Below are positions 1-64,000 of a stretch of 64,000 bases of DNA, in pieces (position 1 is the first letter of the stretch; every line of letters starts with the position of its first letter). The stretch spans positions 496,001 through 560,000 of the forward strand of contig NW_003314315.1 of the NCBI RefSeq assembly GCF_000143415.4, in the 5' to 3' direction. The DNA comes from Selaginella moellendorffii (taxonomy: Eukaryota > Plantae > Lycopodiophyta). Position numbers and translations under genes: made by a program. The notes under the pieces were generated by a model. That model worked only from the letters and a program-made list of their open reading frames with translations, searched no databases and had not been told where the DNA came from.

Positions 1-52
1 AGCAAGAGCGGCCAGCGAGTTAGTCAACACTCAAGTCAACCCCCAGTCTTAC

Positions 53-901
53 CAGCATGAGGCACCGGATGGTAAGATCTGACATGTTGTCGAGCGAGAG
101 CAAGACGTCCAGGAAGCTCTCGCCGCCATGTCCTTGCTTGGCTATAGAGGATCGGTGCTCTTCAATGTGTGCTTGAAGCAAGCCATGGAAATTATCTGCT
201 AAGATCCTCAGCTTGGGCAGCGAGGGATCCATCCATTTTAGCGATGGGATGTAATCGCCGATGTGTAGGCTCCCGCCCAGCTCGTTCCCCTGGCGGATCA
301 AGTGGAGGAAATCTTTGGCATCGAAGGTCCGGCTCGTCCCAAACACGAGCGTTTGCATGATCTCCAAGGTGAGGACGGTGAGCTCCTGGGTCATGTTCAC
401 CGTTCTTCCCAGATTCTGGGAGAGCATCGCCAGGAACTTCTCCATCTCCACTTGCCTCACTGCCGCAAAGCTCCCCACGCGGCGCGCGGTGAAGAGCTCG
501 AGCGTGCAGATCTTGCGGAGCTCCCTCCATCTCGCGCCATAGCGCGCGAAGACGAGATCGTCTGGGAGGATCGCCTCGGCAAACGTGAGCGATGGCCGCG
601 AGGAGAAGGTCCTGTCGTGGGACTTGAGGATCTCTTGGGCGATCTTGGCTGAGGAGATGACGATCGTGGGGGTGTAGCCCAGGCGGAGGTAGAAGATCGG
701 GCCGAGCTTCTTGGCGAGATCGAAGAGGATGAGATGTGGCCCGCGGGAAGTGCTGGCCAGGAGTGGAATGTGGCCGAGGATTGGAAAGGCCCGGGGGCTT
801 GGAGGCATGACATGGGAGCTGCGTGATTTAGATCGATCATAGCAGAAGATCACCAAGAAGAAAGAAGCCAAGAAGGCGAAAAAAACTGTGATGTGCTCCA
901 T
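53..901 (-). CDS. Cytochrome P450 (CYP71 clan), exon 1; gene continues beyond the left edge of the window
   Basis: ATG at 901 (MEHITVFF...), N-terminal TM anchor, proline-rich hinge PPSPRAFPILGHI, WRELRK C-helix motif, FLDVLLSL; GTAAG donor at 52 just before the I-helix. Confidence 0.9.
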
Positions 902-1635
902 GGAAGTTTGGAAATGTAGTGTGTCCTTATAAACACTTAAAAAGGTGGAATTTTCTATGACGGAAACTTCTATAAGCTGGAAGCGAGAAACAACCCTTCT
1001 ACGTTTTGAAGTAAAACATAAACACCCTTTTCTGGTCTTATTTCGATCTAAAAAAATGCAAGGTTTCAAAATTGAAGGCCCATCTCGTGCGTCTTCTTCC
1101 TGCTACTCCTCCTCGTCTTCAATTCTTCGTGTAAATCGTAAATCGCATCATATTCCTCCTAGATTCTGGAAAGATGCTTTTAAACCTTTTTGGACTGAAA
1201 TAACGTAAAGAGCTAGACCTTGCTAAATTTTGAGGTCACTTTTATTGAAAGTACATGGTCAACACACTTCAGTTGACTCCCGGTTGTTCAGCATTAGAGA
1301 CTGATTTTGTTACGCATGATTTTGAATTTGTGCATTCTAATCCGGTACCTAATGGTCAGCTTCTGCAAGTTATGTGATTTAAAGCTGTGGGATAGAGGAC
1401 GTCCATCCGTAGTCAAATTTTATGACCTGATAGACAAGGTTTCCCTTTTGTTGTGAAGGACTTATGTTGTTGTTTTGGAGAGACCATTTACGTTCAATTG
1501 GGAGACCAATTTACCTATTGTACGAATTTCGTTAAAATCAAGTTCTAGCAAAGCCAAGTCTCAATAAAGGAAGAAGAAAGAAATGAAAGTTCCATCTCTC
1601 ATCCAATCCAACCTTCTTAACATGGAAGTCCACGA

Positions 1636-4275
1636 TCACAGCTTGGCATGGCTTGCGAGCGCAACGCACAAAGACCATAGCCCGTTCCCTCGAATCGTTA
1701 CCGCCATCACCGTCAGCCACAGCAGCCGCCTTGCCAAACCTCCAGAAAGATCTCCATGAACGAATCCCCGAAACTCTTCGTCCATCTCTCGCAAAGCCTC
1801 CCTCGGCCGTTGATTAGCGCTGCCGTTTTGAGGCTCTTCGTCCGGATGGTCTTCACGAGTTTCTGTGAGTGAGGAGCAGTCGTCTAGTTCCTGTACCGCT
1901 TGATACCTTGAATCCCTGGCACTGCCGTTGGACGCCCGGTCCGGCACGCCTGGCGATTGTGCGTCTCCTGGACTGATGGAAAGAACTTCATCTCTGGAGT
2001 TGGCCTCTGAGAGCTGTTCCGGAGCTGCTGTAGCGTCGGAGAACTCGGTCACGGTTTCACTCAATCGTGAGTTCTCTTCTTTGCTAGCCTGTGAATCCCA
2101 TGAGTGAAGCAGTGCTTCGCCTGGACCATCCGGATGCTGGTCTTCCATGTCATCTGCTGCCTCTAAGCAAGCTGATTTGCCTTCTCGTTGTTTGCCTGTG
2201 TTGTCTATGATCGAAGCAGGCTCCATGTTCTCTCCCATTTCTTCACTTTCTTCTTCTTCGGCGTCTAAGTTCGCCTTCCCACGAACTGGTTCATCTGGTG
2301 CTGCGCTTTCAGTGCTCGCCGGTTGCAGATCAGCTTCTTCTGTGCTGGAACCTGGCTGCAAGCACGCATCTTTCTTTAGCTCACCAGCCTTTGCTTCTTG
2401 TTCTTCCGAACTCTCTGTGCTTGAAGCCGATTCCGAGAAGCTCTGGGCTCTCAAAAACTCCAGCATTCCAGTGTTATTCGGCTCCAGCTCCATGACAACC
2501 TCGGCAGCGCGACGAGCTCCTTCCACGTCTCCATGAGTCTTACACGCGCCAAAAAACGCCGTCCACATCGCAGCATCGGCCTGGAACGGCATGGTCTTGA
2601 TCATCTCTTCTGCCTCGCGCAGCCATCCCGCACGGCCTAGGAGATCCACCATGCAACCATAGTGCTGCAATGTTGGCCTGACCCCGAAATAGTCGTGCAT
2701 AGTCGCAAAGCTCTTGCATCCTTCCTCCACCAGTCCAGCATGAGCGCAAGACGATAGTACTCCCACAAGAGTGATGTTGTTCGGCTTCTCCCCAAGCTGC
2801 TTCATCCGGTAGAAAAGCTTGAGAGCCTCATCCCAGAGGCCGTGCTGTGCACAAGCTGTGATCATCGCGTTCCACGTACTGGCCTCCCTCACGAGCATCT
2901 TGTCAAACATCCTCCCGGCTTCCACCAGTTCTCCACACCTTCCATACATGGTTACGATCGAGTTCGCAACCACGGGATCACTGTCAAACCCACTCTCCAC
3001 GATCAAAGCGTGAACTGCTCTGCCTTCCTCAAGAGTAGAATAGTTGGCACAAGAGTTCATCACTGTCGCAAATGTCATCTCATTGGGCCTGATGCCTTGT
3101 AGCTGCATTGCTCTGAAGAGATGGAGGGCTTCGCTGCGACCGTTTTGTGCGTAAGTTGCCATCATCGCAGTCCAAAAAACGACGCTGGTATGTGAGCTCG
3201 AGAACTCGTCGAAGACAGCCTTGGCCTCTTCTACGCTACCGCATTTCCCGTACATGTTGATCAGACTAGTTCCCACCGAAACATCTTCGTAGAAACCACT
3301 GCGACGGACACAGCTGTGGATGAACCTTCCTTCGTCCAGCACCATCCCGCTAGCGCAAGCGTTGATGAGAGCAACGCAAGCAATGCAATCGGGCTTGAGT
3401 CCTTCCACGAGCATCCTTCTGAAGAGCTTCACGGCCTCTTTTCCCGTCCCATCCTGTCCATGACTCATGATCATCGTCGTCCACGACACCACATCCCGCT
3501 GCTTCATAGCCTCAAAAACGCTGCTCGCATCCTCAAGCGATCCACACGCAATGTACATCTTGAGCAAAGCGTTGGCCACTGCTACGTCTGACTCTAGTCC
3601 CTGCTCGACTATCCTTTTGTGGACGACCCTCCCATCAGGCAGCTTCTCCCGGCTCGAGCAAGCTCCAAGAAGCGTTAAAAACGTCACCTTGTTTGGCATC
3701 ACCCCTTCCACTCTCATCCGCTTGTACAGCTCAAGAGCAGCGTCGGACTGTCCCAGTCGCGCGTGAGCACCGATCATCTCCGTCCAAAGTATGACATCCC
3801 TGCGTTTCATGCTGAAGAACAGTCTCTTGGCGTCGGCCAGTCCAGAGGCTCCCCTACACCTGAGATACATCCGGATCAAACTATACCGCACGTACAAGTC
3901 CTTGTCCATGCCTCTTTTCTCGATGTGTGCGTGGACTCTCCTCCCTTCTTCCAGAGCCTTGAGCTCGCCACAGGCACGCAAGAGCTGTCCGTAGCTAGTG
4001 GCGCTCACCGTCTCAGCGAGCTCTAACTTGCTGACTGCCTCGGATAGCTTCCTCTTATCAAAGCTCTCCGGAGAGGTCGAGCTCGTCGAAGCAGACACTA
4101 CAGAGCATCGGCTGCTCTTCTTGCGGAGTGCCAAAAACTCGTTTCTCAGTGGAGTGCTCGAGATTTCCTTACAGCCCAGCTTCTTCCGAGACTGCCCTCT
4201 TGACGAAGAACTGCTGCCGGCAACGCTACATTTCCCCCACGTACCTGCGTTGTCCACCGCCATAGCCATGAGCAT
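1636..4275 (-). CDS. PLS-class pentatricopeptide repeat protein with transit-peptide-like N-terminus, partial E motif and a long acidic C-terminal extension
   Basis: Intronless 879-aa ORF; repeated PPR motifs (VVSWTTMI...EAVKLFRRM, ANSIVTMYGRCG, HYGCMVDLLGRAG); Ser/Arg-rich N-terminus. Confidence 0.9.
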   Translation of the reverse strand: MLMAMAVDNAGTWGKCSVAGSSSSSRGQSRKKLGCKEISSTPLRNEFLALRKKSSRCSVVSASTSSTSPESFDKRKLSEAVSKLELAETVSATSYGQLLRACGELKALEEGRRVHAHIEKRGMDKDLYVRYSLIRMYLRCRGASGLADAKRLFFSMKRRDVILWTEMIGAHARLGQSDAALELYKRMRVEGVMPNKVTFLTLLGACSSREKLPDGRVVHKRIVEQGLESDVAVANALLKMYIACGSLEDASSVFEAMKQRDVVSWTTMIMSHGQDGTGKEAVKLFRRMLVEGLKPDCIACVALINACASGMVLDEGRFIHSCVRRSGFYEDVSVGTSLINMYGKCGSVEEAKAVFDEFSSSHTSVVFWTAMMATYAQNGRSEALHLFRAMQLQGIRPNEMTFATVMNSCANYSTLEEGRAVHALIVESGFDSDPVVANSIVTMYGRCGELVEAGRMFDKMLVREASTWNAMITACAQHGLWDEALKLFYRMKQLGEKPNNITLVGVLSSCAHAGLVEEGCKSFATMHDYFGVRPTLQHYGCMVDLLGRAGWLREAEEMIKTMPFQADAAMWTAFFGACKTHGDVEGARRAAEVVMELEPNNTGMLEFLRAQSFSESASSTESSEEQEAKAGELKKDACLQPGSSTEEADLQPASTESAAPDEPVRGKANLDAEEEESEEMGENMEPASIIDNTGKQREGKSACLEAADDMEDQHPDGPGEALLHSWDSQASKEENSRLSETVTEFSDATAAPEQLSEANSRDEVLSISPGDAQSPGVPDRASNGSARDSRYQAVQELDDCSSLTETREDHPDEEPQNGSANQRPREALREMDEEFRGFVHGDLSGGLARRLLWLTVMAVTIRGNGLWSLCVALASHAKL

Positions 4276-4531
4276 CCTCTATCTACAAAACCCTACTAAG
4301 CTCCTCTAAAACCCCGAAGGCAACAGCATATGCCGTAACGGTCAACTGGTTGTCTTGGAGCCCAGTAAACAAAAATCACTGCACAGAGCATCAAACGTTA
4401 CTGCCCAAGATTTTTCACCGAAAGATTAAGTTACCTGGATTTCTTCAGTGTCAAAATCACTCTCGCTCCTACATTAAGTAGAATGGTTTAGTATTTGGAG
4501 AACAAGGACAAAACGACGAATTTAACTCACC

Positions 4532-5998
4532 TTAGAACACTTGTCTGATATTTATGTTTATCCGGGACTGTTGAATGTAGTCCAGAATTGCAACGTTTTC
4601 TTTGATCTCGCCCATTGCAAGAGCTGAGAAATCTGGCAGGTCGGACTCTTTGCAGCCTGTAAATATCCTTGGCACGCCTGCGTGTTAAGTCATAACATCG
4701 CGATGGTTTATCTCGAAACACCAAAGAGACTACATACCATGAAAGCAGCGTCTGGAAGGACCAGCCATGAGGACACAGTCTCCACTCCGCAAGAACATTG
4801 CCACGGGTGGATCGTCACGAGTTTCGCCTCCAAGCAAGAAGATTGCCTTACAACCCAGGCTATTGAAGCTCAAAGTGTCAGTGTTTTTCAAGAAAAAAGG
4901 AATAGAGAGAGAGCACCTGATGCTCACAATTGGTTTGCTCCAGTCCGCTTCCATATCGTCTATATGACCTCCCAACATATCATCTAGATCGAACTAAGTC
5001 AATATCTCGGATACGCAAAGAAAAGCATACCTGGACCAAAGAAATTAACAATAGCAGCCTCGGCACGAAACTGGTCACCATTCATCGCTGGTGATGCCAA
5101 CTTAGTTGCCAGTTCTGAAAGCGCCGGTGGAAAACTTCGATATGGAATGGAAATATCGTAAGCTCGCTGCAAGAACAGAAATAAGAAAGAAAGCTCGTAA
5201 GAAGCGCTCAAAGAAGATCCTGAAAAGCTCGACTCACTTTGGACCAGTCGAACTGGACTCCCAGAGTTGCCCACCGCAGCTTACGAAGAAGTGCTGTCGC
5301 AGAAACCACTCCTTCCTGTTTTCTCTCCTCTCCCGGATCTGCAAACTCCCACTTCCTTACAAACAAATCTCCGTTTTCCTCACGGCTACTTTCGAGCGTG
5401 CGAGGCCTGATCGAAGATTCATGCTCGTCATTCTTGTCCTCTCGGCAGGCACTGAGAGATCCCGAGCAGAGCTGAGCTGATATGTCCACAGGCCCGGTTG
5501 GAGAAAGCACTCCCTTTTTGGTGGCAGAAGACCACAAGCCAAACAAAGGACCATAGTGAGCACTGTGACTTGTCCGATTTGGAGGCTCGGGAAAAACCGT
5601 GAGTGCCTCGCGAATCCAGTGGAATTGCTGGTCGTGTGGCACAGCTCGAGGAATAAAGAAGAATCCTATAGAACATAGAACACAGAACATAGAGAAAGAA
5701 GTAATCCATAATCACGTACCTGTGTGGCCTTCCAGCGCATAAACAGGAAAATCCGAATGATCGAGTCGCGTAACGCCATCGCCATCGCGAATCCTCTCGA
5801 AGTCGATGACCTGAGAGAGATCCGTGACTGGGATCTCCATTCTGGATCGACAACTCGTAAAATCGAGCTGGAATTTCTTCGCTAGTCTTACCTGCTGTGC
5901 TTGTGCGTCGTGGATTGCTTGTAGAGCTTGTATTTCTTCTCGGCGCGCCGGAACGCCGTGCGCCCGCCATCGCCGGCTTGGGCATCCAGGTAGCCCAT
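4532..5998 (-). CDS. ALKBH1: AlkB family 2OG-Fe(II) dioxygenase (ALKBH1-like), multi-exon
   Basis: N-terminal RTAFRRAEKKYKLY, LRKLRWATLGVQFDW, AEAAIVNFF, LGGHIDD (HxD), LRSGDCVLM...RCFHG, C-terminal INIRQVF*; short GT-AG introns. Confidence 0.9.
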
Positions 5999-6062
5999 TT
6001 CTTAGGGCTTTTGCTCGAAAAAGATTCGAGCGAATATGCTACATATGAAAACATGGGAGCTT

Positions 6063-7342
6063 TCATCCACTTTCTTGTTCGAGCAGGTTGTTTGCCTGAT
6101 TCAACTGTTGCTGGAGTATTTGGAGCTCGCGATTGAGGTGCAAGATTTTCGCATCTTTGTGCTCGAGCGCCGCGCGAATTCGCTGATCCAAAAGATCCAT
6201 CTCTTTCACCTGGAATCGCAAGCAAGCACTCTAAGCACGCAGCGAATCAATATCCCGGAAGAACTACTCGAACCTTTTGAGCTTTGTACTCCTGGAACTC
6301 GGAACTTAGCTGGAGCTTCTCTTCTTTGATCTTCGATCCTTCCTTCTCCATGGATGACTCTGGAAAATGTGAAAGCATCAGTTTCTCTACTTGGTTTGCT
6401 GAATCGTAGAAACTCACTCAAGGATTCTAGCTCGCACTCGTGTGACTCGGTGACGCTTTGGATTTTGATGTTCCATTGCTTCTCCTGGAAGAGTAAAGCT
6501 ATGAAGAAAACTGATCAACGTTTTAAAAGCTTCAGTGAGACCTGTTCACGGTACATGCGACGAAACTCGTCCTTGGCCGATCTCGATTCCAGCTCCAAAA
6601 GCATGATCCGCTCCCTCAGCTGGGAGTTCTCTTCCATTACTCGCTTGAGCTGTTCTTCGATAACTTTCTTGGCCACGCTTTTCTGAAAAGAAGATACAAG
6701 TTATTTTGTGAGCAAGAGAGAAGTTGATTCACCTCATCATTGTTTCGTTCCAAGCGAGAAATGGTGGAATCGTAGCTGGCTATAAGATCACGCTCACGCT
6801 GGAGCTGCTCCACCTCGAAATCTTTATATCTACTTCTTAGTTTCTCTTGCTCGTCCAAGAAATCCTGCGAGAAAGCTAAGACACACAAATTGAAAGCCGA
6901 AGAACACGAAGAACAACGGAAGGAAAATACCTGCTCAGCAGCAGATATACGCTCGCAGAATTGACATTCCATCCTTCGTACGTTCTCTTTAAGAAGGTAA
7001 AAGTTGTCCTCTCCTTTCTTGATCTTCTTCTCGCATTTCGCCCTGAAAACCTCAAGGTGCTTGGATCGCTCCAGCACCCGGCCCTGGAGCCTCAGAAACT
7101 CCTCCTGCCTCGCCTGCATTGCAAGTGGAAATCACGCCAAGCCACACACCAACAGAGAGGAGAGAATGCTCTCACACCTCCTCGAGAAGATCAAACTGGA
7201 GCTGCAGTAGCTGCATCGAGGCGCTGGGAGGCGCGGCCGCCGGCATTGGAAGAGCCAGGCGCGGCGAAGCTTTAGCTCTCACCTGGGATTTCAGCTCCTG
7301 GATGGAGCATTTGAGCTCCTGGTAGCGCTGCGCGTCCACCAT
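6063..7342 (-). CDS. Uncharacterised multi-exon coiled-coil protein
   Basis: ATG at 7342, GTGAG donors, E/K/Q/L-rich heptad exons; reconstructed last exon VKEMDLLDQRIRAALEHKDAKILHL...LLEQESG* with stop at 6063. Confidence 0.6.
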
Positions 7343-7600
7343 TAAGACAGTTACCCTAAAATTCCAACGGTTATACTTTTAAAGGAATTTGGTAAAATTT
7401 GACGAAGTAAATTACAATTTTTAAATGACTTTTTACATTTTTATTAATAAATATTTGATTACTTTAGTTCTCAATTCTCAAATATTTCTTAGTGATTCAA
7501 ATTATTACCAAAAAATTAAAATTAAAAACAAAATATACTACCGAAATTGACATATATATAATTTTACATGTCAAAAAAAAGAAAAAAAAAAAAACATAAC

Positions 7601-10113
7601 TCACTCCATCGATCTTCCTTGCTGGTTAGGATCGTATGCGTCGGCGGCGGGGTTGTGCCTTCCATACGTTGGTTTTATCATCTCTACATTGTGCTGCTCC
7701 ACGCTTGGGCTGTACTCCGGGAGCTTTGGACTCAAGAGCGTGTCGTTGGGGAGAGTGAAAACGTTTGGAACTTTTTCGATGTTTCTCATGTATCTGGCTG
7801 TTGATCTTACGTGCCTGGCGCCACCCTCGTTTTCGAGCTCGATTTCGGCAATTGGCGGCGGTGGCGGGCTTTCGCGGTGGTGGTGGTGGAAGGTCTCCTG
7901 ACCGTCGTTTGATCCCGCGTGTGAGCTTCCTTCTTTTGCTCGGTGTTTCGCAACTTTCTTCCAGTGGTGGAGGGATTCCACGACGTTGTCTTGGAAGATC
8001 GCCTTCTTGTAGTTAGATCCCATCTGGAAAACCGTAGAAAAGATTGAGGTTTTGTTTCTCTTCGTCTCCGTAAAGAGAGAGTACCTGAGTGACAAGAGCG
8101 TAGAGTGGCAAGGTGCTGTAGCTACAAAGAACTTGGACCAAGAATCTAGCAAAGTTACCGAGTATGAAAACAAAGTTCGTGAAACAACTCTAGAAACTTT
8201 ACCCCGTGATGACACGAATGTAAGCAAATGATTTCTTGCTCATAAAGCATGAATCCCATCCGAATTGCCACTGGAATCAATCACACCCAGAGCGTTGAAC
8301 AATATCTTGAGAAAAAAAACAGGACTTACCCAGATCCAGAAGAAAGTTGCGAGCTCGAAAGCATCTTGGAAGAGGATGAAGTGGATCAAATGCATCATCA
8401 ACTGTGGCCTTCTAAACCAAAAGAGTGAATCGCGCGGTCTCAGATGAACACCATCCAAAGGTCCCGAGAGTCCCGAGTTTTCGAGAGCGAGCTGGGCGAT
8501 AATTCGCTGGAGTTTAGCTCCGACAATCAACACCATCTGGATCAAGGAAAAAAAAATCAGTCTTTTAAGATTTACTGGAGCTTCCATCCATGGAGAGGAT
8601 CTTACCACTATTGGAAGAAACGACATCCAAAAGTATAAGTTGGATCCATCGACGTTGAAGAGCATGAAGAGAACAACGAAGACCCAGAACAAAGGACTGC
8701 ATCGTTCATCATGTAAACAACTTCAGTTTACGATCAAAAAGTGTCAGATGCTTACCTTATTCCCACGATTTCCTTGAACTCGTCCTCCATCGATCGAATC
8801 ATGTAGCTGTGAAAATCATATTTTGGTCCCGTGGCGTGTTTCTGCGAGGCAAGTCAGTGTGATTTAGTTTGAAGATCTTCCAAGAGTTTTACTAGGCTCT
8901 TTCAACTTACAGTGACGAATCCCAGCCTCAGCGCGAGGTAATCCGGGCGAGTAACAGACTGCCCGAACTGGCGGAAGAAACAAATCTGCGCAGTCACGCG
9001 AATAACTCAGATCTTGACGAAGTACTGGCAACTAGCTACGAAGGGTATAATATGCTCACCACCCAGATGATGACGGGATTGCGACTACCAGGTGTTGATG
9101 CGTGGTGCTGGACGAAAGTCGATTGCCTTTTCATTGTCAAGTTCCTGCAAAATTCTGGGTGGCACCAGAAGAACGAGAAGTTTGTAAGCCTTTGTGATCA
9201 CTCTCGGTCGGTCAAAACAAGAATTACCGGCCATGTTTTGCTGGTTGTCGACATGACTATGGGCTTCGTCTTCCCAGCGCCTCCAGCTATAAACCTGCTC
9301 GCGAGAATTCAAAGAGATTTAGAAGTTTCTGATGAGATCATGCAATTTCTCTGTCAAAGCGTTTTGGAACACCAACCTTGACAACTGCGAGAAGCATGGT
9401 GAGACACGAGTAGAAGACGTGTGTGCATCCCATCACGAAGAGAAAACGGTGCAGCTGCTCGAGGCCAAGAAACGAGATGAATGGCTCTTTTCCCTGTAGC
9501 AAGGAAGAACTAAGCACAAAAACCAACAAGAAAAAAATGTTCTTGGGATCGTACCTCTGCGCAGGAGTTCCCTGCGACAGCCAATGATCGTCGTGGCAAC
9601 CCGACTTGATCCATAAAGTACTCGGACAATTTCCTGTTGATAAGAAAGTGCTCGGGTTCAGTGGTTCCTGCAGCTTCTGCTGCGCTGCAAGGCATGAGAT
9701 GCCCATCGAAGAAGGTCGTCCTGACACAGACTTTGCTGATCGATTCCGCCGTGACAGTGATGAGCAGAGATATGAATCCCAGCAGCATAAGCTCTGGCAC
9801 AAATCCAAGTTTTTAGTGTCTCTTCAGAGGGAAAAATCCTTCTTTTACCTTCTTTCATCTTCTCTAGAGCCTCGTAAAGAGGCTTTCTCTTTGTCTTTGA
9901 CAGCCACTATGAAACGAACACAAAAGTAAATAAATCGGGGCTAGAGCTTATCCTGATAGAGCAGCGAAGAGAGAGAGAGAGACTTACATGGCCAAGGTAG
10001 TGAAGAGTTCTCTCGCCAATTAGCGAGACAACCACAAACATCGTGCAAATGACCGCCACAGCCCATGTCGGAGTTTGCTCTAGTGTTCTTCCCGCTGGAG
10101 CACCGCCTGCCAT
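7601..10113 (-). CDS. MLO: MLO family seven-transmembrane protein, multi-exon
   Basis: RTLEQTPTWAVAV, ELMLLGFISLL, GLEQLHRFLF, LFWFRRPQL...HFILFQDAFE, QMGSNYKKAIF and calmodulin-binding-like LHHWKKVAK. Confidence 0.95.
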
Positions 10114-11263
10114 ATCTCTAGATCGATTTCTAGCTATCCAACCATACAATTAGGAGCGTCTTCTCCTAGTCCCGGCAAAGCTCAACGTTTCTTCCCGACA
10201 CTCGTGTTCTTCGCTGGTACTTCTTCACAATCCCAATTTCTAAAGTTGAAACTACTTATATCGAGGCCCCTTCGTCGGCGAATCCATGGACTCTGCTGAA
10301 GCGCGATGCGCGTATGATGCGAAGTCTATAGGGTCACTATTTCCCCCAAAAGAACGCGTAAGAAGGCAAAGACTCTATCTAACCTCTTTGCTGTGATCGC
10401 GAAAAGAGTGAAGCGCATTGAATGCACAAGAACTCTCTCTCACTGGTGTTAAGGTTTTGACGTAAAAATCGTAAAAAATGATTTTTAGTCCAGTCCAGTA
10501 AAGGGAGCTTCACTGCAAATGGGAGGAAAAGTTCCTCGCGATCTGGCTTTCTTCGTTTTTAATCTGTGGTCAGCGAAGAAAAGCGTAGTCAAGATTTCTC
10601 TTTCTACGTGATTGACGAATGATGTTCTATCGATCTTCAATTAGTTTCAATTAGCTTAGCCGAAAAAAAAAGTCCCAAAAAAATTAGAAAAATGGAGTTC
10701 TTTGGTTGCTTGTCAACTTATGTGGGATGCCAAGTCACGGGAAAAAAACAGAGCAGCCATCGTGGAGAATTTCATCTCCATATCCGTGGATTAAATTTTG
10801 TGTCTCAATCCATCCATCGTTTTCTTACAGAAATCCGCTTTACCGAAACGTCATCCCCCTTTTTTCTTTACTGGCGTTAAGTTCTAATTTTGATGCTTCT
10901 TTGCAAACCCTAGGCGTGGAGCGAGGAGGACGCCGATCTGGGGGCGCCATCGCGGCATCGCGCTGGGCAGCGCATTTTTCTTCCAGGTATGTCGCGGCGG
11001 ATTTCCGGCGGGGGGATCTGTAGCGCTAGAGATCTCTCCCGGAGCTACATTGGTGTGGAAATCAAGCAGGAGGGATTTCGTAGCTAGGAGCTGAGACGAT
11101 CCTTCCTCTGGCAGAGAGCTGGGGTTTTGGGGGATTTGATGGTCGCTGTAGGTGGAGATGAGTTGAGGAGGATGGCACAGAAGAGGTTGCGAGCTTGGTG
11201 CCACAGCTCCGTGTTTATAATTTTTTGGCCGCGAGGGAGACCGCAAAAGGGCTTCCAGGAAAG

Positions 11264-14200
11264 ATGTTTTTTGGGAGGAACAGCTTCTTATCGTCCCAGG
11301 AGGAACAGCCACGAACAGAGAATGGAGAGCGAATTGGTCACGGGCCCTCTAGATCAAGCACAGGGAGCCGGTCGGATGGATCGGCACATCTAGACGTGTC
11401 CGACCCGTCGTTCGAATCTTTCAGGGAGTTAGTTTCTGGAAGCGATCTCCAGAGCGAAGTTTTCGGAGCTCCAGGATCCATGCAGAGTGAGAATGCTCCG
11501 GCCACAGCTCGCTCTCGGCTTTTCTCGGTGATTTCTTCCAAAGGACCACAAGCTCACGATCGCCATCCTTCTTCTTCCTCGGGTGCTGGTGGTCCTGCTC
11601 TTCCAGCAGCTCGCACTGATGCAAGGAAGGAAAGAGTAGTATATGTCGACAATCCTGGCAGGACTAATGAAAACTTCGAGTTCTCCGGGAACAAGGTCCG
11701 CACCAGCAAATACACGCTTATCTCGTTCCTTCCCAGGAATCTGTTTGAGCAGTTTCATCGGGTTGCCTACATCTACTTTCTCCTGATAGTGATACTCAAC
11801 CAGATTCCTCAGCTCGCGGTTTTTGGGAGGTTGGCTTCGCTGTTTCCTCTTCTCTTCGTGCTGGTTGTGACGGCTATCAAGGACGGTTACGAGGACTGGG
11901 GTCGTCACAGGTCGGACAGGGAAGAAAACAACAGGCTGTCTTGGGTGTTCCAGAATGGCCGGTTTGAGCCAAAGAGGTGGAAGAAAATTGAAGCCGGGGA
12001 AGTAGTGAAGATTTTTCAGGACGAGTCCATTCCGTGCGATATAGTTTTACTGGGAACGAGCGATGCAAACGGAGTAGCTTACGTCCAGACCATCAATCTA
12101 GACGGAGAGACGAACTTAAAGACGAGATATGCACGGCAGGAGAGTGCAAGCAAGCATCCTGGCCTGGCTCCCATCACCGGCAAAGTCGTCTGCGAGCCTC
12201 CAAACAGGAATATCTACGACTTTGTGGCGTACTTGGAGATCGATGACACTCAAGCTCCGCTCGGGCCAAACAACATCATACTCCGCGGGTGTGTGCTCAA
12301 AAACACCGCATGGATCGTGGGAGTTGTGGTTTATGCGGGAAAGGAGACGAAGGCTATGCTCAACAGCTCTGGTGCGCAGTCCAAACGAAGCAGGCTGGAG
12401 CAGCATATGAACAAGGAAACTCTGTGGCTCTCGTTTTTCTTGCTGATCATCTGTATTGCCGGCGGTGTTGGGATGGGAAAATGGGTTCACGATCACGACA
12501 GCGATCTAAACAACTTTCCTTACTACAAGAAGCGTGACACAGCGGACAAGAAGTTCATGTACTATGGACCTTTTGGAGAGGGGGTGTTTGCGTTTCTCAG
12601 CTTCATCATCATGTTCCAGATCATGATCCCGATTTCCTTGTACATCTCCATGGAGCTTGTTCGTCTCGGCCAGAGTTACTTCATGGTGAGAGACGTTGAG
12701 ATGTTTCACGCGCCGTCAAACTCGAGACTCCAGTGCCGTGCTCTAAACATCAACGAAGACTTGGGACAGGTGAAATACATCTTCTCAGATAAAACTGGCA
12801 CACTAACCGAGAATAAGATGGAATTCCACTCAGCCAGCATTGGAGGGGTTGATTATAGCAACGTTCTTGCAGCTAAAATTTCTGGTACTTCTGATTCCTC
12901 GGATGGCATGCAAGTTGAAGGTAACTCTTTTTTCTGTTTAAGGTATTTGTTTCATGTTTATGATCGTTTCTATGTTTGTCAAGTAGGTAGCCATCTCAAG
13001 TCTGGCGTTCGTCTTGATCCCAACTTATTAGAACTTCTTCAAACGGAGGTCACGTCCTCGGAAGCAACTTTTGTTCACCGTTACATGCTGGTGCTTGCGG
13101 CCTGTAATACAGTGGTTCCGACTCGTCACAGTGGATCGCTGCAATATCAGGCTGAATCTCCAGACGAGCAGGCTTTAGTTTTTGCGGCGTCTGCTTACGG
13201 CTATACACTTTTAGACCGAACTACTTCAACGATAGTACTGGATGTTCTTGGAGAGCAGAAAAGGTGACAAGTCTTCGTGCTGAAATGTTTGCTCTAACAC
13301 TACGTGGAACCATTTGCTGCAGCTACAAAATTGTAGGAATTCACGAGTTCGACAGTGTACGCAAGCGCATGTCGATCGTTGTGGAGTGCCCCGATAACAC
13401 GTACAAGCTGCTAGTGAAAGGAGCGGACACCGCAGTGATGGATATCATTGCCAGGCCATCCGAGCAAGTAGAGTCAGGCTCAGGTTCCCTTGCAGACGGT
13501 CATTTGCAAGCAGGGGTGCTGTTTGCAACACAGAGGCACTTGGACTTCTATTCTACGCAAGGATTGCGCACTTTGGTTGTTGCTTTCAAGGATTTGGGGC
13601 AGCCCGAGTTTGAAGAGTGGCACGAAAAGTACAAGAGAGCTAGCACGGCACTGGTGGACAGGGTGAAGTTGCTACGAGAGGCGGCTAGTTTAATAGAAAG
13701 AAATCTGGCCTTGCTGGGAGCTACTGCAATTGAGGACAGGTTGCAAGATGGAGTACCCGAAACAATCTCGTCCCTGCGGAATTCGGGCATCAAAGTTTGG
13801 GTCTTGACAGGAGACAAGCAGGAGACTGCGATTTCTATTGGCTTTTCTTGCGCTCTTCTCACTCCGGACATGGAAAAAGTAATTGTCAACGCTAACACGA
13901 AAGAGCTCTGCGTCGAGAAGCTCAAATCAGCTATCAGAGAGCATGGGATTACTGAGACCAAGGACGTGCACGTTGTAGAGAAGAACTTGAATGCTGTTAA
14001 AGGTGATTCTACCCGCAAGAAACAACTGGCTCTTATTATCGATGGGAACAGTCTCGTGCACGCTCTTTCGCCGGACGTAGAAGAACTCGTAAGTGATATT
14101 CTCTTTTCTAAGTTTGTTTTACCTTTAACATCTTCTCGGTGTGTTTTCTCGCAGCTCTTTGACTTAGCCGTAGCATGCAGAATCGTTATTTGCTGTCGCG

Positions 14201-15416
14201 TCGCGCCGCTGCAAAAAGCCGGGATTGTCTCGTTGATGAAACGAAGAACAAAGGACATGACTCTCGCTATTGGAGATGGTGAGTGATTTTTTTTCTTTTT
14301 GACTTTTGTGGCCTAGAAGTGGTTTTCATTTCCCGAAGTTGTGCTCAGGAGCCAATGATGTCTCCATGATACAGACAGCAGATGTTGGAATTGGATTGAG
14401 TGGCCAGGAAGGTCGGCAAGCAGTCATGGCATCTGACTTTGCATTGGGCCAGTTTCGATTCTTGAAACGGCTTCTCCTCGTCCACGGTCACTGGAACTAC
14501 CAGCGTCTCGCGTATATGGTGCTCTACAACTTTTACAGGAATGCCGTGTTCGTGATGATGCTCTTCTGGTAAGCTCACTCTCGTTTTTCTTCTCACTTTT
14601 CTTCCTTTGTCGTTGACATCTGCCTATAGGTACATTTTGCACACAGCCTTCTCCGCACAGACAGCGCTTTTCGACTGGAACTTGATGTTCTACTCGCTGA
14701 TATACACCTCCGTGCCAACGATCGTCGTCGGGATTCTAGACAAGGACTTGAGTCACAAAACTTTACTCGGACTTCCTCCACTCTACGGTGTCGGACAGAG
14801 AAACGAGAGCTACAACTCGGTGCTCTTCTGGGCGACGATGCTGGACACGCTGTGGCAGAGCTTGGTTCTCTTCTACGTACCGTTTTTTACGTTCCAGGGA
14901 ACGACCATCGATATCTGGGGGATGGGCTGCTTATGGGCCGCAGCAGTGGTGGTGTTGGTCAACTTACACCTCGCTATGGACGTCTTACACTGGACTTGGA
15001 TCACTCACGCGGCGATCTGGGGATCCATCGTCGTCTCCTTTGCGTGTTTCTTCGTGCTGGACGCCTTGACAGACAAAGGATTCATCGCACACTACAGGTA
15101 CTCACTCACTCTTTCGTTTCCCTTGTTTTGATCTCTAGTGGTGTTCTTCTCTCGCAGAGTTATGTTTCATATGGCATCGACTGCGGTGTTTTGGCTAAAC
15201 ATCTTACTCGTAATCGTTGTCGCGTTGCTTCCCCGATTCTGTGCAAAGGTACTGATGCAAAAGTTTTGGCCGTCTGACCTTCACATTGCTAGGGAGCTCG
15301 AGCTAAAAAATCGAGCCGCCATTTCGGAGTTTGTGAAATCGTCCGCCCCTTCTCCCAGAATGGTGGAGCTCGACGATGTTCCTTACTCTGACAAAGAGAG
15401 TAAAGAAGACGAATAG
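11264..15416 (+). CDS. ALA1: P4-type ATPase phospholipid flippase (ALA1-like), multi-exon
   Basis: [24 protein letters not shown] phosphorylation motif, [14 protein letters not shown]|[16 protein letters not shown]. Confidence 0.93.
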
Positions 15417-15538
15417 AAAGGCAACTTTGCATAAAAATTCTTAGATCTGGACCGTCGGCTCAAAACGACTTTGGACCGTCGGTTTCCTGGCATATTCGTC
15501 AGGATTTTTGGGATGAGCCCTAAACCCTGGCGCGCGGA

Positions 15539-17932
<2,394 letters not shown>

Positions 17933-18060
17933 ATTGTAAGCTGAATATCCTCTGGAGCAGAATATTCTCTTGCGGCTCTTAAGCAGAATATCCGCCTTTA
18001 TATCCGTTTATTATCTGCGGCGCAGGTTAGGGTTTTTGTGTTCTTCCCAGGGTCTTCGCG

Positions 18061-20234
18061 ATGAACGACTACAATGTCGCCGGCATGCCCGCGCGCCCCA
18101 AGGCTGCGCAGAACCGGGCCACTGTCCAGCAGCTCAAACTGGTAAATCTCGTCTCGCCTCTTCTCTTTGATCGGCTTCTCAGCCCTTTTCTTTCAGATCG
18201 GCCAGAGCCATCCCACCGGATTGACTGCGAATCTTTTGAAGCTCTTCGAGCCGCGGCCTCCTCTCGAGTATAAGCCGCCGCCGGAGAAGCGGAATCTTCC
18301 ACCGTATCATGGTAAGAAAGGATTGCTCGTGGAACTGGTTTCTTAAGCTCTACCAGGTATTTCACAATTTGTCCAACACTTTGCGGAGCCTGGTGATCCG
18401 GAGTACAGTCCTCCAATTGTGAAAGCTGAAACTCCGGTATGACAATCGGAATCTCTTCTTTCCTTGTTTCTAAACTTGTGATTTTCAGTCTCAAAGACGA
18501 GCAAGGATCCATAGCGTTCGTCTGGAGAAGGGGGCGGAGAAGGCAACTGAGGATCTGGAAAAATGTGAGTCGTCATGGATTCTCATCTTTCGATGCTCAT
18601 TTTGTTTCTTTCAGATGACCCTCAAACCGATTCCAACATTGAGGGCGATCCATACAAAACACTATTTGTCGCGAGGATTGTAAGTTTTTTTTCTCCTCTA
18701 TTTCCTGGCAAGGCTTCATCTTGTCCTTTGTTCTTTTTTTTTCTTTCCATAGAGTTACGAGACAACGGAACACAAAATTAAAAGGGAGTTTGAGGCCTAT
18801 GGTCCAATAAAAAGGGTAGGTATCCAACTGTGGTGGTCAAGGAGCTTACAACTCCTCGACTGTGGTAAGATATCCTGTTGTGAGTTCACTCTTATCCTTA
18901 CCATTTTCCCGTTTATTTTTCTCATCACATTTTAGCTGCATCGAAAGCACATACTTGTCTAAGCTGCAGATATGTTTCCATGGCTTTCTTCTACTCCACT
19001 GCATGAGTTTTGTTTCTGAAGACTGAGAAGTAAGTGTGTTTTATCAGGTATAAGCCCTTTTCTTCTTTTTTCTTTTACTTCATCGGATTGACAAATATCC
19101 AAGACTTGGAGCGCATGTTTGTTTGTTTGCAGATTAGCAACACACCGAAATTATCTGGCTAGAACAAGAGTCTAGACAGGCAATCTCAAACCTTTTCCTA
19201 GTTTAGAGTCAGCCATGCTAGTTTGCTTTCGCCCCTGGTAAGAGGGTTTTACTGGTAAGCCAACAAAGTTTGAAACTCGTTACTCTCGACGCGTATCTTA
19301 TGTCTTTGAAGCTGGGCACGGCGAGTGAGGCTTAATGCCTTCATGTCTGCCGTGTGGAATAGCGTGCATTTTAATAGTCCGCTTGGTTTGTGCTCTTCAG
19401 AGCGCGAGAATCGTCTTACTTAATACTCTTTTCGTTCTCCAGGTTCGCCTTGTCCATGACAAGGACAGTAATAAGCCTCGCGGGTATGCTTTCATCGAGT
19501 ACTTCCATACACGCGACATGAAAGGTACGTGGTTTCCTTTTGCAAGCTTTGCTGATATGAATTTGTTTGTTCTCCTTGTAGCTGCTTACAAACAAGCCGA
19601 TGGACGGAAAATTGATAACCGGAGAGTTTTAGTTGATGTCGAGCGTGGTCGGACGGTGCCGAACTGGAGACCCCGGAGGCTTGGCGGTGGTCTGGGGTCT
19701 ACTCGTGTCGGTGGCGACGAAGTGAATCAAAAGTACTCCGGCCGGTATGCTCCTATCTCTTTCGTTTGTGCTCTTGAAAATCCATTTTTCTTCCTCAGAG
19801 AACCACAAGTAGGGGGCGCTAGAACTGAGGAGAAGCCCCGGGACGAAAGAAGCCCGGACGAAAGGTTTGTGTTTCCTTTGTGTATACTTTTGAGTTGTCT
19901 AAAAGTTTTTTCTTTTTGCAGAGACCGAGAAAGAGATCGCGATCGAGAGAGAGACCGTGATAGAGATCACAAAGATCGAGACAGGCCGAGAGACCGGGAG
20001 AGGCACCGAGAGAGGGACCGAGACCGGGATAGGGAGCACAGAGAAAGAAGCCGTGGAAGAGAGAGGGACCGAGAGAGAGGAGGCCGCCGAGATCATCACG
20101 AACGAGGGGAGCGCGAGAGAGACCGAGAGCGTGATAGAGATCGAGAGCGCGATAGAGGCTACGAGCGAGAGAGAGACAAAGATCGCGATAGAAGTGAGAA
20201 GTCTCGTTCTAGAGAGCCTATGGAGATGGACTAG
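18061..20234 (+). CDS. U1-70K: U1 small nuclear ribonucleoprotein 70 kDa, multi-exon
   Basis: [26 protein letters not shown]1 [36 protein letters not shown]-rich tail. Confidence 0.96.
18816..19442 (+). promoter_or_regulatory. Long U1-70K intron inside the RRM with clustered 5'-splice-site-like motifs and candidate poison exons
   Basis: 627 nt, against ~45-75 nt for the other introns; GTAAGA 18865, GTGAGT 18880, GTAAGT 19030, GTAAGA 19238, GTAAGC 19255, GTGAGG 19325. Confidence 0.7.
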
Positions 20235-20429
20235 AATACGTTTATCTATTTGTCCTTGTATACTTTCTTTCAACGGCTTTAGTTTGATTTACTTGCGAAG
20301 ATTCTATGAAAGATTCTTTAGGGTTTATGGGAGGGAATGCTGGTGGTGGAGGATGATCGGCCGTGGCGGCAACTGCTTCTCGGCTGGATTATGAGCGATT
20401 GAAGCGTAGGAGGTGCTGGATTAGCTAGG

Positions 20430-23424
20430 ATGATCGTCGCCAGTATCTGGCAGCAGGCAATCTACTACACCGCGAATAATCTCTTGCCGGACGCGGTGTG
20501 TGTGCTGAATCGCAAGCGCCAGCAGTGGCGGAGCACGAATTTCCAGCGATGGAGCGCCAAATCGAGCGGATTGAGAGCAATTCCGGTGACGGACAAGGCT
20601 TCCTGGATAGAGGTACATGAATTTCTTCTTGCGCTAGAATCGGATTCACGATAAAGCTTACAGGAGGAGGAAGCCCAGGAATTCTCCCTCGGGCCACTAT
20701 CGGGCGATCTTGCGGAGATAGAAGCCTTCTGTCGAATCCAGCGCCTTGCCGAGCAGCTCCACAGGACCGTGATGGAATCTCTACGTCGGTTAGAGAGCGC
20801 CGACGAGAACGTTGGTGCTCGAGGTGTGTTTAGTTCGTCCTTGGAGGAGAAAGTGGTGGCTGGGCTGGGGTGCATTGGAGCTACTCTCCATCAGGGAAGG
20901 CTGGACATTCTAGGTGGCTACTCGAACGAGGAGGAAGAAAGGCTTCCTCGCCTCGCTCGGTTTCGATCCAAGCTTAGAGGGTGTTGCTCGTCGCTACGTA
21001 CCTCTCTCCAGTCCTTGTTACCGGCGAAAGGAGACCAGAATCTAGCGGTTTACAGGATCTTACACAGGCTGACCAACGTTTGCCTCGACGCTGGGTTTCC
21101 TCGTCCCGATGGAGCACCGTGCTATGGACACATTCCAAATTTCGCGACTGTCAAGCTCCAGAAAGGTGACGAGAATTTGGTGGAGTTTTGGAGGGGTGGG
21201 AACATCAATGAGGAAGGCCTGGAGTGGTTGCTACAGCGGGAGTTTAAGACGATTGTGGATTTGAGAGATGAAGATCCTCAGAACGAACTGGCCGAAGCAG
21301 CGCTCATGAAAGCCGAAGCGTCTGGGAGAATAAGGCGAGTAAGAATTCCCGTGTCAGTGCAGACAGCGCCGACGATGGAACAAGTCCGCGAGTTTGCGGA
21401 TATCGTCTCGGATGCTGCGAATCGCCCGGTTTTCCTGCAAAGCTATGCCGGCGTGGTGAGAGCATCAGCGATGGTATCCAGGTGGCGGGAGTTTGTGCTT
21501 CGTGGAGGCTTGGATCGTAACTGTACCGAGCCGATGTGCACAGTCGAAGACATATTTCTGGAGGAGACACCTGACAAAGCCTCTGAAAGCTCCAAGGTTG
21601 CAGCCAACATGTTAAGAACAACGAGTCCCTTCGAGGCTCAAATGCCGGGGCCGGATGTCTTCTCTCGCATGTCTATGGCAAGATTTTTCAAGAGGAAACG
21701 TACGCTGCCAGGCTCCGCCCGGCGGCAAAGGAGGACTATCTACTCTCGTTTGGATCCAGACGAGAACGCACAAAATGGACGCTTCAATGCCAAGGTTGAG
21801 GTGCCTAGCAAACCATCTGGAGGTAGCACGAATGGACGAGCTGGTGGCCGAGCAAAGGAAGAAGATGATAACGGCGCTGTCCAAGGTGATATGTGCGCTT
21901 CGAAAACCGGTGTCGTCAGGCTGCAGTCGAGGAAGAAGGCCGAGATGTATCTCGTGAGAACAGATGGTTATAGTTGCACCAGGGAGAGAGTGACGGAGTC
22001 GACGCTGGCATTCACGCATCCCAGTACACAACAGCAGATGCTCATGTGGAAGACTGCACCAAAGACGGTTTTGTTGCTAAAGAAGCTGGGAGAGGAGCTC
22101 ATGGAAGAGGCGAAACAGGTGAGAGCTTGGTATGTCCCTGGTTACGATGACTTAGTTTTCGTGGTTTCTCTGTGACCAGGTGGCTTCGTTTCTGTACAAT
22201 CACGAAGGCATGAATGTTATGGTTGAACCTGACGTACACGATCGATTTGCCAGATTTCCGGGTTTCGGATTCATCCAGACTTTCTACAATCACGATATTG
22301 GGTGATTTCTTCTCAGACGATTTATTATTGTCTGTTTTTACTGTTTTAGTCTGTTTCTTGGCTAAAATCTTTTTGTTTTTGACTTGGCAGCGAGCTCCAT
22401 GAAAGAGTTGATTTTGTGGTGTGCCTCGGTGGAGATGGAGTCATCTTGCATGCATCCAATTTGTTTAGGAGTGCTGTTCCTCCCGTGGTTTCTTTCAATC
22501 TTGGCTCCCTCGGATTCTTAACTGCTCATCCCGTAAGTGTTCGTTCTCGCTGATTGCAAAGGTTCTAACACAAGCCCATGCTTTTAGTTTGAGGACTTCA
22601 AACAAGACTTACGCGCGGTCATACACGGAAATAGAATAGAAGGGGTGTATGTTACTTTGCGTATGCGCTTGAGGTGTGAAATCGTCAGAGATGGACAACC
22701 GGTTTCAGGGAAGGTCTTTGAAGTTCTTAATGAAGTTGTCGTGGACAGAGGATCGAATCCTTATCTCTGCAAGATCGAATGTTACGAAAGGAACCGGCTC
22801 ATCACAAAGGTAAGCTTTTTTTCCGTGGACAATGGAGGTTTTGCGACAACTCTCTTCACAGGTTCAAGCGGACGGGGTGTTAGTAGCCACACCGACTGGT
22901 AGCACAGCTTACTCCACTGCTGCTGGAGGATCAATGGTTAGTAATAGATTGGTTTGAAAGCTTTATCTAACTGGCTTATTCTATGATCTCAGGTTCATCC
23001 GAATGTGCCTTGTATGCTGTTCACGCCCATCTGTCCTCATTCGTTATCGTTTCGTCCTGTGATCCTACCCGACTCTGCTATTCTTGAACTGAAGGTACGC
23101 TAACTTTTCTGTTCACTTCTGGACTTTTGGCGTGGTTCATGCACCCTCGCTTGAGTTTCGTGACGCCCTGAGACTAGCTAGAGCTATGGCACCATTACAG
23201 TTTTTACTTTGCAGGTTCCCAGTGACTCAAGAAGCAATGCTTGGGTCTCGTTTGACGGGAAAAAGAGGCAGCAGCTCACCAAAGGCGATTTGGTGCGAAT
23301 TCATATGGGCAGGAATCCAATGCCTACAGTTAACAAATCCGACCAGACGTCCGATTGGTTTCGGAGCCTGGACAGATGCTTTAACTGGAGTGCTCGTAAA
23401 GAACAGATGGCTCTACTTCACTGA
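20430..23424 (+). CDS. NADK2: NAD kinase 2, chloroplast type, multi-exon
   Basis: [16 protein letters not shown], phosphatase-like FWRGG...KTIVDLR domain, [48 protein letters not shown]. Confidence 0.94.
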
Positions 23425-23533
23425 CTAACAGGTTATTCATTGTAGGTTGCCTAAAGATACATGTCTTTCTTGCATGAAGTTTGTGTTTTCATCATCATAT
23501 TGACGCTTGTTCTAACTGTTACTGCTTTCACAG

Positions 23534-23794
23534 GTTCCAGAAGACGCGAGGAGCTCGGCATTTGTTTCTTTCGACGGGAAGCGAAAGCATCCCCTCAAAA
23601 TGGGTGAATCCATCCGAATCAGCATGAGCAAGCATCCCATGTCGACGGTAAATAAGCGGGATCAAACAGATGATTGGTTTGCCAGTTTGTCTCGATGCTT
23701 TGGCTGGAACCAACGAGCCGAGCAAAAGTCGATCACAGGTGCACACGCCAGGATTTGTTTTTCCATAAACTAGTACTCTTCTTTCGCAGGTTAA
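23534..23794 (+). CDS. Tandemly duplicated, diverged NADK2 terminal exon (candidate alternative last exon)
   Basis: Acceptor TTTCACAG, then open frame VPEDARSSAFVSFDGKRKHPLKMGESIRISMSKHPMSTVNKRDQTDDWFASLSRCFGWNQRAEQKSIT, colinear with exon 23215-23424. Confidence 0.75.
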
Positions 23795-24214
23795 CGACGT
23801 AGCTAAGTTGGCACTGCAGGGACATGAAAAAAAGCGTAAACTCCAAATTTAAGTGTTCGCCACCTTCGCCCCGACAATGATGCCGCATTGGTGAAGTAGA
23901 CCTCCTTGCGGATCAGGCTGAAGAAAATATGCGCACGGGCTTACTCATTAAATTAGTTCAAATGCTGTTAATAAACCACTAATGTTCAACCACTAGAATG
24001 ATCTTTTTTTTATCAGGTATATCCCTATATATTAAGTGGTTGCTTTTATGTTATACATGTACAATTATTACAAAAACATCGATATTGGATAACATGATGA
24101 TCCAACTTGGATATACATGATATATTTTAAGAACTTTTTGGGGTACTGTAAAATAATTATCTACAAATATGCTCTTGAAAATATTATATAAATATAACTT
24201 TTTTTGGAAAATTG

Positions 24215-24330
24215 GTGATGTAATTGTTCAAGCAGAACTCTTGATTGTCATAGGTTTGAATCACAAAGCTATGGAAGCATCTGAAAGAGTTGTCTATAAG
24301 GGCAAGGTTTTCCTTGTTTAAGATTATATA
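24215..24330 (+). pseudogene. Decayed 3' remnant of an MDR reductase paralog
   Basis: TGTTCAAGCAG...TCACAAAGCTAT...ATCTGAAAGAGTTG...GGGCAAGGT...CTTGTTTAAGAT matches 26445-26570 with deletions. Confidence 0.7.
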
Positions 24331-25393
24331 TATCACAAAAATAAACTGACTAAGTCCATCATTGTTATTAAATTATGAATTTCATTATCAATCTAATATT
24401 AATAATTTAGTAAGAAAAGTAAGTGGGTGGTAGGTGGCATATGGCAAAAGTTTCACTATACTCTGTCATAGAATGACTTTCTAGCCCTAGGTTTCATCTC
24501 ATATAGAAGATTTATGTATTATATGAATCATTTTTATATGTTTTTAAGCCCAATTACAACTTTACAAGGCTCTAGCTTTTGCCATTTTGTTTTGAGTAGC
24601 CTGGCCACAATAAATATTTTTTATTATAATGTTTTAATATTTTAAATTTAATAGATACCTTTCACAATTCAAGTTACATAAGAAATTTAATAACACATGA
24701 TTTGAAGTGAAACTCAAATATTTATTCTGGATACGGATATAGCCTTAGATATATTTGATAATGTTTAAAACTATTTTGGGAAACACTTTCAATAAAGGTT
24801 TTTTCAACCACTTAAGCAAATCACAAAACTAAATTTAGCGAAATCAAAGTATAATATAATTTATGTTGTTGTGCATGTTTGCCATTTATAAACTTAATTA
24901 TTTATAAACTGTCAAATCCTCATATTTTAACATTATCTTATATAAGATAAGTCTATACTTTCAATAAAATAATATAAAATTAAATATAAATGTATATAAT
25001 ATAATTTTTCTACTCTTGAAAAATACAAGGAAATAGAAGGATATGAATGAACATAATTTTTCTATTAAAAACAATTGGTAATAATATTATCATGCTATTG
25101 GAATTCATATGTTCACAATATAGCTAGGCTGTATGCAACATGCGTTTCTAATAAAATAATACAAATATTCTTGCAATTTGACTAAATATCTAGTGACAAA
25201 AACGAAATGTATAAACAATACATAAACAATGTCAAAGTAATACTAATTCAGGTTGAACTTTTATGAAAGAAATCTTTCTAATAAAATGGAAGACAGAGTA
25301 TAGCATCTACCACCTACACTGGACGCAAATGGTGTGGTGCAGTCCATGGGTTGTATATATATATAATGTTGCTACTCTTATGTTTTAATCATA

Positions 25394-26563
25394 ATGACAG
25401 GAACAAGAGCACTTTGTGTTCATCCAGAACACCCAATAGTTGACCTGCACAAGTCTCCCAAGCCACAGGGAAATCCTGAAGCTGGAGCTGTGTTGGTTCG
25501 TATCACTGCAAGGCCAATCCACGCTTTGGATCTCTCCGTCATCAGGAAAAAGTTCATCATCCCAGGGAGTCCAACAAATGTAATTCCTGGTTGCGAAGGC
25601 GTGGGGATCGTTGAAGCTGTACAGATATTCTTGGATTTGGTTTTTGAATGTACATGTGCTGATTGAAAATTTTGATGATCAGGTGGGTGAGGGTGTTTCA
25701 AGCGTGAAAAGGGGCGACAGAGTGATCCCGTTGCTGTTCTGGAGCTATTTTATCAGAAAGGGTGCGGGTTCCTGGCAGGATTATGTAGAAGTTCGTGAGG
25801 AGGAAGTAATTCTAGTCCCAGAAGAGATGCACGATGACACTGCAGCACAGTTTGTGAGTAATCCCTGGACTGCCTACTGTATTCTCCAGGATCTGGGTGT
25901 AGCTTCTGAAGACTACATCTTGCAAAACTGTGCTGGATCGGTTGTTGGCAGGCAAGTATATATATTTTGAGATCAGAATTTTGAACTTCTAGTACTGGTG
26001 TTTGGCAGACTGATCATCCAGATTGCAAAACACTGGGGCCTTAAAACGATCAGTCTTGTGAGAAGAGACGAGCTCAAGGAAGAACTGAGTGCAATTGGAG
26101 CTGATGTCGTTATCAATACCACCAAGGAAGGTCAAGAACACTTGTTTGTTGTGATTACGAGTAGCTTTGTAACATCACAAGTTCTGCAGATGTTTCAAAG
26201 GTAGTAAGAGCCGTGACAAACGGGGAGGGAGCTGTTGCAGGAATCGATATGCTAGGAGGATATTCAACGAAATTAGCAGCGGCAAACGTTCGTTCTGGTG
26301 GTAAGCTCGTCACCATCGGTACCTTGGAATCAACAGACCTCGTCATCTCCTTCAATGACATGTGGAGGAACATTCATCACAATATTTGGGGCCTGATTAA
26401 CTTCCAAGGAGATAAACACAAAGTGGCAGAAGAGGTGATGCAGCTGTTCAAGCAGGGAATTATAGAAACACCTGGTTGCCGTAGGTTTGAATTTGAAGAG
26501 TATCACAAAGCTATTGAGGAATCTGAGAGAGTTGCCAGTGGGGGCAAGGTCTTACTTGTTTAA
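25394..26563 (+). CDS. Medium-chain dehydrogenase/reductase, enoyl-thioester reductase / quinone oxidoreductase-like (zinc-independent), 4 exons
   Basis: VRITARPIHALD, PGCEGVGIVEA|VGEGV..GDRVIP, NPWTAY, AGSVVG NAD(P)H-binding motif, C-terminal GKVLLV*; intron 2 has a GC donor. Confidence 0.88.
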
Positions 26564-26733
26564 GATATATATATATATACATAAATATATACATATTATA
26601 TTTTAAATATTATAGTGTGATGTCACAAAATTCGAGAAAGTGGAAGAAATCCCTGCATTTGTAGCTAGTGCTCTTCTTTTGCGTTTTGAAACTTAGCACG
26701 ACAATCATCTAATTGTCCATCCAAAGAGTGTTT

Positions 26734-28515
26734 CTACTCTGCTGGCGGCGCCTCTTCACCCTCGCCCTCTACATTCACAGGCTCTGGCGGCTTAGGAATG
26801 GGAGGAAGATCACGCCTTTCCGGTCCGAGCCCTTCGAATTCCTTCATCACAGGTGGTGGTAATGGTGGGACGTAGTGTCTCAGCTTCCTTCCCCAGCCGA
26901 TGTAGACGTTGCTAAAGCCAGTCGGAGTCACCACTGTGAAAGCACCAGGCCAGAGTATAGACCGCAACCCGATCACCTGGTGCTTGAGGTTCTTGTGAGT
27001 CGAGCTGGTTATAAACGACCACTGCTTCCATCCTTCCATCAGCTCGGCGTCCGTGTCCACCGAAGTTAGCCGCTCCGGGATCACTTCAGTCTCCTCGGGA
27101 CTGGGAGGCTTCTCTTCTTTCTCCTCGCCACCACCTTCTTCGCCCTCTTCCTCCTTTTTCTCGGGAACGTAGAGAGCCGTCCGGCCTTGCAGGTTGAGGT
27201 ACTGGTTCTTGTGTACCCAGTTTTCCAGTGTTTTCAGCTCGGCAAATCCTAGCGGTGCGTATTCCTCACTCTTTTCAAGGTTCCCACCGCCGGCTCCTCC
27301 CTCTTCAGCCTCAGCAACCTTCGCAACGAGGAACAAACCATCAGAGGTTAAACAGGTAGAAAGAAACTCCAACCTTGTAAAATCCTTTGATAGCAAGTTC
27401 TGTTGTGGCTGATATTCTTGCGATCTGTGCTCTCAGATAGTTCTCCTCGAGTCCAGGGAACACTGGAAACGCCGAAACTTCAGCCTGGAAGCGTCACGGC
27501 GGAGTTTTCTCAAGAGCTCATGAAATCCAAGTAAGCAATTTTGCGAACTCTACAATATACCTTCAAGTCTCCAGTCAAGAACTTTTTTATCTGCCTCGCG
27601 GTCTTGATTTGCAGCGGCGTCACGTCTGGAAGCCTGTAAAACTCGGCGCCTGGCCGGCTACAAACCCAGTACGTGTGCCCATTCGGTCCAATTCCATTTT
27701 CTTTTGGAATCGCTTCAACGCCATAGGAAGGGAGCTTTGCAGCTTCTTCCAGAGATACGGACTTACTAGTTGTCTCAAACACGTAGTAGTTGCTGCCAGA
27801 TGAAAACTTCGTATCAACAGTTGGATAGAAAAGCGAGTGAAAGTTCTTACCTCTTGATCCCAAAGAACTTGCCGAAGAACCTCATCTTTAGCACCATCTT
27901 CGTGCTCGCGAGCTGTCTCATCGCCAAGACAACTTGGTAGTTCTCGGCTCGGCCCAGCCCCATTCCAACGGCCTCGAAGAAGATCGAGTCGTAGAGGTAA
28001 TTCTCTGCGCTATAGGCAGGATCATTTTCTTCTTTCGTTTCCTCTTCGTCACCATTTTGTTCCTGGGATTCCAGGGGGGGAGGCTTTCGATCCGGGTGAC
28101 TGGAAAATCGAAAAGAGAAGTTTCACTCCTTGGAATCAAGGGAAAACGAAGAAGAAAAACTTTACCAAGGATTTTGGTTTTGTAGTTGCCCCGGGAAGGA
28201 TACCTCTGCAGGCTGATGAACTGCTTGACGAACTTCTCCTTTGCGTGGAATTTCCACGAGCGTGGAACTTTGGGGCCTTCCTCTGGAATAAATCTGGTCT
28301 GTTTGAGAAGCAAGCTCAACTCCAAGAGATCCACAGCGCTATCCGGCTTTGTGGCAACAAGCTGCGCAAAGATAGATAACATTTGGAACTTTAACGAATG
28401 TTTGCTTGCTTACGAATTGGATGAGTTGCGATAGATGCGAGAACACCGAATCGCCATTCGTGGTGGATTTCTTCTGCAAGAACGCGACGCATTGTTCCGT
28501 CGTCATGTTTCCCAT
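26734..28515 (-). CDS. RSPH4/6: Flagellar radial spoke head protein 4/6 family, multi-exon
   Basis: RFFGKFFG, GPNGHTYWVC, LPDVTPLQIKTARQIKKFLTGDL, FPGLEENYLRAQIARIS, LRSILWPGA, FSNVYIGWG, acidic Pro-rich tail. Confidence 0.88.
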
Positions 28516-28710
28516 CGCCAAGAACCCTAAGAAACAGTTTTCCCCTAAACCTCTTTATCCTCTTCCAGATCCAACGGCGACAATTCCACGCGGCAAAAAC
28601 CAACGGCCCAGATCCGACTAGACGAGCGAATACTCTAGTATTTTTATTTTTGACGTGTAAGCGTGGGAGACAAGGAAGAGAACCGCGAAGAGAATCCATC
28701 GATAGATCGA

Positions 28711-29097
28711 TCAATCCCTCTTCACACTGATCTGCTTGGTGGTCTTCTCCAGATCCACGAGGATGTGCGTGACGCGGTACGAGAACCAGTAGAGCAGAAT
28801 CGCGAAAACCCCAAGTATGCCATTGCGCTGGCTCTTCATCACCGATTTGGCGTAGTGCTCGCGATCCATCGCCGTGCAGCTCCCCGCCTGGCACTGGATC
28901 CTATTCTCATACTTCATGTAGACGTCGAGGAGGAGGAATCCTGCGAAGGGAAGAACCGCCAATAGAGGGCGGAGGATGCTGCTCGAGACGCCGATGATGC
29001 TACTCCGGAATTTCGCCGGCCATGGGAACGTCAAGAAGAGCAGCAGTAGCGACTCCGCGGCCACGACAATCATCAATCCCGCCCATTCCAGCGCCAT
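28711..29097 (-). CDS. BAP31/BAP29-like ER membrane protein, intronless
   Basis: MALEW...AAESLLLLFLTFPWP, three hydrophobic segments, KSVMKSQRN motif. Confidence 0.85.
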   Translation of the reverse strand: MALEWAGLMIVVAAESLLLLFLTFPWPAKFRSSIIGVSSSILRPLLAVLPFAGFLLLDVYMKYENRIQCQAGSCTAMDREHYAKSVMKSQRNGILGVFAILLYWFSYRVTHILVDLEKTTKQISVKRD

Positions 29098-29334
29098 CGA
29101 AGAAACCCTAGCTCTCACTCCAGCCAAGAACCCTAGATTTAAACAGCAGCAAGGATATACCTCGCTTTGCTAACGGTATCAAAGGGCGGACGGCCCGGAT
29201 CGCGCCACGTGAAATCATTATCTTTTGTCAATGCGAGCTTCGTGAGAGCTCGCGCGAGGGAAAGAGAAAGAGAGAGAGATGCCAAGGTTTTCTTTCCTCC
29301 TCGATTTCGCTGCGATGGTAATGGATTAGCGGCA

Positions 29335-31749
29335 ATGGCGATGGCGATGGAGCGCCTGGGCACGCTCAACACGACGGCTCCCACAGGGTGCGTTGCCCTC
29401 TTCTCGGATGCCTCGATTAGGTCACGCAGCTTCTCCATCACCAAATCTTCGCGGTGTAGGGGAATTAGGCTAGAATGTGGCAGGCTGCGAATCGGGAGGA
29501 GGAATTTTCACGTAGTCAAGTGTGAGAGTGGTCCAGACGATGGAGAAAAGGATGGAAAGAATGGAAAATCGTCGGCTTCCACTGCTACTGAAGATGGAGA
29601 GGACGAGACCAAGCCAAGTTCTTCGTCACATCAACCGGTAAGCCTTCCAATCATTTTTTCTTTCGAAAGTTCCTGCTAGCCCGCTTGGCTGGTCTTAGAA
29701 TTTCCTTCTCGCCAAGATTTTCTGTTATCTTTGCGTTCTTTCTTTCTTCTTAAGTTGGCAAGCTAACGAGCTTGGCTGGTCTTAGAAGAATTTTCTTCTC
29801 GATGAGATTCTTTGTTCCTTTCGTTTTTCTTCTTTCTTCTTTGATATTTGCGTTCTTTCTGTCTTTTTCAGTTTGCACCAGCTAGCGAGCTTCTTCTGAA
29901 TGAATTTTTCTTGTTTTGTGTGCATGCCATAGCCACAAAATGGCTTCCAACAAGCAGGGCCTAAGACTGTTCAGCTTGATGCCTTCAGATTCATGGAGCT
30001 GGTCGGTCCAGAGAAAGTCGATCCAGAAGACGTGAAGCTGCTCAAAGACAAGGTTTTTGGCTACACGACCTTCTGGGTGACAGGCCAGGAGCCTTTCGGA
30101 GTTCTTGGCGAAGGCATTCTCTTCCTCGGAAACCTTCGAGGACAGCGAGAAGAGGTCTTTGCGAAGCTCCAAAAGGGTGTCCGTGAGCTGATCGGCAACA
30201 AGTACGATCTCTTCATGGTTGAAGAGCCAAACTCTGAAGAACCAGATCCTCGGGGAGGTCCTCGAGTGAGTTTTCTACTGCTCAGGAAGGAGGCCTCGGA
30301 CACCGGACGGACGGGCCTCTGGCAGTACGTCGTCGCTGCGGTCCTCTTTTTTATCACGGCTGGTGCTTGTCTTCAGCTTGGATTTGCCACACAGGTACTC
30401 TTCATCTCTCCTGTAAGTCATTCATACCTCTTTTTCTTTTTTCTTTTTGTAGTTGCAAGTTTCAAAGCTTCCACCCGAGATAGTCCAGTACTTCACAAAT
30501 CCTGAATCCACGGAGCCACCGGATTTAGATCTTCTAGTGCCTTATGTGGAGTCAGCTCTTCCGCTCGCATATGGAGTTTTTGGCGTGCAACTGTTTCATG
30601 TAAGCTCCTCGGAATCCGAGTTATCTGCTCTTTCTAATGTTTTTGTTTCAGGAGATTGGACATAGATTAGCTGCAGCACCTTTAGGTGTGAAGCTGGGAA
30701 TTCCTTACTTCATTCCAAATATTACTCTTGGCAGCTTCGGTGCTATCACGCAGGTTAGCACCATAAAAAAACTGAAAAATCCAGTGCTTGGAGAAGTAAC
30801 CTTTTATTTTCCTGCATCATGCAGTTCAAATCTATATGCCCAGACCGGAAAGCAAAATTTGACGTTTCCATGGCAGGCCCATTGGCTGGAGGATTTCTCT
30901 CGGTTGCAATGGTGGGAGTCGGCCTTTTGCTCTCGGCAAAAGGAGCACCTGAAGGGACACTTGTGCAAGTTCCCAGTGTTGTCTTCCAAGGCTCTTTTCT
31001 CTTGGGACTGGTCGCCAGGGCCGCTCTAGGATACGAGTAAGCTTTTGGTCTTTGTAATCTGTGCGTTTGTTTTGATGAAGCTCTGTGTGGAATTTTCCAA
31101 TGCAGTGTATTGCACGCGGGAACTGTTGCAGTGCATCCGCTGGTAATAGCTGGCTGGTAAGAGGATGTCACCATTGTCTTTGAAAAGCTCTTAGAAGTTC
31201 CGTGTGCTTGTTTCCTCCCAGGTGTGGACTAACGACGACAGCATTCAACTTGCTTCCAGTGGGATGTATCGACGGAGGAAGAGCACTCCAGGTTCATAAT
31301 TCACTCAAAATCGAACTCTTGATCATGACTCTGAGTGAGTGCATACAGGCCGCATTCGGGAGCAAGGTGTTGAATATCGCTGGCTTGATCACTTACGTGC
31401 TACTCGGACTGGGAGTGGTAATCTTAGAAACGTTTAAGCCTTTCTTCTCACTCAACGTTCACGCAGTTGGGAGGTCCACTGTCTTTGCCGTGGGGTTTGT
31501 ACATTATCATCGTCCAGGTACGTCGGTTCTTTCGTTTCTTAGAGAGTTCTTACTGTGTGTTTTCCGATACAGAGATCGTCCGAGAAGGCCTGCCTCAACG
31601 ACGTTACTGGTGTTGGCACTTGGAGGCAAATCGTCTATGCTGTGGCGCTAGTGTTGGTCGTTTTGACGCTCTTGCCGTTGTGGGATGGCTTGGCCACCCA
31701 GCTTGGCATTGGCATTGGAACCCCAGACTCACTCGATCTATTTATGTGA
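29335..31749 (+). CDS. EGY1: Chloroplast zinc metalloprotease, peptidase M50 (EGY1-like), multi-exon
   Basis: Transit peptide; FGYTTFWVT, GNLRG, LFH|EIGH (HExxH split by an intron), NLLPVGCIDGG. Confidence 0.92.
29675..29910 (+). repeat. Imperfect ~85-120 bp tandem repeat (about 2.5 copies) in EGY1 intron 1
   Basis: GCTA..GCTTGGCTGGTCTTAGAA unit at ~29675 and ~29762, partial copy at ~29881. Confidence 0.6.
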
Positions 31750-32099
31750 AAGCTTCCAGGAGAAACGATGGCTTTTTTTTCTTTCCATTTCGCGGCAAGA
31801 AACAATTTTTCACGCATTCGTTGACAGAGAACCTGTGTGACGAGATTGTGGTACAAGAAAATGATGTGCTTGCAACTCTGGACCTGCCGATTTTGAACTC
31901 CTTTTTGGAAATCAAAACAATTTCCATTCCTATTGTCACCTTGTATGTTTTTCCATTGTTGTTTAGGAAAACATCCTCTTTTTAGAATTCTTGCTTTCAT
32001 CAAAATAGCACTCTGCAACGTTTTCTGAATGTGAAAAGAGAAACGTGTGGCAAAAAAAAATATTTGGATATATATATAGCATATATATATCCAAAAGTG

Positions 32100-32535
32100 T
32101 AGTGGCACCCCTAGTATGCAAAATTTATTAGGATCGGCTGGGCTGGAGCGAACTCTAACACGACTGTACAAAAATATATATATTTTTGGATATATATCCA
32201 AAATATATATTCAAAAGCCACCGGAACAAACTGTTCTAAGCACATATAGCTCAACAATCACATTTCTCGCGTGGTTAAAGAAATAACCCTTTTACAGTTA
32301 CCCTCCATCGGATGGCTGCAATTGGCTGGATCTGGCGGCCCAGAAAGTTCGGCAACTCCTCCTTATTGTGATAGATATACAAATTCAAAAGTAAGGCTTT
32401 AGGTGAGCAAAGATGGATGTAACAAATTTAACGTGGGAGATTGGACTAATATATGCAAAGATTGAAGTATAGTGGCACCCCTAGTATGCAAAATTTATTA
32501 GGATCGGCTGGGCTGGAGCGAACTCTAACACGACT
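32100..32535. repeat. ~66-bp direct repeat bracketing a Helitron 5'-end fragment
   Basis: TAGTGGCACCCCTAGTATGCAAAATTTATTAGGATCGGCTGGGCTGGAGCGAACTCTAACACGACT at ~32100 and ~32470. Confidence 0.85.
32265..32375 (-). mobile_element. Helitron 5'-terminal fragment
   Basis: Strong match to 44957-45064; minus-strand A|TCTATCACAATAAGGAG terminus. Confidence 0.7.
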
Positions 32536-33269
32536 AGACCCTGGGTTTACCTGAGAAGAGAACACAAGCAAACTGTTCTAAGCACGTTGAAGAAACGAGA
32601 AATGAAGTTGGCTCCGAGCTCGAGAAGTTGAGACATCACATTGTTCATCTGAAAAGCGGCATGACTTTGCAAAGAATTCCAATAATCCCATTAGGGCCCA
32701 ATGGAATGTTCCTGGGGGGGCAAATCTAAGAATGCAGGTGAGATCTGACCCTCCTGAGCATCAAATCACACAAAACAAGCACCGAAGCGCACAGAATCAC
32801 AGCATCAATGTAGCAATCCCGCAAAACAATGCAAGAGATTGCAAGGACCCTGTCCAGAAATCCATACCCTGGGCAGATCGATCGCGATCTCCAATCCAAA
32901 ACCCTGCCGCCCGGAGCACCAAACCATCGCCCTTGCTCTGGACTGTGTGGAGGTCCAAATAGCTAAACTTTTGTCTGTAGAGCACCGTTTGGAACCAGCT
33001 GGCAAGCCAATCAAATAGACTTCCTTTTCCCCCTGTCCCTATATCTCTCTTTTGCTCGCTTGATCCAAGCCATTTTGAAAATTTGGTGCCAAGAACATCC
33101 GAGTAGTTATTGACAAATCATGTTAGTAGTAAAGACGAGGTTTGTTATGGGTTTTTGTGAGAATCTTTTATAGCACATAAGGATATTCTGAAAGGAGCAT
33201 ATTCTGCTCTATTGTGAGAATATTCTAGAATTCTGAGAAACTGAAATCAATCTGTATTTTTAATGCTTT

Positions 33270-33972
33270 ATGAATAAAATAATCAACTTTACCTAAACTT
33301 ATTCAAGTATTAGAATCTTTGAATATTTTAGGTCAAAAAGTAACTTTTATAATTTAATTTAGCAGTATTTACAAATATAATAAGAAAATTATATTTTGTA
33401 CAAATGGTCTATCTAAATATCACTAAAATATATAGAACCCAATAGCAGGTGATGGTATATCAAATGTGGGTTGACTTAGTTTTATGAATGTGTAGGACTA
33501 TGACCAAAACTTCAATTGTTAATACAAAAAATTTAAATAACTTTAACAATCAGAGTATATGTTATATTTTTATATGTAGCCTTAGTTACTTATAATCTAA
33601 CTCATTATAATAAAAAAAAACTAAGATAATGTATGCAGTATTTGATTAGACAGTAATATTTTAAAATCTTTTTACTAACTACAAATATAGTTTATTAGTG
33701 CATAATACTATGGAATATAATATTTAAATTTATAGTTTCTATAACATATATATTTACAAATAATTATATTCATTAAGTATATTCATATTTCCAAATAATA
33801 ATTTTTATCTAATATTTTTATTAATGAATATTTATTCTTACTTATGCCTAGGAGTATATTTTGTTCTAAATTCAAGCTACATTTTGTATTCATCTAGCAT
33901 TTTTTCAGCATAATTCCCTCAATTCTTGATACTATTTCAATTTAATTTTTAATATATTAAAAAATCAAAACA
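33270..33972 (+). mobile_element. AT-rich Helitron 3'-internal fragment (inverted copy of ~42585-43540), terminal hairpin missing
   Basis: For example TATTCTTACTTATGCCTAGGA at ~33833 is the reverse complement of the sequence at ~42765; similarity stops at AATCAAAACAG. Confidence 0.7.
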
Positions 33973-34641
33973 GCTGGCCAGGATACTAAGCGAGTGACTA
34001 TATGAAACAGTGAGTACATGATGATGGTGTCGGCCTGTGCCCACCAAAAAAGTCAAGAATGTAAACTATGAACAGGGGAACTGAATCATATTAAGAATAA
34101 AAAATTTCATAGCGCTGCCGTCGTCTTCGTGCTCGTTGTCGAGTCTGGAGGCATGACACGTGGCCGATGACATCAGTTGGCCGAGAACTAGATACGAGAG
34201 GGGTCCCCTGGTGACTATATGAAACAGTGACTAGATGATGATGGTGTGGGCCCGCGCACACCGAAAGAGTCCTAGGCTTTGACGGTACTTTTCTTTTGTC
34301 TGTTCAACATATACTTCAGGTATATGTAGAACAAACAAAACAAACAGTAAAATGCCCCAACATCCAATGGGCTACTCTGAAATCGTCCCTGATAAGGACA
34401 TATCACGTCATGAGAAATCAAAGTCATGATAACGACATATAAAGTCAACATTAGTACTTCTATTACTTTACTTGCCCAGTCATATATTGATGTCATCGGC
34501 CACGTGTCATGCCACGTCGCTTTTCGAGATCGCAGGATTTTGGACAGTTCTTCGCGGCTGTGGCAGCTTGGCGCTAGCACAGATTTCGGCATCAAGCACT
34601 CTTGCTGGCGGCTTTCGCTTGTAAATCCGCGCTGCTTTGCA

Positions 34642-35550
34642 ATGGGTGGATCGTTGTCACAAGCTCGTGGGGAGTGGAGGAAGTGCCGTTGCATCCAAAT
34701 CAGCTCGAAGCTCCCATCCGACACAGCACTGCGCGACCAGCTGTGCCTTGATCTGCCCAACGAACCCAAGAGCCAGCAGCTCGTGGATGTCTCAATGGCG
34801 ATTCTCCCATCCCTACGGAAAACCTGCGCCAACACTGAAGTGGCTCTGGAGATCAAGAACTTCCTTCTCGGTGTGGATGAAAACGAGGTAATCATCAACA
34901 CCAAGGCTCTAGGATTTTACCCATACCGCTTCAAATTCCATATTAGTCCACAGCTTGGCGAGATGGAAAATTCTGCCATTGCTATATATGACTACAATTT
35001 CCATGGTGCTAATGCCAACTCCAGCACTCTCACCACTCTCACCAAGAACAGCGAAGGTGAGCTTGGAGCTCGACTTGATTTACGGGCAGTAAAGTTCATA
35101 GTAAAGAAGAGGGGCAGTCACTCCAAGAGCCAATGGACTACGAGTCCATCAATGTTGGAGCTCCAGGGAACACGGCACAGCTCGAGTGGAAATTACTTCG
35201 CTGGAATCACAACGGGATGAAATATAATCCATCCAAACCATACTGTGGGCTAAGTTCCCTCGAGGTACATGCTTTATTCCTTTGGATTCCTTTCACTTCG
35301 TTTTCTTTCTATCTAGCCGCCTTTCCGAGGAGGACGAACAAAAATCAGCGTGGAAGACTTTCCTGTTATTGTGTGGCATCTGCCCGCGACCACGGCGTCC
35401 AAGTTTCAGCTCGGGTTCAACATTCGTCTGGAGGCCGACATGCATCTCCTCTGGTACCGGAGAAGCAAATGGATGCGCCGAAGAGTCAAGGAGTACATCA
35501 GCAAGAGAGTCGGATTTTCTAGTGAGTTTGTGGTCTCCGATGGTGAGTGA
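34642..35550 (+). pseudogene. Orphan gene X copy 1, frameshifted near 35110
   Basis: Colinear with 52831-53958; AAGAAGAGGGGCAG against AAGAAGAAGTGGGGGCAG in the paralog shifts the frame. Confidence 0.7.
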
Positions 35551-35743
35551 GAAGTCTGGACACACTTTTGATATCAAATTTTTATTTTTATAGAGAATGA
35601 AAAAAGAAAGGTGGTGGCTGCGCAGCCCTTTCTTTTTCCCTTTCTCATTTGGATTCGCATTTAGGGATTTGTCAAGCTCAAAATTTGGCGCGAATGTGTA
35701 AAGGGGTTTTGGCCCCTGGTTAGGGTTAGGGCATCCCAGGGCC

Positions 35744-36462
35744 ATGGCAGAGGGAGGCGCGGTTCAGGCGCTTCCTCCACACAGATCTTGCTCCAGGACA
35801 TGGCGGGCCTCACAGTGCGCCTTCTCGAGCTAGCGGGTAAGCAAGCGTCTTGCTTCTCTTTCCTCTCCAGATCGAGACTTGGTCAATGCAGGCAGCAAAT
35901 CGTGGCAAGGTAGCCATCTCAAGAGCGTGGAGCAGGCATCGCGGAGGCGGTGGCGGCCAAGGACGAGTTTGCCAAGCAGGTCCTGGAGCTCACGCTGGAG
36001 GTATTCATCCAAGGAGAGGAAGACAATGGACGCCGAGGTGGACGAGCGCGTTTCCTACGCTCATAGGATCAGCTACACCCGATTATCTTCTCGGTCAGCC
36101 CCCTCAGGAGCAGCAACGCAGCCCTACCACTACAGCGACATGGATCTGGGCGTCTTGAAAGCTCCGGAAACCGCACCGCCACCAGCGCCATTCCTGCCGT
36201 CGCCAACTGTGAAAAAATCACCACCAAAAGAAGCAGCAGCAGGAAAGCTCACGCCCTCTCCACTCCGGTTACACTTCCCGGACTGCCTCCCGGATGGAAG
36301 CCCGGAGATCCGGTTCCACTGCCGGAAGTGGCACCGCCAGCTCCAATTCCAACAGCGTGCGCTCCAGGAGTAATCAAGGTGCCGTTCGTGCAGCTGGATT
36401 TAAACCCGGAGCTCGAGGACGACTACGCCTTGGACGAGGAGCAAAGCTCCGAGGAAGAGTGA
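35744..36462 (+). pseudogene. MED4 pseudogene with multiple deletions
   Basis: Same start, intron and end as 51764-52778, but with internal deletions and frameshifts. Confidence 0.85.
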
Positions 36463-36754
36463 GGAACCAAGTAAGTTGGCATTCTTTCTAAGTTCTTTGA
36501 GACTTCCTTTGTACCCTCAGGCTAACCACGATCAAAATCAAGAAGTCTCATGTCCTACCAGGAAGGAGAACTCGATATTGCAAGTTAAAATCGAAACTTT
36601 GGGGGGAACAAATACTCAATTCAAATCCGGGGGTAAGCACAGCCTTTTCCACTTACACCAGGTCTTGCGTAACCGACTTCTTAACCTTGAGCTACAGAAG
36701 CACGGACTTCACGAACGCGAAGAAAAAGCTCTTGGTTCTGCCAGAAGAGAAGAT

Positions 36755-37220
36755 CTACCGGAAGGGGAACTGCTGCATCAGCGGTCTCAGTCGTTCTAAA
36801 ACATCTGACATGATTCAAGCACATCGTCGCGATCATGCCGAGCTCCCGCGGCACCTTGACGTGATCCGGCAGTAGCCTCAGCCGGGATCCACGATGGGGA
36901 GGACATGGTTCGCCCTCCCAGCGCGACCAACCAGGTACGTTCCCAACTACCTGAACTTTCCTGTTACTGATGATCTCCGCCAGCAGAAGACGTCCATGGC
37001 GGCGATGGTGGCGGCGCGATCGTCCAGGGGGAAACCCTGGGCGTCCTCCACCGTGGCGACCCGGTGGCGCCGCCGCTGTGCCTGGCGCTGCGCATCCACC
37101 TCGCCTTCGCCGCCGCCAAGTGCGTCAAGACGCTCCACTACGGCCACGAGATCGTCCCCCGGGATCTCCGCTCCACAAACTTGTGTATCGAGCGCGACTG
37201 GATCGTCCCCACTTCCCCGG
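36755..37220. pseudogene. Rearranged RLCK kinase pseudogene (internal inversion), fused to an EGY fragment
   Basis: 36755-37000 matches the kinase 3' end in minus orientation; 37000-37210 matches the kinase middle in plus orientation. Confidence 0.8.
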
Positions 37221-37224
37221 TCGA

Positions 37225-38570
37225 ACGGGTCTCTGGCAGTACGTCGTCTCTTTTTTATCACGGCTGGTGGAAGTCTTCAGCTTGGATTTGCCACACAGGT
37301 ACATACACCGTTTTTCATCTCTCCTGAAAGTCATTCTTACCTGGTTTCTTGTTTTTTTTGCTGTGGTTGCAAGTTTCAAAGCTTCCACCCGAGATCGTCC
37401 AGTTCCACAGAGCCACCGGATTTAGATCTTGTAGTGCCTTATGTGGAGTCAGCTCTTCCGCTCGCATATGGAGTTTTTTACGTGCAACTGTCTCGGGACT
37501 CCGTGCTATCTTTCTAATGTTTTTGTTCCAGGAAATTGGACATAGATCACCTTTAGGTGTGTAAGTGAGTCTTGGTAGCTTCGGTGCTATCACGCAAGTT
37601 ACAACCACAAACAAACTGAAAAATCCAGTGCTCGGAGAAGTAACCTTTTCTTTTCATGCACCCAAACTTTGACGTTTCCATGGCAGGCCCATTGGCTGGA
37701 GGTTTCTCTCGGTTGCAATGGTGGGAGTCGGCCTTCTGCTCTCGGCCAAAGGAGCACCTGAAGCGACACTTGCGCAAGTTCCCAGTGTTGTCTTCCAAGG
37801 CTCTTTTCTCTTGGGACTCGTCAATAGGGCCGCTCTAGGATACAAGTAAGCTTTTGGTCTTTGTAAACTGTGCGTTTGTTTTGATGAAGCTCTGTGTGGA
37901 ATTTTCCAATGCAGTGTATTGCACGCGGGAACTGTTGCAGTGCATTAGCTGGCTGGTAAGAGGATGTCACCATTGTCTTTGAAAAGCTCTTAGAAGTTCC
38001 GTGTGCTTATTTCCTCCCAGGTGTGGATTAACGACGACTGCATTTAACTTGCTTCCAGTGGGATGAAGAGCTCTCCAGGTTCGTAATTCACTCAAAATCG
38101 ATCTCTTGATCATGACTCTGAGTGAGTGCATACAGGCCACATTCGGGAGTAAGGTGTTGAATGTCACTGGCTTGATCACTTATGTGCTACTTGGACTGGG
38201 TAGAGGCATTTAAGACTTTCTTCTCACTAAACTTCAGTTAGGAGGTCCACTGTCTTTACCTTGGGGTTTGTACATTATCATCGTCCAGGTATTTCGGTTC
38301 TTTCGTTTCGTAGAGAGTTCTTACTGTGTACAGAGATCGTCCGAGAAGGCCTGCCTCAACGTATTGGCACTTGGAGGCAAATCGCCTATGCTGTGGCGCT
38401 AGTGTTGGTCGTTTTGACGCTCTTGCTGTGGGATGGCTTGGCCACCCAGCTTGGCATTGACATTGGAAAAGCTACGATGGTTTTTTTCTTTCCATTTCGC
38501 GGCAAGAAACAATTTTGCACGCATTCGTCGACACAGAACCTGTGTGACGAGATTGTGTTACAAGAAGACA
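37225..38570 (+). pseudogene. 5'-truncated EGY1 pseudogene that retains introns
   Basis: Colinear with ~30310-31855 with many small deletions; the HExxH region is disrupted. Confidence 0.88.
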
Positions 38571-38635
38571 GTGGAAAAACTAATCAAAATGGAGCTTCTA
38601 TCAGCTATGGTCTTGTGTATCTCCCTCCCAGTGGC

Positions 38636-39193
38636 TTAGATTGGCTTGATCTTGAAGTGGAGGCCGATGAGCGAGAAGGCAAAGCACTTGAGATCCTGGA
38701 ACCCACCATCTGTCACAACGAGGAAAGAAAAAAAAGGAAGAGAAACTTGCCTGGACGAGGAAGTAGAAGATGCGAAGGCCCTCTGGATCGTTACTGCTCT
38801 GGACGTCTAGCAGCGATCCAATCTTGGACGTCGCAAAGGAGATGTGCTCGTTGCCTATCACAACCTCCAGCTCCTGGCGCCCGACCTTGTCCGGCTGTGG
38901 CCAGTTGCTATCGTCCTCTTTCATGATCTGCCAAGAACAAAGGAGGATACGAGGCCAAGCTAGAAAGAATCGATGGATACCTCGCTGTCGACGATGATGC
39001 GCTTGCACTCCCGGAGCACAGCGTTGGTGACATAGACCTCCTTGCGGATCATGGTGTCGTTCTTGTAGTTGGAGTTATTGGCGTACCTCAGCTTCCCATC
39101 CGGCCGGAACTCAAACTCGAGGAACTCGTGCCCAAACTTGCCCTTGTGACCCACGTAGTAGCGCAAGTAGAACTCGCCCACATCGTCCGCCAT
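38636..39193 (-). CDS. MAGO: Mago nashi (exon junction complex core), 3 exons
   Basis: [39 protein letters not shown]...GRQELEV...[13 protein letters not shown]; intron 38696-38750 has a GC donor. Confidence 0.96.
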
Positions 39194-39964
39194 GCCGCAC
39201 TCCTCCTCTCGCCGACCTACGAGGAAACCCTAGCCCTAATTCCTTGGATAACTCCTTGGATAAGTCGATCCTTTATACGAAAGCTCTAGAGAAGGCCGTC
39301 AAAAGCTACGAAGTCTGCGATGAGATAAGGATGGTGTCGAGGATGGAAAGAGAGGCTACGAGCTGGAGAATTTTCACTAGGATTCGGTGCCAGCAGCTCC
39401 CTACATTGCAACCGAGATAGAGAGGCGAACTGGAGCAGAGAGCAAGGAAGAATCCCGGCCAAGCCAGAACACCGTACTCCCTTTGCTGCAGCTTCACCCT
39501 TGACAGCAGCCGAGCTAGTCTCGGTCGAGCCAGGAGAGCATTATCTGGTTGTTGTCCGGGGCAGATTGGCTTGTAGCCGTCAGGAAAACACGAGTCAGAC
39601 ACGAGTGATTTATGAGTGCTGGAAGTGCCCATAGCAACGGCGGACTCCACCGTTTCGATGACTCTGTTGAGGTGTTGCAAGTACAAGGCATTTTGGTTAT
39701 TAAATGGAGCTCTCGTGCCGCATCCTCGCTGCTCCCATGTCCGGCACCTCAGTTTCATTTCCGGGAATAGAACCCGGGTCTTCCCCGAAATATCCAAGAG
39801 GAAAGCTTAAGGGGTTAGGGCTTTAGGCCGATCCGAGGAGCAAGCTGGTGTCACACTTTGTCGAGGAGCGGCTCTCTCAACGGCTACAGGGCTTTCGTTT
39901 CCCAAGGCAATTTCTAAATCCTTCGCTGCGGCTCATATAAGGAGTTCCATATGTGCATGGCTTC

Positions 39965-40900
39965 GAAATGAAGCTTGGTCACCAGGCTCGTGAGCTGGAT
40001 GAAGTTGAGGCTAGGTCTCTCCGACTTGAAGGAAACAGGCTGGTCTTTTCTTACTTCTTTGGATTCAAACTAAGTGGTGAAAGTTCAGATTGTTTTCTGA
40101 GGGCAGCTACGTTCTGGCATACAGCCTCTGCATGCAGGGCTTTAATCACGAGTGGAGGAGTTTTTCCTGGCTGCATCTAACGGGGCCGAGGCATTCCTGA
40201 GGCTGGAAAGGTATTGGGAAGCACTCGCAGATTGCAATGTGGTGCTGGAGGCAAATCCGCTGCATAAAAAGTGTCTCTTCAGAAAAGCGGCCGCTCTCGG
40301 CGTACATCGTGAAGCTCTCCGCTGTCTGGAGCTGGCTCTTCGGCATGCGACTGCTTCATCAAGGCCGAGTGTTGAGCAGGCCATAGCGAGATGTTCGAAG
40401 TTCCTGGAGCAAGGAGCTGGAAAACTTGCCGTGGTAAAAATAAATTTCCCTCTCAATACTGAGGGTCGGAAGCGGAGGAAGAGCTGCCGTAAAATTTATC
40501 CCTCGCGAAGCATCCTGGAGCAGGGAAGAAAAGCAGGTGTCGCGCCCCAGCCCGGCACGGGTGCCGATTGTCCGCAACCTCGCAAAGATCTATTGAAACA
40601 ATGCGTGGTAAGAAAGCAATATGTACCAGCACATCCTGGCCAGACCTGATTGTTATTTTATATCGCCCAAAATCTTTGCTTCCAATGGAGAGTTGGGAAA
40701 TGGGACGCCGAATCCCAGACCAGGAGGACGGCCGTAAAAAGAAGTGGCCGGCGGAACACTCTTGTTCGGGATGGACATGGCCTCGAGAACTGAAGCTTGG
40801 CGCTCAGCTGGTCCACGAGTGCGTCCGAGTGAGCAGCATAGCTCCGCATGTCCGCTGACACTGCCGCTGCGGCGCGAGCGTCCTCGGACGCACGGAGGTA
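39965..40900 (+). pseudogene. Degenerate TPR-repeat protein fragment
   Basis: LRLEGNRL; SNGAEAFLRLERYWEALADCNVVLEANPLHKKCLFRKAAAL; frame broken downstream. Confidence 0.55.
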
Positions 40901-41130
40901 TTGTAGATAGAGTCGTGAAGCGTCGTGAAATAATTCGTCAACACTATGGATAGCGGTGGCGAATTATTTGGAAAGGAAAAGAGGTACAAAAGCTTGCCGA
41001 ACACCAGTGTTGGCGAATTGAACACTATGTGTGACGATTATAAAACTCCGAAAGCAAAGATTTTGGGCGATTATCTTGGCAGAGCCAAGGAAATCCTCGA
41101 AGTACCACAACGTATCATCACGGATCAAGC

Positions 41131-41311
41131 TTGGATCGTTGCTAGACGTCCAGAGCAGTAACGATCCAGAGGGCCTTCGCATCTTCTACTTCCTCGTCCA
41201 GGCAAGTTGTTGTTTTTTTCTTTCCTCGTTGTGACAGATGGTGAGTTCCAGGAACTGAAGTGCTTTGCCTTCCCGCTCATCGGCCTCCACTTCAAGATCA
41301 AGCCAATCTAA
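41131..41311 (+). pseudogene. Mago nashi 3' fragment (inverted copy)
   Basis: [24 protein letters not shown]|GCAAGT intron|[19 protein letters not shown]. Confidence 0.88.
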
Positions 41312-41399
41312 GCCAGTGGGAGGGAGATACACAAGACCATAGCTGATAGAAGCTCCACTTTGATTAGTTTTTCCACCGTCTTCTTGTAAGTTGTAACAC

Positions 41400-42338
41400 C
41401 AGGTTCTCTGTCGACGAATGCGTGCAAAATTGTTTCTTGCCGCGAGATAGAAAGGCAAAAAAAGAAAAAAAAACCATCGTTTCTCCTGGAAGCTTTCACA
41501 TAAATAGATCGAGCGAGTCGGGGTTCCAATGCCAATGCCAAGCTGGGTGGCCAAGCCATCCCACAAAGGCAAGAGCGTCAAAACGACCAACACTAGCGCC
41601 ACAGCATAGACGATTTGCCTCCAAGTGCCAACATCAGTAACGTCGTTGAGGCAGGCCTTCTTGGACGATCGACCAACAAGGAGAAACAGTAAGAACTCTC
41701 TACGAGTCCGAACAGAAAAAGGTCTTGGAAGATAACACTGGGAACTTGCGCAAGTGTCCCTTGAGAGGCTCTTTTTGCCGAGGGCAAAAGGCCGACTCCC
41801 ACCATTGCAACCGAGAGAGCGAGTCCGGGGTTACAATGCCAACGCCGGCTAGTGCCACAGCATAGACCAGTAACGTCGTTGAGGCAGGCCTTCTCGGAAG
41901 ATCGACCAACAAGGAGAAATGGAGAACACACAGTAAGAACTCTCTACGAGTCCCAACAGAAAAAAGGCCTTGGAAGACAACACTGGGAACTTCTGGGAAT
42001 TTGCACAAGTGTCCCTTCAGGTGCTCCTTTTGCCAAGGACAAAAGGCCGACTCCCACCATTGCAACCGAGAGAAATTCTCCAGCCAATGGGCCTGCCATG
42101 GAAACGTCAAATTTTGCTTTCCGGTCCGCTTCTCCAAGCAATGGAGTTTTCATTTTGTTTGTGGTGGTAACTTGTGTGATAGCAGCGAAGCTACCAAGAG
42201 TCACTTACACACCTAAAGGTGCTGCAGTTAATCTATGTCCAATTTCCTGGAACAAAAAGATTACAAATATAGCAAGGAGACTTACATGAAACAGTTGCAC
42301 GTAAAAAACTCTGGCACTAGAAGATTTAATCCGTTGCT
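41400..42338 (-). pseudogene. Scrambled EGY1 fragments (inverted copy, exon pieces repeated)
   Basis: Reverse complement of EGY1 3' exons; the KACLNDVT and VAMVGVGLL segments each occur twice. Confidence 0.85.
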
Positions 42339-42546
42339 TAATAGTATTCTTACTTATTATTCCAATTGATCAAATAAAAGTTTATAATTATAAACATGTT
42401 TATAATTTATATACACAAAATTAAATTTGTTATTAAATGGTAGAATAAAAAAGAATGTACTAAAAAGTGTTTAAGAAAATTTATAAATTATAAATATAAA
42501 TTAATCTAAATGAATAATAACCACTAGATAGTAAAATATCCTAAAA

Positions 42547-45064
42547 CTAGCACTTGCCCAGCATATGCTGCCTAGTTAGCAAAATACTGTTTTGATTATT
42601 ATAATTTTTTATATTAAAAACTAAAATTGGAATAGTATCAAATAAATAAATATTATATTCCACTGGAAAGAAGAATTGAGGGAATTATTCACAGCAAATG
42701 TTAGGTGAACACAAAAATCAGTTCTTGTAAACTTGATAATATAAATATTTAGAACAAAATATATTCCTAGGCATAAGTAAGAATAAATATTCATTAATAA
42801 AAATATTAGATACAAATTATTATTTAAAATATGAATATATTTAGAAAAATACCAGACCATAAAAAATATACATGAAATTGCTATTAATAATAATATGTTA
42901 TATATAAATTACATTTTTACATGGGATAAACTTATATTAAGATATTATCAAACAAAAGAGAATAATTACTAAGAATAATTATTACTCTTTTTTATTAGCA
43001 AGACATTACTTAATTATGCAGTTTACTTAGACCCAAATCCAGTCAAGAAAATAATTACTAATAAAATCTTTTGTAAATATATATGCTATAGAAACTGTAA
43101 TTCCATATTATTACGTATTAAGAAAACTATATTTACAGTTAGGAAAAAGATTTTAAAATATTACTGCTTAATCAAATACTGCATACATTATTTTAGTTTT
43201 TCTGATAATGAGTTAGATTGTAAATAGTTAAGGTTACATATAAAAATATAATATGTACTCTTATTGTTGAAATTGTTTATTTTTTTTGTATTAACACTTG
43301 AAGTTTTGATCATGATCTTACACATTAATAAAACTATGTCAACCCACATTTAATATACCATCACTTAATGTTAGGTTTCATATGTTATAATGATATTTAA
43401 ACAGGCTATTTGTATAAAATATAGTTTTCATACTATATTTACAAATACAGTTAAATTAAATTATAAAAGTTAATTTTGACTTTAAATATTCAAAGCTTAT
43501 AATAATTTATAAAATAGAATAAATTTAGGATTAAAAACAAAGCTGTTCACTTAAAAATAAATATTCACTCTCTTAGAATAGCCTGTTAAACAGAATTAAA
43601 ATTTCTAGCAGTTTTGGATTTTGATCTGGTGATACCATCAAAAGACATACATAATTTATCACCTCATGGTTACAATTTGTCATTAGTTGTCAATGGCACT
43701 ATGCATTGCCATTTGGATAACCTAAAATCTCACCATAGCAAAAGACAAAACCTCTCAGCTCCTTGTGTCCTAATCTCTTGCACCCATGAATTCACCTGGT
43801 AAAGAAAGTAAAAAACTTACCATCCTGATGACCATGTGGATCTGCCACAATTAGAAGTATGTAAGCTGCTCCTTTGATGCCACTGGCTGAGAAACTACAT
43901 GCCAAGCAATTCTTCTGTTAAGTTGAGAGCATAAGAAAGTGAAAACTTTCAATGGGATTCTCAGGAGCAAAAACACCACAAAGTATCGCAAAAATCAAAT
44001 CAGGAAAAGAACAAAAACAGCAAGAAAAGACACCAAGAGTTGATCTTCGGTGCCTTGTGCCTCTACGCCCAACACTCACCTCTGGCCAGTGTCAAGTGCC
44101 CGGCACCTCTGTCAGCGCCTCTGCCTTGCACACCCTAGCACTCTAATGCAGTCTCTGCTCAGCCAGCCCTCTCTCAGCGCCCTCTGCTTGCCCAGCCCTC
44201 TCTTCTGCCAGCGCCTTAGTGCCTTGCTGAGCACCCTAGTGCATTCCTAGCTTGGTGCCTCCTCTCAGCGCCTCTGCCAGTGCCTTAGGCCGCTCTCTCA
44301 CACCAGCGCCTCACTCAGCACTCTACATTCTAGTCGAGCGACGCATCCGGATGCTGCAACACCTCGCTCCACCGCCAGGAGGAATGCCAGAGGCCGACAT
44401 GGCAATCTCGTGCCAGGAGTTTTGCTTGAGATCCAGCACCATGAGCTTGTCACTGACCAAGTAGGAGTAAAGCACGCCCTTGGTGCACAGTGATCCAAGC
44501 TCCATACACGGCCACGCCGTAATCTCCCTCCAAAGAAGCATCTAGTGAGCCATTTCCCTTGCGGCACGTAGGGGGTCGCGCCTCCCAGCTCGCCAAAGCT
44601 ACTAATGTGATTGATTGCCTTCTGGAATGCCTTGGTGTTAAGTTTGATCCCATTGCTCACTCCCCCAAAATCAGCATTTTCTCCATTGCTGTTGCATCCT
44701 TGGATAGCCGGCCAGCAATCACCCAGCAGGAACACATTTGTCATGTCGCTTTCTTCGCTCGATGGTCAACACCTTGCATGCGCCACGTGTCACAGTGCAT
44801 TCCTCTCTCGCCCCACACGGCTTGGCCGCCTCCCATTGGCCGGGAGCAAACACACTTTGCATGTGCCACGCGTCGCCGGGCCTTCCTCTCCCGCCCCACG
44901 CGGCTTGGCCGCCTCCCATTGGCCGGGAGCAAACATCAGCGCGATTATTCTCAAACACGTGGTTAAAGAAATAACCCCTTTACAGTTACCCCCCCATCGG
45001 ACGGCTGCGATTGGCTGGATCCGGCGGCCCACAAAGTTCGGCGTTTGCTCCTTATAGTAGTAGA
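42547..45064 (-). mobile_element. Non-autonomous Helitron carrying captured gene fragments
   Basis: 5' TCTACTACTATAAG at 45064; 3' hairpin CAGCATATGCTG then CTAG|T at 42547; subterminal GGCTTGGCCGCCTCCCATTGGCCGGGAGCAAACA repeats shared with the autonomous element. Confidence 0.8.
44545..44675 (-). pseudogene. Captured GH28 polygalacturonase N-terminal fragment
   Basis: DFGGVSNGIKLNTKAFQKAI...GGATPYVPQGKWLT resembles the DFGAxGDG...NTxAF...VPxGxWLTG motif. Confidence 0.7.
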
Positions 45065-48000
45065 TTAGCAATTGCCCAGCAAATGCTGGGTGGTTGGCAA
45101 ATTTGATGCCATTTGAAGAGGTTTTCTAAGCTTAGCTAAGTTTGCTGTTTGATCAACTCCACAATTGAAAGACATTCTCATAACCAAATGTGTTATAAGC
45201 ATTATATAAGCTAGATTAGATAACTGTTGAGTTGCATTGCTCCATTTTGAACACAAAAAGCCCAAAGAATACTTCCAAGTCCATCTTTGGTGCAAGTGTT
45301 GGTACTTGCTCCTCAGCCTGCTAGAGAGGTTCCTGGGATGAGCGAGAAACCATTATATTGCAATGAGAGCTGCACTCAAAAAGCAATAGGATGAAAACTG
45401 TACCTCTGCCATTAGCAACTAAATAGCACATGCCATAACCAAAATGGGACAGCACCCAAGGCACACTTGTCAATGCCAGCTTTGTTGTGGTGTGCATTTG
45501 AAACTCACAACTTCATGGTTGGATATAGAATTGTGCCATGTTTTTGTCAGTCTACTTAAGAATTTCAGCATAGACTGTATTCACAGTGTAAAAGTGTTGA
45601 TCATGTGGTATAAGATTGCCTTGAAGGGGGGTTGCAAGCACTTGAACACGAAGTTGTTCAGGTGATCTACACCTTGACAGAGCAACATAAAGTTGACCAT
45701 GTGTGAAAACAGGTTGGGGGAGGTAAATGCCAACACGGTCGAAAGTTTGGCCTTGGGCTTTAGAAATAGTTAAGCAATAACCCAGACGAACTGGGAATTG
45801 TCTTCGAGACATCTTGAAAGGGATTTCAACATCAGAAGGTGTAAGGGTAATACGTGGAATAAAAACTCGCGATCCCTTGAATTGTCCCGTGATAATTTCA
45901 CAATCTAAAACGTTTTGAGATGCTTGCTTGAGAATGAGGCGAGTGCCATTGCATAAACCAATTTGTGGAGATATGTTCCTAAGAAGAATCAAAATCACAT
46001 TTTGTTTTAGAATTAATTTGTGTGGTGGTAGTCCCGATGGGGTGATTGAATTTAAGAATTCAATTGGGAACTCTTCCAGGTGATCTGAGTCAACTGTGTC
46101 AATGCTCAAATAAACATATGGATCACCTGGTAGTCTTTCAACAATGTCATTATTTATTCTGAATGTGTCGTCATTGAGTGGGGTGAGAATAACCTTTGAT
46201 GCAGCTGTATAAGTATTTGTAATATCATCGGTATTTGGGAAAACAAAGTTTACAACAGATGTAGTGATAGATAATGCATGTGGTATTTTGATAATATCTG
46301 GTGGGAGACATGGCAACTGTAAACTACTATCACCGTTGCCAAGTTTGAGAAGCCATTCAGAAAAACAAAGATTACTTGAACGCATATTCTTTGTTAATGT
46401 TAGTGTTGTAAAGAGTGACCATAGTCTATTCATTTTAACTGAGCTTGAAATAATAGAAGTTCTATGGCCATGGGGAACAACAGGAAGGGTTTGACGAAAG
46501 TCACCACTTGTAATCACTATAACGCCTCCAAATGGTTTAGAATTACATTTGAGATGTTTTAAACATTTATCAACCACAGAGAAAGCATGTGAATGAACCA
46601 TACTAATTTCATCCCATATGAGAACATTTGCTTGTTTAATGGTTTTTCCAGCATCACTATTAATTGTTAAAGCAGAGACAGAAGTTTCATTTAAAGGAAT
46701 AGGAAGTTTAAAAGTCATATGTGCCGTTTGACCATATTTTAGCAAAATGCTTGCAATCCCAGTCCATGCCATACTGATTACTTTTATTTTTTTTAATTGT
46801 AATGCTGTAATGATGGTATTAAGTAGAAAAGTTTTTCCAGTACCACCAGGTCCATCAATAAAGAAACATTGATGTTGGTTAGTATCAATGGCATTTATAA
46901 TGAGTTCAAAAATATAACGTTGTTCATAACTGAATTGATTTATGTTTGCATTTATTTGGTCTTGTGATGGGTCAGGGATCTCTGTATTAAGCATGTGTTT
47001 GGTAATGGGAGTAAGAGTTGGGAGTGGTAAACCAAAATCATAATTAGATTTATTGTGTAGTTGGAATTTTGAATTGATATCGACTAAAGCAATGTCAAAA
47101 TAGTTTATGTCATTTCTAGCATAATCCTCAGACATATCAATTTTGAATTGATCCCATAATAGATTTGGATCTTTTGGTGAACAATACAAACAAATAAAAA
47201 CAAATAACAGTCTTAATTGGGATGGCATTTTAAAAGTAGAAGCTTCTTGCATGCAGCGTTGCCATTCTGAATCATCTGCTAAAAGTCCCATTGCCATAGC
47301 TGCTTGTTTAAAAGAGGAGAAAGTAACACCTTCGACAGTACATATATCCTCAAATGATATAGCACCTTTTTTATAGAGTAATATAAGCCGTAAGTGGTAT
47401 AACTCACTATTAGAAGGAGATATGGAATACATTCTTGGTATGAGTTTAGCTTTTCGCTGGCGTAATTGCCATCTATGAGAGGATTTGTTATATGTGTAAT
47501 ATAATGGAATTTGAGCATATGTATATTGCCTTGCATTAGTATCTTGCATGTTTAAATTGAACCATTGTGTAAGCATTGTTCCATTTTGAGTGGCTCTTTC
47601 TAGTGCTTCTTGTTCATGACCTGGTCTGAAATAAACGTTTTGAAAATTGGGTAAATGAACTGGAAGGCATATAATAGTTAGTGATTTATCATGCATATGA
47701 AACTTAAATATACGCCACATGGCTTCAGGAGCAGAAATATATCGAGCATCGACAAAACTTGAGATTTCGTCCCAATTTAAAGTCCCTCGTTCTTCAGATG
47801 CAGTTAGGAATTCTAATGTTGCACAGTCATAACCTTTGTATACATATTGAAATAAATATTTAATACTTTTAATAGAAGCACAGATCTCTACATTGATGTG
47901 TGCTTGATATTTCTTACAAAGGTATTTATTATAAGGAACAACCCATCTGTTGTCAATAGTACAACCATTTTTTATGAAAGTGCACCCGTTATTGGGACGG

Positions 48001-50753
48001 TAGTAATCAGGATAACCATCAACACAATAAATGGTTTCAACATTAAATTCTTTTGGATAATTCTTAGAGCATTTGTTATTTTCCATGCAAGGGCTTCTAG
48101 GATTTAAATTACCACATGGACCATGTATCATATGATTTATAATTATGTTATGCAATTCTGGTTCTAACAGTGGGTGTGGCAACTGTGCAGTGACAAATTC
48201 ATCAACTGAGTCTCGATTTCTTATCTTATCTTCGCTTGATAACATTGCTAAGAAATGACAATGAGGCAAACCTCTTTTCTGGAATTCAATAACATAAACA
48301 TATGCGATGCACTTCCCAAAAATTCCTTTGATACTTATGTCATGTAGGAATTCTTTAAGCTTTAAGTTGAAAACTCTTGAAATAAGATCAGGTCGATCCT
48401 CAGGTGATTCATTCAACTGTAAGTTTTGCACAATTTCAGGCCACTTTGGGTTGCATGTAAATGTAATAAATAAGTCAGGTTTTCCAAAATGTGTGACAAT
48501 AGCAATAGCATCTTGATAATGTTGTTGCATTGCTCGTGGGCTACCAGGAAATGTAGAAGGCAAAATTACAATTTTTCCAGGTTCAGCATTATTAGTAGCA
48601 GCTCTGTTGCTAACATAGTCCATAAGACCTGTGTAGTAATCCACTTTTAAGTGTTTTTGATGAGTGCGAAAGAAATTAAGGTTGTTAGATTCAACCTTTA
48701 CATAAGCATCAACTATAAATTGTTGAGTGAGTTTCCCAGCATGTAGCAATTGATCATAAAGGAAAGAGTTGCCAATGCTATCTCGTTGAGATAATCGATA
48801 TGCATAGTACTGGAGTAGCGTTACATGCGACTCATTGTGATAGATTTTTTCATGCCAACCTTTATCACCAAATGGTAAAAGTAAAGGATAAACCATAGGA
48901 TCACAATTTTCATTACGAATAGAGATTTTTATTGGCTGTGAGTTATATGGATGTATGCATATTTCTCTGTCAAGAGATGGCTCACCCTCATCAATAGCGA
49001 AAACAATAGCAACATCATTAGTTTGTGGCAAATTATAACGATGTAGATTAGTACTTTCACTTCTAACAATCATGTAAACACCACGTTTTGGGGTTCCATT
49101 GCAAATTGAGCGATGTTGTTCTTGTGATTCAAGATTATACATCATTTGAAAAGCTTGTGCATACGGGTTTATTATTCTTAGCAAGTTATCTAATTGTAAT
49201 AATAAATTAGAATCACAATTTGTGTTGAATGGGTTTTGCTTTCTAATATTTGTAGCCTCAGAAGCGTCAAGCATGTAAAGTTGTCCATATGATGGTGGCA
49301 CGTTAGCTGCAGGATATGCTGAAGCAATTTTGTGATAAATTTGACCATGTATTCTAAAGCAATATGGGCCTTTACCACTTAAATTATCAATATTAGCACC
49401 CATTGATGCAAAAGCCAAAGCACTGTTGAAATTTCTTATGTTAATTTTAAAATTGGAGTTTCTATTTTCATTAAAAAGCATACGCAATGTAGTAGGTAAA
49501 GATGAAAGCTGGGGAAGGGAAACCTTTCCATTCTGGCAGCACATTGATCTTGACTCATTTTCAAAATGTAATGCACCACAAAAGACACATACGGATGACA
49601 TATTTCCAATATTAAACAGTTGTATTGTATGGTCATTATAATTCTTTTGATGTGCTAATTTATAGATAGTATAACTGTGATGATTACATGTATTTGTATT
49701 AGTTTCATTAGCATTTTCAAGGTTTATATTTGTATGACCTTCATTAGCATATGCTATGTTTGTATTAGCATTGTCGAGATTTGAAGTAATTTTTGCATTA
49801 GCATGTTCAAGGTCTAGATTAGTTTCTTCATTACCAGATGCAAGGTTGTTGTGAATATGATTATATGTGCTAGTGTCAATAGTTGGAGGCAAATGGTGAC
49901 GTATGCCTCTTAATACTTCGCGAAGCCGAGGCATATTTGCTAGGGATGATAAATGAGATGAAATAACCTATCTAATGTCAAAACACTTATCTTAAAATTT
50001 TCAGAGATTCTACGTAAAAGCCAGAACTCGCCTTCTTCTTACACTGGAAAAAAAATTTAAAAAAAATAAAAACGAAGACTATACAATGAGAGCACAATCT
50101 GTACACACCTTAATCTGTAAACAAAAGAGACTAATCTAGCAACCAATAAAACCTAGACACAGGACTGGCACACCTTTTCCAGGGCGTGGTGAGCAACTGT
50201 GAGAGGTGGGTGGGGTTTGCAAGTTAGAGAACTCACCTTGGGCTTGTTCTCTCTCGCAAAAGGACAGCGACTGCAAACTCTCTGATGGTTCTGGATGTGA
50301 AGGCTGGCTCTGGCTTCAGCTCTACCACTGGATAGCATCCACAAACCCAAATGAAGACATTTCAAATTTTCACAGCACACAAAAATCCAGATTGTTGGGG
50401 TTGGGGGCCAAATTAGCGGCTGCTGGGCTGACTGTGAACACAGACCTTTGCAGGAAGAAGCACAATTGCTGCGATTGCCACTGATCCGGCAAGCAAGCGT
50501 TCCAGCAAGCAAGCGTTAGCTCAATTGCGGCAGGGCATCCAGGGCGAGCTAAGAAGAACGGGCACGGGGGCAGGACACCACTGGCACACGTGTCGCTGTG
50601 CCTTCTTCTCCCGCCCCATGCGGCTTGGCCGCCTCCCATTGGCCGGGAGCAAACATCAGAAAAATTTCTCGCGCAACCATGGCTACCGACCCTGGCCCGG
50701 GCCTGGGATCCAACGGCCGGCGAGCCTCCCCACTATCGCTTTATATGTATAGA
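45065..50753 (-). mobile_element. Putative autonomous Helitron
   Basis: A|TCTATACATATAAAG 5' end at 50753; perfect hairpin CCCAGCA-TT-TGCTGGG (45090-45075) followed by CAATTG-CTAA 3' end at 45065; intact Rep/helicase ORF. Confidence 0.9.
45552..49934 (-). CDS. Helitron Rep/PIF1-helicase transposase, 1460 aa, intronless
   Basis: Zn-finger-like CVFC...CCQNG, FITFTCNPKW, VIEFQKRGLPHCH (HUH), YLFQYVYKG (Y2), GPGGTGKT, WDEISM, GDFRQ, KAQGQT, HGQLYVALSR. Confidence 0.96.
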   Translation of the reverse strand: MPRLREVLRGIRHHLPPTIDTSTYNHIHNNLASGNEETNLDLEHANAKITSNLDNANTNIAYANEGHTNINLENANETNTNTCNHHSYTIYKLAHQKNYNDHTIQLFNIGNMSSVCVFCGALHFENESRSMCCQNGKVSLPQLSSLPTTLRMLFNENRNSNFKINIRNFNSALAFASMGANIDNLSGKGPYCFRIHGQIYHKIASAYPAANVPPSYGQLYMLDASEATNIRKQNPFNTNCDSNLLLQLDNLLRIINPYAQAFQMMYNLESQEQHRSICNGTPKRGVYMIVRSESTNLHRYNLPQTNDVAIVFAIDEGEPSLDREICIHPYNSQPIKISIRNENCDPMVYPLLLPFGDKGWHEKIYHNESHVTLLQYYAYRLSQRDSIGNSFLYDQLLHAGKLTQQFIVDAYVKVESNNLNFFRTHQKHLKVDYYTGLMDYVSNRAATNNAEPGKIVILPSTFPGSPRAMQQHYQDAIAIVTHFGKPDLFITFTCNPKWPEIVQNLQLNESPEDRPDLISRVFNLKLKEFLHDISIKGIFGKCIAYVYVIEFQKRGLPHCHFLAMLSSEDKIRNRDSVDEFVTAQLPHPLLEPELHNIIINHMIHGPCGNLNPRSPCMENNKCSKNYPKEFNVETIYCVDGYPDYYRPNNGCTFIKNGCTIDNRWVVPYNKYLCKKYQAHINVEICASIKSIKYLFQYVYKGYDCATLEFLTASEERGTLNWDEISSFVDARYISAPEAMWRIFKFHMHDKSLTIICLPVHLPNFQNVYFRPGHEQEALERATQNGTMLTQWFNLNMQDTNARQYTYAQIPLYYTYNKSSHRWQLRQRKAKLIPRMYSISPSNSELYHLRLILLYKKGAISFEDICTVEGVTFSSFKQAAMAMGLLADDSEWQRCMQEASTFKMPSQLRLLFVFICLYCSPKDPNLLWDQFKIDMSEDYARNDINYFDIALVDINSKFQLHNKSNYDFGLPLPTLTPITKHMLNTEIPDPSQDQINANINQFSYEQRYIFELIINAIDTNQHQCFFIDGPGGTGKTFLLNTIITALQLKKIKVISMAWTGIASILLKYGQTAHMTFKLPIPLNETSVSALTINSDAGKTIKQANVLIWDEISMVHSHAFSVVDKCLKHLKCNSKPFGGVIVITSGDFRQTLPVVPHGHRTSIISSSVKMNRLWSLFTTLTLTKNMRSSNLCFSEWLLKLGNGDSSLQLPCLPPDIIKIPHALSITTSVVNFVFPNTDDITNTYTAASKVILTPLNDDTFRINNDIVERLPGDPYVYLSIDTVDSDHLEEFPIEFLNSITPSGLPPHKLILKQNVILILLRNISPQIGLCNGTRLILKQASQNVLDCEIITGQFKGSRVFIPRITLTPSDVEIPFKMSRRQFPVRLGYCLTISKAQGQTFDRVGIYLPQPVFTHGQLYVALSRCRSPEQLRVQVLATPLQGNLIPHDQHFYTVNTVYAEILK

Positions 50754-50837
50754 TAATCAAATATATTTTAAGTATATTCATTACCATCTATGTTTGCTTA
50801 AGCAAACCAAAAATTAAGGAACGTGAGTTCCATGAGG

Positions 50838-51484
50838 ACCGTGATAAAACAGAGACAACGTACTGCCAGAGACCCGTCTTGACGCACTTGGCGGCGGCGA
50901 AGGCGAGGTGGATCCGCAGCGGCAGGCACAGCGGCGGCGCCACCGGGTCGCCGCGGTGGAGGACCTCAAACGGCCGGGCAAGCACGCCGGGACCACCCGC
51001 CAGCGCCGCCGGTCCCCGATGAGCCTGGCGAAGCTCTTGCTGGTCTTGGCGTCCGCGTGGAGGCGATCTGGGCGGGGTAGCGGTCGGCGTTGCCGCGCTT
51101 GATGATCACGTCCTTGAATCGGCGAAGCCATTCTTTTCCTCGGGAACCTTCGCCCTGGGAGGATCAGATGGGATCGCTGTGGGGATGCTCGACCAGGACT
51201 GGCCCCAGGATGGCTACCTCGCCGTCAAGGTGGACGTCTTCTGCTTTGGCCTGCTCCTGGCGGGGATCATCAGTAACAGGAAAGTCCACGACGTTGGGAA
51301 AGTACCCGGCGATCTCGTCGGGTGGCTTGTCCCGCTGGTGAGGACGAACCATGTCCTCCCCACCGTAGATCCCCGGCTGAGGCTACTGCCGGATCACGTG
51401 GAGCTCGGCAGGATCGCGGCGATGTGCTTGAATCCCGTGGCCGAGCGGCTGAGACCGCGGCGGCAGCAGTTCCCCTTCCGGTAG
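50838..51484. pseudogene. EGY/kinase chimeric fragment and rearranged kinase pseudogene (mirror of 36755-37262)
   Basis: Carries the same ACGGGTCTCTGGCAGTACG junction in reverse complement at ~50860-50878 and the same internal inversion. Confidence 0.8.
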
Positions 51485-51763
51485 ATCTTCTCTTCTGGCA
51501 AACCAAGAGCTTTTTCTTCGCGTTCATGAGGTCCGTGCTTCTGTAGCTCAAGTTTAAGAAGTCGGAGAACTGGTGTAACTGGAAAAGACTGTTCTTACCC
51601 CCGGAGTTGAATCGAGCATTTGTTTCCTCCAAGGTTTCGATTTTAACTTGCAAACTCGAGGTTTTCTTCCTAGTAGGACATGGATTTCTTGCGACTTTCT
51701 TTATCCTGAGGGTACAAAGTAAGTCTCAAAGAAGTTAGAAAGAATACCAACTTACTTGGTTCC

Positions 51764-52778
51764 TCACTCTTCCTCGGAGCTTTGCTCCTCGTTGCTGTAG
51801 TCCGAGGCATAGTCGTCCTCGAGCTCCGGGTTTAGATCCAGCTGCACGAACGGCACCTGGATTACTCCTGGAGCCGGTGCCGCTAGAGCTGGAGCTGGCG
51901 GTGCCACTTCCGGCAGTGGAACCGGATCTCCGGGCTTCCATCCGGGAGGCATCGGTGGGAGCTTCATTCCGGGAGGCAGTCCGGGAAGAGTAACCGGAGT
52001 GGAAGTAGAGGGCGTGAGCTTTCCTGCAGCTGCTTCTTTCGGTGGTGATTTTTCCACCGTTGGCGACGGCAGCGATGGCGCTGGTGGCAGTGCGGCTGCC
52101 GGAGCTTTCAACACGCCCAGATCCATGTCGCTGAAGTGGTAGAGCTGCGAAGCTCGCATTTGCTGCTCCTGAGGAGCCGGAGCCAGCACTCCGGGCTGAC
52201 CGAGAAGATAATCGGGAGGAGCAAACGTCGTGTAGCTGATCCTATGAGCGTAGGAGACGAGCTCGGCCACGTCCACCTCGGCGTCCAGTGTCTTCCTCTC
52301 CTTGGATGGCCGCCTGTACTCCTCGAATTCCTCCAGCGTGAGCTCCAGGACCTGCTCCGCGTCCCTGACGCGCTTGGCAAACTCCCGGATCACCGCGTCC
52401 TTGGCCGCCACCGCCTCCGCGATGCGCTGCTTCTCCTGCTCCAGGCTCTGGAGCTCGGCAATCTCCGACACCGCGTCCGACAGAAGCGATTGATGCGAGT
52501 CGAGGAGCGCCAGGACGTCTTTGGTGCTGTTGGCGACCAGGCCCTCGGCGGGCACGGGAGCTCCGGCCAGGAAAGGGGGGAAGAGGCTCTTGAGATGGCT
52601 GCCTTGCCACGATTTGCTGCCTGCATTGACCAAGTCTCGATCTGGAGAGGAAAGAGAAGCAAGACGCTTGCTTACCCGCTAGCTCGAGAAGGCGCACTGT
52701 GAGGCCCGCCATGTCCTGGAGCAAGACCTGCGCGCGCCTGTGCGGAGGAAGCGCCTGAACCGCGCCTCCCTCTGCCAT
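51764..52778 (-). CDS. MED4: Mediator subunit 4, 2 exons
   Basis: Coiled coil, YAHRISYTTFAPP, PAPQEQQMRASQLY, Pro-rich segment, VQLDLNP acidic tail; intron 52642-52675 restores the frame. Confidence 0.9.
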
Positions 52779-52830
52779 GGCCCTGGGATGCTCTAACCCT
52801 AACCAGGCAGACAAAGGAAATAAGAATTTT

Positions 52831-53958
52831 TTAATTTTTTATTTTTTTTAAAAAAAAATTATCAAAATTCATCGCGCCCACAAACTCATGGGAAAATTCG
52901 ACTCTCTTGCTGATGTACTTCTTGGCTTTTGGGCACGTCCAGCTGCTTCTCTCGTACCAGAGGAGATGCATGTCGGCCTCCAGACGAATGTTGAACCCGA
53001 GCTGAAACTTGGACGCCGTGCTCGCAGGCAGATGCCACACAATAACAGGAAAGTCTTCCACGTTGATTTTTGTTCGTCCTCCTCGGAAAGGCGGCTACAA
53101 AGAAAACAAATCTGAAAGGAATTCAAAAGGAATAAAAGCATGTACCTCGAAGTATGGTTTGGATGGATTATACTTCTTCCCATTGTGATTCCAGCGAAGT
53201 AATTTCCACTCGATTTCTGCCGTGTTCCCTGGAGCTCCAACACTGATGGACTCGTATTCCATTGGCTCTTGGAGTGACTGCCCCCACTTCTTCTTTAATA
53301 TGAACGATACCGGCCATAAATCAAGTCGAGCTCCAATCTCACCTTCGCTGTTCTTGGTGAGAGTGGTGAGAGTGCTGGAGTTGGCTTTAGCACGAGCACC
53401 GTCATGGAAATTGTAGTCATAGATAGCAATGGCAGAGTTTTCCATCTGGCCAAGCTGTGGACTAATATGAAGCTTGAAGCGGTATGGGTAGAATCCTAGA
53501 GCCTTGGTGTTGATGATTACATCGTTGTCATCCACGCCGAGAGAGAAGTTGTTGATATCCAGAGCCACTTCAGTGTTGCAACAGCTCTCCCGTAAGGATG
53601 GGAGGATCACCATCGAAACATCCACGAGCTGCTGGCTCTTGGGCAGTCCGTTGGGAAGATCAAGGGACAGCTGGTCGAGCAATGCTGTACCGGATGGGAG
53701 CTTTGAGCTGATTTGGATGCAGCGGCAGTTCCTCCAGGGAAACGACTCCCCACGAGCTGGTGATAATGAACCACCAATGCGCCGCAGACAGAGGAGAGGC
53801 CATACACATAAAACAAGAAAATCCAGGGCGACAGAGATCTGAGGACCCAATGAGCGCCTCTGCCACGCACACACACAGTTCACAGGGACAATACCTCGGA
53901 TGGCCTCTGGAGAGAACAACAGTGTCTCCCCACGAGCTGTTGATGTTGAACCACCCAT
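52831..53958 (-). CDS. Orphan gene X copy 2 (uncharacterised, MGG N-terminus), at least 2 exons
   Basis: 287-aa open frame plus a second exon after an intron at ~53096-53145; paralog at 34642 shows mostly conservative substitutions; TATA-like TATAAAA ~60 nt upstream. Confidence 0.6.
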
Positions 53959-54093
53959 GGATTAGTTAGCCCTTCGAACCAAATCTAATGCAAAAATCGG
54001 CGAGAACTTGTTCATTTTATAGGCACATGTCACTGTCGACATGTCACTGTCATATGTCACTGTCACTGTCGACACGTGTTTGACAATTCTGTG

Positions 54094-54485
54094 TGAGACA
54101 AATCCGGATCAAAGCGCACCGCGCACGTGTGTGTAACACTCCCCCTCAAACCGAAGCCACTCACCAAACCAATCTTCTCACCAATCTTCTCACAAAGCCG
54201 TTGGGACCACACCAGTTTCAGCTCCTACGTGAATCGATGGGGCAGCAAAAAGAACATTCGAGGACAAGCACATTGCAATACTCCCTCTAGCCTTGGAATC
54301 CCGAAGGTTCCAATCACGCACCTCAACAGCGCTAAAGCCTGGAGCCGGTGATGACTCTGTCCCATCCACAATCCCCAACAAACCATGAAACAAGAGATAG
54401 GATTCAACGGATGGATGGCTTTCTTTCCATAGTGCTATCCTAGCTTCGATACCATGAGACAAATTGGGATCAAAGCACACCGCAC
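54094..54485 (-). mobile_element. Miniature, internally deleted Copia-type LTR element (TRIM-like)
   Basis: LTR end ...TTTGTCTCA then PBS-like TGGTATCGAAGC (54454-54443), gag N-terminal piece ESYLLFHGLLGIVDGTE...DSKA, PPT GAGGGGGAG (54147-54139), 45-bp TG...CA repeat at 54138-54094. Confidence 0.75.
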
Positions 54486-54487
54486 TA

Positions 54488-54845
54488 GATCACCATCACC
54501 ATCACGGTTTGTGCTCACTTGAGATGTGACTGGTGATCTCAAGTCACCGTGTGATGTGGATAAGTGGTCCCATCACCATCACCATCACGGTTTGCGCTCA
54601 CTTGAGATGTGACTGGTGACTTGAACGGTTTGTGCTCACTTGAGATGTGACTGGTGATCTCAAGTCACCATGTGATGTGGATAAGTGGTCCCATCACCAT
54701 CACCATCACGGTTTGCGCTCACTTGAGATGTGACTGGTGATCTCAAGTCACCGTGTGATGTGGATAAGTGGTCCCATCACCATCACCATCACGGTTTGTG
54801 CTCACTTGAGATGTGACTGGTGATCTCAAGTCACCGTGTGATCAC
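54488..54845. repeat. 83-bp tandem repeat, about 4 copies, each with internal inverted repeats
   Basis: CATCACCATCACCATCACGGTTTGYGCTCACTTGAGATGTGACTGGTGATCTCAAGTCACCRTGTGATGTGGATAAGTGGTCC; unit starts at 54692 and 54775. Confidence 0.92.
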
Positions 54846-54852
54846 CCCGCCA

Positions 54853-55052
54853 GGAGATCCGGTTCCACTGCCGGAAGTGGCACCGCCATCTCCAGCTCTA
54901 GCGGCACCGGAGTAATCCAGGTGCCGTTCGTGCAGCTGGATCTAAATCCACATACTCCGGTGCCGTTCGTGCAGCTGGATCTAAATCCACAGCTCGAGGA
55001 CGACTATGCCTCGGACTACAGCAATGAGGAGCAAAGCTCCGAGGAAGAGTGA
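54853..55052 (+). pseudogene. MED4 3'-end fragment (third copy)
   Basis: VIQVPFVQLDLNP (locally duplicated)...DDYASDYSNEEQSSEEE*. Confidence 0.85.
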
Positions 55053-55341
55053 GGAACCAAGTAAGTTGGCATTCTTTCTTCGAGACTTACTTTTTACCTT
55101 CAGGATAACCAAAATAAAGAAAGTCTCAAGAAATCCATGTCCCACCAGGAAGAAAAACTCGAGTTTGCAAGTTAAAATCAAAACCTTGGAGGAAACAAAT
55201 GCTCGATTCAACTCCGGGGGTAAGAACCGTCTTTTTCACTTACACCAGGTCTTGTGTAGCCGACTTCTTAACCTTGAGATACAGAAGCACGGACCTCACG
55301 AACGCGAAGAAAAAGCTCTCGGTTTTGCTAGAAGGGAAGAT

Positions 55342-56397
55342 CTACCGGAAGGGGAACTGCTGCCTCAGCGGTCTCAGCCGCTCTAAAACATCCGACATGG
55401 TTGGCCGGACCCGGGCCACGGGATTCAAGCACATCGCCGCGATCCTGCCAAGCTCCCGCGGCACCTTGACGTGATCCGGCAGTAGCCTCAGCCGCGGATC
55501 CACGATGGGAAAGACATGGTTCGTCCTCACAAGGGGGACAAGCCACCCGACCAGATCGCCGGGTACTTTCCCAACGTCGTGGACTTTCCTGTTACTGATG
55601 ATCTCCGCCAGGAGCAGGCCAAAGCAGAAGACGTCCACCTTGGCGGCGAGGTAGCCATCCTGGGGCCAGTCCGGATCGAGCATCCCCAGCGATCCCAGCG
55701 AGCAGCCGGGCATCTGATCCTCCCAGGGGATGTCGTGGGCCACCGAGAAGTTGGCGAGGCGAACGCTCCAGTCGCGCTCGATCCAAAAGTTGGTGGAGCG
55801 GAGGTCGCGGTGGACGATCTCGTGGCCGTAGTGGAGCGTCTTGACGCACTTGGCGGCGGCGAAGGCGAGGTGGATGCGCAGCGCCAGGCACAGCGGCGGC
55901 GCCACCGTGTCCCCGCGGTGGAGGACGTCGAAGAGGGTGCCGCGGCCGGGCATTTGCAGCACGAGGAGGGTCTCCCCGGGGACGATCGCCGCTGGAGCGC
56001 CGCCACCATCGCCGCCACCCGCCAGCGCCGCCGGGCGATCGAGGCTGTGGCTCAGCCCGATGAGCCTGGCGAAGCTCTTGCTGGTCTTGGCGTCGGCGTT
56101 GAGCGTGGCGTGGATGCGGAGCTCGTTGGCGATGGCGATCTGGGCGGGGTAGTGGCGGGCCGAGTGGTCGGCGATGCCGCGCTTGATGATCACGGGGGTG
56201 CCGTCCTTGAGGATGGCCTTGTAGAGCGAGGTGAGGATTGATCTGCCGACGAGGCATTCGCTCGAGAATCCGCCCGTGCACGCCTCAGCGTCCTTGAATC
56301 GAAAGAGCGACAGCACTGGATCTTTTCCTCCGGCCGCCCTCTCCTGGAAGATCTTCTTCTTCTTCTTATACCTTTTGCGGCAGAGACCATATTCCAT
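55342..56397 (-). CDS. Receptor-like cytoplasmic kinase family protein, probable pseudokinase, intronless
   Basis: VIIKR, HRDLRSTN, KVDVFCFGLLLAE, CLNP...RPTM; G-loop GRSILTSLY, DFG replaced by NFS. Confidence 0.85.
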   Translation of the reverse strand: MEYGLCRKRYKKKKKIFQERAAGGKDPVLSLFRFKDAEACTGGFSSECLVGRSILTSLYKAILKDGTPVIIKRGIADHSARHYPAQIAIANELRIHATLNADAKTSKSFARLIGLSHSLDRPAALAGGGDGGGAPAAIVPGETLLVLQMPGRGTLFDVLHRGDTVAPPLCLALRIHLAFAAAKCVKTLHYGHEIVHRDLRSTNFWIERDWSVRLANFSVAHDIPWEDQMPGCSLGSLGMLDPDWPQDGYLAAKVDVFCFGLLLAEIISNRKVHDVGKVPGDLVGWLVPLVRTNHVFPIVDPRLRLLPDHVKVPRELGRIAAMCLNPVARVRPTMSDVLERLRPLRQQFPFR

Positions 56398-56764
56398 GGA
56401 TCGATCCCAATGCCTCGCTCTCAGCTCATAACGAGGGAGAGGAATCCAAGAACCCTAGACACGACCGCTTCCTGAGCTTGCGCCAGTGCCATTGCCACTC
56501 CCATCCGCCGCGCGCCACCAATTGCAACGCCAGGCCGATGTCCAGTGCCCACATTCCACCAGCTCGATCGATTCGATCGCGCTTCCTACGTTTCGAAGGG
56601 ACGAGAAGAGCCAAAGGTCGCCTGGAGCCCTAATGCTGACGTGGATAACATCTTTTAGTATATTCTTCATTTAAAATTAATCCAAAGCATCGCCAGATTG
56701 AGGGCTTTAGATTGTAGAAGTCTTAGGGCTTTAGATTTTAGCGCCATTTTCAAATTTAGGGTTT

Positions 56765-58843
56765 ATGAGGGATTGGGCGCCATTCGTAGGACTGGAGGAG
56801 GTGCTCAGGCTCCGGGAGGGGGCGTCGTGCTCATACAGGTATACGTGCTTAGTCAGGGATCGACAGGCGCTCGAGGAAGGACGGCGCGTGCACGTTTCTG
56901 GGGAATCTGCTGGTGGAGATGTACGCCAAGTGTGGGAGATGGGAGGATGCGAGGCAGAGAACACAAGATTGCTTTCTCTTTCGGGACGGTGATCACCGCG
57001 GCAGCTCAAGAGAGGGATCACAAGTGGGCAGTGGCTGGTTTGTTTGGGAGATTGCTGTTGAAAGGCCTGAGACCGGACAGGCAAATACTTCTCTCGTCGT
57101 GCGCGTCACTCGACGTCGGCCCATGCTTGCCTTGTAGATAGCGGTCTAGAGCAGGAGCTGGGGAATACGATGGTGAGCAAATGCGAGAGGCTGGAGGAGC
57201 TTTTCGAGAGGCTTGAGAACAAAGGATTGTTCGCGTGGACTGCGATCATTGGAGCCTGTGCTCAGAGAGGTCATTCATAGCAGGGAAGCGCTCGAGTTTT
57301 TCCATCGGCTGGACTGCGAGGGTGTAAAGCAGGACATTGTGAGCTTCATCAACACACTCCGAGCGTGCACCAACTTGGAAGAATTGTCCGAAGGAAGAGT
57401 CATCGCCGGCTCTCGGCCGGGGGCCTCGACTCGGATGTCATCATCGGCAACGCGCTGGTAAACATGTACAGCAGGTGTGGTTATCTGGAAGCCAGAGAAG
57501 CCAGGGACGTTTTCGACAGGAGTTTAAAGAGCAAGGCCTCGTGGAACACGCTGATCCCCGCTTACTTACAGGAAGAACGCTCCAGGGATGCGATCCAGCT
57601 CTTTCTCTTAGATGGTACCAAGCCAAACGACGTGACATTCGTTGGCATAACTGGAGTTTGCAGCAAGGACCGCTATGCAAAGCAGGTCCACGAATGCGTG
57701 ATTGCTTTCTGCCAGTGGTATCCTCCACTCGTCCGGTGTTCTGAGGAACAATCTCGTCAACGTCTACGGAAAGCTTGGTGACGTCGCCCACGCACGCAGA
57801 GTGTTCAAGGAGATGGAGACGAGAGATGTGTGCTCGTGTACGACGATGATCGCAGCGTACGCGCAGAACGGACACGAGAGGCAAGCGTTGCAACTCTACC
57901 ACAAGATGGACCTCAAAGGATTGAAGCTGGAAGCTTGCAGCCGGATCGATGCAGTAAGAACGGGGAAACAGATTCACGAAAGGATGGTTTCCAGTAACTC
58001 CGACTCCGATGTCTACGTCTCCACTGCGCTCGTCAACTGTATGGCAAGTGTGGAGACTTGGAGAACGCACGGGCGGTGTTTGACAACATCGAGAACCGTG
58101 GTGACATAACGGCGTGTGGTCAGCACGGGCACAGCGAGGAAGCCATCAGACTGTACCAGAGAATGGAGCCAGACGGAGTTGAGCCCGACGAGATCACCTA
58201 CGTTACTATCGTCGGTGCTTGTGGTGACATGCAGTCTGTAGCGGAAGGAAGGTCCGTCCACGACGGGATAGTGAGAGCCGGCCTGGAAAACGGAGCTCTC
58301 GTTTCCTCAGCACTCGTCAGCATGTATTGCAAGTGCGGAGCCTGGACGAAGCATGGAAGATCTTCGACGGTTCCGACTTGACCTGGTCTCGTGGAACGCA
58401 ATGATCGTAAACGGGGAGGGGAAGCAGGGGTTGGAGCTGTACGAGCGCATGAACTTGGACGGTGTGGAGCCGAACGGTGTGACTTACGCCGGATTGCTAT
58501 TCGCTTGTGCACACACAGGGCTGCTGGACGGGGCCTGCAAGCAGCTCGTGTTGTTCAAGAGGGACAGGAGGATCGAGTGGGATACTTCAGCTGCATGACG
58601 GATATGCTGGGCCGGCTGGGAAGGCTGGAGAAGGCCGAGGAGTTTCTCAAGAGGTTTCCACAGGCAGGTGGAGTTCCATGGCTGTCACTGCTCAACTCGT
58701 GCCAGGAAGCAGCCCATGAAGAGGAACCCGGAGCGTCGTACGGGATGCTCTCGAACATCTATGCGGCACCAGAGGTTGAAAAGATGAAAAGCAGGCTCGG
58801 GTTTTGGTATTCCAGGCACTCCAAGTCGCAGGATATCACATAA
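56765..58843 (+). pseudogene. Degenerate PLS-class PPR pseudogene
   Basis: PPR motifs (NALVNMYSRCG, SALVSMYCKCG, MTDMLGRLG, YGMLSNIY) spread over several frames with stops. Confidence 0.8.
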
Positions 58844-58963
58844 AGGTACTTAAACTTGAAGGTTTTCCTATTTTTCTACAAAAAACCTTTTCGGCACATT
58901 CTAGGATTTACGACCCTTTTCCCCGGAGTATAAAAAGGATTGCGAGGTCATCAAAGCATACAT

Positions 58964-59383
58964 ATGGCGAATCACAAGGACGGGTATGTTCCAGTGGAGC
59001 AAGTCTTGAACGAGCTGCGACGATCGGCAGAGAGGCTACCCATCCGCACCAGGGATTTGATGGATCTCATGGATGTGGTGTCCAAGTTGCTCTACGAGTC
59101 GCTTCCAGGAGATTCTGGCAAGGAAACGAGAACAGGGGAGGAGATCCAGGGTATGTCAAGTTTTTCTCTTGTGGAGGAACTTCCGGAGAAGAGACCGGAT
59201 GTGGGCAATGCTAAAAGTTTCAAGAGAAAGCTTTGCTTGGATGAGGAGGATCACAAGCTTCTGGATGAGATATCGAAGAGACATCGGCTGCTAGATAAGA
59301 CATCGAAACGAGCTCCTCCCAATTACAATCTCAGGAAGAAGCAGCCTAACACCACCCTTTGCTCCATGTGCCAGTGCCACTGA
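58964..59383 (+). CDS. Small uncharacterised ORF
   Basis: ATG-initiated ~139 aa ORF with protein-like composition and an upstream TATAAAA; no recognised motif. Confidence 0.3.
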   Translation: MANHKDGYVPVEQVLNELRRSAERLPIRTRDLMDLMDVVSKLLYESLPGDSGKETRTGEEIQGMSSFSLVEELPEKRPDVGNAKSFKRKLCLDEEDHKLLDEISKRHRLLDKTSKRAPPNYNLRKKQPNTTLCSMCQCH

Positions 59384-59684
59384 GTGAGAACATCCACAGG
59401 ACAATCAATGGCGATAATCACGGCAATGGTTATCTAGCGAAGCGCTGCTACCAAGATCAGCTAAATTTTATAAATTTCTAGGGTAGTGAAATATGAATGA
59501 ATGCAATCCATAAGAATCTAAACAATGTAGACAATTATTTTAATTCTATTGTGGTCATACTTGCAACTGACGATAAATCACGCTTGGAACTCAAACTTGC
59601 CTTTCTTCAAGCTGAGCTTACATTTGTAACATGGCCTGTTTCTTACAAATCCTCTTTACCATGGCTGCATTTTTACCGCCTCTA

Positions 59685-60621
59685 GTAAACGTGCCCTCGT
59701 CACACCTCCCACTGAGGCCTCGGCCCAGCTGCTTGACCACCTCTTGACTTTACTTCTTGCTGGCTAGAGCCACGCCCACATCTTTTGAGCCCTCACGTAG
59801 CATGGCCTCGATTATACTCAGTGGGAAAGCGCACCACCTTTTGTTCCTGAGCATCACCTTGGGTATGGCCTGACGATTCTCCCTGTTTGCCAAGCTGGCT
59901 ATGGCAGCGTCGCTCAGAAGCCCAGATTCCTTGAGCAGATACATGGCATAGACATCAGGGCGACCCTGGCCGCCACCTCTTCGATAGGGTCGAGGAGCAC
60001 GCCCGCGAGCTTGGCGCGCTTCAACAGCGAGAGGGCATCTTTCAGCTCCGGGGTTAATTCGAAGAGCTTCTGGTATGGTATGGGGTGCAGATCTGGCACT
60101 TTGGCCTCGTAGCTGTAAACATGGTCATGCTGGAAGTGCCGAAGTAGTGTAATCTCGTACACCGGTAGCGAGGAGAGAGGATGTTGCCAGTGGTGTAATG
60201 GACACTTTCGTCTCCAAACCAGCCTCACCTACTGGTCTCAACGCAACAACTCACCCAAAAGTTGACGGGTCCTGGCTTTGTAGCCGCCTTATGCTTTTCT
60301 ACTTGATAAAGAGCACTAGCGAGACTTGAAGGATAATTCCAGCTGCTTTCTGGGATAAGTTTGTAGCGGGCGCTGACTTAGAGTTTGTGGTCTTTAACCC
60401 AGCAATTTGCTCATAGACCTCCAGTCGACCTCCATCACGGGCTTCTGCGTGAGCAATGCCAACAGCTTTTCACGCAGGAGCTTGGCAATGGCATCTCCAT
60501 AACAAGTCACAGAAAGCATCCAGTTAGAGCCAGCACTAAAGGCTAAGTTAGAGTTGCAGAAGTCTTTCAAAGCCTGTGAATTAACTATTTCTCTCTTAGT
60601 AGATAGGCAGAAATGGATCAC
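59685..60621 (-). pseudogene. Uncharacterised gene or pseudogene fragments
   Basis: Coding-like GC content; successive minus-strand ORFs joined by an apparent frameshift near 59945. Confidence 0.35.
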
Positions 60622-60840
60622 AACTAATGCGATACCAGGATTGCAAAGATGAAAGATAGGCTAAGAGGTTTTCTTATTGCCTTTTTCTAAAGGGTATTCC
60701 ATGATTTACGAGCCAAGGTTAGGATGCACTAAATATAAATGAGTTTTGTTCCACGTCCTTCGTTTGGAACAGCTTCCTTTGTGTAAACCGCTACTTTCAT
60801 GATAATTCCTTGTCTGAATCGCTATTTTCATGATGAGAGC

Positions 60841-62757
60841 TTAGAGATTGGCACAAACGAATGAGTATGCTGCCGAGTTTTTAGCATTGGATCTAAGTGC
60901 CGATCTTGCAGCTTGTTTGGCGTTGTATTTGTCTCCATGGATTGTACATCCACTCAAGAGGCTCGTCCAGAGAACATCGTTACATTCCTTGGAGCAATCT
61001 CTCAAGCGTTTACTTGATAGGTCCAGATAATCTTTGATCACGTCAGTGATAAATCCTTCTCTTGCAAGCGTGTCGAAAACACACGCAAGGTGGAAAAGGT
61101 TTGGCTCTATCCCGTGATCCGGAGTCATGGATCGATAGAAACTCAAGGCCTCGCTCGGCAGTCCATGGTGGCAACACGAGAAGAGCAGTGCAACGAAAGT
61201 TACGTGGTTTGGATCGATTCCATCCAAGACCATGGCCGAGTAGAGCTCCAAAACGTCGTGATGGTGATGATGCTGGGCGCTAACGACCAGTATGGAAGTC
61301 CAGGTGATCTCGTTCTTCACGATCAAACTCTCAAAGATCGCTACAGCATCGTTCAAGCTTCCGCAGCTGCCATACATTGTCACAAGCGCAGTTCCAACCA
61401 TTGTGTCGGACACAAGCTTACTTTCTGCAACATGCCGGTGAATCGTTCTACCTTCTTCTATACAAGTGCAAGCTCGAAGAACGCACACGAAAGTGACGAG
61501 GTTTGGACGATAAGCCTCCAAGTTCATCAACCGGTACATTTGGAACGCAAGTGTACCATGGCCGTTTCGGGCATACGCTGCAATCAGTGCATTCCAAGAG
61601 ACTCGATCTTTTTCTAGATTATCATCAAACACCCGCCTTGCAGAGACAACATCTTCTAGCCTTCCGTACATTGTGATCAATGCATTTGAAACACGAATAG
61701 TTAAGAGATCATCCATAGAGATTCGCTGGTGCAGTGATCGTAAAGCTAAAACATCCGAGCAAGTCCCAGTTAACGTGGTGAACGTAACCTCATCTGGTTT
61801 TACACCTTCAAGCTCCATCGTGTGGAGCAAAACTTCACATTCCTTTATATGCCCCCTTTGGGCATATGCAGAAAGTATTACATTCCAAGTTACCACCGTC
61901 TTCAAGCTCATCCAGTCAAACACATTTTTAGAATCCTCTAAAAACCCAAGTTTTCCATACATGTTCATGAGAGAAGTCGCAAGAACAGCATTGGAAGCCA
62001 CAAAAAAGTCACACGATAGCATCAGCTTGTGCAAAGCCTTCCCGTGGTATATCACTTTCGCTTCTGGATCGCCCGAGAGGGCATCCAAGAGAAGAACAAA
62101 AGTGATAGAATCCGGTCTCACGCCTTCAAGCTGCATCCCTCGGAAGAGATCCAGCCCCTCTCGAACTGCGCCTGAGCGGCAAAACGCATCGATCATGGCG
62201 TTCCGCGAGAACGAGTTCTTGTGTTCCATATGTTGGAACACAATAAAGGCATCACGGACAGCCCCGCATTTGCCATACATGTTGATGAGCGCAGTGCCTA
62301 CCACAACATCTCGAAAGAAACGGCCTGTCAAGAAACTGGAATGGATCCAAGAGCCTGTTCTACAATCGCCCACCTGGGCACAGGAACCAAGCAAGGCAGT
62401 GAAAACGAAAGAATCCCTGGGCTTCAATCCTTCTAAGAGCATCCAATGGAAGAGCTCCACCGCCTCGGTGTGAAGTAGACCACCGTGAAGATCATCCGTG
62501 TATGCCGAGATTATCATCGTCCACGAGAACAAATTCTTGGAGGGCATCTTGTCAAACACTTCCCGGGCATCACTCAGGCTCCCACACTTGCAATACATGT
62601 CTATGAGATGGTTGTTTAGATACCTGTCTGATGCGAGCAGCGTGTTCGTGGCCAAAGCGGCGTGGAGTTGCTTCCCAGATTCTAGGAGCCGATTGTCTCG
62701 GCAGAGCCTCACCTCCTGAACATACTTCTCCACAGTATTCAACCAAGTATGGTTCAT
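60841..62757 (-). CDS. PLS-class PPR protein ending in a truncated E motif, intronless
   Basis: NHLIDMYCKCGSL, TALINMYGKCG, VSWNALIAAYARNG, LWTSLLSGC...AAYS. Confidence 0.88.
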   Translation of the reverse strand: MNHTWLNTVEKYVQEVRLCRDNRLLESGKQLHAALATNTLLASDRYLNNHLIDMYCKCGSLSDAREVFDKMPSKNLFSWTMIISAYTDDLHGGLLHTEAVELFHWMLLEGLKPRDSFVFTALLGSCAQVGDCRTGSWIHSSFLTGRFFRDVVVGTALINMYGKCGAVRDAFIVFQHMEHKNSFSRNAMIDAFCRSGAVREGLDLFRGMQLEGVRPDSITFVLLLDALSGDPEAKVIYHGKALHKLMLSCDFFVASNAVLATSLMNMYGKLGFLEDSKNVFDWMSLKTVVTWNVILSAYAQRGHIKECEVLLHTMELEGVKPDEVTFTTLTGTCSDVLALRSLHQRISMDDLLTIRVSNALITMYGRLEDVVSARRVFDDNLEKDRVSWNALIAAYARNGHGTLAFQMYRLMNLEAYRPNLVTFVCVLRACTCIEEGRTIHRHVAESKLVSDTMVGTALVTMYGSCGSLNDAVAIFESLIVKNEITWTSILVVSAQHHHHHDVLELYSAMVLDGIDPNHVTFVALLFSCCHHGLPSEALSFYRSMTPDHGIEPNLFHLACVFDTLAREGFITDVIKDYLDLSSKRLRDCSKECNDVLWTSLLSGCTIHGDKYNAKQAARSALRSNAKNSAAYSFVCANL

Positions 62758-64000
62758 GGGCAATGAGAAAACAAAATCTTAAGTGGTGCTTGTTAAAGAT
62801 TTTGGCCTAAAGCATTTCACTGTATGTTATCATTGGATGGAGCAAACCTCCCACATCATGATATGAATCGATCATCACGCTCCAAGACCTTGGGTTCCTA
62901 TATGGCATCCTTCAAAAAATCATCCTGGCCTTCCGCAAATATCCATTCCTGGCATTTTTCGTAATTGGTTTGGCCAGAAAGGACTTCTGGGCTGAAGGAA
63001 TCCTTACATGTCTGGGACCAATACACTCTTGAGTTGCCATTGTTATTGTCAGATGTGATGCTCGTGTGTTGGGCCGGATGCAGCAATCCTGGTATATTTC
63101 TTTCTCTCCAGCAGCATCCATTGTAGCAAGGAAAAATTAGAGCTTAACAACCCCATTTCCACTCTTTGGCCCAGTCGCCCACGAAGTTTAGCTCTCTAGC
63201 AGGTTCGCATGTAATAGTCTAGGATGGAAGGAACGGTTTCCACAGGCTATAATTTCCGACCCAAGCACATCCCAAACACTGGAAAATAATTTTCTTGGCC
63301 TATACAATTGAGATCAAAGCCGATAATCTGGTGCCAGCAAAGATGAAGTCACTAGTAGCATGAATACTTCATAACAAAAGCAATGGACGAAAAAGGAGAA
63401 GAACAAAAGCAGGATTGAAGACAACTCACCGGCTTGGTAGTACTTCTTGAGGCTGAGGGTGTTCCTCAGTCTTGGGAGCTGACTTTAATTTTATTCAAGG
63501 CAGCCATGTAAGAAGAGGGAGGGATCATCAGGTTGTTGGTGTAGTGTTGCAAGGGAACGCACACTCCAGATCACATAGAAATCAATCTTTGACTGGAATG
63601 CAAGAGAAAGTCTGCCCTAAAAATCTTTGAAGCAAACTTTTTGCTTAAAAGAAAAGTTTAAGAGGATAAAATCACAGCCAGAAATATTTCTAAAATATAT
63701 TAGGAATATCCATTACACCTTACAGTATAAAATTTTATTTATGAAAACTTGGGATGTTAATTACAACCTTTAAAAAATATTAACTACCCACATAAATAAC
63801 TACTTTGTAATATCCACCAAATAGTATTAGGATAATGTGCTAAAAAAATTACTATATTACAATTATCTTGAATAGTTAAGTATGAAGAAATTATGCATTT
63901 AGGTGAATTAGAACAGTATTTATTAGCTGCCCATAATACTTTTTTATTGTTATACAAAACAAGATTACCATCATTTTGAAGTTTTAATACACAAATATTA

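Follow-up and report, generated by a model that had tools for sequence, protein, structure and literature searches.

The NADK2 gene of the lycophyte Selaginella moellendorffii contains two adjacent, homologous versions of the exon that encodes its C-terminal tail, here called A and B. Very probably these stem from an old tandem duplication of the tail exon in which both copies remained coding, with A now a cassette exon and B a constitutive one, so that the gene gives rise to two enzymes with different C-termini. In this model, a tandem duplication of about 319 bp would have copied the tail exon along with the acceptor and donor that flank it. Both copies would have stayed coding, the upstream one as a cassette that carries a stop codon and the downstream one as a part of every transcript seen. 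Inclusion of A would end translation within A, leaving B and the last exon as 3'UTR, whereas skipping of A would join exon 6 to B in a frame that runs on to the stop codon of the last exon. The resulting kinases would differ in activity, subunit contacts or regulation. The window referred to below is the whole 64,000-nucleotide stretch of DNA that was analyzed, and all positions (Table 1) are counted from its first letter.

Table 1. Exons and introns of the NADK2 gene in the window, with their content and the evidence for them
Feature	Coordinates	Strand	Content and evidence
Exon 0	20430..20612	+	Start codon (MIVASIWQQ...), 61 codons; tblastn of P0393/P0394 on the window; GT donor 20613
Exon 1	20664..22118	+	485 codons, N-terminal region with the PTP-NADK domain; 99.8% identity to P0298
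Exon 2	22180..22301	+	RNA joints, splice sites
Exon 3	22391..22532	+	GGDG motif of the NAD_kinase domain; PF01513, RNA joints
Exon 4	22588..22809	+	RNA joints; 100% identity to P0298
Exon 5	22862..22936	+	TPTGSTAY motif; RNA joints
Exon 6	22993..23094	+	Ends ...ILELK, phase 0; GT donor 23095 leads to exon A or exon B
Exon A, cassette	23215..23431	+	69 codons and TGA 23422-23424, then 7 nt of 3'UTR; C-terminus of RefSeq X2
Intron A-B	23432..23533	+	102 nt, GT..AG; spliced out of A-containing mRNAs
Exon B, diverged tandem copy of A	23534..23738	+	In all transcripts seen; gives ...RCFGWNQRAEQKSIT+G, RefSeq X1
Intron after exon B	23739..23789	+	51 nt, GT..AG, phase 1
True last exon	23790..23995	+	Completes the Gly codon; TAA 23792-23794, 3'UTR, AATAAA 23970-23975

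Judged by its sequence, the gene is a plant NADK2, combining the PTP-NADK fusion and the NAD_kinase motifs with orthology to named NADK2 proteins. Its exons are 99.8-100% identical to the RefSeq entry "probable NAD kinase 2, chloroplastic", where "chloroplastic" is RefSeq's wording and both localization and NAD+ kinase activity are predicted. The peptide of exon 1, which ends at a CAG/GTGAGA donor (22118/22119), matches PF22741 (PTP-NADK, an N-terminal DSP-PTPase-like domain) with an E value of 4.6e-47 and 159.9 bits, and exon 3 matches PF01513 at E 7e-10. [quoted passage not shown] The kinase part is 77-83% identical to NADK2 of ferns, mosses and Arabidopsis. Plant NADK2 is the chloroplast NAD kinase and belongs to subfamily II (PMC4072752).

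Both tails are found in transcripts. The evidence consists of assembled contigs from four runs of four studies, which are RNA only by the tool's guess, although their GT..AG joints speak for it; neither ratios nor tissues or conditions can be read reliably from such contigs. The donor of exon 6 is joined to A (23092>23213, GT..AG) in all four runs and directly to B (23092>23532, GT..AG) in three, each from a different study, the remaining run (X2) holding the A-containing form only. The junctions from exon 6 that the initial annotation had proposed to look for are therefore both in use, and exon B is not absent from transcripts. All four runs also contain the joints from A to B (23427>23530, cut +4) and from B to the last exon (23735>23787, cut +3), and a single contig of 2969 nt holds exon 6, A, B and the last exon together. 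From these four joints it follows that A is a cassette exon that carries a stop, and B a constitutive one. Skipping of A puts B in frame with exon 6, and the protein ends in ...KSITG, the last exon bringing the final two bases of the terminal Gly codon before the stop at TAA 23792-23794. In mRNAs that include A, TGA 23422-23424 ends translation, and B and the last exon form a 3'UTR of about 418 nt that is crossed by two exon junctions. The two exons are thus not strictly mutually exclusive in mRNA, as A-containing mRNAs hold B too; since B is in every mRNA and A has its own stop, the exclusion happens at translation.

These joints modify the initial annotation in several respects. It had proposed switchable C-terminal isoforms built from two alternative last exons; both tails are indeed spliced and present in RefSeq, but what is switched is whether the cassette A is included or skipped, and neither A nor B is a last exon, the true one beginning at 23790. 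For the end of exon B it had offered either read-through to TAG 23773 or a small intron at 23739-23789 leading to a TAA. The intron is spliced in all four runs, so the frame of B ends at TAA 23792-23794; read-through is unseen in the contigs.

The relationship between the two exons is clear at the protein level. In a single BLASTP comparison, A and B share 38 of 67 residues (57%) with no gaps (E 1e-29), and each exon follows a CAG acceptor in phase 0 and begins with GTTCC. The earlier description of two tandem, diverged and intact exons in one phase with their own acceptors is thereby borne out, and its translations of A and B agree exactly with ours. The two tail forms, each of 69 residues, differ at 31 of these last 69 positions in proteins of 836 residues each. 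At the nucleotide level, identity is 59% over the 64 shared codons, and falls from 72% and 70% at first and second codon positions to 34% at third positions. Pairwise dN is 0.32-0.35 with dS saturated. This codon-position pattern is that of a coding pair constrained for a long time, and not of chance. Similarity between the introns that precede A and B does not exceed that of shuffled sequences (p at least 0.19), and the intron matches that appeared in a MAFFT alignment were rejected as not significant. With third positions saturated and the flanking introns unalignable, the duplication is old. Among the 445 proteins fetched, the motif FNWSAR is confined to S. moellendorffii NADK2, and a derivation of exon A from NADK1 was discarded.

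Constraint can be traced in both copies. At the 24 columns that are conserved in at least 90% of the family, A keeps 22 residues, departing from near-invariant ones at S32G and N59S, and B keeps 21, with departures at W10F, R18K and P37S. The two haplotypes differ by one synonymous change in A and by none in B, with no non-synonymous change; per 100 nt, there are 1 to 3.9 haplotype differences in the introns on either side of B and 12 in the last exon. Purifying selection on both exons, as the initial annotation had suggested, is supported by the codon-position identities and by these conserved residues. The saturated third positions, together with the retention of the family's conserved residues, among them Trp, Arg and Gln, argue for such selection and make it probable that both isoforms are active. 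A search for NADK2 sequences of other Selaginella species or lycophytes (query P0396, residues 548-837) returned none closer than 83%.

What the exchanged segment might do can be judged by comparison with human NADK, with which exons A and B share the motif DWF.SL..C..W..R..Q. In the human enzyme, this tail is packed where two C-domains meet and reaches into the active site of the neighboring subunit; activity is almost lost with W427G or R430A, and the tail residue Q433 is conserved (PMC11759006). In the alignment, W58, R61 and Q64 of A and of B correspond to human W427, R430 and Q433; at the position of N428, A has Ser and B has Asn. [quoted passage not shown] Because Trp, Arg and Gln are kept in both tails, both forms are most likely active kinases. 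It is plausible that they differ in activity, subunit contacts or regulation, and we infer that proteins with either tail accumulate. The contrasts in substrate preference, oligomerization or regulation that the initial annotation put forward would be candidates for such a difference. Regulation of human NADK has been ascribed to its N-terminal tail and to phosphorylation, and the human protein has one version of the C-terminal segment, while in Selaginella NADK2 the whole segment comes in two spliced versions.

Both isoforms are already annotated. RefSeq X1 (P0393, P0396) ends with exon B and X2 (P0394, P0298) with exon A, on both haplotype scaffolds (accessions for X1 and X2: XP_024543306.1 and XP_002982512.2; XP_024541729.1 and XP_002981035.2), and these are exactly the two products found at the window locus. 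As automatic models, however, they are silent on the tandem paralogous origin of the two exons, on the age of the pair and on the arrangement of a cassette A with B in its 3'UTR. A literature search found no description of a homologous-exon case in plant NADK, and the origin of the isoforms by exon duplication seems to be undescribed.

The most serious competitor to the two-enzyme reading is that exon A acts mainly as a regulatory, poison-like cassette, so that the switch would tune the amount of the B-type enzyme and no second enzyme would be made. On this view, A-containing mRNA is a target of nonsense-mediated decay (NMD), because 212 nt separate its stop from the last exon junction downstream, well past the 50 nt that marks poison exons in splicing coupled to NMD. 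In addition, two junctions and a long 3'UTR of about 418 nt follow the stop of the A form, against about 201 nt and no 3'UTR intron in the B form; introns in the 3'UTR and long 3'UTRs are known triggers of NMD in plants (PMC1693880, PMC3711448). A poison exon would, however, be one with no conserved coding function, and A keeps 22 of the 24 conserved residues, including Trp, Arg and Gln. It is also the copy nearest to canonical plant tails (70-76% identity), which would be superfluous in a mere carrier of a stop codon. Moreover, contigs containing A occur in all four runs at a k-mer depth like that of the rest of the gene, depth being a rough guide only. We therefore think it improbable that A serves mainly in this way. 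The two readings do not exclude each other, and in the two-enzyme model the A form would still be exposed to NMD: given the junction 212 nt past its stop and its long 3'UTR, the output of A protein might be low.

A further suspicion, that exon B is a decaying relic in a 3'UTR and that the joint from exon 6 to B, together with RefSeq X1, reflects splicing noise, draws on the position of B downstream of the stop of A, within the 3'UTR of A-containing mRNAs, on the loss of three near-invariant residues (W10F, R18K, P37S) and on the fact that Pfam does not recognize the B peptide alone. Against this, the frame of B is open and free of indels despite saturated synonymous sites and unalignable introns, 21 of 24 conserved residues are kept, and there are no haplotype differences. 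The joint itself is found in three of four runs from different studies at a depth like that of the joint from exon 6 to A, and the mRNA in which A is skipped is the one that lacks the features of an NMD target. We consider decay of B highly improbable. The duplication could also be apparent, produced by an assembly that stitched haplotypes or paralogues in tandem; two haplotypes are indeed present in S. moellendorffii assemblies, and in this region the window is about 3% different from GL377612.1. But A is followed by B in the same order on both haplotype scaffolds (L005), and the DNA identity of only 59% between A and B is far below that of haplotypes. Contigs in which A is spliced to B across a canonical intron, found in every run and once with exon 6 and the last exon attached, refute this explanation, whose probability we regard as negligible.

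The similarity of exon B to moss sequences bears on the age of the pair. Exon B is 69-74% identical to the C-termini of moss NADK2 (Ceratodon purpureus KAG0557420.1 and the moss-type loci L006-L009), with which it has the motifs GES..RI.MS and SLSRCFGWNQR.EQ.SI in common, and in a tree it groups with the moss tails (support 99/92); in an AU test, a sister relationship of A and B is not rejected (p 0.21). The shared motifs may reflect ancient origin or convergence. Moss NADK2 has a single last exon of the B type, in a gene that is either intronless (Ceratodon, L003) or has introns (L006-L009), and no second or decayed tail exon was found in Marchantia (L004), in Ceratodon (L003), in the moss-type metagenome loci (L006-L009) or in any of 80 metagenome loci. 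One possibility, which we hold only tentatively and think rather doubtful, is that the pair predates the split of mosses and vascular plants, an ancestral NADK2 having had a canonical tail exon and one of the "CFGWNQR" type that were sorted differently by lineage. Selaginella would then have kept both as an alternative-splicing switch; mosses would have kept the B type only, and the intronless Ceratodon gene could descend from a processed mRNA in which A was skipped; liverworts, ferns and seed plants would have kept only the canonical tail. If this were true, a core redox enzyme would possess an alternative-splicing module more than 450 million years old.

Whatever its age, the arrangement resembles the alternatively spliced homologous exons, or tandem duplicated exon substitutions, that have been described mainly in animals (PMC9741552, PMC8373072, PMC4465641). 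As in that class, A and B are adjacent, homologous and of the same phase and coding length; one structural segment is swapped while the rest of the protein is identical; the duplication is old with both copies constrained; and each exon occurs in mature transcripts, as the joints from exon 6 and the RefSeq forms X1 and X2 attest. In contrast to that class, exclusion takes place at translation and is not strict in the mRNA, and the event concerns the C-terminus of a plant metabolic enzyme. NADK2 A/B offers a clean plant case of homologous-exon substitution with an unusual mode, in which a stop-carrying cassette leaves its paralogous exon to be reused as 3'UTR and isoform choice is linked to possible control by NMD. 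The gain is tempered by the fact that both isoforms are already in RefSeq and that the kind of phenomenon is already known. The chloroplast NADP pool, required for photosynthetic electron flow, is produced by NADK2. With two long-diverged tails kept in one plant, nature provides an experiment on the way in which this segment tunes the activity or assembly of NAD kinase.

At the 3' end of the gene, the RNA contigs terminate at 23984-23999, near the end of the last exon. An Rfam scan of 22800-24200 gave no match, and the inverted repeats that might form competing RNA structures are weak, at 11-24 nt and 74-91% complementarity.

Which of two paralogous tails of 69 residues is translated from NADK2 depends on whether exon A is included in the mRNA or skipped. 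The evidence comes from Logan assembled contigs of four runs (four studies, three coded organism labels) over 22100-24200, in which every gap is a GT..AG intron, as in RNA assemblies, the RNA status of the runs being otherwise only guessed. Exon 6 is joined to exon A in all four runs and to exon B (439 nt skipped), whose use in transcripts had been predicted, in 3/4; the joints from A to B (102 nt skipped) and from B to 23790 (51 nt skipped) are each present in 4/4, and a single contig of 2969 nt runs from exon 6 through A and B to the last exon. Joints leading from A or from exon 6 straight to the last exon were not listed among the contigs of the four runs. Given these joints, exon A is a cassette exon and exon B is constitutive. 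When A is included, translation stops at TGA 23422-24, 7 nt before the A/B junction; when it is skipped, B is translated in frame, and the stop TAA 23792-94 is reached across the 51-nt intron. The initial annotation had presented A and B as alternative last exons, and while the two alternative tails stand, the layout does not, as a further last exon follows the constitutive exon B. It had also offered two ends for the B frame, of which the small intron leading to the TAA is seen in all four runs, whereas the contigs disagree with read-through to TAG 23773.

The contigs end at 23984-23999, shortly 3' of an AATAAA at 23970-75. In two runs the A-specific unitig is about half as deep as the common exons on either side (39 vs 61-71 and 118 vs 231), and in a third its depth is 33 vs 34 upstream and 79 downstream; contig depth is unable to rank the parts of a gene, and we take these values solely to mean that neither the A nor the B form is rare. 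The contigs contain variants that match the second haplotype, at 23370 (G>A), at 23818 (A>T) and in the block beginning at 23935, so both alleles are expressed. In the full-length contig of the sequencing run labeled X2, the exon 2 donor lies 28 nt downstream of the usual one (22329>22391 vs 22300>22390); use of this alternative donor at 22329/22330, within 22302-22390, shifts the NADK2 frame, and the splice variant is therefore likely to be unproductive.

The assignment of the gene to NADK2 was upheld by a match of exon 1 to Pfam PF22741, a DSP-PTPase-like domain fused to NAD kinase (E 4.6e-47), by the NAD_kinase domain (Pfam) on exon 3, and by 99.8-100% identity between the window exons and the RefSeq protein of S. 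moellendorffii, "probable NAD kinase 2, chloroplastic". Each of the two haplotype scaffolds contributes two isoforms to the 90% protein cluster (full-length database entries P0393, P0394, P0396 and P0298). The C-terminus of isoform X2 (XP_002982512.2, XP_002981035.2) is exon A, and that of isoform X1 (XP_024543306.1, XP_024541729.1), RCFGWNQRAEQKSITG, is exon B. The window matches the 836-aa haplotype, in which the A and B products are each 836 aa long.

Exons of NADK2 and neighboring genes; the neighbors (13264-20234 and 25394-27396) were named on the basis of translated ORFs and of the other haplotype's annotation
Feature	Position	Strand
P-type ATPase (flippase-like)	13264-15416	
Methionyl-tRNA synthetase-like gene	~15539-17900	
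RS/RD-rich U1-70K-like RNA-binding protein	19335-20234	
NADK2 exon 0	20430-20612	
NADK2 exon 1	20664-22118	
NADK2 exon 2	22180-22301	
NADK2 exon 3	22391-22532	
NADK2 exon 4	22588-22809	
NADK2 exon 5	22862-22936	
NADK2 exon 6	22993-23094	
NADK2 exon A	23215-23431	
NADK2 exon B	23534-23738	
NADK2 last exon	23790 to ~23995	
Zinc-type oxidoreductase-like gene	25394-26563	
Radial-spoke protein (PF04712)	26734-27396	minus

Judged from their sequences, A and B form a real, old pair under constraint. The A frame (23215-23424) ends in RKEQMALLH and a stop, and the B frame, from 23534, reads VPEDARSSAF...RAEQKSITGAHARICFSIN and a stop, both translations being identical to those first reported; each frame follows a CAG acceptor in phase 0 and begins with GTTCC. 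A single BLASTP comparison aligned the two without gaps at 38/67 identities (57%) and 75% positives (E 1e-29). Across the 64 shared codons the DNA is 59% identical, with 72%, 70% and 34% at codon positions 1, 2 and 3, meaning that third positions are essentially randomized whereas positions 1 and 2 are conserved. The dN/dS check proposed for exon B, run as A against B, gave a dN of 0.35 by Nei-Gojobori, with dS not computable, and a maximum-likelihood dN of 0.32 with dS ~5. The preceding introns and following sequences of A and B are no more similar than shuffles (p 0.19-0.95). Among 24 columns conserved in at least 90% of 224 different NADK tail segments from green plants, exon A keeps 22 (exceptions S32G and N59S) and exon B 21 (W10F, R18K and P37S). 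One synonymous change (CTG>CTA) separates the haplotypes in exon A, and exon B is identical in both; the introns adjoining B have 1 and 3.9 differences per 100 nt and the last exon 12, all of these counts being small. Neutral drift lasting long enough to randomize third positions and introns would not give such copies; the codon-position pattern, the conserved columns and the haplotype counts all favor the purifying selection originally proposed for both exons.

How old the pair may be was approached through its relatives, found by searching 1.84 billion representatives with a profile of the A+B alignment and then by local comparison, with S. moellendorffii as the sole lycophyte. Exon A most resembles the canonical streptophyte tail, GDS...SL[VI]RCLNWNERL[ED]QKAL (76% identity to Spirogloea, 73% to Riccia, 70% to angiosperms), and exon B most resembles moss NADK2 tails (69-74%; Ceratodon, Logan moss transcripts and the moss-type metagenome loci L006-L009), with which it has in common E25, S53, F56, G57, Q60 and the final S-I (GES..RI.MS ... 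SLSRCFGWNQR.EQ.SI). The identity between A and B (57%) is below that of either to its outgroup tails, and a maximum-likelihood tree of 67 columns (residues 1-67 of A and of B), a very short alignment, returned (A,(B,mosses)), with 99/92 for B plus mosses and 87/74 at the node where A joins. This topology would place the duplication before the split of mosses and vascular plants, a reading that we consider rather doubtful. On the same very short alignment a sister relationship of A and B was not rejected by an AU test (p 0.21). F56/G57 also occurs in chlorophyte tails (SLERCFGWN[DE]R) and seems to represent another stable arrangement of the helix end, so that convergence is plausible. The search for duplicated exons proposed at the outset found a single last exon, with no second tail exon or relic, in Marchantia, where it is canonical, in Ceratodon and in L006-L009, whose NADK2 genes have introns. 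Ancient origin or not, the duplication is by these comparisons so old that no similarity survives at silent sites or in the introns.

Across the wider family, chlorophyte NADK tails (P0150/P0274, P0152-P0166, P0199, P0212) read SL[ED]RCF[GRAKT]W[NST].R, and those of streptophyte algae, liverworts, ferns and seed plants SL[VI]RCLNWNER; Phe at the Leu position in mosses and both Selaginella exons appears to be a recurrent alternative helix-end state. The NADK2 of Ceratodon purpureus (locus L003, 4001-7027, CM026432.1) is an uninterrupted ORF of 3027 nt in an intronless gene, whereas L006-L009, whose tail motif is the same, retain introns where Selaginella has its introns 4-6, a contrast that points to a wholesale loss of introns, or to retroposition, within the mosses.

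The tail segment aligns with human NADK from ~372 to 436, that is, the last C-domain strands, the C-terminal helix (413-424) and the C-tail. Human cryo-EM structures show W427 buried between two C-domains, N428 hydrogen-bonded to a second monomer and R430 directed at the active site, and W427G and R430A are almost inactive (PMC11759006). F49, L52, W58, R61 and Q64 are kept in both A and B, the N428 equivalent (Ser in A, Asn in B) and 30 other positions differ between the tails, and we would therefore expect two active kinases differing in subunit contacts, activity or regulation. Isoform choice may also set mRNA stability. In the A-containing mRNA an exon junction lies 212 nt 3' of the stop, within a 3'UTR of ~418 nt; a downstream exon junction and a long 3'UTR are triggers of plant NMD (PMC1693880, PMC3711448). 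The A-skipped mRNA has an intronless 3'UTR of ~201 nt.

Alternatively spliced, tandem-duplicated homologous exons are well documented in animals, where they are mostly ancient and expressed (PMC9741552, PMC8373072, PMC4465641). Unlike textbook pairs, A and B show no mutual exclusion at the mRNA level, since A brings its own stop and B doubles as 3'UTR. The duplication goes unmentioned in a survey of the NADK family that covered S. moellendorffii and took for each gene a single variant, the longest (PMC4072752), a splicing survey of the species does not mention NAD kinase (PMC5310277), and our literature searches on NADK2 tail exon duplication found no description. The isoforms are thus known at the level of RefSeq annotation, their origin and architecture being undescribed in the literature searched.

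The two haplotypes are 97% identical through NADK2 and almost unalignable from ~23935, at the end of the 3'UTR and beyond (23935-24100), where the last exon has 25 differences and the 105 nt after it 49; both versions of this region are represented among the RNA contigs. Blocks of 27-34% G+C (24000-26000, 32000-34000, 42000-44000 and 46000-50000) alternate with genes of ~50% G+C, the blocks being AT-rich intergenic or repeat stretches and the genes between them compact, with introns of 51-120 nt.
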